Below, one piece after another: positions 1 through 64,000 of a DNA stretch of 64,000 bases. The notes below the pieces were generated by a model. It was not told the DNA's origin. It did not search any database and worked only from the letters and a program-made list of their open reading frames with translations. A program made the translations under genes and the position numbers. How positions within the stretch are numbered: the first letter of the stretch is position 1; each line of letters starts with the position of its first letter. The stretch comes from Vicinamibacteria bacterium (lineage in GTDB: Bacteria; Acidobacteriota; Vicinamibacteria; Vicinamibacterales; JAMQPK01): contig JANMJM010000127.1 in assembly GCA_031371345.1 (NCBI GenBank), positions 133-64,132 on the forward strand, in the 5' to 3' direction.

Positions 1-528
1 GGCCGAGTCGGCGACCTGCTGCAGCTCCTTCAGCACGAACTGCGGGACGACGAGCGTGCCGTCCACAAAACCCGTTTCGCAGATATCGGCGATGCGGCCG
101 TCAATGATGACGCTCGTGTCGAGAATACGATACCGACGCTGCTGGACCCTGGGGCGGAAGATGCCGATCATCCGCTCGGGCTCGAGCCACTCGCCCGACT
201 TGCCTCCCAGCATGAGGCCGATGTACGGCAGCACGAGCAACACAAGACTGTGCAGGAAGGCGACACGCGAATCGCTGGTATTGGCCCAGAAAAGGGCCGA
301 TCCGATCATGCGCGCCGCGAACAGGCCCGCGGCGCCGCCAACCAGCGCGCCGATCACGTTGGCGAGCGAGGTCTCGCGCAGCCGGTGTTCGAGATAGACG
401 AAGAGGGCGGCAATGATGAGCGCAAAGGCCACGTTGACCAGCGGGCCACCACCCAGAGGACGAATCAGGAACGCGCAGTAGGCCACCGCGCAGACGAAGA
501 CGATGCGTGCGACGCCGTTCCACCTCAT
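1..528 (-). CDS. PIN/TRAM-type membrane protein (YacL-like), N-terminal part; gene runs off the left edge
   Basis: Not in the ORF track because there is no stop in the window. Minus-strand ATG at 528 opens a frame reading [25 protein letters not shown]...[11 protein letters not shown]...[39 protein letters not shown]. This gives hydrophobic N-terminal segments followed by a PIN-like [10 protein letters not shown] motif. It lies immediately downstream of radA, as yacL does in many bacteria. Confidence 0.7.
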
Positions 529-557
529 AGGCCGCCCATTCTATCGGCAAGTCTTGA

Positions 558-1940
558 TCATGCCAGAAGCGCCTGCAAGGCCTCATCGACGGTGCGCACG
601 CCGACGAGCTCGATCTGCGCCGGCCGCTCCGATTTCGGCAGGTCGGCGTTCGCAAGCGGCAGCACGCATCGTTCGAACCCCATACGCGCGGCTTCCCGCA
701 CGCGAAGCCCGGTCTGGGTAATCGCGCGAACCTCGCCTCCGAGTCCCACTTCCCCGAACATCGCCGTCGTCGATCCCACTGCACGGTTCTGCACACTCGA
801 GGCCACCGCGGCGACGATACTGAGGTCGGCGGCAGGCTCGTCGACGTTCATGCCTCCCGCGACGTTCACGTACACGTCGTCTCCGAGCAGCCCGAGCCCG
901 GCACGCTTCTCCAGCACTGCGAGGAGCAGTGACAAACGCTGCTGATCGACCCCGCTCGCCATGCGCCGCGCATTACCGAACGTGCTGCTGCTGACGAGCG
1001 CCTGCACTTCCACGAGTATTGGGCGCGATCCTTCAATGCAGCAGAGCACGGCGGAGCCGGGCTTGCCGATGGAGCGCTCGGCCAGGAACATCTGCGAGGG
1101 GTTCGGCACTTCGCGTAGACCCGTGGCCGTCATCTCGAAGACGCCTAATTCGCTCGCCGCGCCGAAACGGTTCTTGAACGCGCGTACGACGCGGTGCGCG
1201 TGATGCCGTTCGCCTTCGAAATACAACACCGTATCGACCACGTGCTCGAGCGCCTTCGGGCCCGCAAGCGCGCCGTCTTTTGTGACGTGGCCGACGAGCA
1301 CAATCGGCACGTTCCGTCCTTTTGCGGCGAAGAGCAGATGCGTGGCGACCTCGCGCACTTGACCGATGCTGCCGGGAGCGGACTGGAAACGGGCCGAGAA
1401 AATGGTTTGAATCGAATCGACCACGACGAGCGACGGTTTCAGCCGCTCGATTTCCTCGAGAATGCGCTCGAGACAAGTTTCGGCAAGCAGATATAGCGGG
1501 GAGCGGTCGACCGACAGTCGCTCGCCGCGCAGTTTGATCTGGTGCTCTGATTCTTCGCCCGAGCTGTACAGCACGGGTCCGACATTGCGGGCGACGTGCG
1601 CAGCGACTTGGAGCAGCAGTGTGGATTTGCCGATTCCCGGCTCGCCGCCGAGCAGCACGAGCGCTCCCGGCACGATGCCGCCGCCAAGCACACGATCGAA
1701 CTCGGCGATGCCCGACGACATGCGCGGCGCGTCGGACGTCTGAATATCGCTATAGAGCTTGGCCGTGGCGCTCCCGGCGACGTTCCCGTATCGGTGAGTG
1801 GCTGCGGCGGGGGCGATCTGAGGAGCCGGCTGTTCTTCGACGAGCGAATTATAAGTGCCGCAATCCGGACAGCGCCCCTGCCATTTCGCCTGCTGCCCAC
1901 CGCACTCCTGGCAGACAAAGATCGTTCTGGGCGCCTTCAC
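558..1940 (-). CDS. radA: DNA repair protein RadA/Sms
   Basis: 460-aa ORF. It has an N-terminal zinc ribbon (CQECGGQQAKWQGRCPDCGTYNS), Walker A GEPGIGKST, the KNRFG motif and a Lon-protease-like C-terminal domain. Confidence 0.95.
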   Translation of the reverse strand: MKAPRTIFVCQECGGQQAKWQGRCPDCGTYNSLVEEQPAPQIAPAAATHRYGNVAGSATAKLYSDIQTSDAPRMSSGIAEFDRVLGGGIVPGALVLLGGEPGIGKSTLLLQVAAHVARNVGPVLYSSGEESEHQIKLRGERLSVDRSPLYLLAETCLERILEEIERLKPSLVVVDSIQTIFSARFQSAPGSIGQVREVATHLLFAAKGRNVPIVLVGHVTKDGALAGPKALEHVVDTVLYFEGERHHAHRVVRAFKNRFGAASELGVFEMTATGLREVPNPSQMFLAERSIGKPGSAVLCCIEGSRPILVEVQALVSSSTFGNARRMASGVDQQRLSLLLAVLEKRAGLGLLGDDVYVNVAGGMNVDEPAADLSIVAAVASSVQNRAVGSTTAMFGEVGLGGEVRAITQTGLRVREAARMGFERCVLPLANADLPKSERPAQIELVGVRTVDEALQALLA

Positions 1941-1973
1941 ACCGGCATCCTACATCGTCTCTGTTGAATGTCT

Positions 1974-3137
1974 CTAGTGAACTCTTCGCGCGGCGCGGCG
2001 CTCTTCGTAGATCCGCTCGATGCGGGTGCCAATGCGGCACAGCACTTCGTAGGGATTGGTGCCGATCGCGGACGAGATTTCGCGAATGTCGATGCGAACG
2101 CCTCCCTGCTCGCCGATGATCACGACTTCATCGCCGGGCTCGACCTGCACGTCGGACACATCGACTGAGATCATGTCCATGTTCACCGCGCCCACAATTG
2201 GCGCGCGGCGGCCGCGAATCAACACGGTGCAGGTTCCCGCCATGCGTCGATCGAGGCCGTCGGCGTAACCAGCTGGCACGACAGCCACGCGCGACGGTTT
2301 CTCGGCGGTCCAGCGCGCGCCGTACCCCACAATCTCTCCGGGCCGCACGCCTTTCACGGCGACGACGCGGCTGCGTAACGACATGACGGGCTTCAACGGA
2401 ATCGTCGATGCCAGCGGTGGAGGAATGACGCCGTACATCAGCAATCCAGGCCTCACCAGGTCGTACCACACACGCGAGTCGCGCAGCGTGGCGGCGCTGT
2501 TCGCGGCGTGCCGCAGCTTCGGATTGACGCCGAGCTTGGGCAACCTTGTGAGCACTCGTTCGAACCGTTCACGCTGCAATTCGAACAGCGGATACTCCGG
2601 ATCGTCGGCCGTCGCAAAATGTGTGTAGACGGCGTCGATTTCCAGGTTCCTACCGGCGACGAGCTCGGGCAGCGTGCGCTCGAGGTTGTCGAAACGCAAT
2701 CCGAGGCGATTCATCCCCGTGTCGATTTTCAGATGACACTTCAGCCGGAAACCGCGCGCGGCGGCCGCGGCCTGCAGCGAGCGTCCAGCTCCAGGCGTCG
2801 AGATCGTCGGCGTAAGGTTGTAATCGAAGACGCCGGCGACATCGCTCACGCTGAGCGCGCCGAAGATCAGAATCTCGGAAGTGACCCCGGCATTGCGCAG
2901 CACGATGGCTTCTTCAATGTCGGCGCACGCAAGAATCTTCGCGCCGGCATCCTGCAACGCCCGCGCGACCGCCGGCGCACCGTGCCCGTAGGCGTTCGCC
3001 TTCACGACCGAAATAATGCCGGGGACGTGTTTGCCGCCTTCGATGCGCGTCTGTTCGGCGAGAAATTCGGCGATCGCGCGGAAGTTTGATTGAAGGGCGG
3101 CGAGATCGACGTGGGCGAACGTAGATCGCGCGCTCAC
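1974..3137 (-). CDS. alr: Alanine racemase
   Basis: 387-aa ORF with the PLP-lysine motif [11 protein letters not shown] and a C-terminal beta domain (PAGYADG). Its start overlaps the dnaB stop by 4 nt. Confidence 0.9.
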
Positions 3138-4477
3138 TGCCGACGCTGTTCGAGATTCCCGAAGCGGGTCTCCGACTTCAGGAAGGCCAGGCGAACCAGG
3201 CCGGTCGGGCCGTTGCGCTGTTTGGCGATGTTCACCTCGGCGATGTTCTCGTCCTCGGGTTTCACATCGGGATACTGATCGGGGCGGAACAGCAGCATGA
3301 CAACGTCTGCATCCTGCTCCAAGGCGCCCGATTCACGAAGGTCCGACAGCATCGGACGATGGTCCGACCGCGCTTCAGGCGCGCGGCTGAGCTGCGACAA
3401 GATCACCACCGGAACGCTCAACTCTTTGGCCAGCACTTTCAGCGAGCGCGAGATCGACGCCAGCTCGAGTGTGCGATTTTCGAACCGCCCGCGACCCTGC
3501 ATCAGCTGGATGTAGTCGACGATCAGCATGTCGAGGCCATGCTCGGACATCAGTCGCCGCGACTTCGCGCGCATCTCGAGCACGCCGATGCCAGGAGTGT
3601 CGTCGATGAACACCTTCGCTTCGCTCAACGTGCCGAGAGCGTGCGACAGCCGCCCCCAATCGCTCTCCACCAGAAAGCCCGTGCGAAGGCGATGACTGTC
3701 GATGTGCGCTTCCGAGGTGAGCATTCTGAGGAACAGTTGCTCCTTCGACATTTCCAGGCTGAAGATGCCGACCGTCCGCCCCGTCTTGGTGCCCACGTGC
3801 TGGGCGATGTTCAGTGCGAGCGCCGTCTTGCCCACCGACGGCCGCGCCGCGATGATGACGAGATCGCCTCCCTGAAAGCCGGCCGTGAGCTCGTCGAGAT
3901 CGGTGAATCCCGACGGCACGCCCGTGATGAGCTGCTTCTTCTCGTGCGCCCGCTCGATGGTTTCGAAGCTGGCATGCGCGAGCTGGCGCATCGAGACAAA
4001 GCCGGCGCGGACGCGATCCTCGGCGATCGCGAAGATCGACTGCTCGGCCTCGTCGAGTATCAGGTTCGGCTCGAGCTCGGCTTCGTACGCCGTCGCAAGA
4101 ATCTTGTTGGCGGAGAAAATCAGGTTGCGCAGCGTCGATTTCTCGCGAACGATGCGCGCGTAGTGTTCGACGTTGGTGGCGTGCGGCAGGCCGTCAACGA
4201 GCGATGCGACGTAGGCGGGCCCGCCCACCTCGTCGAGCTCCCCGGACTTGGAGAGCTCTTCCTTCAGCGTGATGAAGTCGATCGCGTTCCCGCGCTCGCT
4301 CAGCTGGATCATCTTCTCGAAGATCCGGCGGTGCGCGTCGCGGTAGAAATCGCGGGGATTCAGTACTTCGGCAGCCTGATTGAACGCGTCATTGTGAATC
4401 AGGATGGCGCCGAGTACAGATCGCTCCGCCTCGAGGTTGTGCGGAAGCGTGCGATCGGGCGCGGCGACTTCGGGCAT
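3134..4477 (-). CDS. dnaB: Replicative DNA helicase DnaB
   Basis: The ORF runs 3134..4606, but conserved sequence starts at internal ATG 4477 ([26 protein letters not shown]). Walker A is [12 protein letters not shown]. The 43 upstream codons fall in the intergenic repeat hairpin. Confidence 0.92.
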
Positions 4478-4490
4478 GGAAGCTTCCAGC

Positions 4491-4552
4491 GACCAGCTGC
4501 CAGCCTCCAGTCGCTTCCAGTCGATCGGCTGGAAACTGGAAGCTGGGAGCCG
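4491..4552 (-). repeat. Imperfect inverted repeat built of CCAG/CTGG words between rplI and dnaB
   Basis: gccagcctccagtcgcttccag tcgatcgg ctggaaactggaagctggga. CTTCCAG (4514-4520) pairs with CTGGAAG (4537-4543), and CCAG with CTGG around an 8-nt loop. The words are shared with the 8352..8424 element. Confidence 0.6.
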
Positions 4553-4556
4553 GGAG

Positions 4557-5036
4557 CTATGCAGATTCGGTTTTCGGTGCGACGGCCGGCTTGCCTTCGG
4601 CGACAACCCTCACCGGCAGCTGCACGACGACTTCGCGGTGTAACTTCAGCGGCACCGTGTACTCACCGAGTTTCTTAATCGGCTCGCGCAGGCCGAGCTT
4701 TCGCCTGTCGACCTCGTGCCCAAGCTTGGCGAGCGCTTCGGCGATGTCGGCGGTAGTGACCGAGCCGTACAGCGCTTCGGTGTCGCCGACGCGGCGGACG
4801 ATGACGACCACGACGCCGGCCATACCCGTCGCGATAGCGTCGGCGCCGCTCTTCTCCTCGGCTTCGCGCGCGTCGAGCTTTACGCGCTCGCGCTCGATCT
4901 GCTTCAGGTTCCCTGGCGTCGCCACAAGGGCAAGCTTGCGCGGCAGCAGGTAGTTGCGCGCATAGCCGTCGGCGACCTTCACCACTTCACCGCGCTTGCC
5001 GACGTTCTCGACGTGATCTCGAAGTATCACTTCCAT
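4557..5036 (-). CDS. rplI: 50S ribosomal protein L9
   Basis: The ORF runs 4557..5105. The conserved N-terminus [32 protein letters not shown] begins at ATG 5036. Confidence 0.93.
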
Positions 5037-5115
5037 TGTTCCCTCTCTACGAACTTCCGGCTCTCGACTTGAGGCTTTTGGCCTGGCCTCGAGCCTAGAG
5101 TCCAAAGCCTAAAGT

Positions 5116-5427
5116 CTATTCAGTGACGTAAGGAATCAGCGCCAACTGCCGCGCCCGCTTGATGGCGGTCTGGAGTTTCCGCTGGTGTGTCGCGCACGTG
5201 CCCGAGATGCGGCGCGGCAGAATTTTTCCGCGCTCCGGCACGAACGGCCCGAGCAGCTTCACGTCCTTGTAATTGATGTCATCGATCTTGTCCGCGCAGA
5301 ACTTGCAGACCTTCCGCCGACGGAACAGTGTGCGCTTCTTATCGTCTTTCTTGTCGGCGCCGCGGCCGCCGCGGCTGTCCGATGATGATGACGAACGTCC
5401 TCGTGTTTCTCCACGCATATGCAACAC
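5116..5427 (-). CDS. rpsR: 30S ribosomal protein S18
   Basis: 103 aa. [52 protein letters not shown] is typical of S18. It has a basic N-terminal tail. Confidence 0.93.
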
Positions 5428-5446
5428 CTTTCACATTCAAATACGG

Positions 5447-5902
5447 TTAGATAGCGTCGTCGGCTTCCCCGCCGAAGCGATCGTCGTCGTCGTCATTGCG
5501 CTGGGGGCCTTCGCCGGGCTGCCGCTCCGGCGGCAGGCCGCGTGCCACGCGCCGGCGCTGCGAATCTTCTTTGCGCTCCGTGCGGGCGCGCTCGATCACG
5601 CGGTTCTCTTCGTCCACACGGACGGTCAGATGGCGGATTACCTGGTCGCTCACGCGCAAGCGGCGGTCGATCTCCTTCATCAGCTCGCCCGAACCGGAAA
5701 TCACTTCGAGCACGTAGGTGCCTTCTTTGTGGGGGCCGATTTCGTAGGCGAGCTTGCGCCGTCCCCAGTTCTCGGTTTTGTCCAGCTTGCCCGAGAACCG
5801 GCCGGCGATTTCTTCTACCTGTGTGTGAAGGTCGGTGATCTGCTGTTCGGTCGCGTCTGACGCGACGATGTAGATGAGCTCGTACTGTCTAATCTGACTC
5901 AC
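5447..5902 (-). CDS. rpsF: 30S ribosomal protein S6
   Basis: 151 aa, MSQIRQYELIYIV..., with an acidic C-terminal tail (NDDDDDRFGGEADD). It lies 19 nt upstream of rpsR. Confidence 0.92.
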   Translation of the reverse strand: MSQIRQYELIYIVASDATEQQITDLHTQVEEIAGRFSGKLDKTENWGRRKLAYEIGPHKEGTYVLEVISGSGELMKEIDRRLRVSDQVIRHLTVRVDEENRVIERARTERKEDSQRRRVARGLPPERQPGEGPQRNDDDDDRFGGEADDAI

Positions 5903-5963
5903 TGCTGTCTCCTTCCGGACCCCTCATCGGGGGCCACGCGTCGCGTGGCAAGAAGTTGGTTTG

Positions 5964-6548
5964 CTATCGAGCGTCTGACTCTGGCGCTGACTCCAACTTA
6001 TTGAACGTGTTCATCGCTTTCTCTATCCCGTCGGTCGCAAACATTTCTGCGGCGTCGGCCGCGCGCAAAATCGAATGGCCGATCTCCTCCGCTTCGTCGG
6101 GCTCGAATCTGGCGAGCACATGATCGGCCAGATCGCGCCGCGTGTCGCCGCGCCCGACTCCAACCCGCAGCCTCGGAAACTCGTTGGTGCCCAGCTGCTC
6201 GATAATCGACCGCAGCCCGTTGTGACCGCCTTCCGAACCGCGGGCCCGCACGCGCAGCCGTCCGAGCGGTAAGTTCACATCGTCGGTGACGATGAGCACG
6301 TCGGCCGCTGGAATCTTGTAGAAACTGCGCAGCTTCTGCACCGCGTAGCCGCTCAGATTCATGAAGGTCTCGGGCTTGGCGAGCCAAGCCTGCCAGCTTC
6401 CGTTGACCTTCGCGACCTCGGCGTCTTCACGTACCCGGAAATCCGTCTTATGGCGCCGCGCCAGCTCGTCGAGCACCATGAACCCGACGTTGTGGCGCGT
6501 GCTTTCGTACTGCCGCCCCGGATTGCCGAGACCAACGATCAGCTTCAG
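5964..6548 (-). CDS. pth: Peptidyl-tRNA hydrolase (probable CTG start)
   Basis: The ORF-track frame is 5964..6857, but the Pth sequence (L)KLIVGLGNPGRQYESTRHNVGF starts at codon 104 (CTG, 6548..6546), 2 nt after the rplY stop. Upstream codons overlap rplY and are Arg/Gly-rich nonsense. Confidence 0.85.
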   Translation of the reverse strand: MKLIVGLGNPGRQYESTRHNVGFMVLDELARRHKTDFRVREDAEVAKVNGSWQAWLAKPETFMNLSGYAVQKLRSFYKIPAADVLIVTDDVNLPLGRLRVRARGSEGGHNGLRSIIEQLGTNEFPRLRVGVGRGDTRRDLADHVLARFEPDEAEEIGHSILRAADAAEMFATDGIEKAMNTFNKLESAPESDAR

Positions 6549-6550
6549 TT

Positions 6551-7258
6551 CTACTTCTTCTCTTTCTTCGCAGCCGGTGCAGGAGCCGCCGCTTCGGCGT
6601 CTCCTTCTTCGTCCTTCTTGCCCTTCTTGATGACCTCGGGCTCGGCAGGTCCGGCCGCCGCCGCTGCCGCAACCGCATCGGGTGTCGCCGGCACTTCCTC
6701 GACCTTCGGAATGATGACGTGCATGAGCATCATGTCGGGGTCGCTGACCGCTTTCCACTTCGCGCTGGTCGCCACGTCGCGCACACGCACGCTCTGACCG
6801 ACCATCATCTCGGTGACATCGACTTCGATGTGCTCCGGAATGTCGCCCGGCAGGCACTCGAGCTCGAGTTGACGATGGACGATGTCGAGGACGCCGCCCT
6901 GCTGCTTGACGCCCTTCGGCTCGCCGCGCGGCACCACGGTGACGGTGACGCGAATCACCTTGTCGAGCGCAACCTTATAGAAGTCGGCGTGGAGGAGTTT
7001 GTGTGTGACCGGATCGTATTGATACTCCTTCACGAGCACCCGCGCGTCGGCGCCGCCGGGGAGCTTCAACGAGATCAGGGTATTGGCGCCGAGCTCGGTC
7101 TGAAGAATTTTCGTGAGGCCCTTCGGATCGACGGCAATGGCCACGCCGCCTTCCCGTTCGCCATAAATGACGGCCGGAATCTTCCCGGTCACTCGCAGGC
7201 GCCGGGCTTCGTTCTTGCCGCGCGAGGTACGTTCAACGGCTTCTAACACTGCGTCCAT
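6551..7258 (-). CDS. rplY: 50S ribosomal protein L25 / general stress protein Ctc
   Basis: 235 aa. MDAVLEAVERTSRGKNEARRLRVTGKIPAVIYGE is the L25 N-domain. It also has the Ctc C-domain and an Ala/Lys/Glu-rich tail. Confidence 0.9.
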   Translation of the reverse strand: MDAVLEAVERTSRGKNEARRLRVTGKIPAVIYGEREGGVAIAVDPKGLTKILQTELGANTLISLKLPGGADARVLVKEYQYDPVTHKLLHADFYKVALDKVIRVTVTVVPRGEPKGVKQQGGVLDIVHRQLELECLPGDIPEHIEVDVTEMMVGQSVRVRDVATSAKWKAVSDPDMMLMHVIIPKVEEVPATPDAVAAAAAAGPAEPEVIKKGKKDEEGDAEAAAPAPAAKKEKK

Positions 7259-7270
7259 GTTCTTTTCCTT

Positions 7271-8227
7271 CTAAACAAACAACGATGAAACCGACGACTC
7301 TTCGTGAATGCTCCGAATCGCCTGTGCCAGCAGCTTGGCCACCGATAGCACCTGAATCTTTCCGCACTTCGCGCGCTCGCCGTTGGACGGGATCGTGTTG
7401 GTGACGATCAACTTCTCGATCGGCGCCTTCTCAATCCGCTCGATCGCCGGGCCCGACAGCACACCGTGCACCGCGCACGCGAAAATACGCCCCGCGCCGT
7501 TCGCTTTCAGCGCCACCGCCGCCTTGGCGATCGTGCCCGCCGTATCGATGATGTCGTCCTGAATCACGCAGGTGCGGCCATCGACGTCGCCGACCACGTT
7601 CATCACTTCAGCGCTGCCATCATCCGATCGGCGCTTGTCGATCACGGCCAGCTCGCCGCCCAGGCGTTTGGCGTAGGCCCGCGCGCGCTCGGCACCGCCG
7701 GCATCCGGCGCGACAATCGTCAGTTTCGGAAAATCCTGGCGCGCCAGGTAATCGAGAATGACCGGCGCCGCAAACAGATGATCGACCGGAATATCAAAGA
7801 ACCCTTGAATCTGCGCCTTGTGCAGATCCATCGTCAGCACGCGATCGACGCCGGACGCGCTCAGAATGTTGGCGACGAGCTTCGCGGAAATCGGCACGCG
7901 AGGCTTGTCCTTGCGATCCTGGCGTGCATACCCGTAATACGGGATGACAGCCGTAATCCGCGCCGCCGACGATCGACGGAACGCGTCGATCATGATCAGC
8001 AGCTCCATGATGTGTTCGTCCACCGGCATGCTTGTCGGTTGGACGATGAACACATCGGTGCCGCGGATGTTCTCGTCGATCTGAAAACTGACTTCCGTAT
8101 CCGGAAATCGCCGGAGCCGGCACTGCCCCATCGGCAAGCCGAGGTGCTGCGCCATCTCCTTCGCGAGCTCGGGATGGGCGCTTCCCGAGAACAGTTTCAG
8201 TTCGCCGTACCCTGCAGGTCTGTCCAT
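7271..8227 (-). CDS. prs: Ribose-phosphate pyrophosphokinase
   Basis: 318 aa. It has the PRPP loop VIQDDIIDTAGT and YYGYARQDRK, with full-length similarity to Prs. Confidence 0.95.
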   Translation of the reverse strand: MDRPAGYGELKLFSGSAHPELAKEMAQHLGLPMGQCRLRRFPDTEVSFQIDENIRGTDVFIVQPTSMPVDEHIMELLIMIDAFRRSSAARITAVIPYYGYARQDRKDKPRVPISAKLVANILSASGVDRVLTMDLHKAQIQGFFDIPVDHLFAAPVILDYLARQDFPKLTIVAPDAGGAERARAYAKRLGGELAVIDKRRSDDGSAEVMNVVGDVDGRTCVIQDDIIDTAGTIAKAAVALKANGAGRIFACAVHGVLSGPAIERIEKAPIEKLIVTNTIPSNGERAKCGKIQVLSVAKLLAQAIRSIHEESSVSSLFV

Positions 8228-8252
8228 GGTCAGGTGTGCAGCGCAGAAAAAC

Positions 8253-8327
8253 TGGCTGGGGCGGGTGGATTCGAACCACCGAATACGGGATCCAAAGTCC
8301 CGCGCCTTACCGCTTGGCCACGCCCCA
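8253..8327 (-). tRNA. tRNA-Gln (anticodon UUG), CCA encoded
   Basis: The reverse complement reads TGGGGCGTGGCCAAGCGGTAAGGCGCGGGACTTTGGATCCCGTATTCGGTGGTTCGAATCCACCCGCCCCAGCCA. Features are a 7-bp acceptor stem (TGGGGCG/CGCCCCA), anticodon loop CTTTGGA, T-arm GGTGG-TTCGAAT-CCACC and a 3' CCA. Confidence 0.93.
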
Positions 8328-8351
8328 AACGTTTACTCACGCACCCAGCTA

Positions 8352-8424
8352 CGAGCGTCGAGCTCCCAGTTTCCAGTTGCCTGACGCTCGAACTCGGAGC
8401 TGAAAGCTGAAGCTGAAAGCTGGG
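8352..8424 (-). repeat. Repeat-word structured element between ispE and tRNA-Gln
   Basis: CGAGCGTC (8352-8359) is complementary to GACGCTCG (8383-8390). CCCAGTTTCCAG (8365-8376) is nearly complementary to CTGAAAGCTGGG (8413-8424). The two helices are interleaved. The right side is a tandem (AGCTGAA/AGCTGA)x4. Confidence 0.55.
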
Positions 8425-8492
8425 AACAGGCGTGGCTCGACCACCGCAGCGCAAACAAAGAGTTTATACGATAGAAGGAGTTACGGGCAAAT

Positions 8493-9404
8493 TCAGCGGT
8501 TTCGACGGGGCAATAAGCGGGTGAGCAGGACGCTCGCGCCCGCCCGGCGCAGTTTCTTCGCCGCGGCCTCGGCCGCGCCAGCCGTTTGAAAGAGGCCAAA
8601 CACCGTCGATCCGCTGCCCGACATGGCCGCCATCGCGGCGCCCATTTTCATCAATCGATCCTTCAACTTGGCGACAACCGGGTGGCGCTCGATGACCGGT
8701 TGCTCCAGGTCATTGACCAGCGGCACGACCCGCCCGAGCCACGTCCGTTCCAGATAGCTCGGCGCCGATCCGACCGAGGTTCGAGCACGCATCTCGTCGA
8801 GCCACTCGTACGCGTCGGCGGTCGCAATACCGAACGGCGGAAAGATCAGCACGACCCACAGCCGCGGCAGGTCGTCCAACGGATAGACCTCGTCGCCTCG
8901 TCCAAGGCCGAGCGCCGTGCCGCCGACAAAAAAATAGGGCACGTCGGAGCCGAGCTTCGCCGCGATCGCATAAAGCGCGTCGTCGGCGATCTTCAACTTC
9001 CATGCGCGCCGCAATGCAAACAGTGCGGCGGCCGCGTCGCTGCTTCCACCGCCGAGGCCGGCTTTGATGGGAATACGCTTATCGAGCGTCACGCGCGCAT
9101 CGCGCGGCAGACCTTCGCGCCCGGCGGCGTCCCACAACCGCTGCGCCGCTTTCCACACGAGGTTCGTGCGATCGGCGGGTACGCCGGGCGTCGCGCAGAC
9201 GATGTCGAACGCGCCGCGGCGCGACTCACAAATGACCCGATCGGCGAGATCGATGCCCTGAAAAATTGTCCGCACCTCGTGAAAGCCATCGCCCCGCCGT
9301 TCGGCGACGCGGAGGCTGAGGTTGATTTTCGCGAACGCGCGCATCGTCGATCGTCCATCGTCCATCGTCGTCTCATTTCTCAGAGCCGAGCGGTCCGGCC
9401 TCAC
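8493..9404 (-). CDS. ispE: 4-diphosphocytidyl-2-C-methyl-D-erythritol kinase
   Basis: It has AKINLSLRV and the GHMP-kinase loop KAGLGGGSSDAAAAL. The true start may be an internal Met (9365 or 9344). The 5' end overlaps the upstream gene. Confidence 0.9.
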   Translation of the reverse strand: MRPDRSALRNETTMDDGRSTMRAFAKINLSLRVAERRGDGFHEVRTIFQGIDLADRVICESRRGAFDIVCATPGVPADRTNLVWKAAQRLWDAAGREGLPRDARVTLDKRIPIKAGLGGGSSDAAAALFALRRAWKLKIADDALYAIAAKLGSDVPYFFVGGTALGLGRGDEVYPLDDLPRLWVVLIFPPFGIATADAYEWLDEMRARTSVGSAPSYLERTWLGRVVPLVNDLEQPVIERHPVVAKLKDRLMKMGAAMAAMSGSGSTVFGLFQTAGAAEAAAKKLRRAGASVLLTRLLPRRNR

Positions 9405-10161
9405 GTAACTGCTCCAGCGTAATCGGCTGCAGGCCCGTCGGGATTTTGATCGCGACGAGCTCGTCGCGCGGCAGATCGCCGTTCACTTCGAGCTGACTCA
9501 AGCCGACGGTCAAGTTCGCGTTCGCTGCAAGAATGATGATCTGCGACGGCTGCTCGCCGGCAAACCGCGGGTACTCGATCTCGAGCCCCCCGTATCGCCC
9601 GGCAACAAACCGCCAGCGGCCCGCCTGACGCTGAAGATACAGCGTACCGCTCGACTCGAGATCCACGCTCAGCCAGTCGGAACCGTACTCGCGCCCGCTC
9701 GTCGGCCGAGCATTGGCTTTCACGCATCCGCTCAGCACCGCGCGCAGGTCATCTGGACCGAGCCTGACGCCGATGAGCGCGTTCAGAATGTCTTCCGGCG
9801 CCGTATTCTGCAGAATGCGGCGATCGCGCGGCAGCAGCAGCGTGCCACGCGACCCGTCCGCCGTAAGAATGAACGCGGGACTTCCGAACGGCGCCACCGC
9901 CTCGAGCCGCATGCCTCCGGGTGCGAAGCCCGCGAGCACGCGGCCGCGTAGTTTCTGCGGCCCCGCATTGCCCGATAACGCGAGCTCAACCTGCAGTGAG
10001 CGCACGTCGCGGCAACCCGTCTGTGCGCTGTCGAAGGCCGCCACGTAGTCGGTCGAGGTGGTACCGGTGCCGGTCGGCAGTACAATCCGGCGCGCACCTG
10101 CGGGCGCACACGCAATACCCGCGATGGTCGCCAGCGCGATGAGCAGCAGCCGGTGATTTAT
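9373..10161 (-). CDS. Putative outer-membrane lipoprotein in the lolB slot (start uncertain; ORF-track start is GTG 10044)
   Basis: The frame stays open upstream of GTG 10044 and reads (I)NHRLLLIALATIAGIAC-APAG, i.e. a signal peptide plus a lipobox-like IAGIAC. It occupies the position between a TPR gene and ispE, which is the lolB position in gammaproteobacteria. No canonical start precedes the signal peptide. Confidence 0.5.
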   Translation of the reverse strand: MNHRLLLIALATIAGIACAPAGARRIVLPTGTGTTSTDYVAAFDSAQTGCRDVRSLQVELALSGNAGPQKLRGRVLAGFAPGGMRLEAVAPFGSPAFILTADGSRGTLLLPRDRRILQNTAPEDILNALIGVRLGPDDLRAVLSGCVKANARPTSGREYGSDWLSVDLESSGTLYLQRQAGRWRFVAGRYGGLEIEYPRFAGEQPSQIIILAANANLTVGLSQLEVNGDLPRDELVAIKIPTGLQPITLEQLREAGPLGSEK

Positions 10162-11909
10162 TTTTTCTTTCCGCTTTTCTGGCGGGCCGATTTGATCTTG
10201 TCGTCGAGCTCGGCGCGCGATACCGAGTCGCCATCGCCGTCAATCGCGCGCTGCCACGCGTCGATCGCGTCCTGATACAGACCGCGCTTCAGCAGGACGT
10301 CGCCCAGGTGGCTCTGAATGACAGACACAGACGGCAGTTTCGCGGCCGCCTCTTTGAGCGGCGCTTCGGCGAGATCGAACTTGTTCTGCTTGTAGTAGGC
10401 CCAACCGAGGCTGTCGAGATAGGCGGGGTTGCCGGGCTCGAGCTTCAGGGCACGCTCGACCAGCGAGACCGATTCGTCGAGCTTCTGCCCTCGCTCGGCC
10501 AGCATGTAGCCGAACGAGTTCAGCGCATTCGCGTCGGCCGGAGCGCCCGCGATTATCGTTCTGAACAGCGCCTCGGCCTCGGCGTACTTTTTCTGCCGCT
10601 CGAGCGTCGATGCCAGCTCCAGCTTCAACGTCGGCTCGTCGGAAAACTTGGCGACAGCGCCCTCGAGCGTCGACACGGCATTGTCCGCCTTGCCGCCGTT
10701 CATTTGCGTCCGCGCCAGTCGCACGGCGATCGAAGGGTCGGAGGGGGAAAGCATGCGTGCCTGCGTCATCACGCCGATTGCCTTGTCGTACTGCTTCAGA
10801 TCTTCATACGTCGAGGCCAGATCGAAATACAGGCTGCGGAATGTCTCGTCGCCGACCTCCGCGGCGTCGGCCGTCCGGAAACGCGTGGTGACGATCGGCT
10901 CGAGCAGCGCAATGATTTTTTGAAATTCCTTTTGATCGCGGAACACCAGCGCGAGCGCGCGCGGCCCGGTCAATCCTTTCGGATCGAGCGTGACAACGCG
11001 CCGCGCCGTAATCTCGGCCGATACAAAGTCCTTCGTGCGGCGCTGGGCCTCAGCCAGAAGAAAGAGCCCGCGAGTATTACGGCTGGAACCAACCGATCCT
11101 TCTTCGAGCACTTCGCGCGCACGCTGCGGATTACCGGAGTTCAGCAGCGCAGTGGCCCACTGCAATCGCAGAGACACGTTGGTCGGACGCTCTTCGACGG
11201 CACCTTCGTACGCCTTCGCAGCATCGCTCCATCGACCGGAGCTCTCGTACACCTGCGCGAGTGTGGCGTAGAGTTCCGGCGATTCCTGCACCGAACGCTC
11301 GAGGAGCGCCACCGCGTCGGCGTCGCGATCGGTGGCCTGATACGCATCGGCAAGAAGCGCGACCGCCTCGACGTTGTCGGGCTGGTCGACGACGAACGGC
11401 GCAAGCCGCGAGATCGCTTTGGAGAATTGACGCGTGGCGAGATACATGCGCCCGAGCATCAGCGGTACGCTGGGATGTGCGTTGGCATCAGCCTGGGCGA
11501 GATTCGCGGCCGCGCGCTCCGTATACATCTGCCGATCGGCATCGCGCGTCGTTGGCAGCTCGATCATGCGCGCGTACAAGCTACCGAGAACCCAGTTCGC
11601 TTCGGAATTGGCGGGGTTGGCCTTCAGCGCGCGTTCGCCGGCCGCAATCGCGTCGGTCGGACGATTCAAGCGCGCGTAGAGCTCGGCGAGCGCCGCCGGA
11701 ATTTCTGCCGACTTCGGGTCGAGCGTCTCGGCGCGTTGGTATGCGGCGGTGGCGCCCGCCGCGTCGCCCATGCTTTCGAGATGCAGGCCGAGCACGAACT
11801 CGAAATACGCGCCGCCAGCTTCTTCAGACGGCGTCAGTTTCGACTGCGCCGACCACGACGAGCTCGCCCCGACCACAAGCGCCAAGGTCACGAGAAGCGT
11901 TTTTTGCAT
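10158..11909 (-). CDS. Secreted tetratricopeptide-repeat protein
   Basis: The ORF runs 10158..12098. A signal peptide MQKTLLVTLALVVGASSSWSAQS starts at ATG 11909. Many TPR-like units are present (AYQRAETLDPKSAEIPAALAELYARL..., AIDAWQRAIDGDGDS). Confidence 0.8.
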   Translation of the reverse strand: MQKTLLVTLALVVGASSSWSAQSKLTPSEEAGGAYFEFVLGLHLESMGDAAGATAAYQRAETLDPKSAEIPAALAELYARLNRPTDAIAAGERALKANPANSEANWVLGSLYARMIELPTTRDADRQMYTERAAANLAQADANAHPSVPLMLGRMYLATRQFSKAISRLAPFVVDQPDNVEAVALLADAYQATDRDADAVALLERSVQESPELYATLAQVYESSGRWSDAAKAYEGAVEERPTNVSLRLQWATALLNSGNPQRAREVLEEGSVGSSRNTRGLFLLAEAQRRTKDFVSAEITARRVVTLDPKGLTGPRALALVFRDQKEFQKIIALLEPIVTTRFRTADAAEVGDETFRSLYFDLASTYEDLKQYDKAIGVMTQARMLSPSDPSIAVRLARTQMNGGKADNAVSTLEGAVAKFSDEPTLKLELASTLERQKKYAEAEALFRTIIAGAPADANALNSFGYMLAERGQKLDESVSLVERALKLEPGNPAYLDSLGWAYYKQNKFDLAEAPLKEAAAKLPSVSVIQSHLGDVLLKRGLYQDAIDAWQRAIDGDGDSVSRAELDDKIKSARQKSGKKK

Positions 11910-11993
11910 CTTCGCTTCGATTGTTCCACAAAAGACCCTACGTGTCACGGTTCGACAGCATGTCGGCGGGGCCGGTTCTGCTATAGTTTCGGC

Positions 11994-12164
11994 ATGCCGA
12001 TCGACGCTGAACTCCTTGAAATTCTGGCATGCCCGCACTGCAAAACTCCCGTCGTGCTCGTGCACAACGGCACCGGTTTGAAGTGCAGTACCTGCCACCG
12101 CGTCTATCCGATCAAGGACGACATCCCGGTGATGCTGATCGACGAGGCAACTATTGAAACGTAA
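11994..12164 (+). CDS. Trm112/YcaR-family small zinc-ribbon protein (UPF0434)
   Basis: 56 aa: MPIDAELLEILACPHCKTPVVLVHNGTGLKCSTCHRVYPIKDDIPVMLIDEATIE. It forms the tail of the otherwise antisense ORF 10308..12164. Confidence 0.85.
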   Translation: MPIDAELLEILACPHCKTPVVLVHNGTGLKCSTCHRVYPIKDDIPVMLIDEATIET

Positions 12165-12181
12165 GACGTAATAAGTTTGAC

Positions 12182-13249
12182 GTGAAGATCCTTCTGGTTC
12201 GCCTGCGCCTAATCGGCGACGTTGTCTTCACGACGCCGGCGATTCGTGCGCTGCGCCGACACTACCCGGACGCCCGCCTGGCCTACGTCGTCGAGGAAGA
12301 AGCCGAACCTGTCGTGCGCCACAATCCACATCTTGACGACGTGATTGTGGCGAAAAGCCCGCGCGCACCCGGTCGGCTGCGTGCCGATGTCGCCTTAATC
12401 CGCCGCCTGCGTCGCGAGCGCTACGATCTCGCCATCGACTTTCACGGAGGGCCGCGCAGCTCGCTCATCACGTGGGCCAGCGGCGCGCCCGCGCGCATCG
12501 GTTATCAGGTGGCTGGACGAAGTTGGATGTACACAACCGCTGTTCCGCGTCCTCGCGGGCTTCGGCCCCGCCACTCTGTCGAGAGTCAGTGGGACGTGCT
12601 GCTGCCGCTCGGCATCAGCCCGCCGAACCAGGAGATCGATCCGACGGAAATGGTGAACGATCCGGACGCCTCTGCGGACGTGGCCCGCCGCCTCGCCGAA
12701 GCGGGCGTGGGCGCCGACGATCCACTCGTCGTTATTCATGTAAGCGCCGGCAATCCGTTCCGTCGATGGCCGGCTGCCTCGTTCGTGGATTTGATCGGCC
12801 GTCTCGTGGCAACCAACCCATTGCGGCGCATCATTGTGACCTCGGGCCCGTCCGACGCTGGAGCCGCGGCGACCATCGCCGATGACGCGCGCGCGCAGTT
12901 GAGCCCGCCGATGCGCGAAGCGATTGTGGATTGTGGCGAATTCAACCTGGCCGAGCTGCGCGCCTTACTCGGACGGTCTTCGCTGTACATCGGCGGCGAT
13001 AGTGGGCCTCTTCACATCGCTGGGACGACGAGTGTGCCGGTGGTCGGACTCTACGGGCCAACGCTGCCTGTACGGTCGCAGCCCTACCGCAGCGCATCAT
13101 TTATTAGTATGGCCGCCGAGGCCGGTGCGCTCCCGTGCCGGCCGTGCGATCAGCGCGCGTGCGAACCCGGCGACTTCCGGTGCCTTACCGGCATCTCGGC
13201 CGAAGCTGTGGCAGCGGCCGCCGAGCGCGCCGTCATCAGGAGAAGCTGA
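12182..13249 (+). CDS. Glycosyltransferase family 9 (LPS heptosyltransferase-like)
   Basis: 355 aa. MKILLVRLRLIGDVVFTTPAIRALRRHYPDARLAYVV is the typical GT9 N-terminus. The C-terminal region has LYIGGDSGPLHIAG. Confidence 0.85.
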   Translation: MKILLVRLRLIGDVVFTTPAIRALRRHYPDARLAYVVEEEAEPVVRHNPHLDDVIVAKSPRAPGRLRADVALIRRLRRERYDLAIDFHGGPRSSLITWASGAPARIGYQVAGRSWMYTTAVPRPRGLRPRHSVESQWDVLLPLGISPPNQEIDPTEMVNDPDASADVARRLAEAGVGADDPLVVIHVSAGNPFRRWPAASFVDLIGRLVATNPLRRIIVTSGPSDAGAAATIADDARAQLSPPMREAIVDCGEFNLAELRALLGRSSLYIGGDSGPLHIAGTTSVPVVGLYGPTLPVRSQPYRSASFISMAAEAGALPCRPCDQRACEPGDFRCLTGISAEAVAAAAERAVIRRS

Positions 13250-14416
13250 GTGAAAAATCGCGACTGGTTCGAACGCATCGGGTTTCTGGCGCTGCTGGGC
13301 TTCGTCTCGGCCCTGCAGTTTTCCATCGCCGTCGCCAATATCTGTCTCTCGATCGCGCTGCTCATGTGGCTGCTGCACATCGCCAACCGGCGCGCGATAG
13401 AAGTTCCGTCGTTTTGGGTTCCGCTTGCCGCGTACGGCGCCATTACGCTCGTCTCGGCCGCGTTTTCCAGCGATCCGCGTGCGAGCTTCGTCGATTCGAA
13501 GCAGCTCGTGCTCTTTCTCATTGTCCCGATGGTGTATGAGTTCGCGCGCGCTTCGAAGGCGCCGATGGTTGTGCAGGTGATCATCAGCGTCGGCGCGATC
13601 AGCGCGGCGCTGGGCATCATCCAGTACGGCGTGCTGCAATTCGATAACCTCGGACGCCGGCCGCAAGGATTGCTCGGCCACTACATGACGTATTCAGGTC
13701 TCGTCATGCTGGTCACCTGCGCGGCCGCGGCGCGGATCCTGTTTTCCCAACAGCGCCTCTGGCCGCTGTTGATGATGCCGGCGCTGCTCGTCGCGCTGGC
13801 GCTCACGTTCACACGCAGCGCATGGATTGGCACGTGCGCCGGCATCGCGTTCCTCTTCATGCTGAAGGGAGATCTGCGGCTTATCGCGGTGCTGCCGATG
13901 CTGGCAGCGCTGTTCCTCGTCATCGCGCCGCCGCAGATCACGAACCGGTTTTATTCGATGTTCGACGCGAAGGATCCGACGAGCGTCGATCGCGTGACGA
14001 TGCTTCGAGTGGGAGCGCGGATGATTCAGGCGCATCCGCTGACCGGCGTAGGACCCACGCTGGTCGAAGACCGCTACCGGGAGTACTTGTCGTCGAACGA
14101 GCCCCAACATGTGAACCCGCATCTCCATAACGTGCCGATGCAGATCGCCGCCGAACGCGGGCTGCCGGCGATCGCGATCTGGCTCTGGCTCATCGTGACG
14201 CTGGTCATCGGATTGTTCAAGCGGCTACACATTCCCGAGGCGCGCTTTCTGGCGGCCGCGGCGCTGGCGTGCGTCGCCGCGATGATGACGGCCGGCCAGT
14301 TCGAATACAATTTCGGCGACTCTGAATTTCTGATGTTGTTTCTCGTCTTGATGACGCTTCCCTATGCCGCCAGCGCCGGCGCTCGTCCCATGTCCAGCCC
14401 TCATGCCGGCGCCTGA
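13250..14416 (+). CDS. O-antigen ligase (Wzy_C/WaaL-like) family membrane protein
   Basis: 388-aa polytopic membrane protein with the family-typical loop PHLHNVPMQIAAERGLPAIAIWL. A GTG start abuts the GT9 stop. Confidence 0.75.
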   Translation: MKNRDWFERIGFLALLGFVSALQFSIAVANICLSIALLMWLLHIANRRAIEVPSFWVPLAAYGAITLVSAAFSSDPRASFVDSKQLVLFLIVPMVYEFARASKAPMVVQVIISVGAISAALGIIQYGVLQFDNLGRRPQGLLGHYMTYSGLVMLVTCAAAARILFSQQRLWPLLMMPALLVALALTFTRSAWIGTCAGIAFLFMLKGDLRLIAVLPMLAALFLVIAPPQITNRFYSMFDAKDPTSVDRVTMLRVGARMIQAHPLTGVGPTLVEDRYREYLSSNEPQHVNPHLHNVPMQIAAERGLPAIAIWLWLIVTLVIGLFKRLHIPEARFLAAAALACVAAMMTAGQFEYNFGDSEFLMLFLVLMTLPYAASAGARPMSSPHAGA

Positions 14417-15407
14417 CATCGCGCTGCGCCCGGTCGATCGCGAGCGTGCGCTAGACGTGATCCGGCGATTTTCCGGCGTGCCGGTGCTTATCGTCGGCGA
14501 CCTCATGCTCGATCACTTCGTGTTCGGACGAGTGGATCGAATTTCTCCCGAGGCGCCCGTGCCGGTCGTGGAATTCGATCATGAAGATTTCCGCATCGGA
14601 GGGGCGGGCAATGTCGCGCACAACGTGCGCGGACTTGGCGGCGCTGTCGAGATGGTGGCCGTCATCGGCCGCGACGATCACGGAGCACGCCTCAAGGAAG
14701 CGCTGCGAGCCGACGGCATCGGCGTTTGCGGTGTGGTGACCGAGGATGGCCGGCCGACGACGAGAAAGATGCGCCTGGTGACCAGCCGCAACCAGCAGGT
14801 CGCGCGGGTCGATTATGAAACGGATCGCGAGGTGAAAGGCGACATCGAGGCGGCGCTCGTCGCCGCGCTGGAGGCGGTGTCGGGCTCGGTCCGGGCGATT
14901 GTCATTTCCGACTATCTCAAGGGCTCGGTCACGCGAGCGATCGTGGCGCGTGCGAGCGGCATCGCACGCGATTTGCGCGTGCCGCTGCTGGTCGATCCCA
15001 AGATTCCACACCTCGACTACTACGCCGGCGCGACGCTGCTCACGCCGAACAACGCCGAAGCTGAAGCTGCCTCGCATACGCGCATTCGAACCAATGCCGA
15101 AGCACATGCGGCTGCTCGAGCGATACGCGATCGCCTAGGCTGCAAGGGTGTGCTCATCACCCGCGGCGAATCGGGCATGTGGCTGCTCGACGAGAGCGGC
15201 GAAGGACATCTTCCGGCGGCGACACGGGAGGTCGCCGACGTGACAGGGGCGGGCGACACGGTGATAGCCACGCTCGCACTGGCCATGGCCGCCGGCGCCG
15301 ACGTCGTTGAAGCCGCGACGCTGGCGAATGCCGCGGCCGGCATCAGCGTCGGTAAATTCGGACCTGCGGGGGTAACTCCTGACGAACTCCGAACCTCACT
15401 TCGCTGA
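14403..15407 (+). CDS. hldA: D-glycero-beta-D-manno-heptose-7-phosphate kinase (RfaE domain I type, PfkB family)
   Basis: VLIVGDLMLDHFVFGRVDRISPEAPVPVV is followed by the C-terminal PfkB motif DVTGAGDTVIATLALA. Only the kinase domain is present. The ORF-track start is 14364, and ATG 14403 is the more likely start. Confidence 0.85.
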   Translation: MPAPDIALRPVDRERALDVIRRFSGVPVLIVGDLMLDHFVFGRVDRISPEAPVPVVEFDHEDFRIGGAGNVAHNVRGLGGAVEMVAVIGRDDHGARLKEALRADGIGVCGVVTEDGRPTTRKMRLVTSRNQQVARVDYETDREVKGDIEAALVAALEAVSGSVRAIVISDYLKGSVTRAIVARASGIARDLRVPLLVDPKIPHLDYYAGATLLTPNNAEAEAASHTRIRTNAEAHAAARAIRDRLGCKGVLITRGESGMWLLDESGEGHLPAATREVADVTGAGDTVIATLALAMAAGADVVEAATLANAAAGISVGKFGPAGVTPDELRTSLR

Positions 15408-15436
15408 TAGGGGCGAAGGGAAAGGGGCAAAGGGCA

Positions 15437-17070
15437 ATGACCCCTCACCCCTCACCACTTACCCCTTTTTATTTGCACTCCTGACCATCGCCGCGCGCCT
15501 GCCGTTTCTCGTCTCCGGAAAAATTGCGTTTGATTCCGACGAAGCAATCGAAGGGTTGATGGCGCGTCACGTGCTGCACGGCGAGCTGCCTGCGTTTTTC
15601 TGGGGGCAGGCGTTCAAGGGCGTGCCGGAAGTGTATGCGGCGGCTGGGGCGTTTGCGCTGTTCGGTTCCAGCGTCACCGTGCTGAAAAGCGTGACGCTCG
15701 CGTTCTTCGCGGCGTTCGTAGCGCTGAACTTCGTGCTCCTCGACAAACTGGCGGGCCGCTGGATGGCGGTGTCCACATCGCTCCTTCTTATTGGCGGGCC
15801 GCCGGCACTGGTGTTCTGGAGCCTCGACGCGAGCGCGGAGTATGTGCTCATCATGCTTGTCGGGACGGGGTTTCTTCTTCTGTGCCTGCGCCTGGAAGAA
15901 GCACGTAGGGAAGAGGGAAGAGCGGAAAGGGAAGAAAGACTGCTCGTCGCGATTGGCGTCGTGGTGGGACTGGGATTCTGGGTGCACCAGATTTTCGCGT
16001 TCTATCTGCTGCCGGCCATCGTGATCTTCACGTTTCAGAGCGAATGGTGGAAACGGCGGGCGTTCGGGACTGTCCGCTTTCCTGCCATCGCACTTGGAAC
16101 GGTCGCGACCATCTATCTGACGCTCGCGGTCTTCGCGTTCTTCACCGGCGGTTTTTCCGTTCAGCTTGGATCGATGACTGTTGGCGCACGAGCGCCACAG
16201 AAGCTTCTTCGCATCGCGGTGGCGATCGCGGCGCTCGCGCTGTTCTTTCATCTGATCGCCAATGTGTCGCGCGACGTCTTCACGGAACGCGCGCGGCGCT
16301 ACCGTGGGCTTGCGGCGGGCTTCTTCGCCGGCTATCTGCCCGTGATTCTCTACTCGATGCTCGTCGAGCCCGCGCGAACGCCGTCGCGCGTCGGCGATAT
16401 CAGGCATCTCATGAAGGCCGCTCCGGATATCTACGGCAACGTCATTCCGATTCTCTCCGGCTTCAAACTCGCCACGACGGAGCCGCTCGACATTCCGCTC
16501 GCGGCCGCCGCCATCATCGTCGCCGCGCTGATCACGTATGTGGAAACCATTCGTCATCGCCTCGCCGGTTTCCTCCGGCTGCGGCCGATGCCCCCCACGC
16601 TTGCCGAGGATTTCTTTCCGTTATTCCTGATTGTCGTACCCTCGTTGTTCATCGTGAGTGGCGCGTATATCGACACCCAGTCGTACCGGTATCTCGTCCC
16701 GTATTACACGGGGCTTGCCGTCGCGCTGGCCGCCGGAAGCGTCGCATTGGCGAAAGGCGACCGCAACATCGCGGCGATCTTCGTCGGCATGCTCTTAATC
16801 GTCTTCGGACTGCAGCAATTTGTCTGGTATCAGAAGTTGACCCCTGACGCCGAGTCGAGCCGAATGCTCGATTGTCTGGCCCGCGACGGCATCCGGGGAG
16901 GCTATGCGGACTACTGGACGAGCTACAAGTTGACGTTCCTGTCGAAGGAAGCGATCATCCTCGCTCCATCCAATGGCGTCGATCGGTACCCCTCGTACAC
17001 AGAGTTCGTCCGGGCACTCCCCGAAGATCAGCGCGTCACGACATTACCGGACTGCGTCGTATCACCATAA
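15437..17070 (+). CDS. GT-C fold (ArnT/PMT_2-like) membrane glycosyltransferase; the N-terminus needs a frame change at 15463..15469
   Basis: Polytopic 504-aa ORF from TTG 15556. The same frame is open from 15376 and encodes ..PFLFALLTIAARLPFLVSGKIAFDSDEAIEG. ATG 15437 is in the neighbouring frame, and the two frames join at C CCT TTT. Confidence 0.65.
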
Positions 17071-17082
17071 AGAGGAGAGCAA

Positions 17083-18339
17083 ATGCGAAACACAGTGCTG
17101 ACATTCGCGGCGGTGGCTTGTCTCTGCTCCATCGCGATCGCCGGACAGGATGCGCCCGCGCCCGCCGGCCGGGGAGGGCGCGGCGGCGCGACGGTCACGC
17201 TGCCAGAAGGCAGCGGCCGTGAGCTGGTGCAGACGACGTGCACCAAATGCCATGGCCTGAATTTGATTACCGGCTCCTGGGGCTATACGCACCAAGGCTG
17301 GGAAGCGGTGTTCACCTCGATGGTCGCCGTCCCCGCCGACCAGCGCGCGGTCCTGGCGGACTACCTCGCGAAAAACTTTCCGGAGAAACCGCGGCCGACC
17401 GCCGTCGTCATTCCGGGAACGACCACAGTCCGAATCCAAGAATGGGCGGTGCCTTCACTCGGCTCGAGACCGCACGATCCGCTCGCCATGCCCGACGGAA
17501 CGCTGTGGTGGACGGGACAATGGGCCAATGTGATCGGGCGACTCGATCCAAAGACCGGGGCGATGAAGGAGTTTCCGTTGAAAACGCCCGGGTCCCTGCC
17601 TCACGGCCTGACAGCCGACCGCGCCGGGAATATCTGGTACACCGGCAATGGCAACGGGCACGTCGGCAAGCTGGATCCGAAGACCGGCGAAGTGACTGAA
17701 TACAAGATGCCCGATCCGGCAGCGCGCGATCCTCATACGCCGATCTTCGATCAGAAAGGGACGCTGTGGTTCACGCTGCAGCAATCCAACATGGTCGGGC
17801 GGCTGAATCCGCAGACAGGCGACATCAAACTCGTCACCATGCCGACCGCCCGCTCGCTGCCGTACGGCATGGTCGTGAACTCGAAAGGCGTGCCGTTCAT
17901 CGTCCTCTTCGGCACAAATAAAGTGGCGAGCGTCGATCCGGACACGATGGCGGTTCACGAGTACGTCCTGCCGAACGCCGCCTCACGCCCGCGACGCATT
18001 GCGATTACGCCCGACGACATCATCTGGTATGCCGACTACTCGCGCGGCTACCTGGGACGTCTCGATCCGGCGACCGGCGCGGTGAAGGAATGGGCGTCGC
18101 CGAGCGGTCCGCAGTCGCAGCCGTACGGCATCACGACGGTGAAGGACATCATCTGGTACAGCGAGTCGGCGGTGAGCCCGAATACCCTTGTGCGGTTCGA
18201 TCCGAAAACGGAGAAATTCCAAACGTGGACGATTCCCTCCGGAGGCGGCGTCGTGCGAAACATGATGGCGACCAGGACCGGCAACCTGGTGCTCGCCTGC
18301 AGCGGCATGAATAAGGTTGCGCTCGTCACGGTCGACTAG
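17083..18339 (+). CDS. Secreted c-type heme domain fused to a Vgb (streptogramin-lyase)-like beta-propeller
   Basis: Signal peptide and CTKCH heme motif. These are followed by repeated blades: PHDPLAMPDGTLWWTGQWANVIGRLDPKTGAMKEF, PHGLTADRAGNIWYTGNGNGHVGKLDPKTGEVTEY, PHTPIFDQKGTLWFTLQQSNMVGRLNPQTGDIK. Confidence 0.75.
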   Translation: MRNTVLTFAAVACLCSIAIAGQDAPAPAGRGGRGGATVTLPEGSGRELVQTTCTKCHGLNLITGSWGYTHQGWEAVFTSMVAVPADQRAVLADYLAKNFPEKPRPTAVVIPGTTTVRIQEWAVPSLGSRPHDPLAMPDGTLWWTGQWANVIGRLDPKTGAMKEFPLKTPGSLPHGLTADRAGNIWYTGNGNGHVGKLDPKTGEVTEYKMPDPAARDPHTPIFDQKGTLWFTLQQSNMVGRLNPQTGDIKLVTMPTARSLPYGMVVNSKGVPFIVLFGTNKVASVDPDTMAVHEYVLPNAASRPRRIAITPDDIIWYADYSRGYLGRLDPATGAVKEWASPSGPQSQPYGITTVKDIIWYSESAVSPNTLVRFDPKTEKFQTWTIPSGGGVVRNMMATRTGNLVLACSGMNKVALVTVD

Positions 18340-18342
18340 GTT

Positions 18343-18425
18343 CAACTGGTGAACTCTTGAACTCGTGAACTGGTGAACTGAATTTTTCAGTTCACCAGCT
18401 CACCAGTTCACCAGTTCACCAGTTG
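18343..18425. repeat. Long hairpin of tandem GGTGAACT words between convergent genes (probable bidirectional terminator)
   Basis: caactggtgaactcttgaactcgtgaactggtgaactg aattttt cagttcaccagctcaccagttcaccagttcaccagttg. The arms are about 38 nt with 4 mismatches. The same 8-mer word occurs at 30887..30975. Confidence 0.8.
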
Positions 18426-18431
18426 CCGGCG

Positions 18432-20042
18432 TCAGTGCCTAAAGTGCCTTTTCCCCGTCAGCACCATCGCGATGCCGTGCTCGTCGGCGGCCGCAATCAC
18501 CTCTGAATCGCGAACCGATCCACCTGGCTGCACCACAGCTGTCGCGCCGGCGGCCGCGAGCGCGTCGAGGCCGTCGCGGAACGGAAAAAACGCATCCGAC
18601 GCAGCGACCGATCCGGCAAGGGGTGTTGCGCCATCTGTCTTTCCAGCCTTCAACACCGCCACCTGCACGGCGTCGACGCGGCTCATCTGCCCTGCGCCGA
18701 TGGCGAGCGTGCGCGACGCATCGGTAAAAATGACGGCGTTCGACTTCACGTGCGCGCAGATGCGCCACGCAAAGCGCAATGCGCTCCACTCTGCGTCGGT
18801 CGGCGGCCGTTTCGTCACGACTTTCAAGCCCGCGGCGTCGGCCGTCTTCGCGCTCCACGGCTCGCGCGCCTCGATCACCTCATCGCGCTGCTGCACGAGC
18901 ACGGCGCCGAGGATCGAGCGCAGCTCGCGACGGCTCGTCGGATCCGATCCTGGATGAAGGTCGGCGACGACAACCCGCATGTTGGCTTTGGCGGCGAGAA
19001 TCGGTCGCGCGTCCTCATGAACCGCGGGGGCAATCACGGCTTCGATAAACGTCGCGACGAGCACTCGCGCGGTCGCCGCATCGATCGGACGGTTCAGACC
19101 GATGATGCCGCCGAAGGCAGCGAGACTGTCGGCATCGCGCGCGCGGACGTACGCCTCATCGATGGTGGTGCCGATGGCCGCACCGCACGGATTGGTGTGC
19201 TTGATCACCGCTGCGGCCGGCTCGGTGAACTCGAGCGCGATGCGGGCCGCCGAGTCGAGGTCGAGCAGGTTGGTGAACGACAGTTCTTTCCCCTGAAGCA
19301 CGAGCGCCGCGCCGAGTCCGGACGGCGGGTCGTTTGAATACCAGCCCGCCTGCTGGTGCGGATTTTCGCCGTACCGCAACTCTTTGATCTTGTGCAGATT
19401 GATCGACAGCCGCGACGGCGTGACCGAGAGCCCCTTCGCTCTCGAGTAGCCGCTCGCCGAGGTCGAGAATTCCATGAGCGTGCCGGCGATCGCTGCATCG
19501 TAGGCCGCGGTATGCGCGAAGGCTTTGCGCGCCAGGTCGAAGCGGAACTCGCGCGAAGGCCCATCCGCGCGCTCGAGCTCGGCGAGGACGTGCGCATAGT
19601 CGCCCGGATCGACGACGACGAGCACATCCTGGAAATTCTTCGCGGCCGAGCGCACCATGCTGGGTCCGCCGATGTCGATTTCCTCGACAAGCGCGTCAAA
19701 CGCGATGTCGGGTCGCGCGGCGGCCTTCACGAACGGGTACAGATTGACGATCACGATGTCGATCGGCGTCATCCGGTGCTGCGCGAGAGTAGCGATGTCG
19801 TCCGGCCGGCCGCGCCGCGCCAGAATGCCGCCGTGCACCGCCGGATGCAACGTCTTCACTCGTCCGTCCATGATTTCGGGAAATCCGGTCACGTCGGCGA
19901 TCGAGGTCACCGTGACGCCGCCGGCGCCGAGGGCCTTGGCGGTCCCGCCGGTGGACACGAGCTCGTAGCCCCGAGCGGCCAGCGCCAGGGCGAAGGGCAC
20001 GAGGCCCGTTTTATCCGAAACGCTGATTAATGCTCTAGCCAT
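18432..20042 (-). CDS. purH: Bifunctional AICAR transformylase / IMP cyclohydrolase
   Basis: The ORF runs 18432..20081. The conserved start MARALISVSDKTG is at ATG 20042, and similarity is full-length (HFRH C-terminus). Confidence 0.95.
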   Translation of the reverse strand: MARALISVSDKTGLVPFALALAARGYELVSTGGTAKALGAGGVTVTSIADVTGFPEIMDGRVKTLHPAVHGGILARRGRPDDIATLAQHRMTPIDIVIVNLYPFVKAAARPDIAFDALVEEIDIGGPSMVRSAAKNFQDVLVVVDPGDYAHVLAELERADGPSREFRFDLARKAFAHTAAYDAAIAGTLMEFSTSASGYSRAKGLSVTPSRLSINLHKIKELRYGENPHQQAGWYSNDPPSGLGAALVLQGKELSFTNLLDLDSAARIALEFTEPAAAVIKHTNPCGAAIGTTIDEAYVRARDADSLAAFGGIIGLNRPIDAATARVLVATFIEAVIAPAVHEDARPILAAKANMRVVVADLHPGSDPTSRRELRSILGAVLVQQRDEVIEAREPWSAKTADAAGLKVVTKRPPTDAEWSALRFAWRICAHVKSNAVIFTDASRTLAIGAGQMSRVDAVQVAVLKAGKTDGATPLAGSVAASDAFFPFRDGLDALAAAGATAVVQPGGSVRDSEVIAAADEHGIAMVLTGKRHFRH

Positions 20043-20063
20043 AAAGCTTGGAGGCCCACGGAG

Positions 20064-20092
20064 TTGACGCGCCGGTAACAAGTCACTATTAT
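20064..20092 (+). promoter_or_regulatory. Sigma70-type promoter candidate for the csp leader
   Basis: TTGACG (20064-20069), a 17-nt spacer, then TATTAT (20087-20092). It lies in the purH/csp divergent region. Confidence 0.55.
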
Positions 20093-20129
20093 TTTCGCGG
20101 CGCTTGCGAGGATAGCGCCGTCAACGGAA

Positions 20130-20155
20130 GGCCGCACCGTTGCGGTCTTTTTTTT
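20130..20155 (+). terminator. Intrinsic-terminator-like hairpin inside the csp 5' leader
   Basis: GGCCGCA ccgt TGCGGTC followed by T8 (20148-20155), 49 nt upstream of the csp ATG. An alternative AACGG (20123-27) / CCGTT (20137-41) pairing competes with it. Confidence 0.6.
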
Positions 20156-20203
20156 GGGAACTCGCGGTCCCTCGCACCGCACGTAAGGTAAGGACAAGGA
20201 ACG

Positions 20204-20407
20204 ATGCGTATCACAGGCAAGGTCAAGTGGTTCAACAACGCCAAGGGTTACGGTTTCATCGAGCGCGAAGGCGGCAGCGATGTCTTCGTGCACTACTCGG
20301 CCATTCAGGGCGCCGGCTTCCGGTCCCTCGAAGAGGGCCAGGCAGTCGAGTTTGAAATCGTAGATGGCCCGAAAGGACCACAAGCCGGCAACGTCACCAA
20401 GGCTTAG
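20204..20407 (+). CDS. Cold-shock protein (CspA family)
   Basis: 67 aa: [35 protein letters not shown], containing the RNP1 and RNP2 motifs. Confidence 0.96.
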
Positions 20408-20417
20408 GCCGCAATCC

Positions 20418-20454
20418 CGCCTCGTCTTCCTGCCCTTGGCGGGGAGACGAGGCG
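20418..20454. terminator. GC-rich hairpin between convergent csp and the 194-aa gene
   Basis: CGCCTCGTCT (20418-27) is perfectly complementary to AGACGAGGCG (20445-54). The flank is T-rich. Confidence 0.6.
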
Positions 20455-20465
20455 ACCTTGCTTTC

Positions 20466-21050
20466 TCACTTCGAACCTTTTAGTCCTCTCGCCGTAAAAT
20501 TCAGCTTCCCGTCCTTCACGGCGACACGGAACGCGACTTCCGGCACGCCGTCTTTCTTCAACTTCGCCACCTGGCCCTTCACCAGCTCGGCAAACTTGTG
20601 GAACGGCACGTTCTCCTCGCCCATCTCCGATCGCGCGTCGCGCAGCGTCGCGTAGAGGTCGTGGAGCTTGTCCATCTCCTTCATCGGATCTTTGAATGCG
20701 GTGACGAACAGAATTTTGTCCGCAGGCCTTGCCGGCTTCGCGGGCTTTTTCGTCTCGATCTGCCGCTGGAATGGTCCCGGGCGCCCTTCTTCACGCGCAC
20801 GGAGACCGCGATCCCACAGATCGACGAATGCGGCAAACCGCGACTGCAGCGACGTGAAGCGGTACCGGTCGCCGAAGTTCTTGATGTAGCTGCGATCGAG
20901 CCGCTTCATTGACGCTTCGACGCGCGACCGCGTTTCCCATGGCGGGCGCGGGAGCCGGCCGGCGAAATACATGTTGTATTCGCCTTCGAGCTTCCGAAGG
21001 TCGCTTTCGAGGAGCTGGAGATCGCGATCGAGCTCGGAGGTCTCGGCCAC
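20466..21050 (-). CDS. Conserved hypothetical protein
   Basis: 194 aa: MAETSELDRDLQLLESDLRKLEGEYNMYFAGRLPRPPWETRSRVEASMKRL... It has protein-like composition, and its start abuts the stop of the upstream gene. I do not recognise a function. Confidence 0.65.
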   Translation of the reverse strand: MAETSELDRDLQLLESDLRKLEGEYNMYFAGRLPRPPWETRSRVEASMKRLDRSYIKNFGDRYRFTSLQSRFAAFVDLWDRGLRAREEGRPGPFQRQIETKKPAKPARPADKILFVTAFKDPMKEMDKLHDLYATLRDARSEMGEENVPFHKFAELVKGQVAKLKKDGVPEVAFRVAVKDGKLNFTARGLKGSK

Positions 21051-21593
21051 TTACCGGGGTATGAGAAACCAAATGAGGGGCAACCACAGCTCGCGTGCGT
21101 AGGGCACCGGCCGATCGTCCACAAGAATTTCTGTCGCGTCGAATCGCCCGACAATTTCAAACAGATCGCGCAGCTTTACCGCCTCGGCGGGCCAGAAGCG
21201 TGCGCGATGACGAAACGAACCGCCGCTGCCCGTCTCGCGGTATTCGCTCGACGCCTTCGCCAGCTCGAGCGCGCGGCCGTAGTCGGCCGAATCGAGCACA
21301 GGAAACGCCACGGTGATCGACAGCGGCCGTGGCGGCGCGCCGAACAACTCGGCGTGCAGATCGGGATCGAGCGCCGCGATTTCTTCGTCGCTGAGCTGCT
21401 CTGGCAGATCGGCGTACGGCCAGAACCGCTCGCGCGGCCGGTAGCGCGGCGTCTCACCCATCAGCGTCGTCTGATCTTTTGGCGGAACGGACATTGGCAT
21501 CGTCGATCGTCCAGCATCGTGGTCGGTTCGATCGTCAGAGGAATGGTATCCTGAGGATGCAGTCACCGCAACTATCCGCCTTCGTTTGTTCAC
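21051..21593 (-). CDS. Hypothetical protein
   Basis: 180-aa ORF (the start may be MPMSVPP near 21500): ...RFWPYADLPEQLSDEEIAALDPDLHAELFG... There is zero gap to the downstream gene. Confidence 0.55.
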   Translation of the reverse strand: MNKRRRIVAVTASSGYHSSDDRTDHDAGRSTMPMSVPPKDQTTLMGETPRYRPRERFWPYADLPEQLSDEEIAALDPDLHAELFGAPPRPLSITVAFPVLDSADYGRALELAKASSEYRETGSGGSFRHRARFWPAEAVKLRDLFEIVGRFDATEILVDDRPVPYARELWLPLIWFLIPR

Positions 21594-21663
21594 GGAAATT
21601 CAGCAACAAACTCTGGCGGACCGGCCGCAGCGCCGCGCGAAGGCGGGCAGAAATGTGATCCTG

Positions 21664-22041
21664 ATGCGCTATTTAGTGACAGCCAAAGTGAAGCCGGGTC
21701 GCGAGAAGGCGCTCGCGCAAGCGATCGAAGACGGCACGCTGGGTGCAGGGTCGATCGCCGGCGGGGAGTATCGCCGCAACATGGAATGCGCACGCCTGGT
21801 GCGCGACGGGGCCGTTCAGTGGGTTGAAGTCTGCTACTGTTCGACGCCGCTCGCAGAAGAACGTCCGTACTGGGAGGCGTATTTCGATGTGGTGAAGGTG
21901 CAGGACGCGCACGCGCGCGATCGCTGTAAGGATTTGAACGGCACCGATCCCTGGGCCTGTTCCGATTGTGACTGCACGGAAAAACTCGAAGCCCGCCTCA
22001 CGACCTGGGGGCCGCTCTTCCTCGACACGTTGGTTGGTTAG
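21664..22041 (+). CDS. Hypothetical Cys-rich protein
   Basis: The ORF runs 21586..22041, and the likely start is MRYLVTAKVKPGREKAL at 21664. It contains CYC and CSDCDC clusters. Confidence 0.55.
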   Translation: MRYLVTAKVKPGREKALAQAIEDGTLGAGSIAGGEYRRNMECARLVRDGAVQWVEVCYCSTPLAEERPYWEAYFDVVKVQDAHARDRCKDLNGTDPWACSDCDCTEKLEARLTTWGPLFLDTLVG

Positions 22042-22100
22042 TTGTTGGTTGGTTAGTTGTTAGTCGCTCGTTGAGCTCACGAACAGCCAACAACTAACAA
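22031..22100. repeat. Hairpin of TTAGTTGTTGG words between convergent genes
   Basis: ggttagttgttggttggttagttgttag ... ccaacaactaacaa. 22035-22048 pairs with 22087-22100 (1 mismatch). The 13-mer ttagttgttggtt recurs at 39706-39718. Confidence 0.7.
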
Positions 22101-22112
22101 ATGCGTTGAACG

Positions 22113-23552
22113 TTACAACAGCGCGGAGATCGATTTGATCGCCAGATCCATCAGGCGCGTCGGCAGGATGCCAAGATAGAAGATCGCAATCGTGGGGACG
22201 CCGAGCGCGAAGAGCGAGGCGGGCGACGGCTTCGTTACGGGCGACAGCGCAATGTCGTCCGACATGTACATCATCACCACGACCCGCAGATAGAAAAACA
22301 CGGAGACGACGCTCGTCAGCACGCCGATAATCGCGAGGCCGTAGTCGCCCGCCGTCACCGCCGCGCTGAAGAGATACCACTTGCCGATGAACCCGGCCGT
22401 CGGCGGAAAGCCGCCGAGAGACAGCAGGAAAATCGTCATCAGCAGCGCGAGCATCGGCTGCCGCTCGGAAAGGCCGGCATAGTCGGCGAGATCGTCGTTC
22501 TGTCGATCGCGCGTGGCGATGAGCGCGGTGACACCGAACGCCCCGACGCTCGTCAGCGCGTATGTGAGCAGATAGAACAACATCGCGCCCTTGCCGATGT
22601 CGTTGCCAGATGTCATCGCCATCAGCAGGTAGCCGGCGTGCGCGATGCTCGAGTAGGCAAGCATCCGCCGGACGTTGCGCTGGACGACGCCGGCCGTGAC
22701 GCCGAGAATCATCGACGCAGCCGACAACACCCACACGACCGGACCCCACTGGGGTTGAAAGCTGCCGAAGGCCGACATGAACACGCGCATGAACGCCGCG
22801 AACGCCGCGGCCTTCACGCCCGCCGACATGAACGCCGTGACGACGGCCGGAGCGCCCTGATACGCGTCGGGCGTCCACATGTGAAACGGCACGGCTGAGA
22901 CTTTGAACGCAAACCCCACGAGCAGCAGCCCGAGGGCGAGGTACGTGAGCACGTCCTGACCCGCCAGGCGGCCGGACATCACGACCACGATCTGATCCAG
23001 CCGCGTCGTCCCGGTCACGCCGAACGTGAACGCGACCCCGTAGAGGAAGAACGCGCTCGCGAACCCGCCGAGCAGAAAATATTTGAAGGCGGCCTCTGCG
23101 CCTTCTTTCGATTCGCGCCGGATGGCCGTCAGGATGTACACGGCAAGCGACAGGATTTCGAGCGCGATGAAAATCACCAGCAGATCGTTCGCCATCGCCA
23201 TCAGCATCATGCCGCCGAGGCCGAACAGCGTGAGCGCGTAATAGTCGCCGGCCGGAATGCCGTCGCGCTCGATCACCTGCGCTGAAAGCGCGATCGTGAG
23301 CACGCCGACGGTGGCGAGAATGAGCACGACGAAGAGGCCGAAGTTGTCTGCCGAAACGACGCCGTAGCTCTGCGCGCCTCTTCCCCACAACAACAGCGCG
23401 GACACGATCGACGCGGCGAGCCCGATGATGCCGAGTCCGCCGATCGGCATACGCTCGTCCGGCGAACGATATGCTTCCGCGAGCATCGCCGCGAGGCCGC
23501 CGAGCCAGACGCACACGATGGGAATGACGGCGGCAAAGCTTCGCATCATCAT
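22113..23552 (-). CDS. nuoN: NADH-quinone oxidoreductase subunit N
   Basis: The ORF runs 22113..23840. The membrane protein starts at the ATGATGATG run (23552), overlapping the nuoM TGA. It has a typical NuoN hydrophobic profile. Confidence 0.9.
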   Translation of the reverse strand: MMMRSFAAVIPIVCVWLGGLAAMLAEAYRSPDERMPIGGLGIIGLAASIVSALLLWGRGAQSYGVVSADNFGLFVVLILATVGVLTIALSAQVIERDGIPAGDYYALTLFGLGGMMLMAMANDLLVIFIALEILSLAVYILTAIRRESKEGAEAAFKYFLLGGFASAFFLYGVAFTFGVTGTTRLDQIVVVMSGRLAGQDVLTYLALGLLLVGFAFKVSAVPFHMWTPDAYQGAPAVVTAFMSAGVKAAAFAAFMRVFMSAFGSFQPQWGPVVWVLSAASMILGVTAGVVQRNVRRMLAYSSIAHAGYLLMAMTSGNDIGKGAMLFYLLTYALTSVGAFGVTALIATRDRQNDDLADYAGLSERQPMLALLMTIFLLSLGGFPPTAGFIGKWYLFSAAVTAGDYGLAIIGVLTSVVSVFFYLRVVVMMYMSDDIALSPVTKPSPASLFALGVPTIAIFYLGILPTRLMDLAIKSISALL

Positions 23553-25081
23553 CGGCCGAGATTCCTTACCTGCTGTCCCTGGGTACGATGAATCTGTTCG
23601 ACGAGGCGCGTCACGGCCGGCTCGATCGGTTTCAGAAACCACATGGGGGCGACGCCCATCACGATGCACATCGCCACCGCCGGCCAGAGCGTCCACCGCT
23701 CGCGCCGCGTCAGGTCTGGCAAGTGCGCGTTTTCCTCGTTCGTCACCGGACCGTAGTTCACACGCTGGAACATCCACAGCATGTAGACCGCCGACAGAAG
23801 CACACCAACCGCGGCGACGGCCGCATAGCGTGGATCCCATCGGAACGCGCCGACCAGAATCAGCAGTTCACCGACGAAGCCGTTCAGTCCAGGTAATCCA
23901 ATTGACGCGAGTGTGACGATCAAAAACGCCGTCGTCAGCTTCGGCAGCACCTTTTTCAAACCGCCGAACTCGGCAATCAACCGCGTGTGACGTCGATCCG
24001 ACAACATGCCGACGATGAGGAAGAGTGCCCCTGTGCTGACGCCATGATTCAGCATTTGATACACGGCGCCCTGCATACCCTGCACGTTCGTTGCAGAAAT
24101 CCCGAGCGCGACGAAGCCGAGATGGCTGACGCTCGAATAAGCAACGAGCTTTTTGAGATCCGGCTGAACCATGGCGACGAGCGCCCCGTAAATAATGCCG
24201 ATCACCGCCAGCCCGCCAAGATATGGAGCGAAATACAAGGCCGCATCGGGGAACAACGGGAAGGCAAAGCGGATCAGGCCGTACGTCCCCATCTTCAAGA
24301 GCACGCCCGCGAGAATGACCGAGCCGGCCGTCGGCGCCTGGACGTGCGCGTCGGGCAGCCAGGTGTGAAACGGAAATAGCGGAACTTTGATCGCAAACGC
24401 GATGGCAAACGCGAGGAAGCCCCAGAACTGCAGCCAGCCCGGAAGCGGCAACTGGTAGAGCTTCAGCAGATTGAAACTGGGCGTGCCTGTGACGGCGCCA
24501 TGGTAATAAGCCAGCGCCAGAATGGCGACCAGCATCAGCACGCTGCCCGCCATCGTATAAAGGATGAACTTGATCGCGGCGTAGACGCGGCGGTCGTACC
24601 CCCAGATGCCGATGAGGAAATACATCGGAATCAACATCGCGTCCCAGAAGATGTAAAACAGGAACAGATCGAGCGAGATGAACACGCCGATCATCGCGCT
24701 CTCGAGTGCGAGCACGACGAGCGCAAACCCCTTCACCCGCTGGTGGACCGATTCCCACGACGACAACAGCGCCAGCGGCGTCAGAAATCCGGTGAGCACG
24801 ACGAGAAACAGGCTGATGCCGTCGATGCCCACGAAATAATCGATGCCGAACGCGGGAATCCACGCGTGTCTCTCGACGAACTGGAAATCGGCAGATGGGG
24901 CGTCGAAGCGGGCCCACAGCAACAGGGTGAACGCGAACTCCACGACGGAGACACCAAGCGCCATCTGCCGGATGAGCTCTTCGCGACGACCGCTGGTGAA
25001 CGCGATGATCGCGAGGCCCGCGATGGGGACGAGCACGAGAAGACTCAGCAGCGGCAATTTATCTCCACAGGTAGTACCCAA
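23549..25081 (-). CDS. nuoM: NADH-quinone oxidoreductase subunit M
   Basis: 510-aa antiporter-like subunit (WLPDAHVQAPTAGSVILAGVLLKMGTYG). Confidence 0.93.
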   Translation of the reverse strand: MGTTCGDKLPLLSLLVLVPIAGLAIIAFTSGRREELIRQMALGVSVVEFAFTLLLWARFDAPSADFQFVERHAWIPAFGIDYFVGIDGISLFLVVLTGFLTPLALLSSWESVHQRVKGFALVVLALESAMIGVFISLDLFLFYIFWDAMLIPMYFLIGIWGYDRRVYAAIKFILYTMAGSVLMLVAILALAYYHGAVTGTPSFNLLKLYQLPLPGWLQFWGFLAFAIAFAIKVPLFPFHTWLPDAHVQAPTAGSVILAGVLLKMGTYGLIRFAFPLFPDAALYFAPYLGGLAVIGIIYGALVAMVQPDLKKLVAYSSVSHLGFVALGISATNVQGMQGAVYQMLNHGVSTGALFLIVGMLSDRRHTRLIAEFGGLKKVLPKLTTAFLIVTLASIGLPGLNGFVGELLILVGAFRWDPRYAAVAAVGVLLSAVYMLWMFQRVNYGPVTNEENAHLPDLTRRERWTLWPAVAMCIVMGVAPMWFLKPIEPAVTRLVEQIHRTQGQQVRNLGR

Positions 25082-26996
25082 CCATGAGCACGGCTCCTAA
25101 CAGGATGGACAGCGCGTAGGCCCGCACCGAACCGGTCTGTATGTGGCGCACGACCGCACCCGTCTCGGCGACGATCGTGGCGGTACCGTTGACGGCGCCG
25201 TCGATGACGGTGGCGTCGAGCCCTTTCCACAGCACGTTTTCGGACAGCGTCTTGATAGGCTGGACGAAGACTTCGTTATAGACCTCGTCGACATAACCTT
25301 TGTTGACGAGGAATCGATACACGCCTGGAAAGCCTGCCGCGAGTCGCTCGGGGATTTCTGGACGTTTCAAATAGAAGCGTGCGGCGATCGCGATGCCCGC
25401 AAGCGCAAGGATCGACGACACCACGATGAGGGTGATCTCGAGCGAGTGACTCGCCGCCGAAGCCGCCGCTTCCCCGCCGGCCGCGCCTTCGAACGCCGGC
25501 GGCATGAAGCTCGGTTCGAGGAAATGCTCGATCCAGTTGCTGCCACCCACCACCTCGGGCACGCCGACGTACCCTGCCAGAATCGAGCCGAGGGCGAGCA
25601 CGGCAAGCGGAATGGCCATCGCGCGCGGCGCATCGTGCAGATGCGTATCGTGGTGCGCCGCTGTGCGCCGAGTTCCGTGGAACGCGAGGAACACGAGACG
25701 GAACATGTAGACCGCCGTCATCAACGACGTGATCGCGCCAATCAACCAGAGCCACGTGTGGCCGCTCGCGAACGTGCGATAAAGAATTTCGTCTTTGCTG
25801 AAAAATCCCGCCAGACCTGGAACGCCGGCGATCGCGAGCGAGCCGATGAGGAACGTCCAGTACGTCATCGGCAACTCGCGCCGCAGTCCGCCCATATTTC
25901 GAAGGTCCTGCTCTCCGGCGAGCGCGTGAATGACCGCGCCGGCGCCAAGGAACAGCAGCGCCTTGAAGAACGCGTGGGTGAACAGGTGGAAGATGCCCGC
26001 GGCGTACGCGCCGACGCCCATGGCGAGGAACATGTACCCGAGTTGCGACACCGTGGAATAGGCAAGCACTCGCTTGATGTCGTTCTGCACGAGGCCGAAC
26101 GCACCGGCCCAGATGGCTGTTGCCGCGCCGATCACGGCGACGATGATGAGCACTTCCGGTGCGTGGCTGAACAGCACGGCGTTGCGGCCGATCAAATACA
26201 CGCCCGCCGTCACCATTGTCGCCGCGTGTATGAGCGCCGACACGGGCGTCGGCCCTTCCATCGCGTCCGGCAACCAGATATAGAGTGGAATCTGCGCCGA
26301 TTTTCCGGTTGCCCCAATGAACAACAGCAACGCCATCAACGACACGGTGCCGAATGACGCCTCGGGAGCGAGCGGTCCCAGCGCGGCGGCAATTCTCTGA
26401 AAGTCGAGCGTGCCGAATCTCACGAAGGCGAGCAGCACACCGAGGATGAACGCCACGTCTCCGATGCGATTGACGATGAAGGCCTTCTTGCCGGCATCGG
26501 CGGCCGACGGTTTCTGATACCAGAATCCAATGAGCAGATACGAGCACAGCCCCACGCCTTCCCATCCGACAAACAAGATCAGAAAGTTGGCGCCGAGCAC
26601 GAGCACGAGCATGAAAAACGCGAACAGGTTCAGATAGGAGAAATATCGCGCGTATTCCGACGCCGGCTCGTCGTGCATGTACGCGGTCGAATAGACGTGG
26701 ATGAGGAATCCGATGCCTGTGACGACCAGAATCATCAGCGCCGAGAGCGGATCGAGCCGCAGCGTCAGTGGAACTTGGAAGTCGCCCGATGCAATCCAGG
26801 TAAATACCGTCTGCATCAACTCACGGCTATCAGGCGCGCGTCCGATGAGCGCAACGACCTCGACCACCGACACACCGAACGCGGCCAGCATGGCCAGCGA
26901 TGCGACGGCGCCGGATATTTCCTTCGGCACGCGTTTGCCGGCGAACGTGTTGATCAGAAATCCGATCAGCGGGAGCAGCGGAATCCAGATGAGCAT
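25059..26996 (-). CDS. nuoL: NADH-quinone oxidoreductase subunit L
   Basis: 645 aa: WLPDAMEGPTPVSALIHAATMVTAGVY, plus the long C-terminal lateral-helix region. Confidence 0.94.
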   Translation of the reverse strand: MLIWIPLLPLIGFLINTFAGKRVPKEISGAVASLAMLAAFGVSVVEVVALIGRAPDSRELMQTVFTWIASGDFQVPLTLRLDPLSALMILVVTGIGFLIHVYSTAYMHDEPASEYARYFSYLNLFAFFMLVLVLGANFLILFVGWEGVGLCSYLLIGFWYQKPSAADAGKKAFIVNRIGDVAFILGVLLAFVRFGTLDFQRIAAALGPLAPEASFGTVSLMALLLFIGATGKSAQIPLYIWLPDAMEGPTPVSALIHAATMVTAGVYLIGRNAVLFSHAPEVLIIVAVIGAATAIWAGAFGLVQNDIKRVLAYSTVSQLGYMFLAMGVGAYAAGIFHLFTHAFFKALLFLGAGAVIHALAGEQDLRNMGGLRRELPMTYWTFLIGSLAIAGVPGLAGFFSKDEILYRTFASGHTWLWLIGAITSLMTAVYMFRLVFLAFHGTRRTAAHHDTHLHDAPRAMAIPLAVLALGSILAGYVGVPEVVGGSNWIEHFLEPSFMPPAFEGAAGGEAAASAASHSLEITLIVVSSILALAGIAIAARFYLKRPEIPERLAAGFPGVYRFLVNKGYVDEVYNEVFVQPIKTLSENVLWKGLDATVIDGAVNGTATIVAETGAVVRHIQTGSVRAYALSILLGAVLMVGYYLWR

Positions 26997-27003
26997 AGGT
27001 CCG

Positions 27004-27306
27004 CTACCCTTTCAACTGCCGGAACGCGTCGGGGTTGAGGGTTTCCATATGGCGGAACAGCGTAATCACCAGCGCGAGGCCCACTGCGGCCTCGGCGGCC
27101 GCCACCGTCACCACAAAAAAGACGATGATCTGCCCGTCGGCAGAGCCGAGGAAATGGCCGAAGGCGATGAAGGTCAGGTTCACGGCGTTCAGCATCACCT
27201 CGATCGACAGCAGGATGGTGATGAGGTTGCGTCGCAGAAACACGCCGGCGATGCCGATCGTGAACAGAACGCCGGAGAGAATCAGATAATGATTCAGCCC
27301 CGCCAT
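27004..27306 (-). CDS. nuoK: NADH-quinone oxidoreductase subunit K
   Basis: 100 aa starting at internal ATG 27306: [44 protein letters not shown]. Confidence 0.92.
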
Positions 27307-27848
27307 GGTTTCTTCTCTGGCAAATGCCGTCCGGCCAGCGCGATGGAGCCGATCATGGCGATCAGAATCAGGACCGACGTCGCTTCGAACGCAAACGCGT
27401 AGTTGGTGAAGAGAATTTTTCCAATTTCGGCAACCGACCAGGCCGTTTCGCGCTCCCCCGTGGCCGGCGCTGCGGCAATGCCTCTCGATCGATTCAGCGC
27501 CCACGCCAGCTCGAGCGCCATCGCGACGGCGAGCAGTGCGCCGAACCATCGTGCGGTCGCCGTACCGCCATCGGACGCCGCTTCCGCCTCGGCGACGGCG
27601 CCTTCCCGCGCGACGTTCAGCAGCATGACGACAAAGAGGAATAACACCATGATGGCGCCTGCATACACGATGATCTGCGTCACCGCGACGAACGGCGCGT
27701 CGAGCATCACGTAAAGTCCGGCGAGTGCCACGAACGAGCAGATCAACAGAAGGACGCTGTAGATGGGATTCGGCTGCGCGATCACGAGCAGCGTAGACAC
27801 GACCGCCATCGCCGCGAACGCGTAGAAGAAGATCAAGTTATGCGCCAA
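27294..27848 (-). CDS. nuoJ: NADH-quinone oxidoreductase subunit J
   Basis: 184 aa: [35 protein letters not shown]. Its start overlaps the nuoH stop by 11 nt. Confidence 0.9.
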
Positions 27849-28869
27849 AGTACAGCACCCCCGCGGCCGTGACGAGCAGGTTGATCACCGAGAGCGGCAG
27901 CAGCACTTTCCAGCCGAACCGCATCAGCTGGTCGTAGCGATATCGCGGCAGCGTCCACCGCATCCACACGTAGAAGAACAAAATCGCGCTCACCTTCAGC
28001 AGGAACCAGATCCAGCCGAGCGACTCCGGCAGAAACGGCCCATGCCATCCGCCCAGAAATAAATCGGTCGCAACCGCCGACACCGTGACCATGTTGATGT
28101 ACTCGGCCATGAAGAACAGCGCGAAGCTCATGCTGCTGTATTCGGTGTGATACCCGGCCACGAGTTCCTGTTCGGCCTCTGGAAAATCGAATGGGGCGCG
28201 GTTGGTCTCGGCGACCCCGGCGGTCATGTAGATGAAAAAGCTGACCGGTTGAATGAAGACGTACCACTTTGGAATGAAGCCGAGCCAGGCGCCCCCCTGC
28301 GCGTTCACGATGTCGCGAAGCGACATGGAACCCGCCAGCACCAGCACACTCGCGAGCGCCATGCCGTAGGAGAGCTCGTAGCTGATCATCTGCGCCGACG
28401 ATCGCAGCGCGCCGAGCAGCGAATACTTGCTGTTCGAGCTCCATCCGGCGAGCACGATGCCGTAGACGCTCATCGATGTGACCGCGAACACGAACAGCAC
28501 CGCCACGTTGACGTCGGCAACCTGAAGAGGAATCGGTGCCGGCAGGAGGCCCCAGAACGTCGTCTCGGCGCCGAATGGCACAACCGCGAACGCGGTGAAG
28601 GCCGCCGTCGCCGAAATGATGGGTGCAAGCGTGAAGAGAATCTTGTCTGCTGCCTTCGGGCGCAGATCCTCTTTCATCATCAGCTTGATGATGTCGGCCA
28701 GCGGCTGGAGCATGCCGTACGGGCCGACGAGGTACGGCCCCATGCGCTGCTGGATCCTTGCCGCCACCTTCCGCTCGACGTAGACCATGATCGCGGCCGA
28801 GTTCAGCAGCATGAAGAAGACAAAGCCCAGAATGCCGAGCTGGGCGATGAGGGTGGCGGAAGGTATCAC
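27838..28869 (-). CDS. nuoH: NADH-quinone oxidoreductase subunit H
   Basis: 343 aa: VERKVAARIQQRMGPYLVGPYGMLQPLADIIKLMMKEDL. Confidence 0.94.
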   Translation of the reverse strand: MIPSATLIAQLGILGFVFFMLLNSAAIMVYVERKVAARIQQRMGPYLVGPYGMLQPLADIIKLMMKEDLRPKAADKILFTLAPIISATAAFTAFAVVPFGAETTFWGLLPAPIPLQVADVNVAVLFVFAVTSMSVYGIVLAGWSSNSKYSLLGALRSSAQMISYELSYGMALASVLVLAGSMSLRDIVNAQGGAWLGFIPKWYVFIQPVSFFIYMTAGVAETNRAPFDFPEAEQELVAGYHTEYSSMSFALFFMAEYINMVTVSAVATDLFLGGWHGPFLPESLGWIWFLLKVSAILFFYVWMRWTLPRYRYDQLMRFGWKVLLPLSVINLLVTAAGVLYFGA

Positions 28870-28951
28870 GTCAGTATTGCCGTCTCGACGCAGAGAAACA
28901 AAACTCTGCGGCTCCGCGTCTTTGCGTCAAAGGCTAAGGAATGCATTTTGA

Positions 28952-30253
28952 TTAGTGCGAGTGCGCCGGGGCCGCCGAGCGGCGGCGCCACGGCGCGGGC
29001 AGCGGGCAGCGCCCCCCGCGAATGTGTGCTTCGTACTCACCCCTGAAATTTTTCAGCGTCGTCAATGCGGGCGTCGCCGCCGCATCGCCAAAGGCGCACA
29101 AGGTTTTGCCCGCAATGAGGCCCGCCACATTTTCGAGCAGCGCCAGATCCTTCATCTCGCCGTCGCCGCGCTCGATTTTTTCCAAAATGTTCAGCAGCCA
29201 TTGAGTGCCTTCACGGCACGGGGTGCATTTACCGCACGACTCGTGACGGTAAAACCTCAGCAGGTTCTCCGCCAGCCAGACCATGCACGTCGTCTCGTCG
29301 AGAACGATGATGCCGGCCGAACCGAGCAGCGATCCCGCCTTCGCCACGCCGTCGAAGCTGGCCTGGATGTCGAGCTGATCGGGAAGAAGAATGGGCACAG
29401 ACGATCCGCCTGGTATGACCGCTTTCAGCGCGCGACCGTCACGCACGCCGCCGGCAATATCAAAAATCAACTCGCGCAGCGTCGTGCTCATCGGCGCTTC
29501 GTAGACGCCGGGCTTCGTGACGTGGCCGCTGACGCAATAGAGTTTCGGGCCGCCGTTTTTTTCCGGCCCGAGCGCCGCGTACCACTCGGCGCCGCGAAGC
29601 AGAATCGACGGCACGTTGCAGAGTGTCTCGACGTTGTTCACCGCAGTCGGGGCTCCATAGAGACCCGCGATGGCGGGAAACGGCGGCTTCAACCGAGGCT
29701 GCGCGCGCTTGCCCTCGAGCGACTCGAGCAGCGCCGTCTCTTCGCCCGCTTCGTACGCGCCGGCGCCGCGATGGATGAAGATGTCGCAATCCCAGCCAAG
29801 GCCCATGGCGTTCTTGCCGACGTAGCCCTTCTTGTACGCCTCTTCGAGCTGCTGCTCGAGCACCTGCTGCACGTGCAGAAACTCGCCGCGTATATAGATG
29901 TAGGCGACCTTCGCGCCGATGGCGTGGCACGCGATGAGGCACCCCTCGAACAGCAAATGCGGGTTGCGCTCCATCAATAAATGATCTTTAAAGGTCCCGG
30001 GCTCGCTTTCGTCGGCGTTGCAAACGATGTACTTCGGTTTCGGTGAGTCCTTGACGACAAACTGCCACTTCATCCCGGCGGGGAATCCGGCGCCGCCGCG
30101 CCCTTTCAGCCCCGAAGCCTTCACGAGCTCGATGACGTCGTTCGGCTTCATTCCCAGCGCTTTACGCAAACCCTCGTATCCCTCGTGCTTGAGATAGAAG
30201 TCGAGCGTGTAACAGTGGGACTCGCGAACGTATTTCGTAAGGATGGCTTCCAC
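28952..30253 (-). CDS. nuoF: NADH-quinone oxidoreductase subunit F
   Basis: 433 aa. It has GLKGRGGAGFPAGMKWQF (FMN/NADH site) and the 4Fe-4S motif SCGKCTPCREG. Confidence 0.95.
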   Translation of the reverse strand: MEAILTKYVRESHCYTLDFYLKHEGYEGLRKALGMKPNDVIELVKASGLKGRGGAGFPAGMKWQFVVKDSPKPKYIVCNADESEPGTFKDHLLMERNPHLLFEGCLIACHAIGAKVAYIYIRGEFLHVQQVLEQQLEEAYKKGYVGKNAMGLGWDCDIFIHRGAGAYEAGEETALLESLEGKRAQPRLKPPFPAIAGLYGAPTAVNNVETLCNVPSILLRGAEWYAALGPEKNGGPKLYCVSGHVTKPGVYEAPMSTTLRELIFDIAGGVRDGRALKAVIPGGSSVPILLPDQLDIQASFDGVAKAGSLLGSAGIIVLDETTCMVWLAENLLRFYRHESCGKCTPCREGTQWLLNILEKIERGDGEMKDLALLENVAGLIAGKTLCAFGDAAATPALTTLKNFRGEYEAHIRGGRCPLPAPWRRRSAAPAHSH

Positions 30254-30262
30254 GTTTTCGCC

Positions 30263-30868
30263 CTAAGCCCTGTCGGGGATCTGATGGTGGCAGCCGGTCA
30301 GTGCGCCCTCGCCGCGAGCGCGGAGATCGTCGGCGAGCTTCCTGGCGTCTTCTGGTTGCAGGCACTCGTGCCAACTGTCGTTCACCATCACCAAGGGCGC
30401 GCGATCGCAGGCGCCCAGACATTCGACTTCCATCAATGTGAAGGTTCCGGTTGAATCCGTTTCGTTGGGCTCGATGCCCAGAACCGACATCAATTCTTCC
30501 GTCACGCGCTCGGCGCCGCGCAGCGCGCACGGAAGCGTTCGGCACACCTGCACCACATATTTTCCGACCGGCCGCGTGTAAAACATGGTGTAGAACGACA
30601 CGACGTCTTCGACGTCCGCCGCGGTGCAGCCAATGACGGTCGCCACATGCTGCACGGAGCTCAGCGAGATGTAGCCGATCTGCCGCTGCACCAGGAACAG
30701 CGCGGGCAGAATCGCCGACTTCCGGCCTTCGAGCGGATAGCGTGTCGCGATCTGCTCGAGACGCGCGCGATTCTCCGGCTCGTAGGCAAACACCTTCCCA
30801 TCATCGAACGGCATTTTGCGCGTCGAGCGATGGAACTCGCGGTAGTCGATCTTTGGGTGAAAGGTCAT
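30263..30868 (-). CDS. nuoE: NADH-quinone oxidoreductase subunit E
   Basis: 201 aa. It has the 2Fe-2S cysteines (VCRTLPCALRG ... VECLGACDRAP). Confidence 0.92.
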   Translation of the reverse strand: MTFHPKIDYREFHRSTRKMPFDDGKVFAYEPENRARLEQIATRYPLEGRKSAILPALFLVQRQIGYISLSSVQHVATVIGCTAADVEDVVSFYTMFYTRPVGKYVVQVCRTLPCALRGAERVTEELMSVLGIEPNETDSTGTFTLMEVECLGACDRAPLVMVNDSWHECLQPEDARKLADDLRARGEGALTGCHHQIPDRA

Positions 30869-30886
30869 ATCAACTTTTGAAGTTTT

Positions 30887-30975
30887 GAACTGGTGAACTG
30901 GTGAACTGGTGAACTGGTGAACTGGTGAACTGGAAACTCCAGATCACCAGTTCACCAGATCGCCAGTTCACCAGA
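30887..30975 (-). repeat. Tandem (GAACTGGT)x5 microsatellite forming a long hairpin between nuoD and nuoE
   Basis: Five perfect 8-mers lie at 30887-30926, with one variant copy. The complementary arm is agatcaccagttcaccagatcgccagttcaccagat. It uses the same word family as 18343..18425. Confidence 0.85.
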
Positions 30976-30980
30976 TTTCC

Positions 30981-32162
30981 TCATCTGTCCACATCCCCCA
31001 TCACCACGTCGATGGATCCGATGACGGCAATCACGTCGGCGATCAACCCGCCGACGATCATCCGCGGCAACGCCTGACACGCGAGCAACGAGGGCGACCG
31101 CGCTTTCAGGCGCCAGGGACGATTCGTGCCGTCGGCCACGACATAGAACCCGTGCTCGCCGCGCGCGCCTTCGACCGGCACGTAGGCTTCGCCGACAGGA
31201 ACCGTGAACCCCTGCGAGTAAATCAAGAAATGCTGAATCAGCGCTTCCATCTCCGTGTAGACGCGATCCTTCGGCGGCGGTACCACCGTCGGCGCGTCGG
31301 CGGCAAAGACGCCGGCCGGGGTGATGCGCGACAGGGCCTGGCGGCAGATCGTGACGCTCTGCCGCATTTCCTCGATGCGCACGAGATAGCGGTCGTACAC
31401 GTCGCCGTCGGTCCCGACCGGCACATCGAAGTCGAACGTATCGTAGCCGCTGTACGGGAAGATCTTGCGGACGTCGTAGTTCCAGCCGGAGGCGCGTCCA
31501 ATCGGCCCCGCCAGGCTGAGCCCGATGCACTCGTCCTTCGACAGCTTGCCCACGCCGCGCGTGCGCTTCACGTAAATTTCGTTCCTGGTCAGCAGACCTT
31601 CGTACTCGTTCAGCTTTGTGGGAAACGTGTCGAGAAACTGCGTGACGGCTTCGTGGAATCCGCGCGGCAGATCGTCGCGAAGGCCGCCCACGCGAATGTA
31701 GCTCGGGAACATGCGGAAGCCGGCGATGCGCTCGTTGATGTCGAGCAGCAGCTCGCGCTCGCGGAAGCAGTACAGCATCACCGAAATCGCGCCCACTTCC
31801 ATGGCGTGCGTGCCCAGCCACACCAAGTGACTGTTGATGCGTTGCAGCTCCGCGAGAAGCACGCGAATCCACTTCACACGATCCGGCATCTCGAGGCCGA
31901 GGAGCCTCTCCACCGACAGCGAGTACGCGAAGGAATTCGACTGAGCGCTCAGGTAATCCATGCGCTCGACGAGGGGAATCACCTGTTGGAATTTTTTTTG
32001 CTCGGCGGTCTTTTCGATGCCGGTGTGCAGATAGCCAATGGTCGGCGACGCCGAGACGACGGTCTCGCCATCGAGCTCGAGCACCAGACGCAGCACGCCG
32101 TGCGTGCTGGGGTGCTGCGGCCCCATGTTAATCGTCATCGTCTCGGTGCGGATTTCCGGCAT
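30981..32162 (-). CDS. nuoD: NADH-quinone oxidoreductase subunit D
   Basis: 393 aa: MTINMGPQHPSTHGVLRLVLELDGE, with a C-terminal ...DVVMGDVDR. Confidence 0.95.
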   Translation of the reverse strand: MPEIRTETMTINMGPQHPSTHGVLRLVLELDGETVVSASPTIGYLHTGIEKTAEQKKFQQVIPLVERMDYLSAQSNSFAYSLSVERLLGLEMPDRVKWIRVLLAELQRINSHLVWLGTHAMEVGAISVMLYCFRERELLLDINERIAGFRMFPSYIRVGGLRDDLPRGFHEAVTQFLDTFPTKLNEYEGLLTRNEIYVKRTRGVGKLSKDECIGLSLAGPIGRASGWNYDVRKIFPYSGYDTFDFDVPVGTDGDVYDRYLVRIEEMRQSVTICRQALSRITPAGVFAADAPTVVPPPKDRVYTEMEALIQHFLIYSQGFTVPVGEAYVPVEGARGEHGFYVVADGTNRPWRLKARSPSLLACQALPRMIVGGLIADVIAVIGSIDVVMGDVDR

Positions 32163-32169
32163 GACCGTC

Positions 32170-32718
32170 TTAGCGACCCGTCCCGGGATTGGCGGCGCGC
32201 GCCGCCCTGTCCTTGGCGAGATTGGCGCGGAACTCTTCTTCGCTCACCTGCAGCGGCTCGGACGACCGGGGCCTCAATCTGATTTGAACGGGGAAATCTT
32301 TGCGCAGCGGATGGCCTTGCCAGTCCTCGGGCATCAGCAGGCGGCGGAGATCGCCGTGATTGTCGAACTCGATGCCAAACATGTCCCACACTTCGCGCTC
32401 GAGCCATCCGGCGGCCGGCCACACACTCTGCACCGTCGGCAGACGCGCCGCCGAGCCTGGTACTGCCACTTTCAATCGAAGGCGCGCCGCAGGAGAGGCG
32501 AGCAGATACACCACTTCGAAGCGAGGCTCGCGCGGCCAGAAATCCACCGCGGTGAGGTCGGCGAGAAAGTTGAAGCCGAGCTCGGGACGATCGCGCAGCA
32601 GCCGGCACACGTCGATCAGCCGATCGGTCTGCACGAACAGCGTTTCCTGCCCGTCGGCGGTCACGATCGGATCGATGACGAGACCCGGCAGCAGGGTCCG
32701 CAGCGCGTCGACGATCAT
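32170..32718 (-). CDS. nuoC: NADH-quinone oxidoreductase subunit C
   Basis: The ORF runs 32170..32898. NuoC sequence starts at ATG 32718 ([12 protein letters not shown]...[25 protein letters not shown]), overlapping the nuoB TGA. Confidence 0.9.
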
Positions 32719-33179
32719 GCGCGCTGGCCCGCGATCTTTTTCTGCAGCTGGACGATGCCGTAGATGAGCGATTCTGGCCGGGGCGGGCAGCCGGGAACGT
32801 AGACATCGACCGGCACGATCTGATCGACGCCCTGCACGAGCGCGTAATTGTCGAACACGCCGCCGATCTACGCGCAGGCGCCCATCGAGATCACCCACTT
32901 CGGCTCCGGCATCTGATCGTAGACGCGGCGCAGCGCGGGCGCCATTTTTCTGGAGAGGCGGCCGGCCACGATCATCAGATCGGACTGGCGCGGCGATCCG
33001 CGGAACACCTCGGCGCCAAAGCGCGCGATGTCGTAGCGCGCGCAGCTCATCGCCATCATTTCAATGGCGCAGCACGCGAGGCCAAAGGTCACGGGCCAGA
33101 TCGACGAGCGGCGGGCCCACTGCACCATCTTCTCGACGCTCGTCGTCAGCACCGGGAGTTCGAGATCGTGATCCGTCAC
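32715..33179 (-). pseudogene. nuoB: NADH-quinone oxidoreductase subunit B interrupted by an in-frame TAG (32868..32870)
   Basis: GTG 33179 overlaps the nuoA TGA. The frame reads ...[15 protein letters not shown]...[59 protein letters not shown], ending at TGA 32715. Conserved NuoB sequence therefore continues in the same frame after the stop. Confidence 0.85.
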
Positions 33180-33535
33180 TGATGACTCCAATCGAGCGCG
33201 CCTTTCTTCCAGACGTAGATATAGCCGGCCGTCAGCACCAGCGTGAACAAGAGGACCTGTAGATAACCCGACCATCCGAGCGCGCGCAGCGCGAGCGCCC
33301 AGGGATAGAGGAACGTGATCTCGATATCGAACAGCAGGAAAATCATCGCGATGAGATAGAACCGGATCGACTGCCGCTCGCGCGCGTCGCCGACCGGCGG
33401 CATGCCGCACTCGTAGGGCGCCATTTTTTCAGGCGTCGGATTGTGGGGTCCGAGAATTCTGGAGAGGAACACGGAGACACCGCCGAATCCGGCGGCCAGC
33501 ATCATCAACAGAAGGATCAGTAGCCAGTCCAGCAT
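33176..33535 (-). CDS. nuoA: NADH-quinone oxidoreductase subunit A
   Basis: 119 aa: ...[42 protein letters not shown]. Confidence 0.93.
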
Positions 33536-33542
33536 CGCAACT

Positions 33543-33572
33543 GAACGCTTGTGAAGCTTTTCGCAAGCGTTC
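33543..33572 (-). promoter_or_regulatory. Hairpin 7 nt upstream of the nuoA start codon
   Basis: GAACGCTTGTG (33543-53) pairs with CGCAAGCGTTC (33562-72), giving an 11-bp stem with one G-U. No obvious SD lies between it and the ATG. Confidence 0.4.
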
Positions 33573-33681
33573 TGGACCTCATACTATCATTTTGCGGCGG
33601 CCGTGCAGCGTACGCCGGCCTCACCCGCTCGACGGACGGCTGGCCGATATGTTGACGTGGTGAATCGGCGATGGGATCGGC

Positions 33682-33954
33682 TTAGTGCGCGTGCGTCACG
33701 CCCAGCGCCTTCAGCTGCTTGTCGAGCTCGGCCAACGCGCTGGTGAGCTGCTGCTTCCTGGCGGTGTGCGCAGTCGTGGCGAGCTGCCGGCTCAGCTCGG
33801 TGTGAGCGAGCCGCAGCGATTCGGCGCGGCGCATGCGTTCCGGGTCGTGATCGGCTTTCTGATTGGCTCGTCGTGCGCGCTCTTCCTCGCGTTCGTCCAT
33901 CCGCTCCTGGATGCGGTTCTGGGCGTCGATTAATCCTTCACCTGCGTCTGCCAT
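33682..33954 (-). CDS. Hypothetical small coiled-coil protein
   Basis: The ORF runs 33682..34029. The likely start is MADAGEGLIDAQNRIQERMDEREEERARRANQ at 33954. It is a charged helical protein of 90 aa. Confidence 0.5.
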   Translation of the reverse strand: MADAGEGLIDAQNRIQERMDEREEERARRANQKADHDPERMRRAESLRLAHTELSRQLATTAHTARKQQLTSALAELDKQLKALGVTHAH

Positions 33955-34013
33955 CGGTAGTCCTTTCGGGGTCGGGAAATTTACAGCTCCTATGATTATA
34001 GTACGATTACCGG

Positions 34014-34514
34014 ATGCCGCCCGCCTCATCTTTTGACGTCACCTCGACCGTCGACTTGCAGGAAGTCGACAACGCCATCAACCAGGCGCGCAAGGAAGTG
34101 GGCCAGCGCTACGACTTCAAGGGGTCGCCGGCGGCCATCGAGTTCAACAAAACTGACAGCACCATGACGCTCGTGGCCGAAGATGCGTTCAAGATGGATC
34201 AGCTCTGGGACGTCCTGCAGACGCGCCTGATTCGGCGCAGTGTGCCGGTGAAAAATCTCAAACTGGGCGATATCGAGAACGCCGGCAACTCCACCGTGCG
34301 ACGGATCATCACGCTTCAGCAGGGAATTCCGAGCGACGCCGCTCGCGACATCATCAAGTACTTGAAGGATCAGAAACTGAAGAAAGTGCAGGCCAACATT
34401 CAGGGCGACCAACTGCGCATTTCTTCACCCTCGAAAGACGAGTTGCAGGACGTGATGCGCCTGCTACGCGATCACGACTTCGGCATCGCCCTCCAGTTTG
34501 GTAATTACCGCTAA
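34014..34514 (+). CDS. yajQ: YajQ-family (UPF0234) nucleotide/c-di-GMP-binding protein
   Basis: 166 aa: SFDVTSTVDLQEVDNAINQARKEVGQRYDFKGS ... ALQFGNYR, with the full-length family pattern. Confidence 0.9.
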   Translation: MPPASSFDVTSTVDLQEVDNAINQARKEVGQRYDFKGSPAAIEFNKTDSTMTLVAEDAFKMDQLWDVLQTRLIRRSVPVKNLKLGDIENAGNSTVRRIITLQQGIPSDAARDIIKYLKDQKLKKVQANIQGDQLRISSPSKDELQDVMRLLRDHDFGIALQFGNYR

Positions 34515-34645
34515 CCAAAACCGCCGTTGATGTGCCTTTCTGGCACTAAAAAGAACTCTTCGGTGTTGCGCGATTGTCCTGCTATCAATTTGGAAGGGCG
34601 CAACTTATCAGTGACTTAGCCCCGCACCACGAATGTGCGATCGGC

Positions 34646-34660
34646 TGGCATATCTCCTGC
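34646..34660 (+). promoter_or_regulatory. Sigma54-type -24/-12 promoter candidate upstream of the TonB-dependent receptor
   Basis: TGGCATATCTCCTGC compared with consensus TGGCACG-N4-TTGC. GG and GC are at canonical spacing, and it lies 34 nt upstream of ATG 34694. Confidence 0.4.
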
Positions 34661-34693
34661 TCTCTTGCCATTGAATTTACCGAAGGGACGGCT

Positions 34694-37579
34694 ATGACGC
34701 GCAGGATTTTGTGGGTGTTGTTTGTACTTATCACAGCCTTGATGCCTGTCTGGGCATACGGACAAGGTGTGCAAACCGGCGCAGTCACAGGAACGGTGAC
34801 ATCGAGCGACAACGCCGTGCTGTCGGACGCAAACGTCTTCGTGTCCTCGCCTGCGCTTCAAGGTGCGCACAGCACCACCACCGATGTGAATGGCGTGTTC
34901 GTGGCGGTGAATCTTCCCCCGGGACGCTACACCATTAGAATTTCCAAGTCAGGCTTCAACGCCGTCGAGAGAAGCGCACTCGTGCCCCTTGGCGGCACGG
35001 CGACCGTGAACGCGATCCTCGCAGTGGCCTCGGTCGTTGAGACGGTCGTCGTCGAAGGCGTCGTCCCGCCACCGGTCACCGAAATCCAGACGAGCGCAAA
35101 CATCCTCGCGAGCGACATCAATGTGATGCCGCTTGGCCGAACGCCGTATCTTGTCGCCGAGTTGATGCCTGGCGTGACGACCAACACGCCGGTGGCCGGC
35201 CAGGTGACGATCTCGGGCGGCTTCGGCTACGACAACGTGTTTCTGATCGACGGCGTCGATGTGAACGACAACCTGCTCGGCACGTCCAACGATCTCTATA
35301 TTGAAGACGCCATCGGTGAGGTTCAGGTGTTGACCTCTGGCATCACCGCGGAATACGGCCGCTTCTCGGGTGGCGTGATCAACATCATCACCAAGAGCGG
35401 CGGCAACATGTTCAGCGGCAGTTACCGGACGACATTCACCAATCCGGCATGGACGAAAGAGACACCGTTTGAGACCAGGCAGCGCACCAGCAAATTGTCG
35501 ACCTTCAGCGAGCTGACGGCGGGCGGGCCGGTCGTGAAGGATCGCCTCTGGTTTTTCGGCGCGGGACGATTCGAGAATTCGTCGACCGCTGGCACCATGC
35601 CGCTGACGGCGCTCCCCTATACGAAGACGAACAACAGCAAGCGATACGAGGTGAAGGCCACGGGTACCGTGCGCCAGGGACAGACACTGCAGGGGAGCTA
35701 TATCGACAACCGCGTGCATCGCGCGAACGAGCCGGTGCTGTCGTTCAGCATCGACAAGGCCGCGCTGATTTCGCCGTCGACGCCGAACCACCTCGGGGTG
35801 GTCACCTATCACGCCGCGGTTTCTTCGAAGATGCTCGTCAGCGCCCAGTATTCGCGGCGGGACTTTGAGACCAGGGGCGTGGGCAGCACGCTCACCGATA
35901 TCGTGAACTCGCCGTTCCTGACGCGCACCGGCACGCAGTATCAGTACAACGCGGCGTACTTCGACGCCACCGATCCTGAACAGCGCAACAACCGCCAGCT
36001 CACGGGCAGCCTCTCGTACTTCGCGTCAAGCCGCCGGCTCGGCAGTCACGAGTTGAAAAGCGGATTCGAGGATTTCGTCGATGCACGCATCGGCGCGAAT
36101 GCGCAGAGCGCGACCGGCTACGTGTTCCTTTCGAACTTTCGCGTCGACGCCGCGGGCATTCCGGTGCTCGACGCCGCTGGTCGCCTGATTCCGACGTTCG
36201 TTCCGGGCACGTCGAGGGTGCAGCGCTGGATTCCCACTCGCGGTGCGGCATTCCACATGCGAACGGCGGCAGCCTACGTGCAGGATCGATGGGTCGCGTC
36301 GCCACACTTCACGTTCAACCTCGGCCTGCGGATCGAGCACGCGTCGAGCAGCGCGACGGGCGACATCAATGCCATCAACCTCAACCGCATCGTGCCGCGC
36401 CTCGGGGCCTCTTACGATCTGAAGGCCGACGGCCGCACAGTGCTGCTCGCCTCCTACTCCCAGTATTCCGGGAAGTACAACGACGTGCAGTTCTCGAAGA
36501 ACACGAACGTGGGGAATTCCGACCGGTATACCACCGTCTACCAGGGCCCGGCCGGCGAAGGACGCGATTTCGCTCCTGGATTCGACGTGAACAACTATGC
36601 CGGCGTTGTGGCCGGCACGTTCCCAGCGGTGAACATCCGGTTCGACAGCCATCTGTCGTCGCCGGTGACGAACGAATTCACGCTCGGCGCCGCACGAATG
36701 CTCGGCACGCGTAGCTATCTCAAGGCCGTCTACGTCCAGCGAACGGCGACGAACTTCGTCGAAGACTTCACGGAGTTTGCCAACGGCAGCTCGCCGCTCG
36801 TCGTTGGCGGCGTCACCGTTGGATTGACCGACAACGTGCTGTACAAGAACAGCGACCTGCCAAAGCGCGAATATCGCGCGATCGAACTTCTGGGACAGCA
36901 TCACGTGACGAAGGCTGTGGCGGTGAACGGCCAATGGTCGGTGCAGATGAGAAACGACGGGAATTTCGAGGGAGAATCGCCGAATCCAGCCGGGTCGCCG
37001 CTTGGCGACTATCCGGAAATGACCTCGCTCTCACGGAGCGCGCCACTGGGCCATCTCGACGATTTTCAGCGCAGCAAGGTCCGCGTCTGGGCAACCTACG
37101 GTCTCTCGCTCGGTCAATACGGATCGCTCGACGTGACGCCGCTCTACCGATACAACTCGGCGAAGACCTATAGCCTCGCGGTTGCCGGTCAAGCGCTCAG
37201 CGCCGTGCAAGCCGCTCGAAATCCCGGTTACGCCAGCACGCCCACGCAAACGATTTTCTTCGGGCGTCGCGGATCGGAATCGTTCAAGGGCTACGCGCTC
37301 TTCGACATGGCCCTCACCTACGGTGTGCCGCTGTGGAAATCGGCGCGACCGTGGGTGAAGTTCGAAGCGTTCAACCTGCTGAACAACCAGAAGCTGATTG
37401 CGTGGAACACCGCGATCACGCAGGACACGACGAGCGCGCGCGACGAAAACGGCCTCGCGACCGGATACATTACATCGCCGACCTTCGGCACAGCGACCTC
37501 GGCGAGCCACTATCCGGCGCCTCGCGCCGGCGCCGATGGCGGTCGAATGATCGACGTCGCCGTCGGGTTCCGCTTCTAA
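34694..37579 (+). CDS. TonB-dependent receptor with N-terminal carboxypeptidase-regulatory-like domain
   Basis: The ORF runs 34574..37579, and a signal peptide MTRRILWVLFVLITALMPVWAYG starts at 34694. It has a CarboxypepD_reg-like GTVTSSDNAVLSDANVFV, the plug motif LTSGITAEYGRFSGGVINIITKSG and a terminal aromatic residue (VGFRF). Confidence 0.85.
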   Translation: MTRRILWVLFVLITALMPVWAYGQGVQTGAVTGTVTSSDNAVLSDANVFVSSPALQGAHSTTTDVNGVFVAVNLPPGRYTIRISKSGFNAVERSALVPLGGTATVNAILAVASVVETVVVEGVVPPPVTEIQTSANILASDINVMPLGRTPYLVAELMPGVTTNTPVAGQVTISGGFGYDNVFLIDGVDVNDNLLGTSNDLYIEDAIGEVQVLTSGITAEYGRFSGGVINIITKSGGNMFSGSYRTTFTNPAWTKETPFETRQRTSKLSTFSELTAGGPVVKDRLWFFGAGRFENSSTAGTMPLTALPYTKTNNSKRYEVKATGTVRQGQTLQGSYIDNRVHRANEPVLSFSIDKAALISPSTPNHLGVVTYHAAVSSKMLVSAQYSRRDFETRGVGSTLTDIVNSPFLTRTGTQYQYNAAYFDATDPEQRNNRQLTGSLSYFASSRRLGSHELKSGFEDFVDARIGANAQSATGYVFLSNFRVDAAGIPVLDAAGRLIPTFVPGTSRVQRWIPTRGAAFHMRTAAAYVQDRWVASPHFTFNLGLRIEHASSSATGDINAINLNRIVPRLGASYDLKADGRTVLLASYSQYSGKYNDVQFSKNTNVGNSDRYTTVYQGPAGEGRDFAPGFDVNNYAGVVAGTFPAVNIRFDSHLSSPVTNEFTLGAARMLGTRSYLKAVYVQRTATNFVEDFTEFANGSSPLVVGGVTVGLTDNVLYKNSDLPKREYRAIELLGQHHVTKAVAVNGQWSVQMRNDGNFEGESPNPAGSPLGDYPEMTSLSRSAPLGHLDDFQRSKVRVWATYGLSLGQYGSLDVTPLYRYNSAKTYSLAVAGQALSAVQAARNPGYASTPTQTIFFGRRGSESFKGYALFDMALTYGVPLWKSARPWVKFEAFNLLNNQKLIAWNTAITQDTTSARDENGLATGYITSPTFGTATSASHYPAPRAGADGGRMIDVAVGFRF

Positions 37580-37585
37580 TCGGGC

Positions 37586-38116
37586 TTATCTGCGCGCGGC
37601 CATCCGCTCCTGCATCTGGCGGGTCAGATGCGGCGTGATGCCAATCATCCGCTCGATGAGCATCAGCTGCCCGCGGTGATGCATCTCGTGTTCTTTGGGC
37701 GACAGCAGCATCTCGAACCGCGTACGCGTCGGCTGCGTGGCCACCGGCGCCTTCACTTCTTCCCGCAAAAATTCCTCCGACAAGCCCTCGAGCCACGAGG
37801 CGAATGCCTCGCCTTCCGTCGTAAGCAGGTCGATGATTTGCGGTTTCGTGCGGGGCTGCTGCTCTTCGGCGCCGACGTTCTGCATGAACGTGGGGAAGTT
37901 GAACCCCTCGAGCGTGGTCAGCCGGTCGACCGCGTGCGCCTGGTGCTGAAAGCGATGGCCAAGCGCGATATGCGCGAGCAGTTGCCCGATCGATTTGGTG
38001 TCGGGCGACGCCTTGAAGCCGTACTTATCTTCCGGAATGTCCTCGGCAATTTTCAGTGTGTTCTGTCTCACCGTCCGAAAACTGTTGGCTAGCTGTTTGC
38101 CGCCGTAATACGTCAT
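37586..38116 (-). CDS. DinB-superfamily protein
   Basis: The ORF runs 37586..38224 and the likely start is MTYYGGKQLA at 38116. A His triad pattern is present (LLAHIALGHRFQHQ ... EHEMHHRGQLMLIER). Confidence 0.8.
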   Translation of the reverse strand: MTYYGGKQLANSFRTVRQNTLKIAEDIPEDKYGFKASPDTKSIGQLLAHIALGHRFQHQAHAVDRLTTLEGFNFPTFMQNVGAEEQQPRTKPQIIDLLTTEGEAFASWLEGLSEEFLREEVKAPVATQPTRTRFEMLLSPKEHEMHHRGQLMLIERMIGITPHLTRQMQERMAARR

Positions 38117-38171
38117 GACACTTCCTCCTCTATCGGTCCGCCGACATTTTATCCGAGTATGATGACTGTCC

Positions 38172-39710
38172 GTGGCATCGCTCGTCGCCCTCGGCATTCT
38201 GTTCAGCCGCCTGACCGGCCTCATCCGACAACGCGTCTTCGCCCACTATTTCGGCCTGCAGTCGGATGCGGCCGACGCGTTCATGGCGGCGTTTCGCATC
38301 CCCAATTTTCTGCAGAACCTGTTCGGCGAGGGGGCGCTCTCGGCGTCGTTCATTCCGGTCTATGCCTCGCTGATCGCACGAGGCGATCGCCGCGAGGCAA
38401 CGCGCGTCGCCGGCGCGGTCGGCGCGCTGCTCGCCCTGGTCACATCGGTCCTCGTCCTGCTAGGCGTGCTGTCGACGCCGGTGCTGATCGCAGTGATCGC
38501 GCCTGGATTCCGCGGCGCGAAGCGCGATCTCACGATTGCCATCGTTCGCGTACTGTTTCCTGGGGCGGGCTTCCTGGTGTTGTCGGCATGGTGCCTCGGC
38601 GTACTCAACAGTCACCGGAAATTTCTGCTGTCGTACACGGCTCCGGTTATCTGGAACGTCTCGATGATTGCCACGCTCGTTATCTGGGGTGCACGCATCC
38701 CGTTGCCCGAGCTCGCACTGCAGCTGGCGTGGGGATCTGTCATTGGCAGCGCGCTTCAGTTCCTGATACAGCTGCCGGCCATCCGGCAGCTGGTCCCGGA
38801 ACTGCGATTGCGGCTCGACTTTTCCGAACACGTCCGCACGACGGTTCGCAATTTTGTTCCTGTGTTCATCAGCCGCGGTGTCGTGCAAATCAGCGCGTAT
38901 ATCGACGCGCTCCTGGCGAGCCTCCTGCCGACAGGCGCGGTCACCGGCCTTGCCAATGCGCAGCTCCTCTACACGCTGCCGGTCAGCCTCTTCGGCATGT
39001 CCGTGTCGGCTGCCGAGCTGCCGGCGATGTCCGGAGCCGCAGGGCTCGACGCAACAGACGAGCTTCGTGCACGGCTGAACAACGGCCTCCGACAAATTGC
39101 CTACTTCGTGATTCCCTCTTCGGTTGCGTTCCTCGCACTCGGCGACATTATTGCCGCGGCGCTTTTTCAGACGGGCCGTTTCACACACGAGGATGCGATG
39201 TACGTGTGGGCGATTCTCGCGGGATCCGCTGTAGGGTTGGTGGCCTCGACCCTCGGGCGGCTGTACTCATCCACCTACTATGCCCTTCGCGATACGCGGA
39301 CGCCGCTGCGCTATGCATTGATTCGCGTCGTGCTCACGACAGTGCTCGGATATGTGTGCGCGATTCTCCTGCCGCAGCGCCTGGGCATCGATCAACTGTG
39401 GGGCACCGCCGGCCTGACAGCCTCGGCCGGCGTCTCGGGATGGATTGAATTCCTGCTGCTGCAGCGCACGCTCAATCACCGCATCGGACAAACGGGTCTG
39501 CCGCTGGGATTCTCCACGCGGTTATGGATCGCGGCACTCGTCAGTGCCGGCATTGCCTGGTCGCTGAAAATCGCGTTGACCGTGTCACAGCCAATCGTGC
39601 TGGCCGCCGTGACGCTCATTCCCTACGGTCTGTGCTATTTCGCCGTCACGTTCTGGTCGGGGATTCCGGAAGCGCGGACGATGCTGGCGAGAGCGAAGGT
39701 AGTTAATTAG
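38172..39710 (+). CDS. murJ: Lipid II flippase MurJ (MviN)
   Basis: 512 aa: LFSRLTGLIRQRVFAHYFGLQSDAADAFMAAFRIPNFLQNLFGEGALSASFIPVY. Confidence 0.92.
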   Translation: MASLVALGILFSRLTGLIRQRVFAHYFGLQSDAADAFMAAFRIPNFLQNLFGEGALSASFIPVYASLIARGDRREATRVAGAVGALLALVTSVLVLLGVLSTPVLIAVIAPGFRGAKRDLTIAIVRVLFPGAGFLVLSAWCLGVLNSHRKFLLSYTAPVIWNVSMIATLVIWGARIPLPELALQLAWGSVIGSALQFLIQLPAIRQLVPELRLRLDFSEHVRTTVRNFVPVFISRGVVQISAYIDALLASLLPTGAVTGLANAQLLYTLPVSLFGMSVSAAELPAMSGAAGLDATDELRARLNNGLRQIAYFVIPSSVAFLALGDIIAAALFQTGRFTHEDAMYVWAILAGSAVGLVASTLGRLYSSTYYALRDTRTPLRYALIRVVLTTVLGYVCAILLPQRLGIDQLWGTAGLTASAGVSGWIEFLLLQRTLNHRIGQTGLPLGFSTRLWIAALVSAGIAWSLKIALTVSQPIVLAAVTLIPYGLCYFAVTFWSGIPEARTMLARAKVVN

Positions 39711-39769
39711 TTGTTGGTTATTAGTGGTTAGGTGTTGACCAACAACCAACACCTAACAACCAACCACTA
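39710..39769. repeat. Hairpin of GTTGTTGGTTA / GGTTAGGTGTTG words between convergent genes
   Basis: TTAGGTGTTG (39728-37) pairs with CAACACCTAA (39747-56), TAGTGG (39722-27) with CCACTA (39764-69), and alternatively GTTGTTGGT (39710-18) with ACCAACAAC (39738-46). Confidence 0.75.
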
Positions 39770-39774
39770 CGAAG

Positions 39775-40326
39775 TTAGTGAACGTACCCGTACTGTTTCG
39801 CCATCTCGACGTTGCGCTGTGACTGCTGGAAGTGATTCGCCGACGCAAGATACGACACGTAGGACGCAAATCCGACGCGCTCGGCCCATCCCAGCGCTTT
39901 GAACAACTTCCGATGCTGGGGATACTTCGCGACGAGCACTCGCTCGAAAATTTGCGTCGAGACATTGTTGACCACCGACTCCTGCAGGTGCAGGAGCGCC
40001 ATCCGCGTGATCTGCCGGTTTCCCGCCTCGAAACTGAGCGGCGTGTCGTCTGGCTTGCCGCTGACCGTGAACCGATAGTTGTGCTCGAGCCAGCCCTGTC
40101 GGAACAGCGTCTGGGACGTTTTCCAGTCCATGCGCTGTGCGGTATAAGAAAAGGTAGCCGGTGCGTAGGTGGTCGGGTCGAAGACAACAGCTTTTGCGAT
40201 GTCCAAGACCACGTTCGATCGCCTCTGGTCCTGAGCCGATGCGACGCACGGAGCCATGAGGAACAACGAAATAACCAGGCCGCACAGGGCGGCTCGGAGC
40301 GTTTGTCGTTTATGAGTAAGCATCAC
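39775..40326 (-). CDS. Hypothetical secreted protein
   Basis: 183 aa with signal peptide MMLTHKRQTLRAALCGLVISLFLMAPCVASAQ. I do not recognise a domain. Confidence 0.6.
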   Translation of the reverse strand: MMLTHKRQTLRAALCGLVISLFLMAPCVASAQDQRRSNVVLDIAKAVVFDPTTYAPATFSYTAQRMDWKTSQTLFRQGWLEHNYRFTVSGKPDDTPLSFEAGNRQITRMALLHLQESVVNNVSTQIFERVLVAKYPQHRKLFKALGWAERVGFASYVSYLASANHFQQSQRNVEMAKQYGYVH

Positions 40327-40501
40327 GGTTCTCCTAGCCCTATCGAGAGCAAGGTAAGTACCGTGTTTGTGTAGCGTTCTACTGCAGCTTATTGTTCGTT
40401 AACATGACAACAACGTGCCATGACGGATCGCGTCGTACGAAAGGACTACGATTCAGCAATAGACGCTATGGACGGGCCGTCAGGCACACGAAGAGACGAG
40501 C

Positions 40502-40786
40502 ATGACACTCGAACGCTTCAAGGCCACGCTCCTGAACGACGCACCACCCGAAGGCCTCTCGCCGGCCCTGCGCGCGATGTGGGAAGACGCGCGCGGCAAA
40601 TGGGACGCCGCTCACCAAATCGCGCAGGACATCGACGACAAGACCGGCGCGTGGATACATGCCTATCTCCATCGCAAAGAAGGCGACCTCCCTAACGCCG
40701 GCTATTGGTATCGGCGCGCGGGCCAGCCTATCGCGAGCGGCTCGCTCGACGAGGAGTGGACGCGCATTGTGACGCCGCTGCTCTAG
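40502..40786 (+). CDS. Hypothetical small protein
   Basis: 94 aa: MTLERFKATLLNDAPPEGLSPALRAMWEDARGKWDAAHQIAQ... It has protein-like composition and an unknown family. Confidence 0.55.
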   Translation: MTLERFKATLLNDAPPEGLSPALRAMWEDARGKWDAAHQIAQDIDDKTGAWIHAYLHRKEGDLPNAGYWYRRAGQPIASGSLDEEWTRIVTPLL

Positions 40787-40841
40787 ACAGAGGACAGCGG
40801 CAAGGCCGGCTTTTCAGAACCCCTTTACGTCTAACTATTTA

Positions 40842-40922
40842 GCGTGGGCGTAGAGCTGGTATCTTCTTTGCTCTACAGCACAGCAGAAACCTGCTGCGAC
40901 CTCCACGCAGTAGAGAGAGGAG
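40842..40922 (+). promoter_or_regulatory. Structured 5' leader (three-helix arrangement) upstream of the BON-domain gene
   Basis: P1 is GCGTGG (40842-47) with CCACGC (40903-08), enclosing two helices. P2 is GTAGAGC (40850-56) with GCTCTAC (40870-76). P3 is CAGCAG (40881-86) with CTGCTG (40891-96). A second GTAGAG (40910-15) abuts the SD GAGAGAGGAG. Confidence 0.45.
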
Positions 40923-40930
40923 AACAGACC

Positions 40931-41491
40931 ATGTTCGGTCGAATATTTTCGTTGGTCGTCGTTAGTATGTTCCTCGCCGCTCCGGCATTTGCTGCCCCGT
41001 CCGCGCGCGCCGTTGAGGCGCGTCCTGCCGCAAGCGATCAGCTGATTGCGGATCGCATCGGTGAGCAGATTAATCGGTATGTCTACTACACGATTTTTGA
41101 CGACGTGCAGGGAAGCGTCGACAACGGCCTCGTGACGCTCACAGGCAAAGTGACGGCGCCTCACAAAGCGAAAGAAATCGCGGCGCGCGTGAAGCGGGTG
41201 TCCGGCGTGCGCGAGGTCGACAACCAGATCGAGACGCTGCCGGTGTCAACCTTCGATGATCAGCTGCGGGTCGCTATCGCGACCAGCATTTATCGCGATG
41301 GGATGTTCTGGAATTACGCGATCCAGGTGAACCCGCCCATCCACGTGATCGTCGATCGGGGGCACGTGACGCTCACCGGCGTCGTGAACTCGGAAGTCGA
41401 ACGTCGTGTTGCCGGGATGAAGGCGCGCGAGACCTTCGGATCGTTCAGCGTCGCCAACAAGCTCGAGCTCGATCGCGACAGGGGAAACTAA
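40931..41491 (+). CDS. Secreted tandem BON-domain protein
   Basis: The ORF runs 40844..41491 and signal peptide MFGRIFSLVVVSMFLAAPAFAAP starts at 40931. Two BON units are present (VTLTGKVTAPHKAKEIAARVKRVSGVREVDNQI; VTLTGVVNSEVERRVAGMKARE). Confidence 0.85.
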   Translation: MFGRIFSLVVVSMFLAAPAFAAPSARAVEARPAASDQLIADRIGEQINRYVYYTIFDDVQGSVDNGLVTLTGKVTAPHKAKEIAARVKRVSGVREVDNQIETLPVSTFDDQLRVAIATSIYRDGMFWNYAIQVNPPIHVIVDRGHVTLTGVVNSEVERRVAGMKARETFGSFSVANKLELDRDRGN

Positions 41492-41496
41492 ATCAA

Positions 41497-41576
41497 GTAG
41501 AAACTGGAAACTAGGAACTGGAAGGTAAGTGTTGAACTTACTTTCTAGTTTCTAGATTCTAGTTTCAAGTTTCAAG
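41497..41576 (+). repeat. 34-bp-arm hairpin of GAAACT/CTAG words; contains a 20-mer repeated at 49192..49213
   Basis: gtagaaactggaaactaggaactggaaggtaagt gttga acttactttctagtttctagattctagtttcaag. Four arm differences are G-U pairs on the + transcript only. TTCTAGTTTCAAGTTTCAAG (41557-76) overlaps the phoD stop. Confidence 0.8.
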
Positions 41577-43110
41577 TTAACTGAGCTCCCGCCCTCCCAT
41601 CTTCGACAATAAAGGACGAGCGCGTCTGAATCGGCGAACCTTGGCGTGTGACATATTCCAGCACCTTGAAGTCGGTGCGCATCTGCGCCGGTTTGATGTC
41701 GCACATCACGTATCCCCGCTGATCATTGTAAAACCGCACCCACGGGTTTTCCGACGCCGCCTCCTGATATCCCGGCTTCTGGTCTGCTCCGTCGCCCGTC
41801 GACGTGACCGATGTCCCGACGAATTCGGTCGCCACAATCGGTGACTTCGGATTGTCGAAATCGAGGTGAAGGTCGTTTACCCAGTTGCAGTGGATGTCTC
41901 CGGCGAGCGTCACCGGATTCCTCGGCTTCCGCGTGCCCAGGAAATCGAGCAGTCGCTGACGCGCGACTTCATACCCGTCCCACTTATCCATGGAGTACTG
42001 TTTCGCTGGTCCCGCGACGCGGTCGAGCCGCGAAATCATCACCTGCTGCCCGAGGAGATTCCACGCCGTTGGCGAGCGGTCGAGGCCCCTCATCAACCAT
42101 TTCTCCTGGTCACGTCCCAGCATCGTCGCTTTCGGATCCAGCATGCCGGGACAGGGCGATTGCACGTTGTCGCCGCAGGGCTGATCGGTGCGGAACTGCC
42201 GCGTGTCGAGCATGAAGATGTTGGCGAGCGTGCCGTACTGAAAAGGTCGATAGAGCTGCAGCGACGTGCCGCGCGGCACCGACGAGCGGCGGAGCGGCAT
42301 GTGTTCGTAGTACGCCTTGTAGCCGTTGGCGCGCCGGATGGCGAAGGCCTCGAGCGGCGCGTTGTTTTCCTGGAAAAACCCCGCGTAGTTGTTGTCGACT
42401 TCGTGATCGTCCCACACGACGATCCACGGATACTGCGCATGCGCGGTCTGAAGCGACGGATCGGTCCGGTATTGCGCGTACCGATTCCTGTAGTCGTCGA
42501 CCGTCATCAATTCCGGCCCGACGTGTTTGCGCACGCGCAGGTTGACGCCTGGCGCTTCGTAGATGTAGTCGCCGAGGTGCATGACAAAGTCGAGATCTTC
42601 CTTCGCCATGTGATCGTAGGCCGTGAAGTAGCCCTGCTCGTAGTGTTGACACGACGCGAACGCAAAGCGCAGGCGATCCACCGCCGACTGCGCGGCGGGA
42701 AACGTCCGCGTGCGCCCAATCCGACTCAGCTCGTTGCCGGCGCGAAACCGATACCAGTACCACCGGTGTGGTTGCAGCCCCGTCACTTCCACGTGAACCG
42801 CGTGCGCCCATTGCGGCGAGGCGACGCCCATCCCTGTTTTCACCACGTCCGACATCTTCTCGTCGGTCGCCACCTGCCATTCGACCTGCACCGATTCGCG
42901 CCCCATGCCGCCGCCATTCAGCGGATCGACAGCCAGCCTCGTCCAGAGAACGACGCCGTCAGACGTCGGATCGCCCGAGGCCACGCCGAGCGTGAACGGA
43001 GACGTGGAGAATTTCGGATTTTGCAGTGGAGCGCCGCCAGCAAACAGCTCGCGCGCGGACGCACCATACAGCGCCAGCCCGCTCAGGAGAAACGCACGTC
43101 GATGCACCAT
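41572..43110 (-). CDS. phoD: Alkaline phosphatase D family (PhoD), Tat-exported
   Basis: 512 aa. It has the twin-arginine signal MVHRRAFLLSGLALYGASA and the metallophosphatase motifs MHLGDYIYE and VVWDDHEVDNNY. Confidence 0.9.
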   Translation of the reverse strand: MVHRRAFLLSGLALYGASARELFAGGAPLQNPKFSTSPFTLGVASGDPTSDGVVLWTRLAVDPLNGGGMGRESVQVEWQVATDEKMSDVVKTGMGVASPQWAHAVHVEVTGLQPHRWYWYRFRAGNELSRIGRTRTFPAAQSAVDRLRFAFASCQHYEQGYFTAYDHMAKEDLDFVMHLGDYIYEAPGVNLRVRKHVGPELMTVDDYRNRYAQYRTDPSLQTAHAQYPWIVVWDDHEVDNNYAGFFQENNAPLEAFAIRRANGYKAYYEHMPLRRSSVPRGTSLQLYRPFQYGTLANIFMLDTRQFRTDQPCGDNVQSPCPGMLDPKATMLGRDQEKWLMRGLDRSPTAWNLLGQQVMISRLDRVAGPAKQYSMDKWDGYEVARQRLLDFLGTRKPRNPVTLAGDIHCNWVNDLHLDFDNPKSPIVATEFVGTSVTSTGDGADQKPGYQEAASENPWVRFYNDQRGYVMCDIKPAQMRTDFKVLEYVTRQGSPIQTRSSFIVEDGRAGAQLT

Positions 43111-43112
43111 TG

Positions 43113-43433
43113 TTATCGGCCCGGAGCTGTGTAGGTGCCTGTTTTCTTCACGACCTGATCGAGATCCTCAGGGGTCAGCAACACGGTGATTGTGGAAGTG
43201 GCGGCTCCGCTGCTCGCCAGTGTGAGCGAGGCCGCGGCGGCCGCCGCGTTGTCGGGCATCTCGGCGATGACGACGACATCGGTGGCGCCAAACGCGTAAT
43301 AAAAGGATTCGAGCTTGCCGCCAAGGCTTTGAATGAGGGTCGTGGCAACCGCGCGGCGTTTGGTGCCGCCGTCTTTCAGCAATCCCTTTGCGCCGTCCGC
43401 CGTGTAAGACACCTGCAGCAGAAATTTGGGCAC
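43113..43433 (-). CDS. GYD-domain protein
   Basis: The ORF runs 43113..43481. The family-typical start (V)PKFLLQVSYTADGAKGLLKDGGTKRR is at GTG 43433. Confidence 0.8.
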   Translation of the reverse strand: MPKFLLQVSYTADGAKGLLKDGGTKRRAVATTLIQSLGGKLESFYYAFGATDVVVIAEMPDNAAAAAASLTLASSGAATSTITVLLTPEDLDQVVKKTGTYTAPGR

Positions 43434-43458
43434 AGAGCCTCCTTTCAGAAAGGAAGGA

Positions 43459-44454
43459 CTATACACCGAGTGCAGACGCATGCAGCTGCGCGGTCATCTC
43501 GTAGGAGCGCAGCCGGGCCGCGTGATCGAACACCTGCGCGACGATGATGAGCTCGTCGGCGTTCGTGCGTCCAATGAACTCCTCAATCCCCTGTTGAACG
43601 GTCGCGAGCGAACCCACGACGGCGACCGACAGCGTCTGGTCCAGTTCCCACCGTTCCTGCGCAGACAGCTGCCGAACAGCACGCTCGTCGGGCGGCGGAA
43701 GTGGTCCGGGCATGCCTCGCCGCAGATTCACGAAGGCCTGCTGGTGCGACGAGAACAGGCGCCGCGCTTCTTCGTCGGTCTCGGCGGCGATCACGTTGAT
43801 CCCGAGCATCACGTGAGGATGCTTCAGGTCTTCCGAAGGACGAAAGCGGCTGCGATAGACCTCGATCGCGTTCATCATGAGCGCCGGTGCGAAATGCGAC
43901 GCAAAGGCGTACGGCAGGCCCAGCTCGGCGGCCAGCTGCGCGCCGTACAGGCTCGACCCGAGAATCCAGATCGGAATTTTCAATCCGGCCCCGGGAATGG
44001 CTTTCACCGTTTGGCCCTGCGGCGCGTTGAAATACATCATCAGCTCGAGCACGTCCTGCGGAAAGCTGTCGACATCGCTCGTCAGCGTCCGCCGAAGCGC
44101 ACGGGCCGTCACCTGATCGGTTCCCGGAGCGCGGCCGAGCGCCAGGTCGATGCGGCACTGAAACAGCGACTCGAGCGTCCCGAACTGCTCGGCGATGACG
44201 AGCGGCGCGTGATTGGGAAGCATGATGCCGCCGGCACCCACGCGTATCGTGGACGTGACACTGGCGACGGCGCCAATGACGACCGCCGTCGCGGCGCTGG
44301 CGACCGAGGGGATGTTGTGATGTTCGGCGAGCCAGTACCGATGGTAGCCCCATGTTTCGGCATGACGCGCAAGGTCCTGCGTGTTGCGCAGCGCCTCCGC
44401 AGCGTCGCCGCCCTGAACAATCGGCGAGAGATCGAGAATCGAAAACGGGATCAT
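43459..44454 (-). CDS. LLM-class flavin-dependent oxidoreductase (luciferase-like)
   Basis: 331 aa: [47 protein letters not shown]. Confidence 0.88.
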
Positions 44455-44489
44455 GGCAGCTCCGATCCCATTATGACTATGATGTGGGG

Positions 44490-44999
44490 ATGATGCATGC
44501 CACGTTTACGACCAGTGAAGGAACGTTCAAGGTCCGTTTGTTCGATGCCGAAGTGCCGAACACGGTTGCCAATTTTGTTGGACTTGCCGAGGGCACGAAG
44601 GAGTTCAGCGATCCGAAGACCGGCCAGAAGAGCAAGCGCCCGTTCTTCAACGGTCTCAACTTTCACCGCGTGATCAAGGACTTCATGATTCAGGGCGGCT
44701 GCCCGCTCGGTACTGGAACAGGCGGGCCCGGCTACAAGTTCGCCGACGAGTTCAGCCCGAAACTGCGCCACACGAAGGCCGGGCTCCTGTCGATGGCCAA
44801 CTCGGGGCCGAATACGAACGGCAGTCAGTTCTTTGTGACGCTGGCGCCGACGCCGTGGCTCGACAACAAGCACAGCATTTTTGGCGAGGTTGTCGAGGGG
44901 ATGGACGTGGTCAGCAAGATCGGCTCGACGTCCACGGCCTCCGGGGACAGGCCTTTAAAGCCCATCACGATTCAGGACGTGAAAATTGAACGCACGTAG
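44490..44999 (+). CDS. Cyclophilin-type peptidyl-prolyl cis-trans isomerase
   Basis: The ORF runs 44352..44999 and the start [18 protein letters not shown] is at 44490. It contains [15 protein letters not shown] and [16 protein letters not shown]. Confidence 0.93.
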
Positions 45000-45006
45000 G
45001 GTGAAC

Positions 45007-45072
45007 CTGAAATCTAGAATTTGAAATCTATAATCTAAAATTTTAGATTTCAAATTCTAGATTTTAGATTCA
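45007..45072. repeat. AT-rich hairpin of AGATTT/CTAGA words between convergent genes
   Basis: ctgaaatctagaatttgaaatctataatctaaaa | ttttagatttcaaattctagattttagattca. It has about 27 paired positions with a 7-nt bulge and runs into the stop of the minus-strand gene. Confidence 0.75.
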
Positions 45073-45606
45073 TTGATCCGGACGGCTGTACTGAATGGCC
45101 CATGCCTTGAGCGCCGGGCTGGTCAGGCCGAGTGCGGTGGCCTCCGCCGTCGCACGGTCCACGTCCCAGTGATCGACGGTCAGCCGCTTGATCAGCCACA
45201 TGGCCGCCGCGCGATTACCGCCGGCGCAATGAATGAACGCCGGCTCGGCGCCTTCCGACGTGATTGCCTTCACAAACTGATCGGCGGCTTTCACATCAGG
45301 TTTTGTGCCGTTGAATGGCACGTGAAAGTATCGAAGCCCCACCGCGCGCGCGGCCGCTTCTTCCTTCTCGATATCGGCGCCCGTTTCGCTCGCCTCGCGT
45401 AGGTTGATGATCGAGGTAAATCCCATCTTCTTGATCTCTGGCACAGCGTCGGCCGTAATCGCGCCAGCGCACGCGACCGTCGTCTCCAGACGAGCGAGAT
45501 TGCGGATGCCCTCGACGGTGTCTTTGGTCACTTGCTGAGCGCCCAGGGTCGCCGTGGCGGCGACTCCGGCGAGCCCGACAAGAATGAGAAGGAATGGATG
45601 GCGCAT
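45070..45606 (-). CDS. Secreted DUF442 / PTP-like phosphatase-fold protein
   Basis: 178 aa with a signal peptide and the cysteine P-loop-like motif FIHCAGGNRAAAMW. Confidence 0.7.
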   Translation of the reverse strand: MRHPFLLILVGLAGVAATATLGAQQVTKDTVEGIRNLARLETTVACAGAITADAVPEIKKMGFTSIINLREASETGADIEKEEAAARAVGLRYFHVPFNGTKPDVKAADQFVKAITSEGAEPAFIHCAGGNRAAAMWLIKRLTVDHWDVDRATAEATALGLTSPALKAWAIQYSRPDQ

Positions 45607-45615
45607 CGCCTTAGG

Positions 45616-46062
45616 CTACACGAATTCGGCCGCGGCGGGGTGATGACGGCAAATCTTTGCCGCAAGCGCCGGGGAATCTCTCAATAGAGAGAAATCGGCG
45701 AACTGAAACGCCGGCGACACCGTGCACCCAGCCAGCGTGTATCCGCCGCGCGATCGCGCCGCCTGCCAGTGATGGGCGGGTACGCAGTGCACCGGCTGCT
45801 GCATCTCCGACAACGGGCCGAGCACAAAGCGCCCCATCTCTTTGCCGTCGGGCGCCAATTGAAGCAGGTCGAGCGGCGCGCCCTCGTAGTGGTGCCAAAT
45901 TTCATCCGACGCCACCCGGTGCCATCGGCTCTTCTCCCCTGCCGGGAGCAGAAAATAAATTGTCGTCACAGCCGGCTTGCGGTAGACCTCCGCGTAGTAG
46001 CCCCCTTCAGGATGGGGCTGCAATCCAAGCGAGCGGATGAGGCTTTCGGCCCGCGCCTCCAT
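45616..46062 (-). CDS. Cupin (DUF985) protein
   Basis: 148 aa: LGLQPHPEGGYYAEVYR ... WHRVASDEIWHHYEG. Confidence 0.8.
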   Translation of the reverse strand: MEARAESLIRSLGLQPHPEGGYYAEVYRKPAVTTIYFLLPAGEKSRWHRVASDEIWHHYEGAPLDLLQLAPDGKEMGRFVLGPLSEMQQPVHCVPAHHWQAARSRGGYTLAGCTVSPAFQFADFSLLRDSPALAAKICRHHPAAAEFV

Positions 46063-46111
46063 TTTGTGTGGCAGAGCGTAAGCCGTCGGGCTTCAGACGA
46101 CAAGCTTTGTT

Positions 46112-47398
46112 ATGATGTCTCACTTTATGCCCGCATTCAGCCGGTTCGCCTCATCGGTCGGCGTGGAGTCGGCCTTCACCGTCTTGGCGGTTGCCAAGAA
46201 GCTCATGGCCGCCGGGAAGGACGTCATCGAGCTCGAGATCGGCGATAGCCCGTTCGCCTCGCCGCAGAAGGTCATCGATGCTGCCATCCAGGCCATCCGC
46301 GACGGCCACACGCGCTACGGACCGTCGCTTGGTATCCCCGAGTTTCGCAAGGCCGCAGCCGAGTACGTGAACCGCGAATACGGTTTGACGGTCACCGCCG
46401 AGCACGTGGTCGCCGGTCCGGGCGCGAAAAACTTCGAGCAGCTGTTCTGCGAGGCATTCCTGAATGCCGGCGACGGCGTGCTGGTCTTCAGCCCGCACTT
46501 CCCGACGTATCCGCCGAATATTTTCCGGCGCAATGCGCGGGTCGTCATCTCCCAACTCAAAGCGTCGCACGACTTCCGCCCGAGCCTCGACGATGTCCGC
46601 CGCTTTCTCAACGAGGACCAGTCGCCGCGCGCGATCTTTTTAAATAGCCCGCACAACCCGACAGGCGGCGTGGCGCTGTTCGAAGACTTGAAGGGGTTGG
46701 CCGATCTGGTTCGAGGACGCGAGGTCGCGGTGTTCAGCGACGAGCCCTACGATCGCATGGTCTGGCGCGGCCGGCATCATAGTCTGCTCGAGCTGCCAGG
46801 CATGCTCGAGCAGACGTTGGCGGCCTATACCTTCAGCAAGTCGTTCAGCATGAGCGGGTGGCGCCTCGGATTTGCCGTCAGCAGCCCCGCGATCATCGAT
46901 GTGTTCGGCAAGCTCACCAACAGCGCGCTTTCGTGCGTGCCGCCGTTTACGCAGATGGCGGGCGTGGCCGCCATGCGCGACGAGCTGCCCTACCGCAACG
47001 CGAAGATGCTGGAGTTTCAAAAGAAGGTCGAGCTGCTCGTGGCGGGATTGAACAAGATCGATGGCGTGTCGTGTCTGATGCCGGGCGGAACGTTTTACGT
47101 GTTTCCCTCGGTCGGGAAGGTGTGCAACCGCCTTGGGATCAGTTCGCAGGGGCTGGCGCTCTTCCTGCTGGAAGGGGCCGACGATCGGCGCGGCGTCGCC
47201 TGCCTGGGAGGCGAGGCGTTCGGCGATGCCGGAAAAGGCTTTCTGCGGTTAAGCTGCGCGCAGCCAGACGAACGGATTGCCGAAGCGGTCGTGTTCATGG
47301 CGCAGGCGTTCACGCGCAAGGATAGGGTCGACGCGTACCTGAAGACTCATCCCGATTATCGGCTCAGCGAGCAGTACGAGGAAATCACCTACGCCTGA
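46112..47398 (+). CDS. Class I/II pyridoxal-phosphate-dependent aminotransferase
   Basis: 428 aa. It has NSPHNPTGG and the PLP-lysine motif FSKSFSMSGWRLGF. Confidence 0.88.
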   Translation: MMSHFMPAFSRFASSVGVESAFTVLAVAKKLMAAGKDVIELEIGDSPFASPQKVIDAAIQAIRDGHTRYGPSLGIPEFRKAAAEYVNREYGLTVTAEHVVAGPGAKNFEQLFCEAFLNAGDGVLVFSPHFPTYPPNIFRRNARVVISQLKASHDFRPSLDDVRRFLNEDQSPRAIFLNSPHNPTGGVALFEDLKGLADLVRGREVAVFSDEPYDRMVWRGRHHSLLELPGMLEQTLAAYTFSKSFSMSGWRLGFAVSSPAIIDVFGKLTNSALSCVPPFTQMAGVAAMRDELPYRNAKMLEFQKKVELLVAGLNKIDGVSCLMPGGTFYVFPSVGKVCNRLGISSQGLALFLLEGADDRRGVACLGGEAFGDAGKGFLRLSCAQPDERIAEAVVFMAQAFTRKDRVDAYLKTHPDYRLSEQYEEITYA

Positions 47399-48528
47399 GC
47401 CGTCGGCGTCGTTCCGCTGACGCCGAGACGTTTCAGGGACGCTTCGAAGTTCGGTTTGTCGACCGACTTCGAGTAGGCCTCGTCGGGGGCCACGATCTTC
47501 TTGGCGACCAGATCGAGCAGCGCCTCGTTCAGCGACACCATACCCACGTTCTTTCCGACCTGCATCATCGACGGAATCTGAAACGTCTTGCCTTCGCGTA
47601 TCAGGTTGGCGATGGCGCTGGTCGCGATCAGCACTTCCAGCGCGGCGATGCGCCCGCCGCCGATCTTGCGGCACAGGGTCTGCGCGATGACGCCGCGGAG
47701 CGATTCCGACAGCATGACGCGAATCTGCGCCTGACGGTCGGCCGGGAACTGATCGATGATGCGGTCAATCGTCGACGCGGCCGTCGTCGTGTGCAGTGTC
47801 CCGAACACCAGGTGCCCCGTCTCGGCCGTCTCAATCGCGATGGCCACCGTTTCCAAATCGCGCAGCTCGCCCACCAGCACGATGTCCGGATCCTCGCGCA
47901 GTGCCGCGCGCAGCGCGGCCTTGAAGGACGTCGTGTGGGTACGAACCTCGCGCTGATTGATCAGGCACTTCTGATTGTCGTGCACGAACTCAATCGGATC
48001 TTCAATCGTGATGATGTGCTCGTCACGGTTCCGATTGATGTAATCGATCATTGCGCACAGCGTCGTCGACTTGCCCGATCCCGTCGGACCGGTCACCAGC
48101 ACAAGCCCTTTGTTGAGTTTGCACAGATTCAGAATGGCCGGGGAGAGGCCGAGCTTTTCGGCCGAGAGAATCTGTGTCGGGATCACGCGAAAGACCGCGC
48201 CTCGTCCTTTTCGATCCGCGTAGATGTTGGCGCGGAACCGCGCGAGGCCCGTAATCTCGTACGCGAAATCGGTGTCGTGGCGCTCGGCAAACTCCGCGCG
48301 GTTCGGCGGCGGCATGATCGGATCGAGTAGCCGCGCCAGAAAGTCGTCGGTCAACGCCGGCATATTCGGATCGAGCGGCTGCATGCGGCCGTCCTTCCGC
48401 ACGAGCGGCGGCGTGCCGACACAGAGGTGCAGGTCCGACGCGCCTCCGTTGACCATCGCGTGAAACAACTTATCAATCGTGTGACCGGTCGCGGGCGCGG
48501 TGCGTTCGGCCTCGGGGGCAAGAGTCAT
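47389..48528 (-). CDS. pilT: Type IV pilus retraction ATPase PilT
   Basis: 379 aa. It has GASDLHL, Walker A GPTGSGKSTT, HLVFGTLHT and the PilT signature AIANLIREGK. Confidence 0.92.
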   Translation of the reverse strand: MTLAPEAERTAPATGHTIDKLFHAMVNGGASDLHLCVGTPPLVRKDGRMQPLDPNMPALTDDFLARLLDPIMPPPNRAEFAERHDTDFAYEITGLARFRANIYADRKGRGAVFRVIPTQILSAEKLGLSPAILNLCKLNKGLVLVTGPTGSGKSTTLCAMIDYINRNRDEHIITIEDPIEFVHDNQKCLINQREVRTHTTSFKAALRAALREDPDIVLVGELRDLETVAIAIETAETGHLVFGTLHTTTAASTIDRIIDQFPADRQAQIRVMLSESLRGVIAQTLCRKIGGGRIAALEVLIATSAIANLIREGKTFQIPSMMQVGKNVGMVSLNEALLDLVAKKIVAPDEAYSKSVDKPNFEASLKRLGVSGTTPTAQA

Positions 48529-49025
48529 GGCTTGGTCGTCTCCTCCAGGAGCTCGATGACATGTCGGACGTTGACGAGAAATGTCAAACGGTCGCTCTCG
48601 AGATACATGAATCGCTCTGCCGCGCGGGCGAAATCGCTCAAGCGATCGTGTCCGTGCGGCCGATTCACGCTGACAGTTCCCTGCAACCGCACGCCGTCCG
48701 ATAGCAACATCGACACCTGGCGGCGGGTCGCCACGTTGTACCCGGGTTCGCTTTGCGCCTCGGCGCCGCTTTGGAGCTTGGCGACCACAACGTGTTCGCG
48801 GTTCACGAGAATGGTTCGAGATTTGCCGGCGCCGCCCACTTCAAAAGGGAAAAAGAGCGGTTCGGCGTTCAACACATCCTTGATACGCTCTGGGCCCGCG
48901 TGCGTGCCGGTGCTGCCGGCGAGAAAGAAGGATCCATGCACTAACGTGCCGTTCGACAGCGTCAGCGTCGCTTCTGTCTTCGCTTTTTCGACACGAAATT
49001 CGGATTGCGCGTGAGACTCCGGCAT
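48525..49025 (-). CDS. Hypothetical protein with an internal tandem duplication, translationally coupled to pilT
   Basis: The ORF runs 48525..49097 (TTG), and the likely ATG is 49025. The stop overlaps the pilT start (ATGA). Two ~65-aa halves share the pattern xLxLSxGxxxxGxxxx...R(I/L)xD....F....E....(I/F)LVNxxHV. Confidence 0.6.
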   Translation of the reverse strand: MPESHAQSEFRVEKAKTEATLTLSNGTLVHGSFFLAGSTGTHAGPERIKDVLNAEPLFFPFEVGGAGKSRTILVNREHVVVAKLQSGAEAQSEPGYNVATRRQVSMLLSDGVRLQGTVSVNRPHGHDRLSDFARAAERFMYLESDRLTFLVNVRHVIELLEETTKP

Positions 49026-49189
49026 CGGGGCAGACACGTTGGTGGGAGCTGAAGTGCAAGCCGATTGCCACGCATCGTCTGTGCAGGGAGACGTCAAACT
49101 GAGCGATTTTGGGCGAGAAAGCGGACCTCAGACCGGCCGGTAGCGCTGTGCGATGTCCCAACATCGCACACGCCGAACATTTTCGTCAG

Positions 49190-49275
49190 GGCTTGAAACT
49201 TGAAACTAGAAAGTGAGGCGGTGCTGGGCTTCGGGCCTGAAACCCAAAGCCCAGAGCCCGGACCTTTCTTTAAAT
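49190..49275 (-). terminator. Repeat-word hairpin downstream of the CBS gene
   Basis: CTGGGCTTCGGG (49224-35) pairs with CCCAAAGCCCAG (49243-54). The single mismatch is a G-U on the minus transcript only. It is flanked by CTTGAAACTTGAAACTAGAAAG (49192-49213), the reverse complement of the 41557-76 20-mer. Confidence 0.65.
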
Positions 49276-49695
49276 CTTTTCCTTCACGCCCTCAGAAATT
49301 CTTTCCAGGGTGTCGCCTGTGCGGCTGTCTTTGTTTTCTTTGACGGCAATGTCGCCAATCGACACGATACCGACAAGGATGCCGTTTTCGACCACCGGAA
49401 GCCGGCGAACTTGGTGCTCGCTCATCAGCTCGCTCGCCTCGCGCGTCGACATTTCAGGCGACGCGCAAATCACATCCATGCTGGCGATGTCGCGGACCGA
49501 GCCGGTGACCGAACCGCCCTGAGCGACGACGCGGACGACGATATCGCGATCGGTCACCATGGCGAGCACGCGGCCGTTATTCACGACCGGTACGGCGCCT
49601 GTGTCTTCGGCCTGCATGATGCGCGCGGCTGCCTGAACCGTATCGTCCGGCGACACTGTTCGTGGATTAGGGGTCATTACGTCGCGGATTTTCAT
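49270..49695 (-). CDS. CBS-pair domain protein
   Basis: 141 aa: MKIRDVMTPNPRTVSPDDTVQAAARIMQAEDTGAVPVV ... HQVRRLPVVENGILVGIVSIGD. Confidence 0.88.
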   Translation of the reverse strand: MKIRDVMTPNPRTVSPDDTVQAAARIMQAEDTGAVPVVNNGRVLAMVTDRDIVVRVVAQGGSVTGSVRDIASMDVICASPEMSTREASELMSEHQVRRLPVVENGILVGIVSIGDIAVKENKDSRTGDTLERISEGVKEKI

Positions 49696-49754
49696 AGTGC
49701 TGTTCCTCCGCTGGGTTCCTTACGCAAACGCCGCGCCGTAACGACGGAAGGCAT

Positions 49755-51893
49755 TCAGTACAGCATGTAAGCTGCAATGGTCCCGGTGCCCGACAACCCG
49801 ATGTATTGTTTGCCTCCCACCATATAGGTCATCGGCGTGGCGTTGGTCATCTGAGCCAGGTTTACGTTCCACAACGGTTTGCCGGTCTTCGCGTCGACGA
49901 CGAGCAAGCCGCCACCGCCGCCGAGGAACAACAGCCCTCCCGCGGTCGACAGGACACCCGAACGTCCGACCGGCGCTGGCATATCCCAGACTCTCTTGCC
50001 CGTGACTGGATCCATCGCACGAATGAAGCTGCCGGTCTTGTAACCCTTCAGCAATTCCGACAGGGCCTCGCGCGCCTTGTCGCTGGGCGTCCCGCGACCG
50101 AACCAGCGATTACCACTGGCGCCGAGCGGATCGTCGTGCGACGTGTATAGCGCACAGCTGTCGCTGACGCGCGTGTAGAACAGCTTCGTGATCGGGTTGT
50201 AGGACGCAGCCGGGAAATTCGCGCCGCCGCCGCCGCCGGGGCACGCCGCAATGCCTTCCTTCGTCGCGATCGATGCGGGATCGACGATGGGTTTGCCGCT
50301 CTTGTCGAACCCTTTCAGCCACGTCACTTTCGTCGACAGGTTTCCCGTCTGCAGCACCTCGCCGTTCGTGCGGTCGAGCACGTAGAACATGCCGTTCCGG
50401 TCACCATGCATCAACAGCTTGCGCGGACGGCCCTGCCAGTTCTCGTCAACGAGCAGCATGGGCTGCACCGCGTCCCAGTCGTGCGTATCGTGAGGCGTGA
50501 ACTGGTAGTACCACTTCAGCTCGCCGGTCTTGGCCGCGAGCGCGACGACGCTCGATGTATACAGGTTGTCGCCGATGCGCTCTTCACCGGCGATGTCGGG
50601 GCACGGGTTGCCGATCGCCCAGTAAATAAGGTCGAGCTGCGGATCGTACGACCCGGGCATCCATGTCGCTCCGCATCCATGCTCGAGCGCCTGCCCCACC
50701 CAGGTTTCCGATCCCTTCTCACCCCGTTTTGGAATCGAATACCAGCGCCACACGCGCTCGCCCGTCGATGCGCGATACGCGTCGAGGAATCCTCGCGCAC
50801 CTTCTTCGCCACCAGCGACGCCGACGACAACCAAGTCGCCCACAGGCAGCGGCGGCGACGTCGAGCTGTAGGACTCGGCGTGCGGTCCCATCTCGACGTC
50901 CCACAATTTTTGTCCCGTGAACCGGTTGAATCCGAGGACGTGCGCATGGTCGGTCACCATGAACACCTTGTCGCCATTGATCGATGCGCCACGGTTGGTG
51001 CCGATGCCGGCTTCGCTGACGATCCCCTCGTGTCGCGCACCATCGCTGTACGACCACAGCTGACGGCCGCTCGTCGCGTCGAGCGCGTAGATTTCGTTCC
51101 ACCCGGTGACATACATGATGCCGTCCTGCACCACGGGCGTCACTTGGAGCAGGCGCTGAGTATTCGGGATCGGAAAAACCCATGCGGCCCCGAGCCGCTG
51201 CACCGTCGTCGCGTTAATCAGCTCGAGGGGACTATAGCGATTGCCGTTGAGGAAACCGTCGTAGTGCGACCAATCGGCTTTCGGCGCGATCGGCTTCTCG
51301 CGGTACACGTCGCCCTCTCTTGAGAGCAGCACAAACCGATTATTTTCGAGCAGGACCGCAGACGTGTCGGAGTCCGCGAGCAAGATGCCTGTTCGCGACC
51401 GCCCGTCGGACATTTTGATCGTCGTCGGCGCATAGCTGCCGATGCCCGCGCTCGCGGCGCCTGGCATCGCCGCCGTCGGTGCGACAGCGGTCGCAGGATC
51501 CGGTGTTGACGCAACGGGCGCCGCCACGCCGCGTCCTCTGCCCCTCGCTGGTCCCGCCCCGCTCGCTCGGCTCCCCGTATACCCACCGGTCGCCATCGTC
51601 GGGTTGGTGCCCGCCAGCACCCGAATCTCGGCAAGAATCTGCCGCAGTTCCGACTCGGCGATCGTGAGGCTGTTGTGTTTTTGCGACACCGCAGCCCGCA
51701 CGTCGGCGTCTGTGTGATAACGGATGTAACTCAGGATGGACGGACCCGTGCCGCCTGTCAGGGCGGCACCGTGGCAACCAGCGCAGCGGCTTTGATAGGC
51801 CGCTGTACTTGTCGCCTGCTGTTGTGCCGTGGAGACGAGTGCGAGCACGACGACGCAGAAAAATATCGTGGCGGAAATGAAAGCGCGTCGCAT
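49755..51893 (-). CDS. PQQ-dependent dehydrogenase (beta-propeller) with an N-terminal c-type heme domain
   Basis: 712 aa. After the signal peptide come CAGCH (aa 37-41), a Gly/Ala/Pro linker, then a quinoprotein propeller (LQVTPVVQDGIMYVTGWNEIYALDATSGRQLW ... TPHDTHDWDAV ... GGLLFLGGGGGLLVVDAKTGKPLW). Confidence 0.85.
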   Translation of the reverse strand: MRRAFISATIFFCVVVLALVSTAQQQATSTAAYQSRCAGCHGAALTGGTGPSILSYIRYHTDADVRAAVSQKHNSLTIAESELRQILAEIRVLAGTNPTMATGGYTGSRASGAGPARGRGRGVAAPVASTPDPATAVAPTAAMPGAASAGIGSYAPTTIKMSDGRSRTGILLADSDTSAVLLENNRFVLLSREGDVYREKPIAPKADWSHYDGFLNGNRYSPLELINATTVQRLGAAWVFPIPNTQRLLQVTPVVQDGIMYVTGWNEIYALDATSGRQLWSYSDGARHEGIVSEAGIGTNRGASINGDKVFMVTDHAHVLGFNRFTGQKLWDVEMGPHAESYSSTSPPLPVGDLVVVGVAGGEEGARGFLDAYRASTGERVWRWYSIPKRGEKGSETWVGQALEHGCGATWMPGSYDPQLDLIYWAIGNPCPDIAGEERIGDNLYTSSVVALAAKTGELKWYYQFTPHDTHDWDAVQPMLLVDENWQGRPRKLLMHGDRNGMFYVLDRTNGEVLQTGNLSTKVTWLKGFDKSGKPIVDPASIATKEGIAACPGGGGGANFPAASYNPITKLFYTRVSDSCALYTSHDDPLGASGNRWFGRGTPSDKAREALSELLKGYKTGSFIRAMDPVTGKRVWDMPAPVGRSGVLSTAGGLLFLGGGGGLLVVDAKTGKPLWNVNLAQMTNATPMTYMVGGKQYIGLSGTGTIAAYMLY

Positions 51894-51959
51894 GAATCCT
51901 CCGTGCTACCGACAGGTTGGGCGGGAACGGGGAAAGTCTAGTCGAGAGCTACGCGCCCT

Positions 51960-52556
51960 TCAAACAGAAATGCCTGCCCGGATTCGCTCGTTGGCGAACC
52001 GGACGAACGCCTCGACATCGGTCTGCTGCCGTTCGAGCAGCCCGTCGATAGCGAGCATCGCAATCCCGTGAACCGTCGCCCAGACGAACTGCGCCAGTCG
52101 TAACGGGTTTTCGGCCCGCACTGATCCTTGTGTCTGTTGCGCGAGCAGCGCGTCGACGAGCGCCTGGAACGCGCCCGCGCCCTCCCGAGCGCGCTCGGAA
52201 TCGATGTTCGCTTCCACGTGGCCGCCGAACATGACGCGATAGTGCGACGGGTTGGCGACGGCGAACCGCACGTATGCCATCCCCATCTCCTCGAACGCTG
52301 AACCGCTCTGGCCGTGTCTGTGCCACGCCTCGATCAGCTCCACCCGCAACATACGAAAACCTTCAGTTGCCACGGCCGCGAGCAGCGCCGATTTGTCGGT
52401 GAAGTGCCGATAGAGCGCGGTTCGCGACACTCCGAGCCGCGCCCCGACGACCCGCAGGGTTAGCCCGTCGACGCCCTTTTTCTGGATAATGCGGACCGCC
52501 TCCTGGAGGAGGGCCCGGCGGAGGTCGCCGTGGTGGTACGCGTGTTTTCTGGCCAT
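51960..52556 (-). CDS. TetR/AcrR-family transcriptional regulator
   Basis: 198 aa. The HTH is GVDGLTLRVVGARLGVSRTALYRHFTDK. Confidence 0.9.
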   Translation of the reverse strand: MARKHAYHHGDLRRALLQEAVRIIQKKGVDGLTLRVVGARLGVSRTALYRHFTDKSALLAAVATEGFRMLRVELIEAWHRHGQSGSAFEEMGMAYVRFAVANPSHYRVMFGGHVEANIDSERAREGAGAFQALVDALLAQQTQGSVRAENPLRLAQFVWATVHGIAMLAIDGLLERQQTDVEAFVRFANERIRAGISV

Positions 52557-52576
52557 AAACAGATGGTAACCGGTCT

Positions 52577-52608
52577 ATGTTGACAATGTCAACATAAGGG
52601 ATTATCAT
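52577..52608. promoter_or_regulatory. Perfect 19-bp palindrome (TetR-operator candidate) overlapping a TTGACA-17-TATCAT promoter
   Basis: The palindrome is ATGTTGACA-A-TGTCAACAT (52577-52595). TTGACA (52580-85), a 17-nt spacer and TATCAT (52603-08) face the + gene. Further GTTGAC half-sites lie at 52618-52640. Confidence 0.6.
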
Positions 52609-52659
52609 CGCGCTCGTGATGTTGACGTTGTTGACATTGACTTCAACGAGGAGCGTATC

Positions 52660-53622
52660 ATGCAGACGATGATGAACAGGACACGGGATCAGATGAGACG
52701 GTTGTGGAACGCCGACGCGCCTCTCACGGGCGCCAGTATGCTGATGCTGGCCGCTTTGGCGCTTGCCGTTTTTGGCCTGGCAGTCGATCCGCGGACGATC
52801 ACGGGCATGCCGGCATGGATGAAGCCGGCGAAGTTCGCGGTGTCGACCGCGATCTTCATGACGACCCTGGCATGGATCTTCGGCTACCTGCCGTCCTGGG
52901 TGAGGATGCGACGAATCGTCGGCCGGGCGGTCGCCTTCATCTTATTACTCGAGGTCGCCATCGTTTACCTCCAGGCGTGGCGCGGCACAACCAGCCACTT
53001 CAACGCGGGAACGCCGCTGGACACCACGCTCTTCGCCGTGATGGGCATTGCCATCGGGATACAGACCGCTCTCAGTGCGGTTGTCGCGATCGCGTTGTGG
53101 CGCCAGCCGTTCACAGACCGCGCGCTCGGATGGGCGCTGCGCCTCGGTCTCGCCATTTCGATCATCGGCGCGTCAACTGGTGGGCTCATGGTGTCGCCAA
53201 CCGCGGCCCAGATTGCCGAGGCGCGTATCACGCATCGGCTGCCGGTTTCCGGCGGGCATACGGTCGGCGCGCCAGACGGTGAGCCTGGCATCACCGGGCT
53301 TGGATGGAGTCGCGAGCACGGTGACATTCGTGTGCCCCATTTTCTCGGGCTTCACGCACTGCAATTTCTCCCACTCGTCGTCCTCGCAGCGGCGCGCAGA
53401 GGGCTGGCCGACGCTCAACGCGTCCGGTTGGCGTTCGTTGCGGCCGCGAGCTATTTCTCGCTGTTTGCGATCCTTCTGTGGCAGGCGCTGCGAGCTCAGT
53501 CGGTTCTCGGGCCCGACGCGACGACGCTGATCGCGCTGTCGATCTGGGCGGTGGTGACGATCATCATGTCGTGGACCATCGTCTCGCGGCACCCGGTCCG
53601 CTTGCATGTCATGGTGTATTGA
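52660..53622 (+). CDS. Hypothetical polytopic membrane protein
   Basis: 320 aa with about 8 hydrophobic segments and a strong SD (GAGGAG) 6 nt upstream. No family recognised. Confidence 0.65.
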   Translation: MQTMMNRTRDQMRRLWNADAPLTGASMLMLAALALAVFGLAVDPRTITGMPAWMKPAKFAVSTAIFMTTLAWIFGYLPSWVRMRRIVGRAVAFILLLEVAIVYLQAWRGTTSHFNAGTPLDTTLFAVMGIAIGIQTALSAVVAIALWRQPFTDRALGWALRLGLAISIIGASTGGLMVSPTAAQIAEARITHRLPVSGGHTVGAPDGEPGITGLGWSREHGDIRVPHFLGLHALQFLPLVVLAAARRGLADAQRVRLAFVAAASYFSLFAILLWQALRAQSVLGPDATTLIALSIWAVVTIIMSWTIVSRHPVRLHVMVY

Positions 53623-53627
53623 GGTGC

Positions 53628-54074
53628 ATGATGACAGCCAATACCGTCTTCTCGATCGTGAATCCCCTCGCGCTGCTCTCGTGGCTGCTTCTTATCGTGC
53701 TCCCTGGTCGGAGATGGGTGACTGAGATCGTGACGGGACTTGTCGTGCCTGCCCTGCTCGCAGTTGTCTACGTCGCCATCGTCGGCACGCACTTCTTTGG
53801 AAGTCCTGGCGGTTTTTCGTCGCTGCCGGATGTCGCATTGCTGTTCAGCAATCCGTGGCTGCTGCTCGCCGGCTGGGTTCACTATCTGGCGTTCGATCTT
53901 CTGATCGGCACATGGGAAACCCGAGATGCGCGCGAGCGCGGTGTGCCGCATCTCGTGCTGGTGCCCTGCCTGGTCCTTACGTTCCTTTTTGGCCCTGCAG
54001 GGTGGTTGCTGTACCAAGGGCTGCGCGCAGTTGGGGCGCGCCCTCGGTCCCGAACAGCTCAATCGATTGCATGA
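53628..54074 (+). CDS. ABA4-like / DUF4281 membrane protein
   Basis: The ORF runs 53478..54074 and the start is MMTANTVFSIVNPLALLSWLLLIVLPGRRW at 53628. There are four TM segments and WVHYLAFDLLIG. Confidence 0.75.
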   Translation: MMTANTVFSIVNPLALLSWLLLIVLPGRRWVTEIVTGLVVPALLAVVYVAIVGTHFFGSPGGFSSLPDVALLFSNPWLLLAGWVHYLAFDLLIGTWETRDARERGVPHLVLVPCLVLTFLFGPAGWLLYQGLRAVGARPRSRTAQSIA

Positions 54075-54455
54075 TCACATGCGTTGGATCGCCGCCTTTT
54101 CGAGCAGGATACGGTGTCCAATCTGGGTGTGCGAGGCCAACAGCGTTCCTTCCGGCAACTCGAGCACGCTGAAGCTCCCCTCACGGGGAAATCGGACACG
54201 CCATGGTCGAAGGCCGGCCACGGTGTCGACGACGCGTCCCACGGCGTTCAACACGATGATGTCGATCGTAAATCGCATGAACCAGGTATGAACGCCCCGG
54301 CACGGCACAATGAGTAGGCCATCGCCGGCGTCGAGATGATCGCGCGTCAGCAATCCCACGGCGCGCTCGAGCCTTCGCTTGGCGACGGTGACGCGGCGAG
54401 CGACGACGGCGTCGGTGTCGAGATTTTTCGCGACGAGCGTTTCTGATGTCGGCAT
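54075..54455 (-). CDS. DUF192 (COG1430) protein
   Basis: 126 aa: RAVGLLTRDHLDAGDGLLIVPCRGVHTWFMRFTIDIIVLNAVGRVV ... SVLELPEGT. It starts 4 nt after the stop of the 955-aa gene. Confidence 0.8.
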   Translation of the reverse strand: MPTSETLVAKNLDTDAVVARRVTVAKRRLERAVGLLTRDHLDAGDGLLIVPCRGVHTWFMRFTIDIIVLNAVGRVVDTVAGLRPWRVRFPREGSFSVLELPEGTLLASHTQIGHRILLEKAAIQRM

Positions 54456-54459
54456 ACGT

Positions 54460-57327
54460 TTAGAACGGCAGTTTCGCTTCAGTGGTTTGCTCGAACTTCA
54501 CGTCGACGGCGGTCCGCCGCTCGCCGCGGTCGGGATGCGACGCCGTGATTTCGTGAGTGCCGACAACGAGTGGAAGGAGCTCAGCGAACGGCGCCTTGCC
54601 TATCGGCTGTCCGTCGACGCTCACGTCGGTGCCGTCCGGAACGGAAATCTTCAGCGTGCCGGTCGGCAGCGACACTGTGTACGCCGTCACTTCTCCGGGC
54701 TTCACGATCAATGTCTCGTGCTGACGGAAATTGTACCGAGCGTTCACCATCTCGACTTGGTATGTGCCCGGAGCAATCATGAAGCGGCCATCTTCCGCCG
54801 GCGCCACCGTTGCGCCATTCAACTTGATGTCGAGCTTGATCGGCGCGAAGAGCGCCAGCCATCCTGAGAAAATCGCCTCAGATGCGAGCGTCGTCTGTCC
54901 GAGGCGCACCGTCACGCGCCTGATAATGGTGCCTGACCCACTATGCAGCACCAGGTTGTGCGAGCCAGGCTTCAGATTTGGGATCGTCTGAGGTGATTCC
55001 CCGCGGCTCTCGCCATCGAGCGTGATCTGGGCGCCGGCCGGTGTTGTTTCCACCCTCAACGTGCCGCCTTTCACTGGGGGCGCGACGACTTCACGCCGCC
55101 GAACCTCGGTGACGGTGCGTTGGGGAGCGGGCTGGGCGGTCGCCGGTGCTCGCCGCGCACCCGTGTCCATCCCGTTCATCACGACGACCACCAAGGCTGC
55201 GGCCACCGGAAGGCCCCACTTGATCCAACGGACGTAGTTGAACGGCGCCGCTTCCTCGTCTGCTCCCTGCGGACCTTCTGGTTCCGTCGCGTCGCCGCGA
55301 TGGGTGATTTTCTGCCAGAGGCTGTAGTAGTCGCGTCGCTCGCCGGAGAATTGCGCGGCGGCCACCTCGACTTCCGCGACTTCCGCGGGTTGTTCGAGGC
55401 GTAGGGCCGCTTGTTGTTGGAGGCGTAGCGGCGAATCTGCCTGGAGGCGTAGCGGTTGCTGTGGTCGCGCGATGAGCATCGGTGGCGGTGCTTCTGCCAC
55501 GGGAAATGAAATGACCTCGGCCGGCCGACGCGCCGATGCGGCGCGCGCCTGCTCTGCTACGGCGCGGGCTTCTTCCGCGGCTTGGCGTGCCTGCTCGGTT
55601 GCCGCCTGGCGCGCAGATGCGGCTCGCGCCTGCTCTGCGGCAGCACGGGCTTCTTCCGCGGCCTCCCGCGCCTGCTCGGTCGCCGCCTGGCGCATCTCGG
55701 CCATCTGCGTCCGTAGCTCGAGCAGCTGGACCGCTTGACGCTCCTGCGCCTCGGCGCGCACGCGGGCGATTTCAGTTTCGAGAATGGTGTCGGCTTGAGA
55801 GCGCACGCGGGCGATCTCGGCGGCGAGCGTCTGCCGGGCAGCGTCTTCAGCAATCGCCCGCGCCTCTCGCGCGGCGTGCTCACGAATCTGTTCCGCGGTT
55901 TCTTTCGCGTGCGATTGATCGGCGGCGCGCGCGCGCTCGGCGTCCTTGCTGATGCGCTCGAGCTCGGACTTGAGATGCGCGTCGGCTTGCGCGCGAACCT
56001 GGGCCACTTCGGCTTCGAGGGTGCGCGCGGTTTCCGTCGCCTCGTCCTGCACTCGCGTCAAGTCGGCGCGCAGCGCCTCGGCGTCCTGCCGTGCGCGGCC
56101 AATTTCCTGGCTGAGCGTGCGCTCGGCTTCGATCTTCACTCTGTTCACCGCTTCGGCGACTGTGCCTTCCGCCTCCGACCGTACGCGCGCGACTTCCGAC
56201 GCAAGAGCACGCCGTGTCTCCTCCTCCGCTGCCGCTCGCGCATCGGCGATCGCGGCTTCGCGCATTGCATCCGAGTCGGCTTGGAGCCGCGCGAGCTCGG
56301 CGAGGCGACGCTCTTCGGCCTCGGCACGAACACGTTCAAGTTCCCTCGCCAGGTTGGCTTCGGTCTCGGCCTGGACGAGCGCCACTTCAGCGGCCATCCG
56401 TTCGGCCGATTCCTCGTTCTGCACGTCGACCAGCCCCGCCTCGAGACTCAGGCCCAAATCGCGCGCGAGCTGATCGAGATCGCTTTTGCCGGGTTCGGCA
56501 TTCACAGGCGCGGCGGTGAATCGTTCCGACGCCCATGGATCGGCGAACGCTACCGGCTCGATGTTGGTGTTCGGAACGGGCGCGTTGAACACAGATGAGG
56601 TATCAGGAGATTCATTGTGCGAGACCTGGTTCACAGGCGCTGCGGTGAACCGTTCTGTCGACCAAGGATCGGCGGCGCGCGGTTGGTCGAGGACACTCGA
56701 TGGTTCAGCCACGGGTTCGCCGGGCTCTGGCGTCCATGCCGCCGGCTCGGGCGTCCAGGTCGCCGGCTCCGGTGCCCAAGCTGCCGGCTCGGGTGCCGAC
56801 GCGACGGGCTCGGGTGTCCAAGGTTCAGGTTCGGCCGTCCAAGGCTCGGGCTCCGGATTCACCTCCGCTGTTGGCGCATTAATAAGGGTGGGGTACTCGC
56901 GGGTTCGCACTGGCCGGTTTCGTAATTCGGCTGCGCGCTCCAAGTGGGTCGCGACCTCTTCGGCGAAGACCGCCGGGTCGCAACCCGTGGGCGCCGCGGT
57001 CTCTTTTTTTTTCTTCCGGAAGCTGAAGCCCCCGGTCTTCCCCCCCGACGAAGACGACTTGCCCGACGATTTTCGCAATTGCGGAATCGTCAGCGTCTGA
57101 AGATGTGAGGCGCCGTCGAGCGATCGCAGATACGTCATCAACCGGTCTTCATCGCGGGGCGACAGCAAGGCCGTCACAAGGATAACGTCCGGCACCTGTC
57201 GGTCGATGGTCTCGATAGCGGCGTCGATGGACGGCACCAGAACGAGCTCCGCTCCAAGGCGCTTCTGCATCGTCCGCAGAAGATTTGCCTGGTTTGTATC
57301 TGGCTCGACCAGCAACACGACGCTCAT
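54460..57327 (-). CDS. 955-aa receiver-like / acidic-repeat / coiled-coil / single-TM / PEGA-domain protein
   Basis: The N-terminal CheY-like fold is MSVVLLVEPD...PDVILVTALLSP. It is followed by (PEPxxW)n, a long A/E/R/Q coiled coil, a TM segment WIKWGLPVAAALVVVVMNG, and C-terminal PEGA units (LRVETTPAGAQITLDGESRG; LKISVPDGTDVSVDGQPIG). Confidence 0.85.
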   Translation of the reverse strand: MSVVLLVEPDTNQANLLRTMQKRLGAELVLVPSIDAAIETIDRQVPDVILVTALLSPRDEDRLMTYLRSLDGASHLQTLTIPQLRKSSGKSSSSGGKTGGFSFRKKKKETAAPTGCDPAVFAEEVATHLERAAELRNRPVRTREYPTLINAPTAEVNPEPEPWTAEPEPWTPEPVASAPEPAAWAPEPATWTPEPAAWTPEPGEPVAEPSSVLDQPRAADPWSTERFTAAPVNQVSHNESPDTSSVFNAPVPNTNIEPVAFADPWASERFTAAPVNAEPGKSDLDQLARDLGLSLEAGLVDVQNEESAERMAAEVALVQAETEANLARELERVRAEAEERRLAELARLQADSDAMREAAIADARAAAEEETRRALASEVARVRSEAEGTVAEAVNRVKIEAERTLSQEIGRARQDAEALRADLTRVQDEATETARTLEAEVAQVRAQADAHLKSELERISKDAERARAADQSHAKETAEQIREHAAREARAIAEDAARQTLAAEIARVRSQADTILETEIARVRAEAQERQAVQLLELRTQMAEMRQAATEQAREAAEEARAAAEQARAASARQAATEQARQAAEEARAVAEQARAASARRPAEVISFPVAEAPPPMLIARPQQPLRLQADSPLRLQQQAALRLEQPAEVAEVEVAAAQFSGERRDYYSLWQKITHRGDATEPEGPQGADEEAAPFNYVRWIKWGLPVAAALVVVVMNGMDTGARRAPATAQPAPQRTVTEVRRREVVAPPVKGGTLRVETTPAGAQITLDGESRGESPQTIPNLKPGSHNLVLHSGSGTIIRRVTVRLGQTTLASEAIFSGWLALFAPIKLDIKLNGATVAPAEDGRFMIAPGTYQVEMVNARYNFRQHETLIVKPGEVTAYTVSLPTGTLKISVPDGTDVSVDGQPIGKAPFAELLPLVVGTHEITASHPDRGERRTAVDVKFEQTTEAKLPF
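55528..55689 (-). repeat. 2 x 81-bp in-frame tandem repeat inside the 955-aa gene
   Basis: aa 547-573 QAATEQAREAAEEARAAAEQARAASAR is followed directly by aa 574-600 QAATEQARQAAEEARAVAEQARAASAR. Confidence 0.85.
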
Positions 57328-57328
57328 A

Positions 57329-57601
57329 TCAGGTCCTCAACATCGCGACGAACAGAAGACATGCCGCCACGAGAAACGCAAAAAGGTAAACGTTGTCGCT
57401 GGCATACCCCGAGGTCACCGCAATGATCGAGTCGACCGTATGGCTGACAACGGCGCTTCCCGTTTCCCACTGCTGGTTCGTAATGCCGCCCGTCACTTCC
57501 CCGGCGCGTTCGCGTACGCGGGGATTGATCGAGACCATCATGACGAGCAGCGCGGTAAGCGCTCCGAGCGCAATCGCGGTGTCGCGGAATTTTTTCTTCA
57601 T
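57329..57601 (-). CDS. Small two-TM membrane protein, first gene of the divergent operon
   Basis: The ORF runs 57329..57724, with likely start MKKKFRDTAIALGALTALLVMMV at 57601 (or 57613). A second TM is VYLFAFLVAACLLFVAML. Its stop is 1 nt from the start of the 955-aa gene. Confidence 0.6.
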   Translation of the reverse strand: MKKKFRDTAIALGALTALLVMMVSINPRVRERAGEVTGGITNQQWETGSAVVSHTVDSIIAVTSGYASDNVYLFAFLVAACLLFVAMLRT

Positions 57602-57985
57602 GACGTGACTCATTACATGACTCGCGCGCAACTCTGGTACGCGCAGAACCCCTTTCGCAAGCGCCGTGCCTGTCGTGTCGTACTGATCATGTGTTTTGGA
57701 ACACAGCTTTCTTCTGGCAAACATTGCTGTTGTCGCGCGCGTGTGCTGTTTTGATCGCCGTCGTGCCGCAGGGCCATGGACAATTCATGCACTTCGGTTA
57801 CGAAATTGGCAGGGGCGACCGCGTGCAATTCCCACCGATCAGTTCGGTCTTCGTACTACCAACTTTGTCGAGTCGGGCGTGTGCTGCTTCAAGCCACGGT
57901 ACGCGCTCGAACCGGGTGGTGGTCGCACCGTAACTGGTTCGCCGCTCTGCTAGTTACGCCATTCTGATACCACAAATTACTCGCG

Positions 57986-58000
57986 TGGTACGCCGGTTGC
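57986..58000 (+). promoter_or_regulatory. Sigma54-type -24/-12 promoter candidate upstream of flp
   Basis: TGGTACGCCGGTTGC compared with consensus TGGCACG-N4-TTGC (one deviation, canonical GG/GC spacing). It lies 58 nt upstream of the flp ATG. Confidence 0.5.
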
Positions 58001-58057
58001 GTTATGACCGCCCGAACGCGCAAAGCCACCGTGGCAGCGCAACCTAAGGAGGAAGAA

Positions 58058-58243
58058 ATGGTGTACCTCGTTTCACTCGTCAACTGGCTTCACCGAGAGG
58101 AAGACGGACAGGATCTTCTCGAATACGCGCTGCTTGTGGCGTTGATCGCCCTGGTGGCCGTCGGAGCCGTGACGGCAGCTGGCGTGCGCGTCGACGCGAT
58201 CTTCAAGGCCGTTGTCGCCGCGATTCCGTTGCCCGCCGCCTAA
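58058..58243 (+). CDS. flp: Flp/Fap-family type IVb pilin
   Basis: The ORF runs 58004..58243. ATG 58058 is preceded by TAAGGAGG. The 61-aa product has the Flp motif EEDG-QDLLEYALLVALIALVAV. Confidence 0.88.
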   Translation: MVYLVSLVNWLHREEDGQDLLEYALLVALIALVAVGAVTAAGVRVDAIFKAVVAAIPLPAA

Positions 58244-58266
58244 GACTGCGTAGCCAGCACTCGCGA

Positions 58267-58296
58267 AGTGGGCGTTGCCTTCGGGCAACGTCCACT
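58267..58296 (+). promoter_or_regulatory. 13-bp stem / UUCG-tetraloop hairpin just after flp
   Basis: AGTGGGCGTTGCC TTCG GGCAACGTCCACT (one G-U). There is no U-tract. It sits between flp and cpaA. Confidence 0.65.
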
Positions 58297-58317
58297 GCGC
58301 CCTGCGGGATCGCATCA

Positions 58318-58830
58318 ATGGTGGGAGCACTCTCGAACGCCGTCGTGTTCGCGACGTTATGTGCAGGCGTCGGCACCGCGGCGGTGATCGACGTCCGGCA
58401 TCGGCGGATTCCTAACGTGGTTTGTGCCACGACAGCCATCGCGGGAATCACGTTCGCAGCAACAGGTGTTAGCCAAATTACCGTGGCCTCGTCGGCGATT
58501 GGGTTGGTCATCGGGCTCGTGATGATGCTGCCGGGCCATCTGTTCGGCGCCACTGGAGCCGGTGACGTGAAGTTATTCGGCGCTGCGGGCGCACTGCTCG
58601 GCGCCGGACGAATCTTGCCCGCGTTCTTTTTTATGGCGATCGCCGGCGGCGTGCTGGCCGTCTTCATCGCCTGGCAGCGCGGCAGACTTCGACAGACCAT
58701 GCGGCACACCGCACAACTGGCCGGGGGAAGTGCCGACGCAAAGGCGGCAATCGAGTCGCCGCGCACGAATAACAGATTTCCTTATGGCCCGGCCATCGCG
58801 GTCGGCAGCGTGCTCGCGGCGCTGATGTAG
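58318..58830 (+). CDS. cpaA: Prepilin peptidase CpaA/TadV (A24 family)
   Basis: 170 aa: AAVIDVRHRRIPN ... GAGDVKLFGAAGALLG. Confidence 0.88.
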   Translation: MVGALSNAVVFATLCAGVGTAAVIDVRHRRIPNVVCATTAIAGITFAATGVSQITVASSAIGLVIGLVMMLPGHLFGATGAGDVKLFGAAGALLGAGRILPAFFFMAIAGGVLAVFIAWQRGRLRQTMRHTAQLAGGSADAKAAIESPRTNNRFPYGPAIAVGSVLAALM

Positions 58831-58839
58831 ATAGCAGAG

Positions 58840-59298
58840 ATGGATAAAGGAGACCGACCCATGCAACCTCGTCACGGCGAACGCGGAAATGCGCTCATTG
58901 AGACGGCCATCACGATGCCGATTCTTCTGCTGCTGATGGTCGGCATCTTCGAGATCGGCCGCGCGTACGAAACGTGGCAGGTGCTGACCAACGCGGCGCG
59001 CGAAGGCGCGCGCATGTCGGTCACGCCAGACAACAACGCGGCGACGACGACGGCGAGGATACGGCAATACATGGCGGACGGCCAGCTCCCAAAATCGGCG
59101 CAGGCCACAGTGGACGTGAATACCGCGGGAACCATGGTCGTGAACGGGCTGACCGTCGGTGTGTCGAAGATCACCGTCGACTATCCGTTCGAATTCATCA
59201 TGTTGCAGCCGGTCGCCCGGCTCGTCGTGCCGGGCACGGCCACCGGGGCAGCCATCACCATGCGCGCGACCGCGCTAATGCGTAACGAATCACAGTAG
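58840..59298 (+). CDS. tadE: TadE-like pilus assembly protein (pseudopilin)
   Basis: 152 aa: GERGNALIETAITMPILLLLMVGIFEIGRAY, the TadE N-terminal motif. Confidence 0.8.
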   Translation: MDKGDRPMQPRHGERGNALIETAITMPILLLLMVGIFEIGRAYETWQVLTNAAREGARMSVTPDNNAATTTARIRQYMADGQLPKSAQATVDVNTAGTMVVNGLTVGVSKITVDYPFEFIMLQPVARLVVPGTATGAAITMRATALMRNESQ

Positions 59299-59320
59299 TT
59301 CAAGAAAAAAAAGAGGCCCT

Positions 59321-60175
59321 ATGACTCGCATGCGGATTTTGACTGTGTTTCTCGTGGCGCTCATCGCTGGAGGCGGACTGGCAGCTGGCACCTACAGCTA
59401 CCTGCAGAACGTGCCGGTGAAGACGGTCACGGTGCCGACCCGGCCGGTGGTCGTCGCCAACGCGAACCTCTCGCTCGGCAGCGAGCTGCGCGCCGACGAT
59501 CTCACCACAATTGACTGGCCGACGAGCGCTGTTCCGGAAGGCGCATTTGACAGCGTCGCTGCGCTGGTCGGCCGCGGTCTAATCGCGTCGGTCGTCCGCC
59601 ACGAGCCCGTCCTTCCTGGAAAACTTTCGTCGAAGGAAGCGGGCAGCGGCCTGCCGCCAATTATTCCCGAGGGGAAACGCGCGCTGTCGGTGAAGGTGAA
59701 CGAAGTGATCGGTGTCGCCGGCTATGTGCTCCCGGGCACGCACGTTGACGTGCTCGCGACGGCCAACGCGAGCAACCGCGCGGAAGACATGACGTCGAAG
59801 GTTGTTCTGTCGAACGTCCAGGTGCTCACCGCGGGCACGCGCCTCGAGCAGGAGACGAAAGACAGCAAGCCGGTGCAGGTGACCGTCGTCACCCTGCTCG
59901 TGACGCCGGAGGAAGCCGAGCGGTTGACGCTCGCCAGCACCGAAGGCCGAATTCAACTCGCACTGCGCAATCCGATGGACCTCGGATCTCCCGAGACGCC
60001 AGGCATTCGGCCAGGCATGCTCCTTGGCAACGTTCAGCAAACTAGAGCCGCGTCCCCGTCCCCGATCAAACGGGTGACGACGGTCTCGAAACCGGCGGCG
60101 CCTGTTACCCAGCCGGCCGCACCCACTGTCGAAATCATCCGCGGCGACAAGCGCGTCTACGTCACCGTTGGATAG
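59321..60175 (+). CDS. cpaB: Flp pilus assembly protein CpaB/RcpC
   Basis: 284 aa with an N-terminal TM, a SAF-like domain (VVVANANLSLGSELRADDL) and an RcpC beta-domain. Confidence 0.88.
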   Translation: MTRMRILTVFLVALIAGGGLAAGTYSYLQNVPVKTVTVPTRPVVVANANLSLGSELRADDLTTIDWPTSAVPEGAFDSVAALVGRGLIASVVRHEPVLPGKLSSKEAGSGLPPIIPEGKRALSVKVNEVIGVAGYVLPGTHVDVLATANASNRAEDMTSKVVLSNVQVLTAGTRLEQETKDSKPVQVTVVTLLVTPEEAERLTLASTEGRIQLALRNPMDLGSPETPGIRPGMLLGNVQQTRAASPSPIKRVTTVSKPAAPVTQPAAPTVEIIRGDKRVYVTVG

Positions 60176-62141
60176 GAGATTGATGATGAACATCGCCCGA
60201 ACCTCTCATCCCAGCGTTCTGCGCACTGTGGCCGTCGCCATCCTTATCGTGATGGTGCTCCCGCCGTTCCTCCCCACGCGTGGCGTGGTCGTGGCGAACG
60301 GCGAAGTCGACATGAGCCCCGCAACCGAGCAGATCTTTTTGCTCGTGGGCCGCTCGACCATCATCCGCACCGATCGCCCCATCGCGCGCGTGTCGGTCTC
60401 GACACCCGACATCGCCGATGCGATGGTCACGGCTCCACGCGAGCTGCTGGTCCACGGGAAAACGCCCGGCACCATCTCGTTGCTCGTCTGGAACGACAAC
60501 GGACGCATTACCTCGTACGAAGTTGCGGTTCGTCGCGATTTGAGTCCGCTCGATGCCCAAATCAAGAGGCAGTTTCCTGACGAACAGATCGCCGTCGCCA
60601 GCAACGGCAAAGACGTCGTGCTGTCGGGCATCGTCTCGACCAAGTACGTCGTCGATCGCGCGTCTTCACTCGCGGTGGGCTACGTCGACAAAGCCGAGAA
60701 CGTCGTCAACTTGCTCCGCCAGCAGGAAAGCACGCTCACCAATCAGGTGATGCTCAAGGTGCGGTTCGCCGAAGTGAGCCGCAGCGCAATCCAGGAGCTC
60801 GGCGCGTCGTTCTTTACCGGGCCCAACGGCAAAGGTGACTGGATTGCGCGCGGCACGACGCAGCAGTTTCCGGCCCCGACCTTCGATAAGGACAAAGGGC
60901 TCGTCTTCAGCGATTTCCTGAATTTATTTGCGTTCAACACCGAAGAGCAGCTCGGTCTTGTCGTGCGTGCACTCAAGAACAAGGGCTTGTTTGAGAGCTT
61001 AGCGGAGCCCAATCTGATCACGCAGGATGGAGTCGAGGCGAGCTTCCTTGCCGGCGGCGAGTTTCCCTACCCTGTCGTTCAGGGCGGCGGCGCCAACGCG
61101 TCAGTCACGATCATGTTCAAAGAATTCGGCGTTCGTCTGAAATTCACGCCGACGATTACGGCGGGCGACATGGTCCACTTGAAGGTCGCGCCAGAAGTGA
61201 GCACGCTCGACTTCAGCAACTCCGTCACTCTTCAAGGCTTCAGCGTGCCGGCCCTCGCCACACGCCGTACAGAAACACAGGTCGAGCTTCGGGACGGCCA
61301 GACGTTCGCGATCGCCGGACTCCTCGATCGCAACGTGAACGAGACCCTGGAGCGCGTGCCGGGTATCGGCGACATTCCGATCCTCGGGTATCTGTTCCGC
61401 AGCCAGAAATATAAGAAGAACCACACCGAACTGGTCGTGATGATTACGCCGCACATCGTTCGCCGTGGCGAGTCCGGCGTGACGCCGAATTTGCCGGCTC
61501 TGGATCAGCCATTCCTGCAGGTGCCCAATAAAAAGGTTCCACAGCCTCCGCCGGCTTTCTCCAATCCTACGTCGGGGCAGGATCAGGGTGCACCGGCGCG
61601 CAGCGTCGTCTCCAATGCACCATCCATCGAGCCGGCCGCACCTGACGTTCGCGTAAACGACAACGAGCGCAAGGCGGCCGACAAGGCGATTAAGGATCTG
61701 GCAAGACAGCAGGCGGTGCTCTCGCAGCAGCAACAAAAGCAGAGTGCGGCCTCACAGCGCACGGCGGCGGTGCAGGCCAGGCAGGAACAGGAACACACCC
61801 GAGAAGCTGCCAAGATCGAAGCGGCGCGCGCAGCGAAAGATCAGCAGGCCGCGGCACGTCAACAGGCGATCGACGCCGAACGTCAGAAGCGCGAGCAGAA
61901 AATCTCGGAGAAGCGCGCGGCCGAGCAGGCGATTGTAGACCGTAAGCGCTGGATGGAGCAGCAGGCACAGGCCGCGGAAGCGAAAGAAGCCGCCGACAAG
62001 CTGGCGAGGGAACAGGAAAAAATCAAGAAGGAACAGGACCGGCTCGCTAAGGAACAGGCGGCGCGTCAGAGCGAATTGGCCCGGTTGGTCTCGCAATACC
62101 GGAAGCTCACCGAACCCCAGACGACGCAACCGTCGCAATAG
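60168..62141 (+). CDS. cpaC: Tad secretin CpaC/RcpA with a long C-terminal coiled-coil extension
   Basis: 657 aa. It has a BON-like N-domain and a secretin core (GQTFAIAGLLDRNVNETLERVPGIGDIPILGYLFRS...ELVVMITPHIV). About 220 extra residues follow, including a Q/A/K/E-rich helix (aa ~497-645). Confidence 0.9.
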   Translation: MDRRLMMNIARTSHPSVLRTVAVAILIVMVLPPFLPTRGVVVANGEVDMSPATEQIFLLVGRSTIIRTDRPIARVSVSTPDIADAMVTAPRELLVHGKTPGTISLLVWNDNGRITSYEVAVRRDLSPLDAQIKRQFPDEQIAVASNGKDVVLSGIVSTKYVVDRASSLAVGYVDKAENVVNLLRQQESTLTNQVMLKVRFAEVSRSAIQELGASFFTGPNGKGDWIARGTTQQFPAPTFDKDKGLVFSDFLNLFAFNTEEQLGLVVRALKNKGLFESLAEPNLITQDGVEASFLAGGEFPYPVVQGGGANASVTIMFKEFGVRLKFTPTITAGDMVHLKVAPEVSTLDFSNSVTLQGFSVPALATRRTETQVELRDGQTFAIAGLLDRNVNETLERVPGIGDIPILGYLFRSQKYKKNHTELVVMITPHIVRRGESGVTPNLPALDQPFLQVPNKKVPQPPPAFSNPTSGQDQGAPARSVVSNAPSIEPAAPDVRVNDNERKAADKAIKDLARQQAVLSQQQQKQSAASQRTAAVQARQEQEHTREAAKIEAARAAKDQQAAARQQAIDAERQKREQKISEKRAAEQAIVDRKRWMEQQAQAAEAKEAADKLAREQEKIKKEQDRLAKEQAARQSELARLVSQYRKLTEPQTTQPSQ

Positions 62142-62164
62142 CGTCATTTTCACCGGAGGCGAGC

Positions 62165-63319
62165 ATGAGCAGGCTTCAACAAAAACTGCGGGACGAGCGG
62201 GGTATGACGGTCGTGATGGTGGGCGTCGGTTTTCTGGCGTTCATGAGCGCGACGATGCTGGCCATCGACGTCGGCCAGATGATGGTCGCGCGCACGCAGT
62301 CGCAGAGCGCGGCCGACGCCGGGGCTCTCGCGGGCGCCGTCGCGCTCGCGTTCGACAACTACGACGATCGATCGGCGGGCGGCCCGGCCGTGCAGAACGC
62401 GATTGAGGCAGCGCGGTCGACGTCGAATAACGTCGTGAACGCAAAGACCTCCGTCATCGCAAGCGACGTGACGTTTCCCGCCATCGACAAGGTCCGCGTG
62501 GTCGTGCAGAGCAGCGCCGCGCGGGGGAATCCTATCTCGATGTTCATCGCCCCGATCATCGGCATCAACACCGCCAATGTGGGCGCGATCGCCACAGCGC
62601 AAGTGATGCCGGCCAACGCGATGACCTGCGTGAAGCCGTTTACGATTCCCGACAAGTGGGTCGAAAACCAGACACCGCCATGGGATTCGACCGATACGTT
62701 CGACGCGTTCGACAAAAAGGGAAACCCGATTGCGAATCCCGACGTCTACATCCCGAAAGGGGATCCAGCGAACCCAAATCCCAATTACTCGGGGTACGAC
62801 CAGAAGCGCGATACGGGCACGCTGCTCACGCTGAAGGCCGGCACCGGCAACAACATCGAGCCGAGCTTTTATTTCGCCTGGGCGATTCCGGGGAGTGGCG
62901 GCGCCAGTGATTACCGCTGGAACATCGGCAACTGCAATACGACCGTCATCGGCTTCGATTTTCTCGAAACAGCTGAGCCAGGAAACATGGTCGGGCCGAC
63001 CAAACAGGGCATGGACGATCTGATCGCACGCGATCCGAGCGCCTACTGGGATGCGACCAACAAGAGAGTGGTCAGCGATATTCATCCGAGCCCTCGGGTA
63101 GTGGCGATTCCCGTGTTTGATCCGGTGTACTACGAGAGCGGCAAAGTGAACGGCCGGAATGCCGATCTGAAGGCGGTCAACTACATCGGATTTTTCATCG
63201 ATCGTATGGTAGGCAACGACGTGCGGGGGTACATTACGCCGATCGGTGGCCTCTATAAAGGTAATGGCGGCCCGACGCCGCCTGGCGCGTTTCCAAAAGC
63301 AATCGTCCTGGTCGAATAG
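62165..63319 (+). CDS. tadG: TadG-like pilus assembly protein
   Basis: 384 aa: DERGMTVVMVGVGFLAFMSATMLAIDVGQMMVARTQSQSAADAGALAGA, the Tad_N motif. Confidence 0.8.
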   Translation: MSRLQQKLRDERGMTVVMVGVGFLAFMSATMLAIDVGQMMVARTQSQSAADAGALAGAVALAFDNYDDRSAGGPAVQNAIEAARSTSNNVVNAKTSVIASDVTFPAIDKVRVVVQSSAARGNPISMFIAPIIGINTANVGAIATAQVMPANAMTCVKPFTIPDKWVENQTPPWDSTDTFDAFDKKGNPIANPDVYIPKGDPANPNPNYSGYDQKRDTGTLLTLKAGTGNNIEPSFYFAWAIPGSGGASDYRWNIGNCNTTVIGFDFLETAEPGNMVGPTKQGMDDLIARDPSAYWDATNKRVVSDIHPSPRVVAIPVFDPVYYESGKVNGRNADLKAVNYIGFFIDRMVGNDVRGYITPIGGLYKGNGGPTPPGAFPKAIVLVE

Positions 63320-63329
63320 CGGCGCTGAC

Positions 63330-64000
63330 ATGGCACAACTAACGGCTCTGATCAATAGCGGGGACGCTGAGTTTCGTTCCTATGTGACGAAACTTCTACG
63401 GTCGTCCTCTGTCTCAGTAGGCATCGTCGACGAGCGTCACGCCACCAGCAGTCCGCCCGCGCTGGCGGTCGTGGACATCCGCACCGGATCAACCAAGAGC
63501 GTGGACTCAATCGAACGATTGCGCGCGGCGGTGCCTGCCGCCACAATCTTCGCGATCGCCTCCACCGCCCAGCCCGACCAGATTCTGCAGGCCATGCGCG
63601 CCGGCGCGAACGAGTACCTCTCCTGGGGGCCGTCGCTCGAAGAAGCTTTTCTCACGGCCATCGACCGAACGGCGCAGCGCATGCGGTCGAAGGACGGCGC
63701 GCGTTCGAGCATTGTTCTCTCGTTTTTCGGCGCGAAGGGCGGCGCTGGCACGACGACGCTGGCGGTCAACACCGCGATCGAGATCGCGCGCGTCTCCAAA
63801 CACCCGACGCTCATCATCGACCTTCATCAGTTCATCGGCGAGGTGTCGCTGTTTCTCGGCGTGCGGCCCCGATTCACGCTCGTGGATGCGCTCGACAACC
63901 TGCACCGGCTCGATGCGGAGTTCTTGCGCGAGCTCGTCGTGAAGCACAACTCCGGCCTGGACATTCTCGCCGGCGGCGAGCACATCGACCGCCCCGGTCC
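63330..64000 (+). CDS. cpaE: CpaE/TadZ (receiver-like domain + MinD/ParA-type ATPase), 5' part; runs off the right edge
   Basis: Not in the ORF track because there is no stop. ATG 63330 opens MAQLTALINSGDAEFRSYV...ALAVVDIRTG... followed by FFGAKGGAGTTTLAVNTAIEIA (deviant Walker A). Confidence 0.85.
   Translation, partial: MAQLTALINSGDAEFRSYVTKLLRSSSVSVGIVDERHATSSPPALAVVDIRTGSTKSVDSIERLRAAVPAATIFAIASTAQPDQILQAMRAGANEYLSWGPSLEEAFLTAIDRTAQRMRSKDGARSSIVLSFFGAKGGAGTTTLAVNTAIEIARVSKHPTLIIDLHQFIGEVSLFLGVRPRFTLVDALDNLHRLDAEFLRELVVKHNSGLDILAGGEHIDRPG

Follow-up and report, generated by a model that had tools for sequence, protein, structure and literature searches.

To our knowledge, the first notes on arrays of 7-9-nt units in bacterial spacers date from 1990, and neither their origin nor their function is known. 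The short tandemly repeated repetitive (STRR) heptamers of cyanobacteria were reportedly described in that year by Mazel et al. The heptanucleotides of Calothrix are mentioned by Rehm et al. (2015, PMC4692102), who found ~185 arrays of the heptamer GGGAATC per Xanthomonas genome, with 70-75 cases of convergent inverted pairs capable of forming stem-loops; in Xcc, 70 of the 186 GGGAATC arrays are arranged as inverted pairs (PMC4692102). These arrays tend strongly to adjoin the upstream gene's stop codon, differ in length from species to species and are transcribed, and no function is known for them (PMC4692102). Direct repeats of another heptamer, TAACTGA, have been described in Beggiatoaceae, Cyanobacteria and Bacteroidetes (MacGregor, 2015, PMC4679880). 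The long simple-sequence repeats (LSSRs) of bacteria consist of 5-11-nt units in three or more head-to-tail copies, and, as cited in PMC4679880 and PMC4692102, Mrazek et al. (2007) reported an over-representation of heptamers among them and put forward polymerase slippage as the hypothetical origin.

In the present study, we analysed a 64-kb stretch of DNA from an uncultured acidobacterium (the window), in which a hairpin at 18343-18425 separates a gene of the Vgb-lyase family from the convergent gene purH. The locus is composed as follows, with a strand given for the genes only:

17083..18339, plus strand: Vgb-lyase-family beta-propeller gene with a CXXCH motif in its translation (Vgb_lyase, E 6e-47)
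18343..18382: left arm, ~4.6 tandem copies of GGTGAACT
18383..18385: loop of 3 nt, TTT; the palindromy nearly reaches the centre
18386..18425: right arm, ~4.6 copies of AGTTCACC
18432..20081, minus strand: purH (AICARFT/IMPCHase), match to the PurH family, true start likely near 20042

The 83 bases of the hairpin form a 40-bp stem with a 3-nt loop. Both arms (18343-18382 and 18386-18425) are 40 nt long, they are 90% complementary and lie 3 nt apart, and TRF reported each of them as an array of period 8 with 4.6 copies, at 86% and 93% matches, respectively. The units of the left arm read, in order, CAACTGGT GAACTCTT GAACTCGT GAACTGGT GAACTGAA, and the mismatches between right and left arm are uncompensated. 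The structure is a quasi-palindrome of two inverted 8-nt simple-sequence repeat arrays. The TAG stop codon of the Vgb-lyase-like gene is located 3 nt upstream of the hairpin and the purH stop codon 6 nt past it, the hairpin filling the 92-nt stop-to-stop spacer. Predicted RNA folding energies were -56.8 kcal/mol for the plus strand and -64.3 kcal/mol for the minus strand (z of about -11; shuffle mean about -23 to -26, with 0/200 shuffles as stable), while the single-stranded DNA fold was predicted at -35.1 kcal/mol (z -10). The GC content is 46% as compared to 65% in the flanks, and no T-tract was found 3' of the stem on either strand, where the sequence continues as CCGGCGTCAG (plus strand) and AACCTAGTCG (minus strand). 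These results bear out the preliminary description of an ~83-nt, GC-poor hairpin between the convergent Vgb-like gene and purH, with arms of tandem 8-mers and without a T-tract. An assembly artefact was rejected, since the hairpins lie within the 64-kb window between intact genes, and many independent assemblies contain equivalent ones. The genes of the window are core housekeeping genes (radA, alr, dnaB, ribosomal proteins, prs, ispE, purH, nuo, murJ, tad pilus). No Rfam family was matched at the hairpin, the only match above gathering score in the window being a tRNA at 8256-8327.

Compared with the described systems, 18343-18425 is an inverted-pair LSSR: it contains a head-to-tail unit of 5-11 nt in at least ~3 copies (here period 8 and 4.6 copies) and a nearby array of the complementary word on the opposite strand with which it can form a stem-loop; it lies in a spacer, at only 3 nt and 6 nt from the two stop codons; and at orthologous junctions of close relatives length and sequence vary. 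Consequently, the preliminary description of an unrecognised phenomenon has to be revised, as the element falls under LSSRs with 7-9-nt units, and inverted pairs near stop codons are on record for Xanthomonas (PMC4692102). As presented in the two citing papers, the LSSR concept concerns direct arrays, mostly in spacers of non-pathogens, and takes no account of a regular pairing of inverted arrays or of words that come back at other loci. The likeness to the Xanthomonas GGGAATC arrays includes tandem units of 7-8 nt, typically ~4 per array, many inverted pairs, a preference for stop-codon-proximal spacers and variability between close relatives; those arrays are transcribed, and the hairpin in the window likely is too. 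In contrast, Xanthomonas has one dominant G-rich word forming G-quadruplexes, with 83% of the sites common to two species (PMC4692102), whereas here several unrelated words are found per genome, GGTGAACT has no G-tract, the element is AT-richer than the genome, words are replaced or absent at orthologous sites, and the phylum is Acidobacteriota. With TAACTGA the window arrays share a specific short word in many spacer arrays per genome, the occurrence of the word in distant phyla, stop codons in all frames in one orientation and the lack of a known mechanism, but the TAACTGA sets are nearly all direct and just upstream of start codons, with one inverted case in 170 (PMC4679880), unlike the inverted pairs adjoining stop codons in the window. 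The STRR sequences resemble our arrays in having several heptamer words per genome in tandem arrays in spacers; they are cyanobacterial, mainly direct, used as fingerprinting targets and not defined by hairpin pairing. Our literature searches, which covered the exact repeat string as well as hairpin-forming 7-8-nt arrays, turned up no paper on this element or its mechanism. As far as they show, three aspects are new, namely the occurrence in Acidobacteriota, the exchange of one word for another at a fixed junction, and the separation of nuo genes that otherwise overlap.

A hairpin of the same word was found at 30886-30976, between nuoD and nuoE within the nuo (complex I) operon, confirming the reported reuse of the 8-mer at a second locus:

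30263..30868, minus strand: nuoE, start codon 17 nt from the hairpin 30886-30976
30886..30933: arm 1, 6.0 perfect copies of TGAACTGG
30939..30976: arm 2, 4.8 copies at 80%
30981..32162, minus strand: nuoD, stop codon 4 nt from the hairpin 30886-30976

Decayed units are present at the edge of the 30886..30933 array that faces the nuoE start codon, and 30939..30976 shows a 16-nt super-period (AGATCACC AGTTCACC) at 95%; the arm mismatches are again uncompensated. A search of the window with the 16-mer GGTGAACTGGTGAACT, allowing up to 2 mismatches, gave 14 matches against 0.02 expected, all of them at the two GGTGAACT loci, and two 14-mers quoted earlier as shared were exact at both loci and occurred nowhere else in the window. 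The longest exact string common to the two loci is 16 nt, and nothing beyond the word was found to be common to them, as loops, ends, flanks and lengths differ. The spacers purH/Vgb and nuoD/nuoE rank as the top two of the window by structure per nucleotide. If there is any strand difference in the stability of the nuoD/nuoE hairpin, it slightly favours the antisense strand; the GGTGAACT arm of this hairpin, read from the sequence, has TGA in all three frames. Since this copy is located inside an operon, a role as a strong terminator is unlikely.

The window carries further hairpins built from other words, none of which is assigned a strand:

8366..8422: degenerate pair of CCAGTTTCCAGTT and (AGCTGAA)x3.7, in a co-directional spacer adjoining a tRNA gene
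15409..15466: weaker GGGGCAA / ACCCCTC heptamer hairpin, just 3' of the stop codon of a PfkB-kinase gene
22029..22101: hairpin of the word GTTGGTTA, located 3' of nuoN in a spacer between convergent genes
39708..39768: hairpin of the words GTTGGTTA / ACCAACA, past murJ and likewise between convergent genes, with the same word as at 22029
41500..41578: hairpin of the heptamers GAAACTG / TTTCTAG, with a BON-domain and a PhoD gene converging on it
45002..45072: AAATCTA / TAGATTT heptamer hairpin with 21% GC, filling a 70-nt convergent stop-to-stop spacer

As CCAGTTTCCAGTT is the reverse complement of the GAAACTG word, GGTGAACT, GTTGGTTA and GAAACTG are each present at two loci of the window, and 4 of the 16 arrays listed for it use GGTGAACT. 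According to a crude GC3-based gene map, which was supplemented, word hairpins fill 5 of ~10 convergent junctions, three more are located in co-directional spacers and none in divergent ones. The element thus belongs to a recurring family, as proposed previously, in the sense that it is one of several word hairpins in the window and that its word recurs non-randomly.

The best matches to NuoD and PurH were 92-93% identical and came from uncultured soil Acidobacteria, and the closest DNA among the compared loci shows ~83% nucleotide identity to the window. The junction of purH with the Vgb-lyase gene was compared in seven relatives with conserved gene order:

L198, PurH 93%: 68-nt hairpin of (AAGGGGY)n/(RCCCCTT)n
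L199, PurH 86%: 7-nt spacer
L200, PurH 85%: (GACGCAGR)n hairpin
L204, PurH 85%: (GACGCAGR)n hairpin
L201, PurH 84%: overlapping genes
L205, PurH 82%: 32-nt remnant of the GACGCAGR word
L206, PurH 82%: overlapping genes

A word hairpin or a remnant of one is consequently present in 5 of the 8 sampled lineages, with unrelated words. In most of ~35 relatives, including the closest (L118, 93%), the stop codon of nuoD and the start codon of nuoE overlap as ATGA, while a few relatives have short non-repetitive spacers and others have arrays of unrelated words at this junction, namely GGTGCGAY in L126/L127, (ATTGCAG)3(AGCTGAA)3 in L129 and TGGCGAYC in L138; the nuoD/nuoE spacer of L117 contains GTGAAC. 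The GGTGAACT element was absent from both orthologous junctions in every relative examined. Since the junctions of the relatives have other words or no spacer, the comparison shows the GGTGAACT hairpins to be recent and dispensable gains specific to this lineage, and both junctions function in relatives that have no hairpin there. On the other hand, heptamer hairpins of one word class, containing GGGG, are present at the PfkB junction in the window, L199 and L201, and a CACGAAG-word hairpin is present between nuoE and nuoF in ~ten relatives, indicating that individual hairpins can last some time. The purH/Vgb and nuoD/nuoE junctions constitute an unusually clean natural experiment: among lineages with 82-93% protein identity, a junction may be empty, carry one word or carry another, unrelated one. 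This shows that such elements come and are replaced within short times, that they are dispensable and that they can split translationally coupled complex I genes without destroying the operon.

The habit of forming such arrays extends to the wider clade. In 0.5 Mb of DNA from relatives, TRF detected 127 arrays with periods of 5-11 and very diverse words, at ~1.3 per kb in spacers as compared to 0.2 per kb in called genes, based on crude (GC3-based) gene calls. An inverted partner within 90 nt was found for 43 of the 96 arrays in co-directional or convergent spacers by searching the tandem-repeat arrays, since an ungapped hairpin finder missed most of the bulged hairpins. Between nuoE and nuoF, long word hairpins (-38 to -65 kcal/mol) are present in ~20 of 50 relatives. 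None of the 127 arrays of these acidobacterial relatives uses GGTGAACT, arguing that there is no clade-wide preference for this word. In a scan of one genome per species for loci with 2.5 units of GGTGAACT, arrays of the word were found at no fewer than 115 loci in more than 10 phyla. Among the matches listed, most GGTGAACT loci are in Bacteroidota MAGs, with several per genome, and the other hosts are Gemmatimonadaceae, Acidobacteriota, Burkholderiales, Pseudomonas, Marinomonas, Streptomyces and candidate-phyla bacteria; one Vicinamibacterales MAG has two GGTGAACT array loci. An inverted partner accompanies 11 of the 115 matches listed, 5 of 24 in high-GC genomes vs 6 of 91 in the others. The Bacteroidota arrays are mostly direct, lie amid other arrays and in some cases stop just a few bases short of a start codon, and thus look closer to the situation of TAACTGA. 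As a rough estimate, with millions of arrays distributed over ~8,000 word classes, at least 115 GGTGAACT loci could arise by chance. In viral contigs, the word gave only 2 matches, which is too few for a comparison with permuted control words. The preliminary description had looked to further copies as the mark of a dispersed repeat, and this held in so far as other (GGTGAACT)n arrays exist, including the two loci of the Vicinamibacterales genome, but not for the orthologous junctions.

As the best explanation, to which we assign a probability of roughly 0.45, we suggest that a genome-specific set of word hairpins colonises stop-codon-proximal spacers in this acidobacterial lineage by several processes acting jointly. 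New loci would mainly arise when an existing hairpin is copied into another tolerated spacer of the same genome, by a mechanism leaving no recognisable transposase footprint. Once in place, the arrays would expand, contract and be homogenised by replication slippage, and the inverted arrangement may come from strand-switch (snap-back) synthesis, which would explain why palindromy extends to within 0-3 nt of the centre. The hairpins would then persist because they are harmless where they are placed, not because they are needed.

Traces consistent with slippage are seen in arms that vary independently in unit number and sequence, and in the contrast at nuoD/nuoE between the six identical units of 30886-30933 and the diverged partner with its 16-nt super-period. 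When arrays were compared to their own flanks, an excess of shared 6-8-mers was found only within 40 nt, because decayed units are located at the array edges; no local seed was detected in the flanks beyond 40 nt, and a seeding of the words by flanking coding DNA was rejected on the same ground. Matches of the nuoD 3' end to the variant units TGGTGAT and GGCGATC were treated as chance. Slippage alone does not account for a hairpin of 70-110 nt in place of a 7-nt spacer or an ATGA overlap. Words recur across junctions within one genome (the window, L175 and L117), the CACGAAG family has outer ends (GCAACCACGAAG...CTTCGTGGTTGC) that are unlike its inner units and common to different junctions of one genome, and the GACGCAG family of L204 likewise has outer ends (CTCGACGCAG...CGCGTCGAATG) unlike its inner units at both the purH and the nuoN junction. 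Together, the recurring words and the common outer ends of the sister families favour copying of whole hairpins within a genome, and of the two origins named in the preliminary description, self-propagation and convergent generation, these end sequences would favour the former. A crude test of word sharing within vs between loci gave a suggestive odds ratio of 2.3 (p = 0.08). For the GGTGAACT hairpins themselves, copying within the genome is only what we infer, since the two copies have just the word in common. A bolder proposal, which we regard as speculative and quite unlikely, is that word hairpins are a new kind of self-propagating spacer element of Acidobacteriota, and perhaps of other high-GC soil phyla, copied under the guidance of structure or context and not of sequence. 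Stop-to-stop spacers, and even the overlapping ATGA junctions of essential operons, would receive copies of whole hairpins without terminal repeats or target duplication, and each genome would have its own word families, diversified by slippage. If the copying step were caught in strain-level data, the way in which the hairpins spread would be revealed, and one would also learn whether they provide 3'-end structures in bacteria that have few canonical terminators.

The main rival to the best explanation is selection on RNA structure, the hairpin terminating the convergent Vgb-like and purH transcripts in both directions without a U-tract, or stabilising their 3' ends, and, inside nuo, serving as an intercistronic processing or stability element; with selection on the hairpin and not on its sequence, words would be free to turn over. 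We consider this unlikely, and yet it stays alive because the occupancy of convergent spacers is high and hairpins recur at the purH junction in 5 of 8 lineages with unrelated words. The short distances of 3 nt and 6 nt to the flanking stop codons, as well as the single word class retained at the PfkB junction in three lineages, fit with it, and in Xanthomonas such repeats coincide with transcript starts or stops more frequently than controls do (PMC4692102). The hairpins between nuoE and nuoF have a weak sense-strand excess of G.U pairs (76 vs 50 in 20 intra-operon hairpins), but their sense strand is the more stable one in only 11 of 20, a difference that is not significant (Wilcoxon p = 0.14), and at nuoD/nuoE stability leans to the antisense strand. 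Moreover, the hairpin is dispensable, as relatives manage with 7 nt of spacer or with overlapping genes at the two junctions, termination between nuoD and nuoE would do harm, the arm mismatches of both GGTGAACT hairpins are uncompensated, and the lineage has a conventional, sequence-conserved terminator-like hairpin as well. It is rather doubtful, too, that the two GGTGAACT loci are unrelated products of local slippage from a chance seed followed by inverted duplication, with the word reflecting a mutational or compositional preference. Such independence would agree with the absence of common ends, loops or flanks, with the implausibility of common descent for GGTGAACT arrays in more than 10 phyla, with the separability of arrays and hairpins that the 11 of 115 inverted partners among the matches listed imply, with the GTGAAC of the L117 spacer, and with the slippage to which heptamer over-representation has been ascribed (Mrazek, 2007, as cited in PMC4692102). 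However, the ancestral states (7-nt spacer, ATGA overlap) give almost no seed, flanks at least 40 nt away share no excess k-mers with the arrays, GGTGAACT is used in 0 of 127 relatives' arrays yet in 4 of the 16 listed for the window, three different words each occur twice in one 64-kb window, and the sister families have non-unit end sequences common to several junctions.

REPINs consist of two inverted copies of a conserved 20-40-nt REP sequence, are present in tens to hundreds of near-identical copies with a cognate RAYT gene, and REP/REPIN families spread within a genome. They thus invite comparison with the window elements, being long spacer hairpins, often after genes or between convergent genes, in genome-specific families, and it was considered whether the hairpins are non-autonomous mobile elements akin to REP/REPIN or MITE, mobilised in trans by a dedicated enzyme, for instance a RAYT-like HUH transposase with its gene elsewhere in the genome. 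In addition to hairpin shape, genome-specific families and a REPIN-like preference for spacers after genes, the end clamps conserved in the CACGAAG and GACGCAG families and the ATGA on both sides of the nuoD/nuoE insert speak for mobility; nevertheless, we judge it improbable. No transposase, RAYT or integrase family was matched (Pfam) among the ~55 proteins of the window, no target duplication is present at the purH junction, and the ATGA duplication at nuoD/nuoE is needed anyway to keep the stop and start codons, and thereby both genes, intact. The arms are tandem 8-mers and not a conserved REP sequence, the two copies of the window share only the word, with a longest string of 16 nt, and differ in length, loop and ends, and with several unrelated words per genome, either more than one enzyme or one that is specific for structure would be required. 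Assignment to REP/REPIN was therefore rejected, as was assignment to MITEs, given the lack of a target-site duplication at the purH junction and of a body or ends conserved between copies. It had been stated previously that the element is none of REP, ERIC or a classical MITE, and our results, including the lack of an Rfam match, are in line with this. Finally, the hairpin could act at the DNA level, either as an array of binding sites for a word-specific protein or by forming a cruciform or structuring the nucleoid. A multimeric protein might bind to short units in tandem, and for TAACTGA it has been discussed that cold-shock proteins bind heptamer repeats as single strands (PMC4679880). The palindromic centre would also permit cruciform extrusion (DNA fold -35 kcal/mol). 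We find a role at the DNA level very improbable in view of the many unrelated words per genome and their fast turnover, the 8-nt period, which is out of phase with the DNA helix, the fact that no candidate protein was found, and the dispensability in relatives.

Under the preferred reading of genome-specific hairpins colonising tolerated spacers, a transcribed copy would give each of the two convergent mRNAs a 3'-terminal stem of ~40 bp or, in the nuo operon, place such a stem between nuoD and nuoE. At most, this stem may serve in a generic manner, as a barrier to 3' exonucleases, a substrate of RNase III or a weak U-tract-independent pause site or attenuator, and any function would probably be a generic one, as a stem at RNA 3' ends or between cistrons.

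Mycobacterial interspersed repetitive units (MIRUs) are direct repeats, 46-101 bp in length, with small translationally coupled ORFs and do not form hairpins. The window element resembles them in that short repeats are located in operon junctions with overlapping stop and start codons, as at nuoD/nuoE; a MIRU-like repeat was ruled out, as the repeats here are inverted and the GGTGAACT arm has TGA in all three frames. Terminator hairpins poor in U-tracts are reported in high-GC bacteria, and, like an intrinsic terminator, the hairpin at 18343-18425 is located right after a stop codon, is symmetric and is potentially bidirectional. A canonical intrinsic terminator was rejected, since the stem has 40 bp at 46% GC as compared to a GC-rich stem of 5-14 bp with a 3-8-nt loop, no U-tract is present, one copy lies inside an operon and the element is not conserved. 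Judged by these sequence features, it is not a classical intrinsic terminator, in agreement with the earlier view that it is no ordinary one; even the broader label "terminator-type" used at that time is doubtful, considering the second copy inside the nuo operon and the relatives with a 7-nt spacer or overlapping genes. For annotation, this means that word hairpins should by default be called neither intrinsic terminators nor mobile elements. A scan of the region for the terminator consensus gave 20 sites vs 15.7 expected, which is no enrichment, and does not report the hairpin at 18343-18425. Relatives share the sequence of a conventional hairpin at 20418-20454, which is GC-rich and has a T-rich tail, indicating that this lineage also has a conventional terminator-like hairpin.

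A conventional GC-rich hairpin (CGCCTCGTCTYCCCGCC...GGCRGGAAGACGAGGCG) followed by a T-rich tail was identified at 20418-20454 of the window, and it is conserved nearly base for base in the following loci of related genomes:

L199, 5583-5619: counterpart of the hairpin
L201, 4697-4731: counterpart of the hairpin
L204-L206: counterparts between a 194-aa gene and a cold-shock gene

In L204-L206, variable arrays of heptamers (GGGCAGA, GGAAGCT, GGGAAGA) come before the hairpin. Since its sequence is kept in relatives, unlike that of the word hairpins (inverted pairs of short tandem-repeat arrays), the 20418-20454 hairpin is likely a genuine terminator or regulatory stem.

In the complex I operon, the final repeat units between the nuoD/nuoE word hairpin and the nuoE start codon (30869-30885) have decayed from AGTTCACC to AGTTCAAA or ACTTCAAA, leaving an unpaired A-rich leader in front of nuoE, in which no obvious Shine-Dalgarno sequence was found. 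In two Bacteroidota loci (L044 and L113), arrays in the AGTTCACC orientation stop a few bases short of an ATG, resembling the start-codon-proximal TAACTGA repeats of Beggiatoaceae and some Bacteroidetes. A different GC-rich hairpin, with a GGGGGTGGGGCCCC core, recurs across different nuo spacers of different relatives:

nuoD/E spacer: L122
nuoE/F spacer: L135, L168, L173 and L192
variants of the hairpin: L125 and L127

This hairpin appears to be a distinct, REP-like element dispersed in these Acidobacteria. A SIS-domain gene, absent from the window, is inserted between nuoC and nuoD in relatives (L116, 9425-10000; L117, 9245-9973), and in the database protein P0023 (594 aa) SIS and NuoD are fused.

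The window contains further repeats and an RNA gene:

52573-52641: TGTTGACA-type repeats, inverted, in the divergent spacer that separates a TetR-family gene (51960-52556, minus strand) from a gene at 52660-53622 (plus strand)
55529-55693: 81-nt tandem repeat, two copies, within a 955-aa PEGA-domain gene (54460-57327, minus strand)
56718-56843: 21-nt tandem repeat, six copies, within the same gene
8256-8327, minus strand: tRNA gene (Rfam score 66 bits)

The TGTTGACA-type repeats are probably the operator of the TetR-family repressor. Both tandem repeats lie inside the PEGA-domain gene and are therefore protein-level repeats. The tRNA gene shares one spacer with an AGCTGAA array (8398-8422). 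At locus L194 (2043-2254), two heptamer arrays, GTCGTTC x14.6 and CGAACGA x12.9, face each other as a very long inverted pair whose arms measure ~100 nt.

What the first reader, a model, noticed from the sequence alone, without database searches (positions are those of the whole stretch)
22113..33535. nuo cluster with clean absence of nuoG and nuoI (nuoABCDEF-HJKLMN)
Twelve complex I genes are present in canonical order. nuoF (ending at 28952) is followed after only 82 nt by nuoH (starting at 28869), and the nuoJ start overlaps the nuoH stop by 11 nt. There is therefore no room for nuoG or nuoI, and no remnant of either.

Established knowledge: NuoG carries Fe-S clusters N1b, N4 and N5, and NuoI carries N6a and N6b. 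Together they form the only known electron path from NuoF (FMN, N3) to N2 in NuoB. Known reduced versions lack NuoEFG together, not G plus I while keeping E and F.

The tidy junctions argue for an evolved arrangement rather than a fresh deletion. G and I must either be supplied in trans, or this cluster is a non-standard or decaying paralogue. The nuoB amber codon reported separately bears on this.
Basis: partly seen in the sequence, partly recalled or inferred. Interest (0 to 1): 0.6.

Follow-up and report, generated by a model that had tools for sequence, protein, structure and literature searches.

The report
Split complex I gene cluster, Vicinamibacterales
This is the main block of respiratory complex I genes of a soil Acidobacterium (order Vicinamibacterales); nuoG and nuoI really are missing from it, but the layout is an old, conserved split of the gene set (related genomes carry nuoI as a lone gene elsewhere), so it is most likely ordinary.

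Summary
Twelve nuo genes (A, B, C, D, E, F, H, J, K, L, M, N) lie on the minus strand. There are 82 nt between nuoF and nuoH, and nuoH and nuoJ overlap by 11 nt. No trace of nuoG or nuoI exists anywhere in the 64 kb.

This is not a fresh deletion, an artefact or a decaying paralogue:
- The same ABCDEF-HJKLMN order occurs in all 16 related loci recovered, which are uncultured Vicinamibacterales with NuoH 70-83% identical.
- All 12 genes are under purifying selection (dN/dS 0.09-0.43).
- All Fe-S and FMN motifs in NuoB, NuoE and NuoF are intact.

nuoI is encoded in trans in this order. A family of stand-alone nuoI genes was found in 12 contigs. It passes the NCBIfam NuoI cut-offs and sits next to a divergent LytS/LytTR pair. 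Its composition matches Vicinamibacterales, and one copy is labelled Vicinamibacterales by NCBI.

nuoG could not be located with the capped tools, so its presence in trans is inferred, not shown.

Dispersed nuo genes are already documented, including nuoB and nuoI outside the operon in other Acidobacteria.

The nuoB amber codon is a single TCG to TAG change in the most conserved gene. It is a recent mutation or a sequencing error.

Interest is low.

The parts
33176..33535 (-). nuoA
   Evidence: PF00507, E = 7e-38. It is 59-72% identical to the first gene of the cluster in L001-L012.
32715..33179 (-). nuoB, with a GTG start that overlaps the nuoA stop. It is interrupted by an in-frame TAG at 32868-32870.
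   Evidence: PF01058 matches both halves. The reading frame continues through the TAG into '[32 protein letters not shown]'. The N2 ligand motifs CCAIEM, GACA and PGCPP are present.
32868..32870 (-). In-frame amber codon in nuoB.
   Evidence: The position is Ser in all 11 clade relatives. The codon is TCG in 9 of them, so the change is a single C to A substitution. TAG is an ordinary stop for 10 of 36 window genes, including nuoE and nuoK.
32170..32718 (-). nuoC, with an ATG start that overlaps the nuoB stop.
   Evidence: PF00329, E = 2e-45.
30981..32162 (-). nuoD
   Evidence: PF00346, E = 4e-108. It is 72-80% identical in relatives.
30263..30868 (-). nuoE
   Evidence: PF01257, E = 5e-47. TIGR01958 scores 160.9 against a cut-off of 142.4. 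The CxxxxC...CxxxC N1a motif is present.
28952..30253 (-). nuoF
   Evidence: PF01512, PF10589 and SLBB domains. The TIGR01959 equivalog scores 612.6 against a cut-off of 558.65. The N3 motif CGKCTPCREG is present. The FMN-site motif is the clade variant GAGAYEAGEE.
28870..28951 (-). nuoF-nuoH spacer of 82 nt, where nuoG would normally lie.
   Evidence: Read directly. No promoter-like or terminator-like site lies within the spacer; the one terminator-like match of the scan is inside nuoH at 28824-28841 and is no more than shuffles give. The same junction measures -11 to 187 nt in 12 relatives.
27838..28869 (-). nuoH
   Evidence: PF00146, E = 1e-127. It is 70-83% identical in L001-L014.
27294..27848 (-). 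nuoJ, which overlaps the nuoH stop by 11 nt, where nuoI would normally lie.
   Evidence: PF00499, E = 1e-39. The same -11 overlap is seen in L002, L005, L008, L009, L011 and L012.
27004..27306 (-). nuoK
   Evidence: PF00420, E = 8e-29.
25059..26996 (-). nuoL
   Evidence: A 645-aa ORF. It is 58-75% identical to the gene after nuoK in relatives. In the relative L081 the orthologous gene carries PF00662 and PF00361.
23549..25081 (-). nuoM (start codon uncertain)
   Evidence: A 510-aa ORF. It is 68-74% identical in relatives.
22113..23546 (-). nuoN (start codon uncertain)
   Evidence: An ORF read from MRSFAAV onwards. It is 55-64% identical in relatives.

Best explanation
The window holds the main block of a split gene set for an ordinary NADH-oxidising, 14-subunit respiratory complex I in a member of the Vicinamibacterales (Acidobacteriota). 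Twelve subunit genes, nuoABCDEF-HJKLMN, form one tightly packed and probably co-transcribed cluster.

The two missing subunits are the ones that wire NuoF to NuoB: NuoG (clusters N1b, N4, N5) and NuoI (N6a, N6b). They are encoded elsewhere on the chromosome and join the complex after translation.

**Shown.**
- The arrangement is ancestral to the clade and is maintained by selection.
- Genomes of this order carry a stand-alone, canonical nuoI at a conserved locus beside a divergent LytS/LytTR two-component pair.

**Inferred.**
- The genome of this particular window has that nuoI.
- A stand-alone nuoG exists.
- The products assemble into a standard complex.

The TAG in nuoB is a one-base change, either a very recent mutation or a sequencing error. 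It is not a sign of long-term decay.
For: 1. **Conserved order.** ABCDEF-HJKLMN occurs in L001-L014, in each to the end of the contig (14 species-level genomes, NuoH 70-83% identical). It also occurs in L081 and L082, which have independent gene calls and Pfam annotation. The F-H gap is -11 to 187 nt and the H-J gap is -11 to 157 nt.
2. **Purifying selection.** Against three relatives, dN/dS is 0.09-0.43 for all 12 genes at dS 0.6-1.5. nuoB is the lowest at 0.09-0.13.
3. **Intact cofactor motifs.** The N2, N1a and N3 ligand motifs and the NADH/FMN motifs are present. NuoF and NuoE pass the NCBIfam cut-offs. An N-module and an N2 centre kept under selection make sense only if the G and I chain exists.
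4. **Stand-alone nuoI family.** It was found in 12 contigs: L093, L105, L109, L111, L116, L130, L132, L187 and L206-L209.
   - Members are 77-90% identical to one another and at most 62% identical to any other NuoI.
   - The family has both CxxCxxCxxxCP motifs.
   - It passes NuoI models NF004537 (163.6 against 163) and TIGR01971 (145.6 against 113).
   - Tetranucleotide distance to a Vicinamibacterales reference was computed for six of these contigs. It is 0.013-0.021, inside the within-reference range of 0.009-0.023.
   - Member P0574 is NCBI HEY3042959.1, 'NuoI [Vicinamibacterales bacterium]', on GCA_036506695.1.
   - A LytS/LytTR pair flanks the gene in 10 of the 12 contigs.
   - None of the contigs has nuoH, nuoJ or nuoG nearby, and none of the 16 clade nuo clusters has nuoI.
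5. **Precedent.**
   - PMC3144371 states that dispersed complex I clusters are common.
   - Acidobacterial nuoACDHJKLMN operons lack nuoB and nuoI, while nuoI is still reported in the genomes (10.1101/197269).
   - Terriglobia loci fetched here show that same arrangement.
   - nuoB-nuoI pairs appear on separate metagenome contigs L096 and L165.
Against: - nuoG was not found for this order. Five candidate NuoG representatives were looked up, and all sit in the canonical F-G-H position in other lineages. Source names for 20 representatives gave no Vicinamibacterales entry.
- The link between the nuoI family and the clade holds at order level only. It rests on an NCBI label and on composition. 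No single assembly was shown to carry both loci, and the source genome of the window could not be examined because exact look-ups of its proteins found nothing.
- If the TAG in nuoB is real, this particular strain would make a truncated NuoB that lacks the fourth N2 ligand.
Confidence: 0.85

Rival explanations
1. The complex is non-standard. Vicinamibacterales have no canonical NuoG. NuoE and NuoF either dock through a different adaptor (for example a HoxU-like or formate-dehydrogenase-type Fe-S subunit) or work apart from the membrane complex. NuoI, supplied in trans, would then receive electrons from another donor.
For: No NuoG attributable to the order was found, despite a search of 1.84 billion representatives and five context look-ups. 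The clade's NuoF carries a lineage-specific change in the FMN-site motif: GAGAYEAGEE instead of GAGAYICGEE, in 120 of 120 homologues.
Against: - Only the best 120 or 150 hits are shown, there is no search by taxon, and 50% clustering can hide the protein under a Terriglobia representative.
- NuoE and NuoF pass the NuoE and NuoF NCBIfam cut-offs and are under purifying selection inside the cluster.
- The YE[VC]GEE variant also occurs in Terriglobia, which keep nuoG between F and H. The motif is therefore not tied to loss of G.
- nuoI looked equally 'missing' and turned out to be an ordinary gene in trans.
Confidence: 0.07
2. The cluster is a decaying or non-functional paralogue. The amber codon in nuoB would be the first visible lesion, and another complete nuo operon would do the work.
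For: There is an in-frame TAG in nuoB, and TAG is a genuine stop in this genome.
Against: - There is only one lesion in about 11.4 kb. It is a single-base change from the TCG codon that 9 of 11 relatives have.
- dN/dS is 0.09-0.43 for all genes, and lowest for nuoB.
- The arrangement is intact in 16 related loci.
- None of those assemblies appears a second time among the 80 best NuoH matches.
- The trans nuoI is a lone gene, not part of a second operon.
Confidence: 0.04
3. The absence is an assembly artefact or a recent deletion that removed nuoG and nuoI from a canonical 14-gene operon in this genome only.
For: None beyond the absence itself.
Against: The same two junctions are present in independently assembled genomes from soil, groundwater, lake and bioreactor samples. 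The shared 11-nt H/J overlap recurs among them.
Confidence: 0.01

Closest known systems
Acidobacterial (Terriglobia, subdivisions 1 and 3) nuoACDHJKLMN and nuoACDEFGHJKLMN operons with nuoB and nuoI encoded elsewhere (Hausmann et al., bioRxiv 10.1101/197269)
   Same: - Same phylum, and the same principle: Fe-S subunit genes of the electron-transfer chain lie outside an otherwise canonical, ordered nuo cluster.
- nuoH is directly followed by nuoJ (loci L015, L018, L024, L029 and L036).
- The NuoF FMN-site motif shares the unusual Glu, as YE[VCA]GEE.
   Different: - In Terriglobia the genes outside the cluster are B and I, and G stays between F and H. Here B is inside the cluster and G and I are outside.
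- The trans nuoI here is a lone gene beside a LytS/LytTR pair. B-I pairs occur on other contigs (L096, L165).
Canonical 14-gene nuo/nqo operon (E. coli nuoA-N, Thermus thermophilus nqo1-14)
   Same: The gene order and the identity of the 12 genes present are the same. All cofactor motifs of B, E and F are present.
   Different: nuoG and nuoI are not in the operon.
[quoted passage not shown] From my own knowledge, Rhodothermus marinus has nqo8 and nqo9 outside its two nqo operons, and Aquifex aeolicus has scattered nuo genes.
   Same: A functional complex I is encoded at several loci, and individual subunit genes (including nuoI/nqo9) stand alone.
   Different: Different subunits are displaced. 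The Rhodothermus and Aquifex cases were not re-examined here.
11-subunit complex I-like enzymes that lack the N-module (nuoEFG absent)
   Same: They too have an incomplete set of nuo genes in the cluster.
   Different: Those clusters always keep nuoI and lack E, F and G together. This cluster keeps E and F and lacks I, so it is not of that kind.

Membership tests
NADH:quinone oxidoreductase, 14-subunit complex I (Nuo/Nqo) | Membrane-arm subunits A, H, J, K, L, M and N are present. | tested here: met
   Pfam hits for A, H, J and K. L, M and N are identified by ORF size and by orthology to the Pfam-annotated genes of L081.
NADH:quinone oxidoreductase, 14-subunit complex I (Nuo/Nqo) | Q-module subunits B, C and D are present, with the N2 ligands and the quinone-site His. 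| tested here: met
   Pfam hits. The motifs CCAIEM, GACA and PGCPP in NuoB and HPSTHGV in NuoD were read directly. Caveat: nuoB has an in-frame TAG.
NADH:quinone oxidoreductase, 14-subunit complex I (Nuo/Nqo) | N-module subunits E and F are present, with the N1a, N3, FMN and NADH motifs. | tested here: met
   The TIGR01959 and TIGR01958 cut-offs are passed. The motifs were read. The FMN motif is the clade variant YEAGEE.
NADH:quinone oxidoreductase, 14-subunit complex I (Nuo/Nqo) | NuoI (N6a and N6b) is encoded in the genome. | tested here: inconclusive
   It is absent from the window. A stand-alone canonical nuoI is present in Vicinamibacterales contigs. The window's own genome could not be searched.
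NADH:quinone oxidoreductase, 14-subunit complex I (Nuo/Nqo) | NuoG (N1b, N4 and N5) is encoded in the genome. | not testable with these tools
   It is absent from the window and from all clade loci. No search by taxon or by whole genome was available. Candidates found through the representative search belong to other lineages.
11-subunit complex I-like enzyme (no N-module) | nuoE, nuoF and nuoG are all absent while nuoI is retained in the cluster. | tested here: not met
   nuoE and nuoF are present and conserved, and nuoI is absent from the cluster.
Pseudogenised (decaying) operon | Several disabling lesions and relaxed selection (dN/dS approaching 1). | tested here: not met
   There is one single-base nonsense change only. 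dN/dS is 0.09-0.43.

The most novel reading that the evidence does not exclude
Vicinamibacterales, one of the most abundant soil bacterial orders, may build an NADH-oxidising complex I without a canonical NuoG. NuoEF would then be connected to a trans-encoded NuoI by a different or highly divergent Fe-S adaptor.
Probability: 0.06. Interest if true: 0.75.

Novelty: new member of a known kind. Interest (0 to 1): 0.2.

Why it matters
The main value is practical. Annotation pipelines and pathway-completeness scores that look only at the nuo cluster will call complex I 'incomplete' (12 of 14 subunits) in a whole, very abundant soil order, although the enzyme is almost certainly complete.

The work also documents a lineage-specific pattern within the Acidobacteriota:
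- Vicinamibacterales place G and I outside the cluster.
- Terriglobia place B and I outside.
- Pyrinomonadaceae place I only outside.

In each case it is the Fe-S 'wire' subunits that are displaced. The lone nuoI also sits beside a LytS/LytTR sensor pair, which hints that assembly of the electron wire could be regulated separately from the rest of the complex.

If nuoG were truly absent from complete genomes, the finding would become important. That is unlikely.

Tried and rejected
1. **Exact look-up of the window's NuoF and NuoD.** Neither is on record, so the source genome could not be inspected.
2. **Protein search with a Pyrinomonadaceae NuoG**. Only the best 120 hits are listed and all are close Pyrinomonadaceae relatives. 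It was of no use for the clade.
3. **Search of 1.84 billion representatives with that NuoG**. Candidates were then ranked by three criteria:
   - similarity to known lineages;
   - a mirror-tree correlation with NuoE and NuoF distances;
   - amino-acid composition and the FCYY and CGMC signatures.
4. **Context look-ups of the best candidates.** P0243, P0396, P0259, P0359 and P0260 all sit in canonical F-G-H positions in other lineages. Source names for 20 representatives gave Planctomycetota, Chloroflexota, Dormibacteria, Acidimicrobiales and one unspecific 'Acidobacteriota', but no Vicinamibacterales.
5. **Literature.** No paper mentions Vicinamibacter together with nuoG. The supplement of the Hausmann preprint is not held. 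The 2025 HMM survey of complex I (PMC12361115) gives no cluster-level detail for Acidobacteriota.
6. **Search for a shared contig.** I looked for a contig length common to the NuoF and NuoI hit lists, which would have placed both genes on one contig. None coincided within the best 120 hits of each list.
7. **Recoding of TAG** was considered and rejected, because TAG ends 10 of 36 genes in the window.
8. **A regulatory element in the 82-nt F-H spacer** was considered. It holds only a 7-bp hairpin without a T-run, no promoter-like or terminator-like site lies in it, and the spacer length is not conserved.
Full report
**What is in the window**

On the minus strand between 22113 and 33535 lie, in order, nuoA, nuoB, nuoC, nuoD, nuoE, nuoF, nuoH, nuoJ, nuoK, nuoL, nuoM and nuoN.
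- Pfam confirms A, B (as two halves), C, D, E, F, H, J and K.
- L, M and N are the three large antiporter-like ORFs that follow.
- NuoF and NuoE pass NCBI's curated cut-offs.
- The genes are tightly packed, with GTGA and ATGA start/stop overlaps at A/B and B/C.

There are 82 nt between the nuoF stop (28952) and the nuoH start (28869). The nuoJ start (27848) overlaps the nuoH end (27838) by 11 nt.

**Absence of nuoG and nuoI**

Four independent checks find no trace of either gene in the 64 kb:
- No CxxCxxCxxxC[P] motif occurs in any reading frame.
- There are no tblastn hits with NuoG and NuoI from six other lineages.
- Profile HMMs built from 50 NuoG and 41 NuoI sequences give no hit better than E = 0.3.
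- The other large ORFs are unrelated housekeeping genes: DnaB, RadA, PurH, MurJ, PhoD, a PQQ dehydrogenase, a secretin and a TPR protein.

**Is it an accident of this genome?**

No. A scan of one genome per species with NuoH returned 14 loci with 70-83% identity, all uncultured Acidobacteriota. Every one shows the same order, ABCDEF-HJKLMN, as far as its contig reaches. None contains nuoG or nuoI within 10 kb on either side.

Two further relatives, with independent gene calls and Pfam annotation, show the same arrangement (L081 and L082).
- Across relatives the F-H junction measures -11 to 187 nt and the H-J junction -11 to 157 nt.
- The 11-nt H/J overlap of the window recurs in L002, L005, L008, L009, L011 and L012.
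- NCBI names attached to close NuoF homologues place the clade in the order Vicinamibacterales, the former subdivision 6.

**Is it decaying?**

No.
- Nei-Gojobori estimates between the window and three relatives give dN/dS of 0.09-0.43 for all twelve genes, at near-saturated synonymous divergence (dS 0.6-1.5). nuoB is the most constrained, at 0.09-0.13.
- The cluster N2 motifs of NuoB, the N1a motif of NuoE, and the N3, FMN and NADH motifs of NuoF are all present.
- The single lesion is the TAG at 32868-32870 in nuoB. That position is Ser in all 11 clade relatives, and the codon is TCG in nine of them, so TAG is one C to A step away.
- TAG terminates 10 of 36 genes in the window, including nuoE and nuoK, so recoding is not an explanation.

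The TAG is therefore either a very recent nonsense allele or a base-calling error. It does not support the decaying-paralogue reading.

**Where are the missing genes? nuoI**

A scan of JGI metagenome contigs used a GC-rich DNA pattern for the second ferredoxin motif of NuoI and returned 120 loci. Many carry nuoI without nuoH or nuoJ beside it.

Eight of them form one tight family (L093, L105, L109, L111, L116, L130, L132, L187).
- Members are 77-90% identical to one another and at most 62% identical to any other NuoI in hand.
- Tetranucleotide composition was compared with a Vicinamibacterales reference for six of these contigs. The distance is 0.013-0.021, inside the within-reference range of 0.009-0.023, and it is far from the Terriglobia and Actinomycetota references.
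- The protein is a full-length NuoI of about 150 aa with both CxxCxxCxxxCP motifs.
- It passes NCBIfam NF004537 (163.6 against 163) and TIGR01971 (145.6 against 113).

A protein search with this family returned 120 close homologues.
- Four of them were looked up on contigs of 12 kb to 940 kb. All show the same neighbourhood.
- A LytS-type histidine kinase and a LytTR response regulator are transcribed divergently from nuoI. A homocysteine S-methyltransferase/MTHFR gene follows downstream, directly or after one small ORF, in three of the four and in L109.
- There is no other nuo gene within 10 kb.
- The kinase/regulator pair is next to nuoI in 10 of the 12 loci. The other two are cut short.
- One member (P0574, NCBI HEY3042959.1, on GCA_036506695.1) is named 'NADH-quinone oxidoreductase subunit I [Vicinamibacterales bacterium]'.

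The pattern is reciprocal. No clade nuo cluster has nuoI, and no member of this nuoI family has nuo neighbours. This is what a split gene set predicts.

The limitation is that the link holds at the level of the order. No single assembly was shown to carry both loci, and the window's own genome could not be searched.

**Where are the missing genes? nuoG**

nuoG was not found.
- The word-indexed protein search lists only the best 120 hits, and with a Pyrinomonadaceae NuoG query these were all close relatives of the query.
- The search of 50%-identity representatives gave 150 candidates.
- The five most promising were chosen by similarity, by mirror-tree correlation and by sequence signatures. 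All turned out to lie in the canonical F-G-H position in other lineages.
- Source names for 20 representatives included no Vicinamibacterales entry.

Because the clade's NuoF shares the unusual YE[A/V/C]GEE motif with Terriglobia, its NuoG may be at least 50% identical to a Terriglobia-type representative. In that case it would be hidden inside that representative's cluster.

The presence of nuoG in trans is therefore an inference. It rests on three points:
- NuoE and NuoF are under purifying selection, and in known structures they dock on NuoG.
- Established knowledge of the Thermus and E. coli structures places N3 too far from N6a for electron transfer without N1b, N4 and N5.
- nuoI looked equally 'missing' and turned out to be present in trans.

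**Context in other lineages**

Among the 66 non-clade loci fetched with NuoH, 19 have nuoH directly followed by nuoJ:
- Terriglobia and a KSB1 genome: A-CDEFGH-JKLMN, lacking B and I.
- Pyrinomonadaceae and two others: ABCDEFGH-JKLMN, lacking I.
- A Latescibacterota chromosome: A-CDEF-HJKLMN, lacking B, G and I.
- Two loci reduced to AEHJKL and AEFHJK.

Several Ignavibacteria and Bacteroidota loci carry only G-H-I. The metagenome sample also contains nuoB-nuoI pairs on their own (L096 and L165), which matches the Terriglobia clusters that lack exactly those two genes.

The literature already records this.
- Moparthi and Hägerhäll note 'many examples' of prokaryotes with two or three dispersed complex I gene clusters (PMC3144371).
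- Hausmann et al. describe nuoACDHJKLMN operons in peatland Acidobacteria and treat the absence of nuoI from one MAG as incompleteness (10.1101/197269).
- From my own knowledge, not re-checked here, Rhodothermus marinus encodes nqo8 and nqo9 apart from its two nqo operons, and Aquifex aeolicus has scattered nuo genes.

**How it most likely works**

- The twelve genes are probably expressed as one unit. The packing is tight, no promoter-like or terminator-like site lies in the F-H spacer, and in several relatives F and H abut or overlap.
- NuoI is made from its own locus, possibly under separate control by the adjacent two-component system. NuoG is presumably made from a third locus.
- The subunits would assemble into a standard L-shaped complex with the chain FMN-N3-N1b-N4-N5-N6a-N6b-N2.
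- The first two points are partly shown. Assembly and activity are inferred.

**Verdict**

The finding is real and its 'evolved arrangement' reading is right. It is a lineage-specific split of an ordinary complex I gene set, a kind of organisation already known in this phylum and elsewhere. The exact pattern (G and I outside the cluster, and a lone nuoI beside LytS/LytTR) appears not to have been described, which makes it a new member of a known kind.

Interest is low, at about 0.2. A small residual chance, about 6%, remains that canonical NuoG is truly absent from the order, which would be remarkable. One HMM search of a complete Vicinamibacterales genome would settle this.

Noticed in passing
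window 32868-32870 (minus strand, inside nuoB): There is an in-frame TAG in the GACA-S-xGG motif of NuoB. Relatives have Ser there (TCG in 9 of 11), so it is a single C to A change. TAG is a normal stop elsewhere in the window. It is either a recent nonsense allele or a sequencing error.
   Followed up: yes
window about 29710-29740 (NuoF residues 'GAGAYEAGEE'); all clade loci L001-L013 and P0121-P0240: The FMN-site motif of NuoF is GAGAYEAGEE instead of the canonical GAGAYICGEE, in 120 of 120 close homologues and 13 of 13 clade loci. Terriglobia have YE[V/C]GEE. The Ile-Cys pair next to the flavin is replaced by Glu-Ala. The functional meaning is unknown.
   Followed up: partly
L109 5887-8527; L206-L209 around position 10000; L105, L111, L116, L132, L187: The stand-alone nuoI of Vicinamibacterales is transcribed divergently from a LytS-type histidine kinase and LytTR response regulator pair in 10 of 12 loci. 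A bifunctional homocysteine S-methyltransferase/MTHFR gene lies downstream where the contigs reach (L109, L206, L208, L209). This may mean separate regulation of the Fe-S 'wire' subunit.
   Followed up: partly
L081 7349-7948, L082 7319-7918; gaps between nuoC and nuoD in L003, L006-L008, L010 and L011: Several relatives have a SIS-domain (sugar isomerase-type) gene of about 200 aa inserted between nuoC and nuoD. The window does not have it.
   Followed up: no
L015, L018, L024, L029, L036, L084 (Terriglobia-type loci); L096 and L165: Terriglobia-type clusters lack nuoB and nuoI (A-CDEFGH-JKLMN), and nuoB-nuoI pairs occur on separate metagenome contigs. In Acidobacteriota it is the Fe-S chain subunits (B, G, I) that get displaced, in class-specific combinations.
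   Followed up: partly
P0136 (625 aa) and P0217 (633 aa): Two close relatives have a predicted protein that combines the NuoE (PF01257) and NuoF domains. It is either a NuoE-F fusion or a merged gene call on long contigs.
   Followed up: no
L081 18453-19805: In one relative a selA gene (selenocysteine synthase) lies immediately downstream of nuoN, on the opposite strand. No equivalent was identified next to nuoN in the window.
   Followed up: no
L126 (JGI contig Ga0118677_10017453): This contig has an unusual nuo order, H-I-E-F-G-J-K-L, at 66% G+C. It is another rearranged complex I cluster from an unidentified lineage.
   Followed up: no
window 28889-28910 (minus strand, nuoF-nuoH spacer): There is a 7-bp hairpin (CGCAGAG, 8-nt loop, CTCTGCG) without a T-run. 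The spacer's length is not conserved in relatives, so the hairpin is probably of no significance.
   Followed up: partly
window 8253-8327 (minus strand): tRNA-Gln (anticodon TTG) is the only RNA gene detected in the window by Rfam and ARAGORN.
   Followed up: yes

Follow-up and report, generated by a model that had tools for sequence, protein, structure and literature searches.

An in-frame TAG at a conserved serine codon of nuoB in a metagenome contig of a soil acidobacterium: a private single-base change, most probably a consensus error or a very young nonsense allele

The window, by which we mean the whole 64-kb stretch of DNA analysed here, carries on its minus strand a cluster of nuo genes in the order nuoA-B-C-D-E-F-H-J-K-L-M-N (22113-33535). 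Apart from nuoB, the genes of this cluster are located as follows:

33176-33535, minus strand, nuoA (PF00507)
32170-32718, minus strand, nuoC (PF00329), its start coupled to the stop of nuoB through an ATGA overlap
30981-32162, minus strand, nuoD, intact
30263-30868, minus strand, nuoE, intact, ending in TAG
28952-30253, minus strand, nuoF, intact
27838-28869, minus strand, nuoH, intact
27294-27848, minus strand, nuoJ, intact
27004-27306, minus strand, nuoK, intact, ending in TAG
25059-26996, minus strand, nuoL, intact
23549-25057, minus strand, nuoM, intact
22113-23552, minus strand, nuoN, intact

All 11 of these genes (nuoA, C, D, E, F, H, J, K, L, M, and N) proved to be intact, with complete Pfam domains. 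nuoG and nuoI were not found in the nuo cluster of the window. A preliminary description of this DNA had pointed out their absence, correctly, and had mentioned it beside the possibility that nuoB is a pseudogene; as a mark of decay it does not agree with the integrity of the 11 genes. Since a relative with an intact nuoB, L001 (ENA ERZ25039550 contig_61485), has the same nuoF-nuoH-nuoJ-nuoK order as the window, the missing genes are no sign of decay. As judged from this gene order, their absence from the cluster is a lineage trait and not erosion, and nuoG and nuoI must be encoded elsewhere in the genome.

The spacing within the cluster varies among relatives. In many of them a gene for a SIS-domain protein (PF13580/PF01380, ~190 aa) lies between nuoC and nuoD, for example at 4059-4667 in L084, at 2529-3098 in L087, and in JGI contigs; in the window (32163-32169) and in L098 the gap between nuoC and nuoD is 7 nt, without the SIS-domain gene. 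The nuoD-nuoE spacer of the window contains a 16-nt stretch (30886-30901; TGAACTGG twice) that L095 shares and that is missing in L093 and L094, a minor indel polymorphism of a tandem repeat.

The nuoB frame starts with a GTG at 33179, overlapping the TGA of nuoA, and ends with a TGA at 32717-32715, within the ATGA that carries the nuoC start. It is divided by an in-frame TAG, and its parts are the following:

32715-33179, minus strand, full nuoB frame of 154 codons plus TGA, recognised by its PF01058 match and its alignment with Nqo6
32871-33179, minus strand, 5' part of nuoB, 103 codons, the product if the TAG is real
33069-33074, minus strand, codons of Cys36 and Cys37, aligned with Cys45 and Cys46 of Nqo6, N2 ligands 1 and 2
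32874-32876, minus strand, codon of Cys102, aligned with Cys111 of Nqo6, the third N2 ligand
32868-32870, minus strand, TAG at nuoB codon 104 (cta on the plus strand), placed by translation and by the codons of relatives
32715-32867, minus strand, 3' part of nuoB, 50 codons plus TGA, in frame and including PGCPP
32787-32789, minus strand, codon of Cys131 (in PGCPP), aligned with Cys140 of Nqo6, the fourth N2 ligand

With the stop masked, NuoB matched the Pfam profile PF01058 over its full length (7e-30, profile positions 1-128 of 128) and could be aligned with Thermus thermophilus Nqo6 from end to end and ungapped (E = 1e-73). Residues C36, C37, C102, and C131 of NuoB were in register with C45, C46, C111, and C140 of Nqo6, the four residues that ligate cluster N2 in the published structure from T. 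thermophilus. The TAG aligned with Ser113 of Nqo6; it interrupts the GACA-S-IGG motif two residues past the third cysteine ligand, and the fourth cysteine lies 27 codons 3' of it. These results bear out what the preliminary description had read from the sequence, namely, a TAG within the GxCAxxGG region of nuoB (on the minus strand, which it left unstated), a nuoB TGA overlapping the nuoC ATG, and in-frame, NuoB-like 3' codons that include the last N2 cysteine. A product ending at Ala103 would be devoid of the fourth ligand and could not hold N2.

The uninterrupted frame expected of the NuoB/Nqo6 family is thus broken here at codon 104. The position of the gene between nuoA and nuoC in the nuo operon is the expected one, and the same synteny was found in L001, L084, L085, and L098. 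The truncated 103-aa product is present, as an exact match, in a public protein collection (P0135, from an NCBI contig of 65,125 bp). The TAG site is ~32 kb away from both ends of the window.

We then determined which codon the relatives carry at this site. The residue in the codon-104 column was Ser in all of the 21 closest database proteins (84-95% identity), in a GACASIGG motif. Among the 67 loci in which the motif was located, drawn from species-representative genomes and one metagenome contig, it was Thr in 40, Ser in 26, Asn in one, and a stop in none, and the closest of these loci carried TCG. The closest NuoB among the GTDB species-representative genomes scanned was 92% identical. Most of the weight in the comparison is carried by two contigs. 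L085 (GCA_031372605.1, JANMLO010001115.1), located through its identical YajQ protein, aligned with the window over 5,096 nt without gaps at 99.67% identity and has TCG where the window has TAG; the plus-strand base at 32869 is G in this closest strain and T in the window. The other, L098 (ENA ERZ28573519), is 95.4% identical to the window over 3.5 kb and likewise has TCG at codon 104; its NuoB is intact, with 154 aa, and apart from residue 3 and the stop codon matches that of the window. The TAG was therefore found in one of the three sequences at ≥95% nucleotide identity that cover codon 104. A further contig, L097 (98.8% identical), ends 91 nt short of this codon, and L093, L094, and L095 have no coverage of nuoB.

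Since the nearest relatives, including L085 and L098, read TCG, the TAG is due to the change of a single base, C>A when read on the coding strand and G>T at 32869 when read on the plus strand, and this change is private to the window contig. By the same comparison, it arose after the window split from the strain that is 0.33% divergent. A change of TCG to TAG had been put forward beforehand as one example of how the stop could have come about, and the codons of the relatives identify it as the actual one.

The window and L085 differed at 17 positions, with no sequence context shared among them. The other differences of the window from L085, L093 to L095, and L097 resembled natural polymorphism, and many of them were common to independent contigs. 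Positions 1-98 of L085, at the contig end inside nuoC, are low in G+C and have no match in the window, and 8 of the 17 mismatches fall in the 290 nt right after them, which probably reflects a chimeric contig end or a mixture of strains. In L001, nuoC, nuoD, nuoF, and nuoH were each called in several fragments, while nuoA and nuoB were called as one fused product of 247 aa, the codon at the TAG site still being TCG; this assembly appears to be full of frameshifts, perhaps because of long reads.

Two other contigs in which NuoB ends at the same residue were considered and rejected. A scan of all JGI metagenome contigs for a TAG at codon 104, with the pattern MGACA-TAG-x-GGVFDNY and degenerate flanks, gave one match, L086 (JGI Ga0222749_10062606, 1590-1671), in which the TAG is the ninth codon from the contig end. 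The 17 codons past this TAG carry five more changes, three of which affect residues invariant in 22 aligned relatives; the changes past the TAG are mostly A<->C swaps, and the remaining 1.6 kb are clean. The L086 TAG thus looks like a product of low-quality read tails at a contig end. The second contig, L096 (ENA ERZ27268069 k141_506917, 1-633; protein P0147), has a NuoB ending in ...SMGACA, but it is a 633-bp chimera in which the N-terminal part of nuoC is followed by the end of nuoA with nuoB codons 1-104 and then by the middle of nuoC, so that the TGA was created at the junction; the joins may lie at a short shared CTGCGCC-like sequence. Since one of these stops shows the pattern of a contig-end error and the other belongs to a chimera, there is no conserved or recurrent stop at nuoB codon 104.

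As to selection on the gene, comparison with the four closest lineages gave no non-synonymous but 9-18 synonymous differences in the 45 conserved codons past the TAG, which indicates strict purifying selection on the 3' part of nuoB; upstream of the TAG, the respective numbers were 0-4 and 30-41. The 3' part has thus been under full purifying selection for essentially all its history. When genes were called over the whole window by a simple codon-usage method and the ~65 products scanned against Pfam, no second interrupted gene and no frameshifts came to light, and nuoB was the only one of the ~65 predicted genes with good in-frame coding potential past a stop that was not explained by the next gene, which goes beyond chance. 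The features of an old, decaying pseudogene were absent: the nuoB 3' codons and the other 11 nuo genes had no further lesions and no relaxed selection, and the lesion was not common to related genomes, L085 and L098 both carrying TCG. Polarising the strain differences with L098, as a gauge of relaxed selection on the lineage of the window, gave no information, since the strains share their alleles in mosaic fashion.

The use of TAG in the rest of the window was then determined. In the 64 predicted genes, the terminator was TAG in ~22, TGA in 23, and TAA in 19. The genes ending in TAG include alr, rplI, rpsR, pth, rplY, prs, nuoE, and nuoK, among them all five named in the preliminary description (alr, prs, rpsR, rplY, and rplI), and Pfam matches reach the C-termini of their products, for example at position 317 of 318 in prs and 100 of 100 in nuoK. 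Being both a frequent terminator and one up to which the Pfam domains extend, TAG is a normal stop in the window. The search for a suppressor tRNA, proposed in the preliminary description, found a single tRNA gene in the window:

8253-8327, minus strand, tRNA-Gln (anticodon UUG), the sole tRNA gene of the window, not a CUA suppressor

No tRNA with a CUA anticodon was found within the 64-kb window, nor were there any pyl genes (pylT, pylS, pylBCD) in the window, in which ~65 proteins were scanned. The RNA around and past the TAG (116 nt) folded no better than shuffled sequence (z = +0.5).

In the light of these data, readthrough of the TAG, in which UAG would be decoded by a suppressor tRNA encoded elsewhere or by a near-cognate tRNA to give useful full-length NuoB, is very unlikely. 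The 50 in-frame and perfectly conserved codons past the TAG would speak for it, but the recent origin of the change, given the TCG in the 99.67%-identical L085, fully accounts for their conservation, and the stop was not shared by the orthologues in the closest proteins, the 67 loci, L085, or L098. An efficient suppressor would also be harmful, as TAG ends ~22 of the 64 genes, including nuoE and nuoK. The window has no CUA-anticodon tRNA, the RNA structure 3' of the TAG is like that of shuffled sequence, and the JGI scan gave only the single TAG match at the error-ridden contig end of L086. A real TAG combined with a UAG-suppressing tRNA or an unusually leaky release factor 1, so that enough full-length NuoB with some residue at position 104 is made to keep complex I working, is very unlikely in our estimation; if true, the suppression would be a case of natural strain-level nonsense suppression rescuing a core respiratory gene. 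Use of TAG for pyrrolysine, or another reassignment of it in this organism, is extremely improbable and effectively refuted, since TAG is the ordinary terminator of one third of the genes, with Pfam domains reaching the C-termini, and not a rare or absent one (~22 of 64 genes), no pyl genes occur among the ~65 window proteins, and the orthologues never have TAG at this site but Ser or Thr instead; nothing beyond the in-frame TAG itself speaks for such a reassignment. NuoB might also be made as two polypeptides, with re-initiation at the GTG of codon 108 (ORF 32715-32858), which lies four codons past the TAG, but no relative examined has a split at codon 104, the conserved CAxxGG motif would lack Ser104-Gly107, no Shine-Dalgarno sequence could be recognised by eye before the GTG, and the split would have had to arise within 0.33% sequence divergence; we consider this, too, exceedingly improbable. 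Even jointly, all the recoding and split-gene ideas are very unlikely. Of the three explanations named in the preliminary description, a sequencing error and a very recent nonsense mutation survive, while local readthrough or suppression is unsupported, as the stop is missing in a 99.67%-identical strain, TAG is a common terminator, and the RNA fold is unremarkable.

The comparisons thus point to a single-base, contig-private change in a strongly constrained gene, and what has to be weighed is its origin in the assembly or in the cell. We give about an even chance to the TAG being one wrong consensus base in a metagenome-derived contig, a plus-strand G>T at 32869 that would have turned TCG into TAG because of low coverage, a miscall, or oxidative G>T damage; the true nuoB of the organism would then carry TCG (Ser104) and encode a normal 154-residue NuoB with cluster N2. 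Consistent with a consensus error, the window alone has the TAG out of three sequences at ≥95% identity covering codon 104, NuoB is extremely constrained, the other nuo genes are intact, and no further gene is interrupted in the window. Lying 150 nt ahead of the nuoC start, which is translationally coupled to nuoB, the stop should cripple the operon as a whole; the cost to be expected lowers the odds of a natural allele at high frequency. Moreover, since the two other contigs ending NuoB at codon 104 are artefacts, such artefacts do occur at nuoB in metagenome assemblies. Against a consensus error stand the distance of the TAG site from the contig end and the clean window, whose ~65 intact genes imply a low local error rate; since the other strain differences of the window look genuine, a real private allele fits equally well. 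A systematic error linked to methylation or to a motif was considered, the unmutated site being CGATCG, but was rejected because the 17 differences from L085 share no motif. That the base at 32869 is an artefact and not a real allele is thus what we infer, a young allele being almost as likely.

Such an allele would be a real, very young nonsense mutation, private to a strain or population, that leaves a 103-residue fragment with the stop after Ala103. It would fit the otherwise high quality of the contig, the resemblance of the other differences from L085, L093 to L095, and L097 to natural polymorphism, the lack of an error-prone motif at the TAG site, and the absence of further decay, which is what a very recent event would leave. 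At a strain divergence of 0.3-1.4%, a few segregating nonsense alleles are expected per genome, and this expectation also speaks for a real allele. It is opposed by the presence of the TAG in only one of the three sequences at ≥95% nucleotide identity covering the site, by the conservation of NuoB, which ranks with the most conserved proteins that the operon encodes and is 100% identical to that of L098 except for one N-terminal residue and the stop, and by the high fitness cost to be expected. If the allele is true, the operon would encode an inactive complex I, nuoC through nuoN would probably be expressed at a lower level, and the cell would depend on another NADH dehydrogenase. The prior for an error or a mutation striking nuoB is, by our own rough estimate, ~0.02%. 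On balance, we regard an error in the consensus and a loss-of-function allele of very recent origin as about equally likely; our verdict from the sequence comparisons is that the TAG is an ordinary private nonsense substitution, with recoding very unlikely.

With regard to known systems, the gene resembles NuoB/Nqo6/PSST (NDUFS7), the N2 subunit of complex I, in its full PF01058 domain, its four cysteines in register, and its nuoA-B-C-D context with coupled overlaps, and differs in the TAG at the Ser after GACA, which no other member examined has except for the two artefactual contigs. An in-frame UAG followed by conserved 3' coding sequence is also a feature of programmed UAG recoding, as with pyrrolysine in methylamine methyltransferases or readthrough by suppressor tRNAs; unlike in those systems, the UAG of the window lacks conservation even among strains of the species, genes here often end in UAG, and neither recoding machinery nor a stimulatory RNA element turned up in the window. 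A search of the literature for Vicinamibacteria and nuo gave no relevant result. From nascent pseudogenes and the "internal stop" consensus errors of metagenome-assembled genomes we found no difference, since the gene is one base off a near-identical strain and shows no second lesion and no relaxed selection. The internal stop of nuoB therefore belongs to a well-known class and is not novel, whether the changed base comes from the cell or from the assembly.

The TAG accordingly has little biological weight and at most identifies a single strain of an uncultured Vicinamibacterales-like acidobacterium as a recent mutant in complex I. For annotation, nuoB should be flagged "internal stop, possible sequencing error" and should not serve as evidence for recoding or pathway loss. 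In-frame stops in highly conserved genes recur as artefacts in metagenome assemblies, and at nuoB codon 104 they are exemplified by one contig-end error and one chimeric join.

Two further features of the window concern regions outside the nuo operon. Between yajQ and nuoA, the relatives have a conserved gene of 89-90 aa on the nuoA strand, without a Pfam match. In this region of the window, the gene finder picked a plus-strand ORF at 33685-33933 over a minus-strand ORF at 33682-34029; the latter, from Met26 onward (MADAGEGLID...), is more likely to be the real gene. A Tad/Flp pilus cluster occupies 57329-63998 and 47389-48528 and comprises genes for a Flp pilin, an A24 prepilin peptidase, TadE, RcpC/CpaB, a secretin, and a TadG-like protein. 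It is adjoined by a gene at 54460-57327 whose product, of 955 aa, has PEGA domains; farther upstream there is a gene for a T2SSE-type ATPase.
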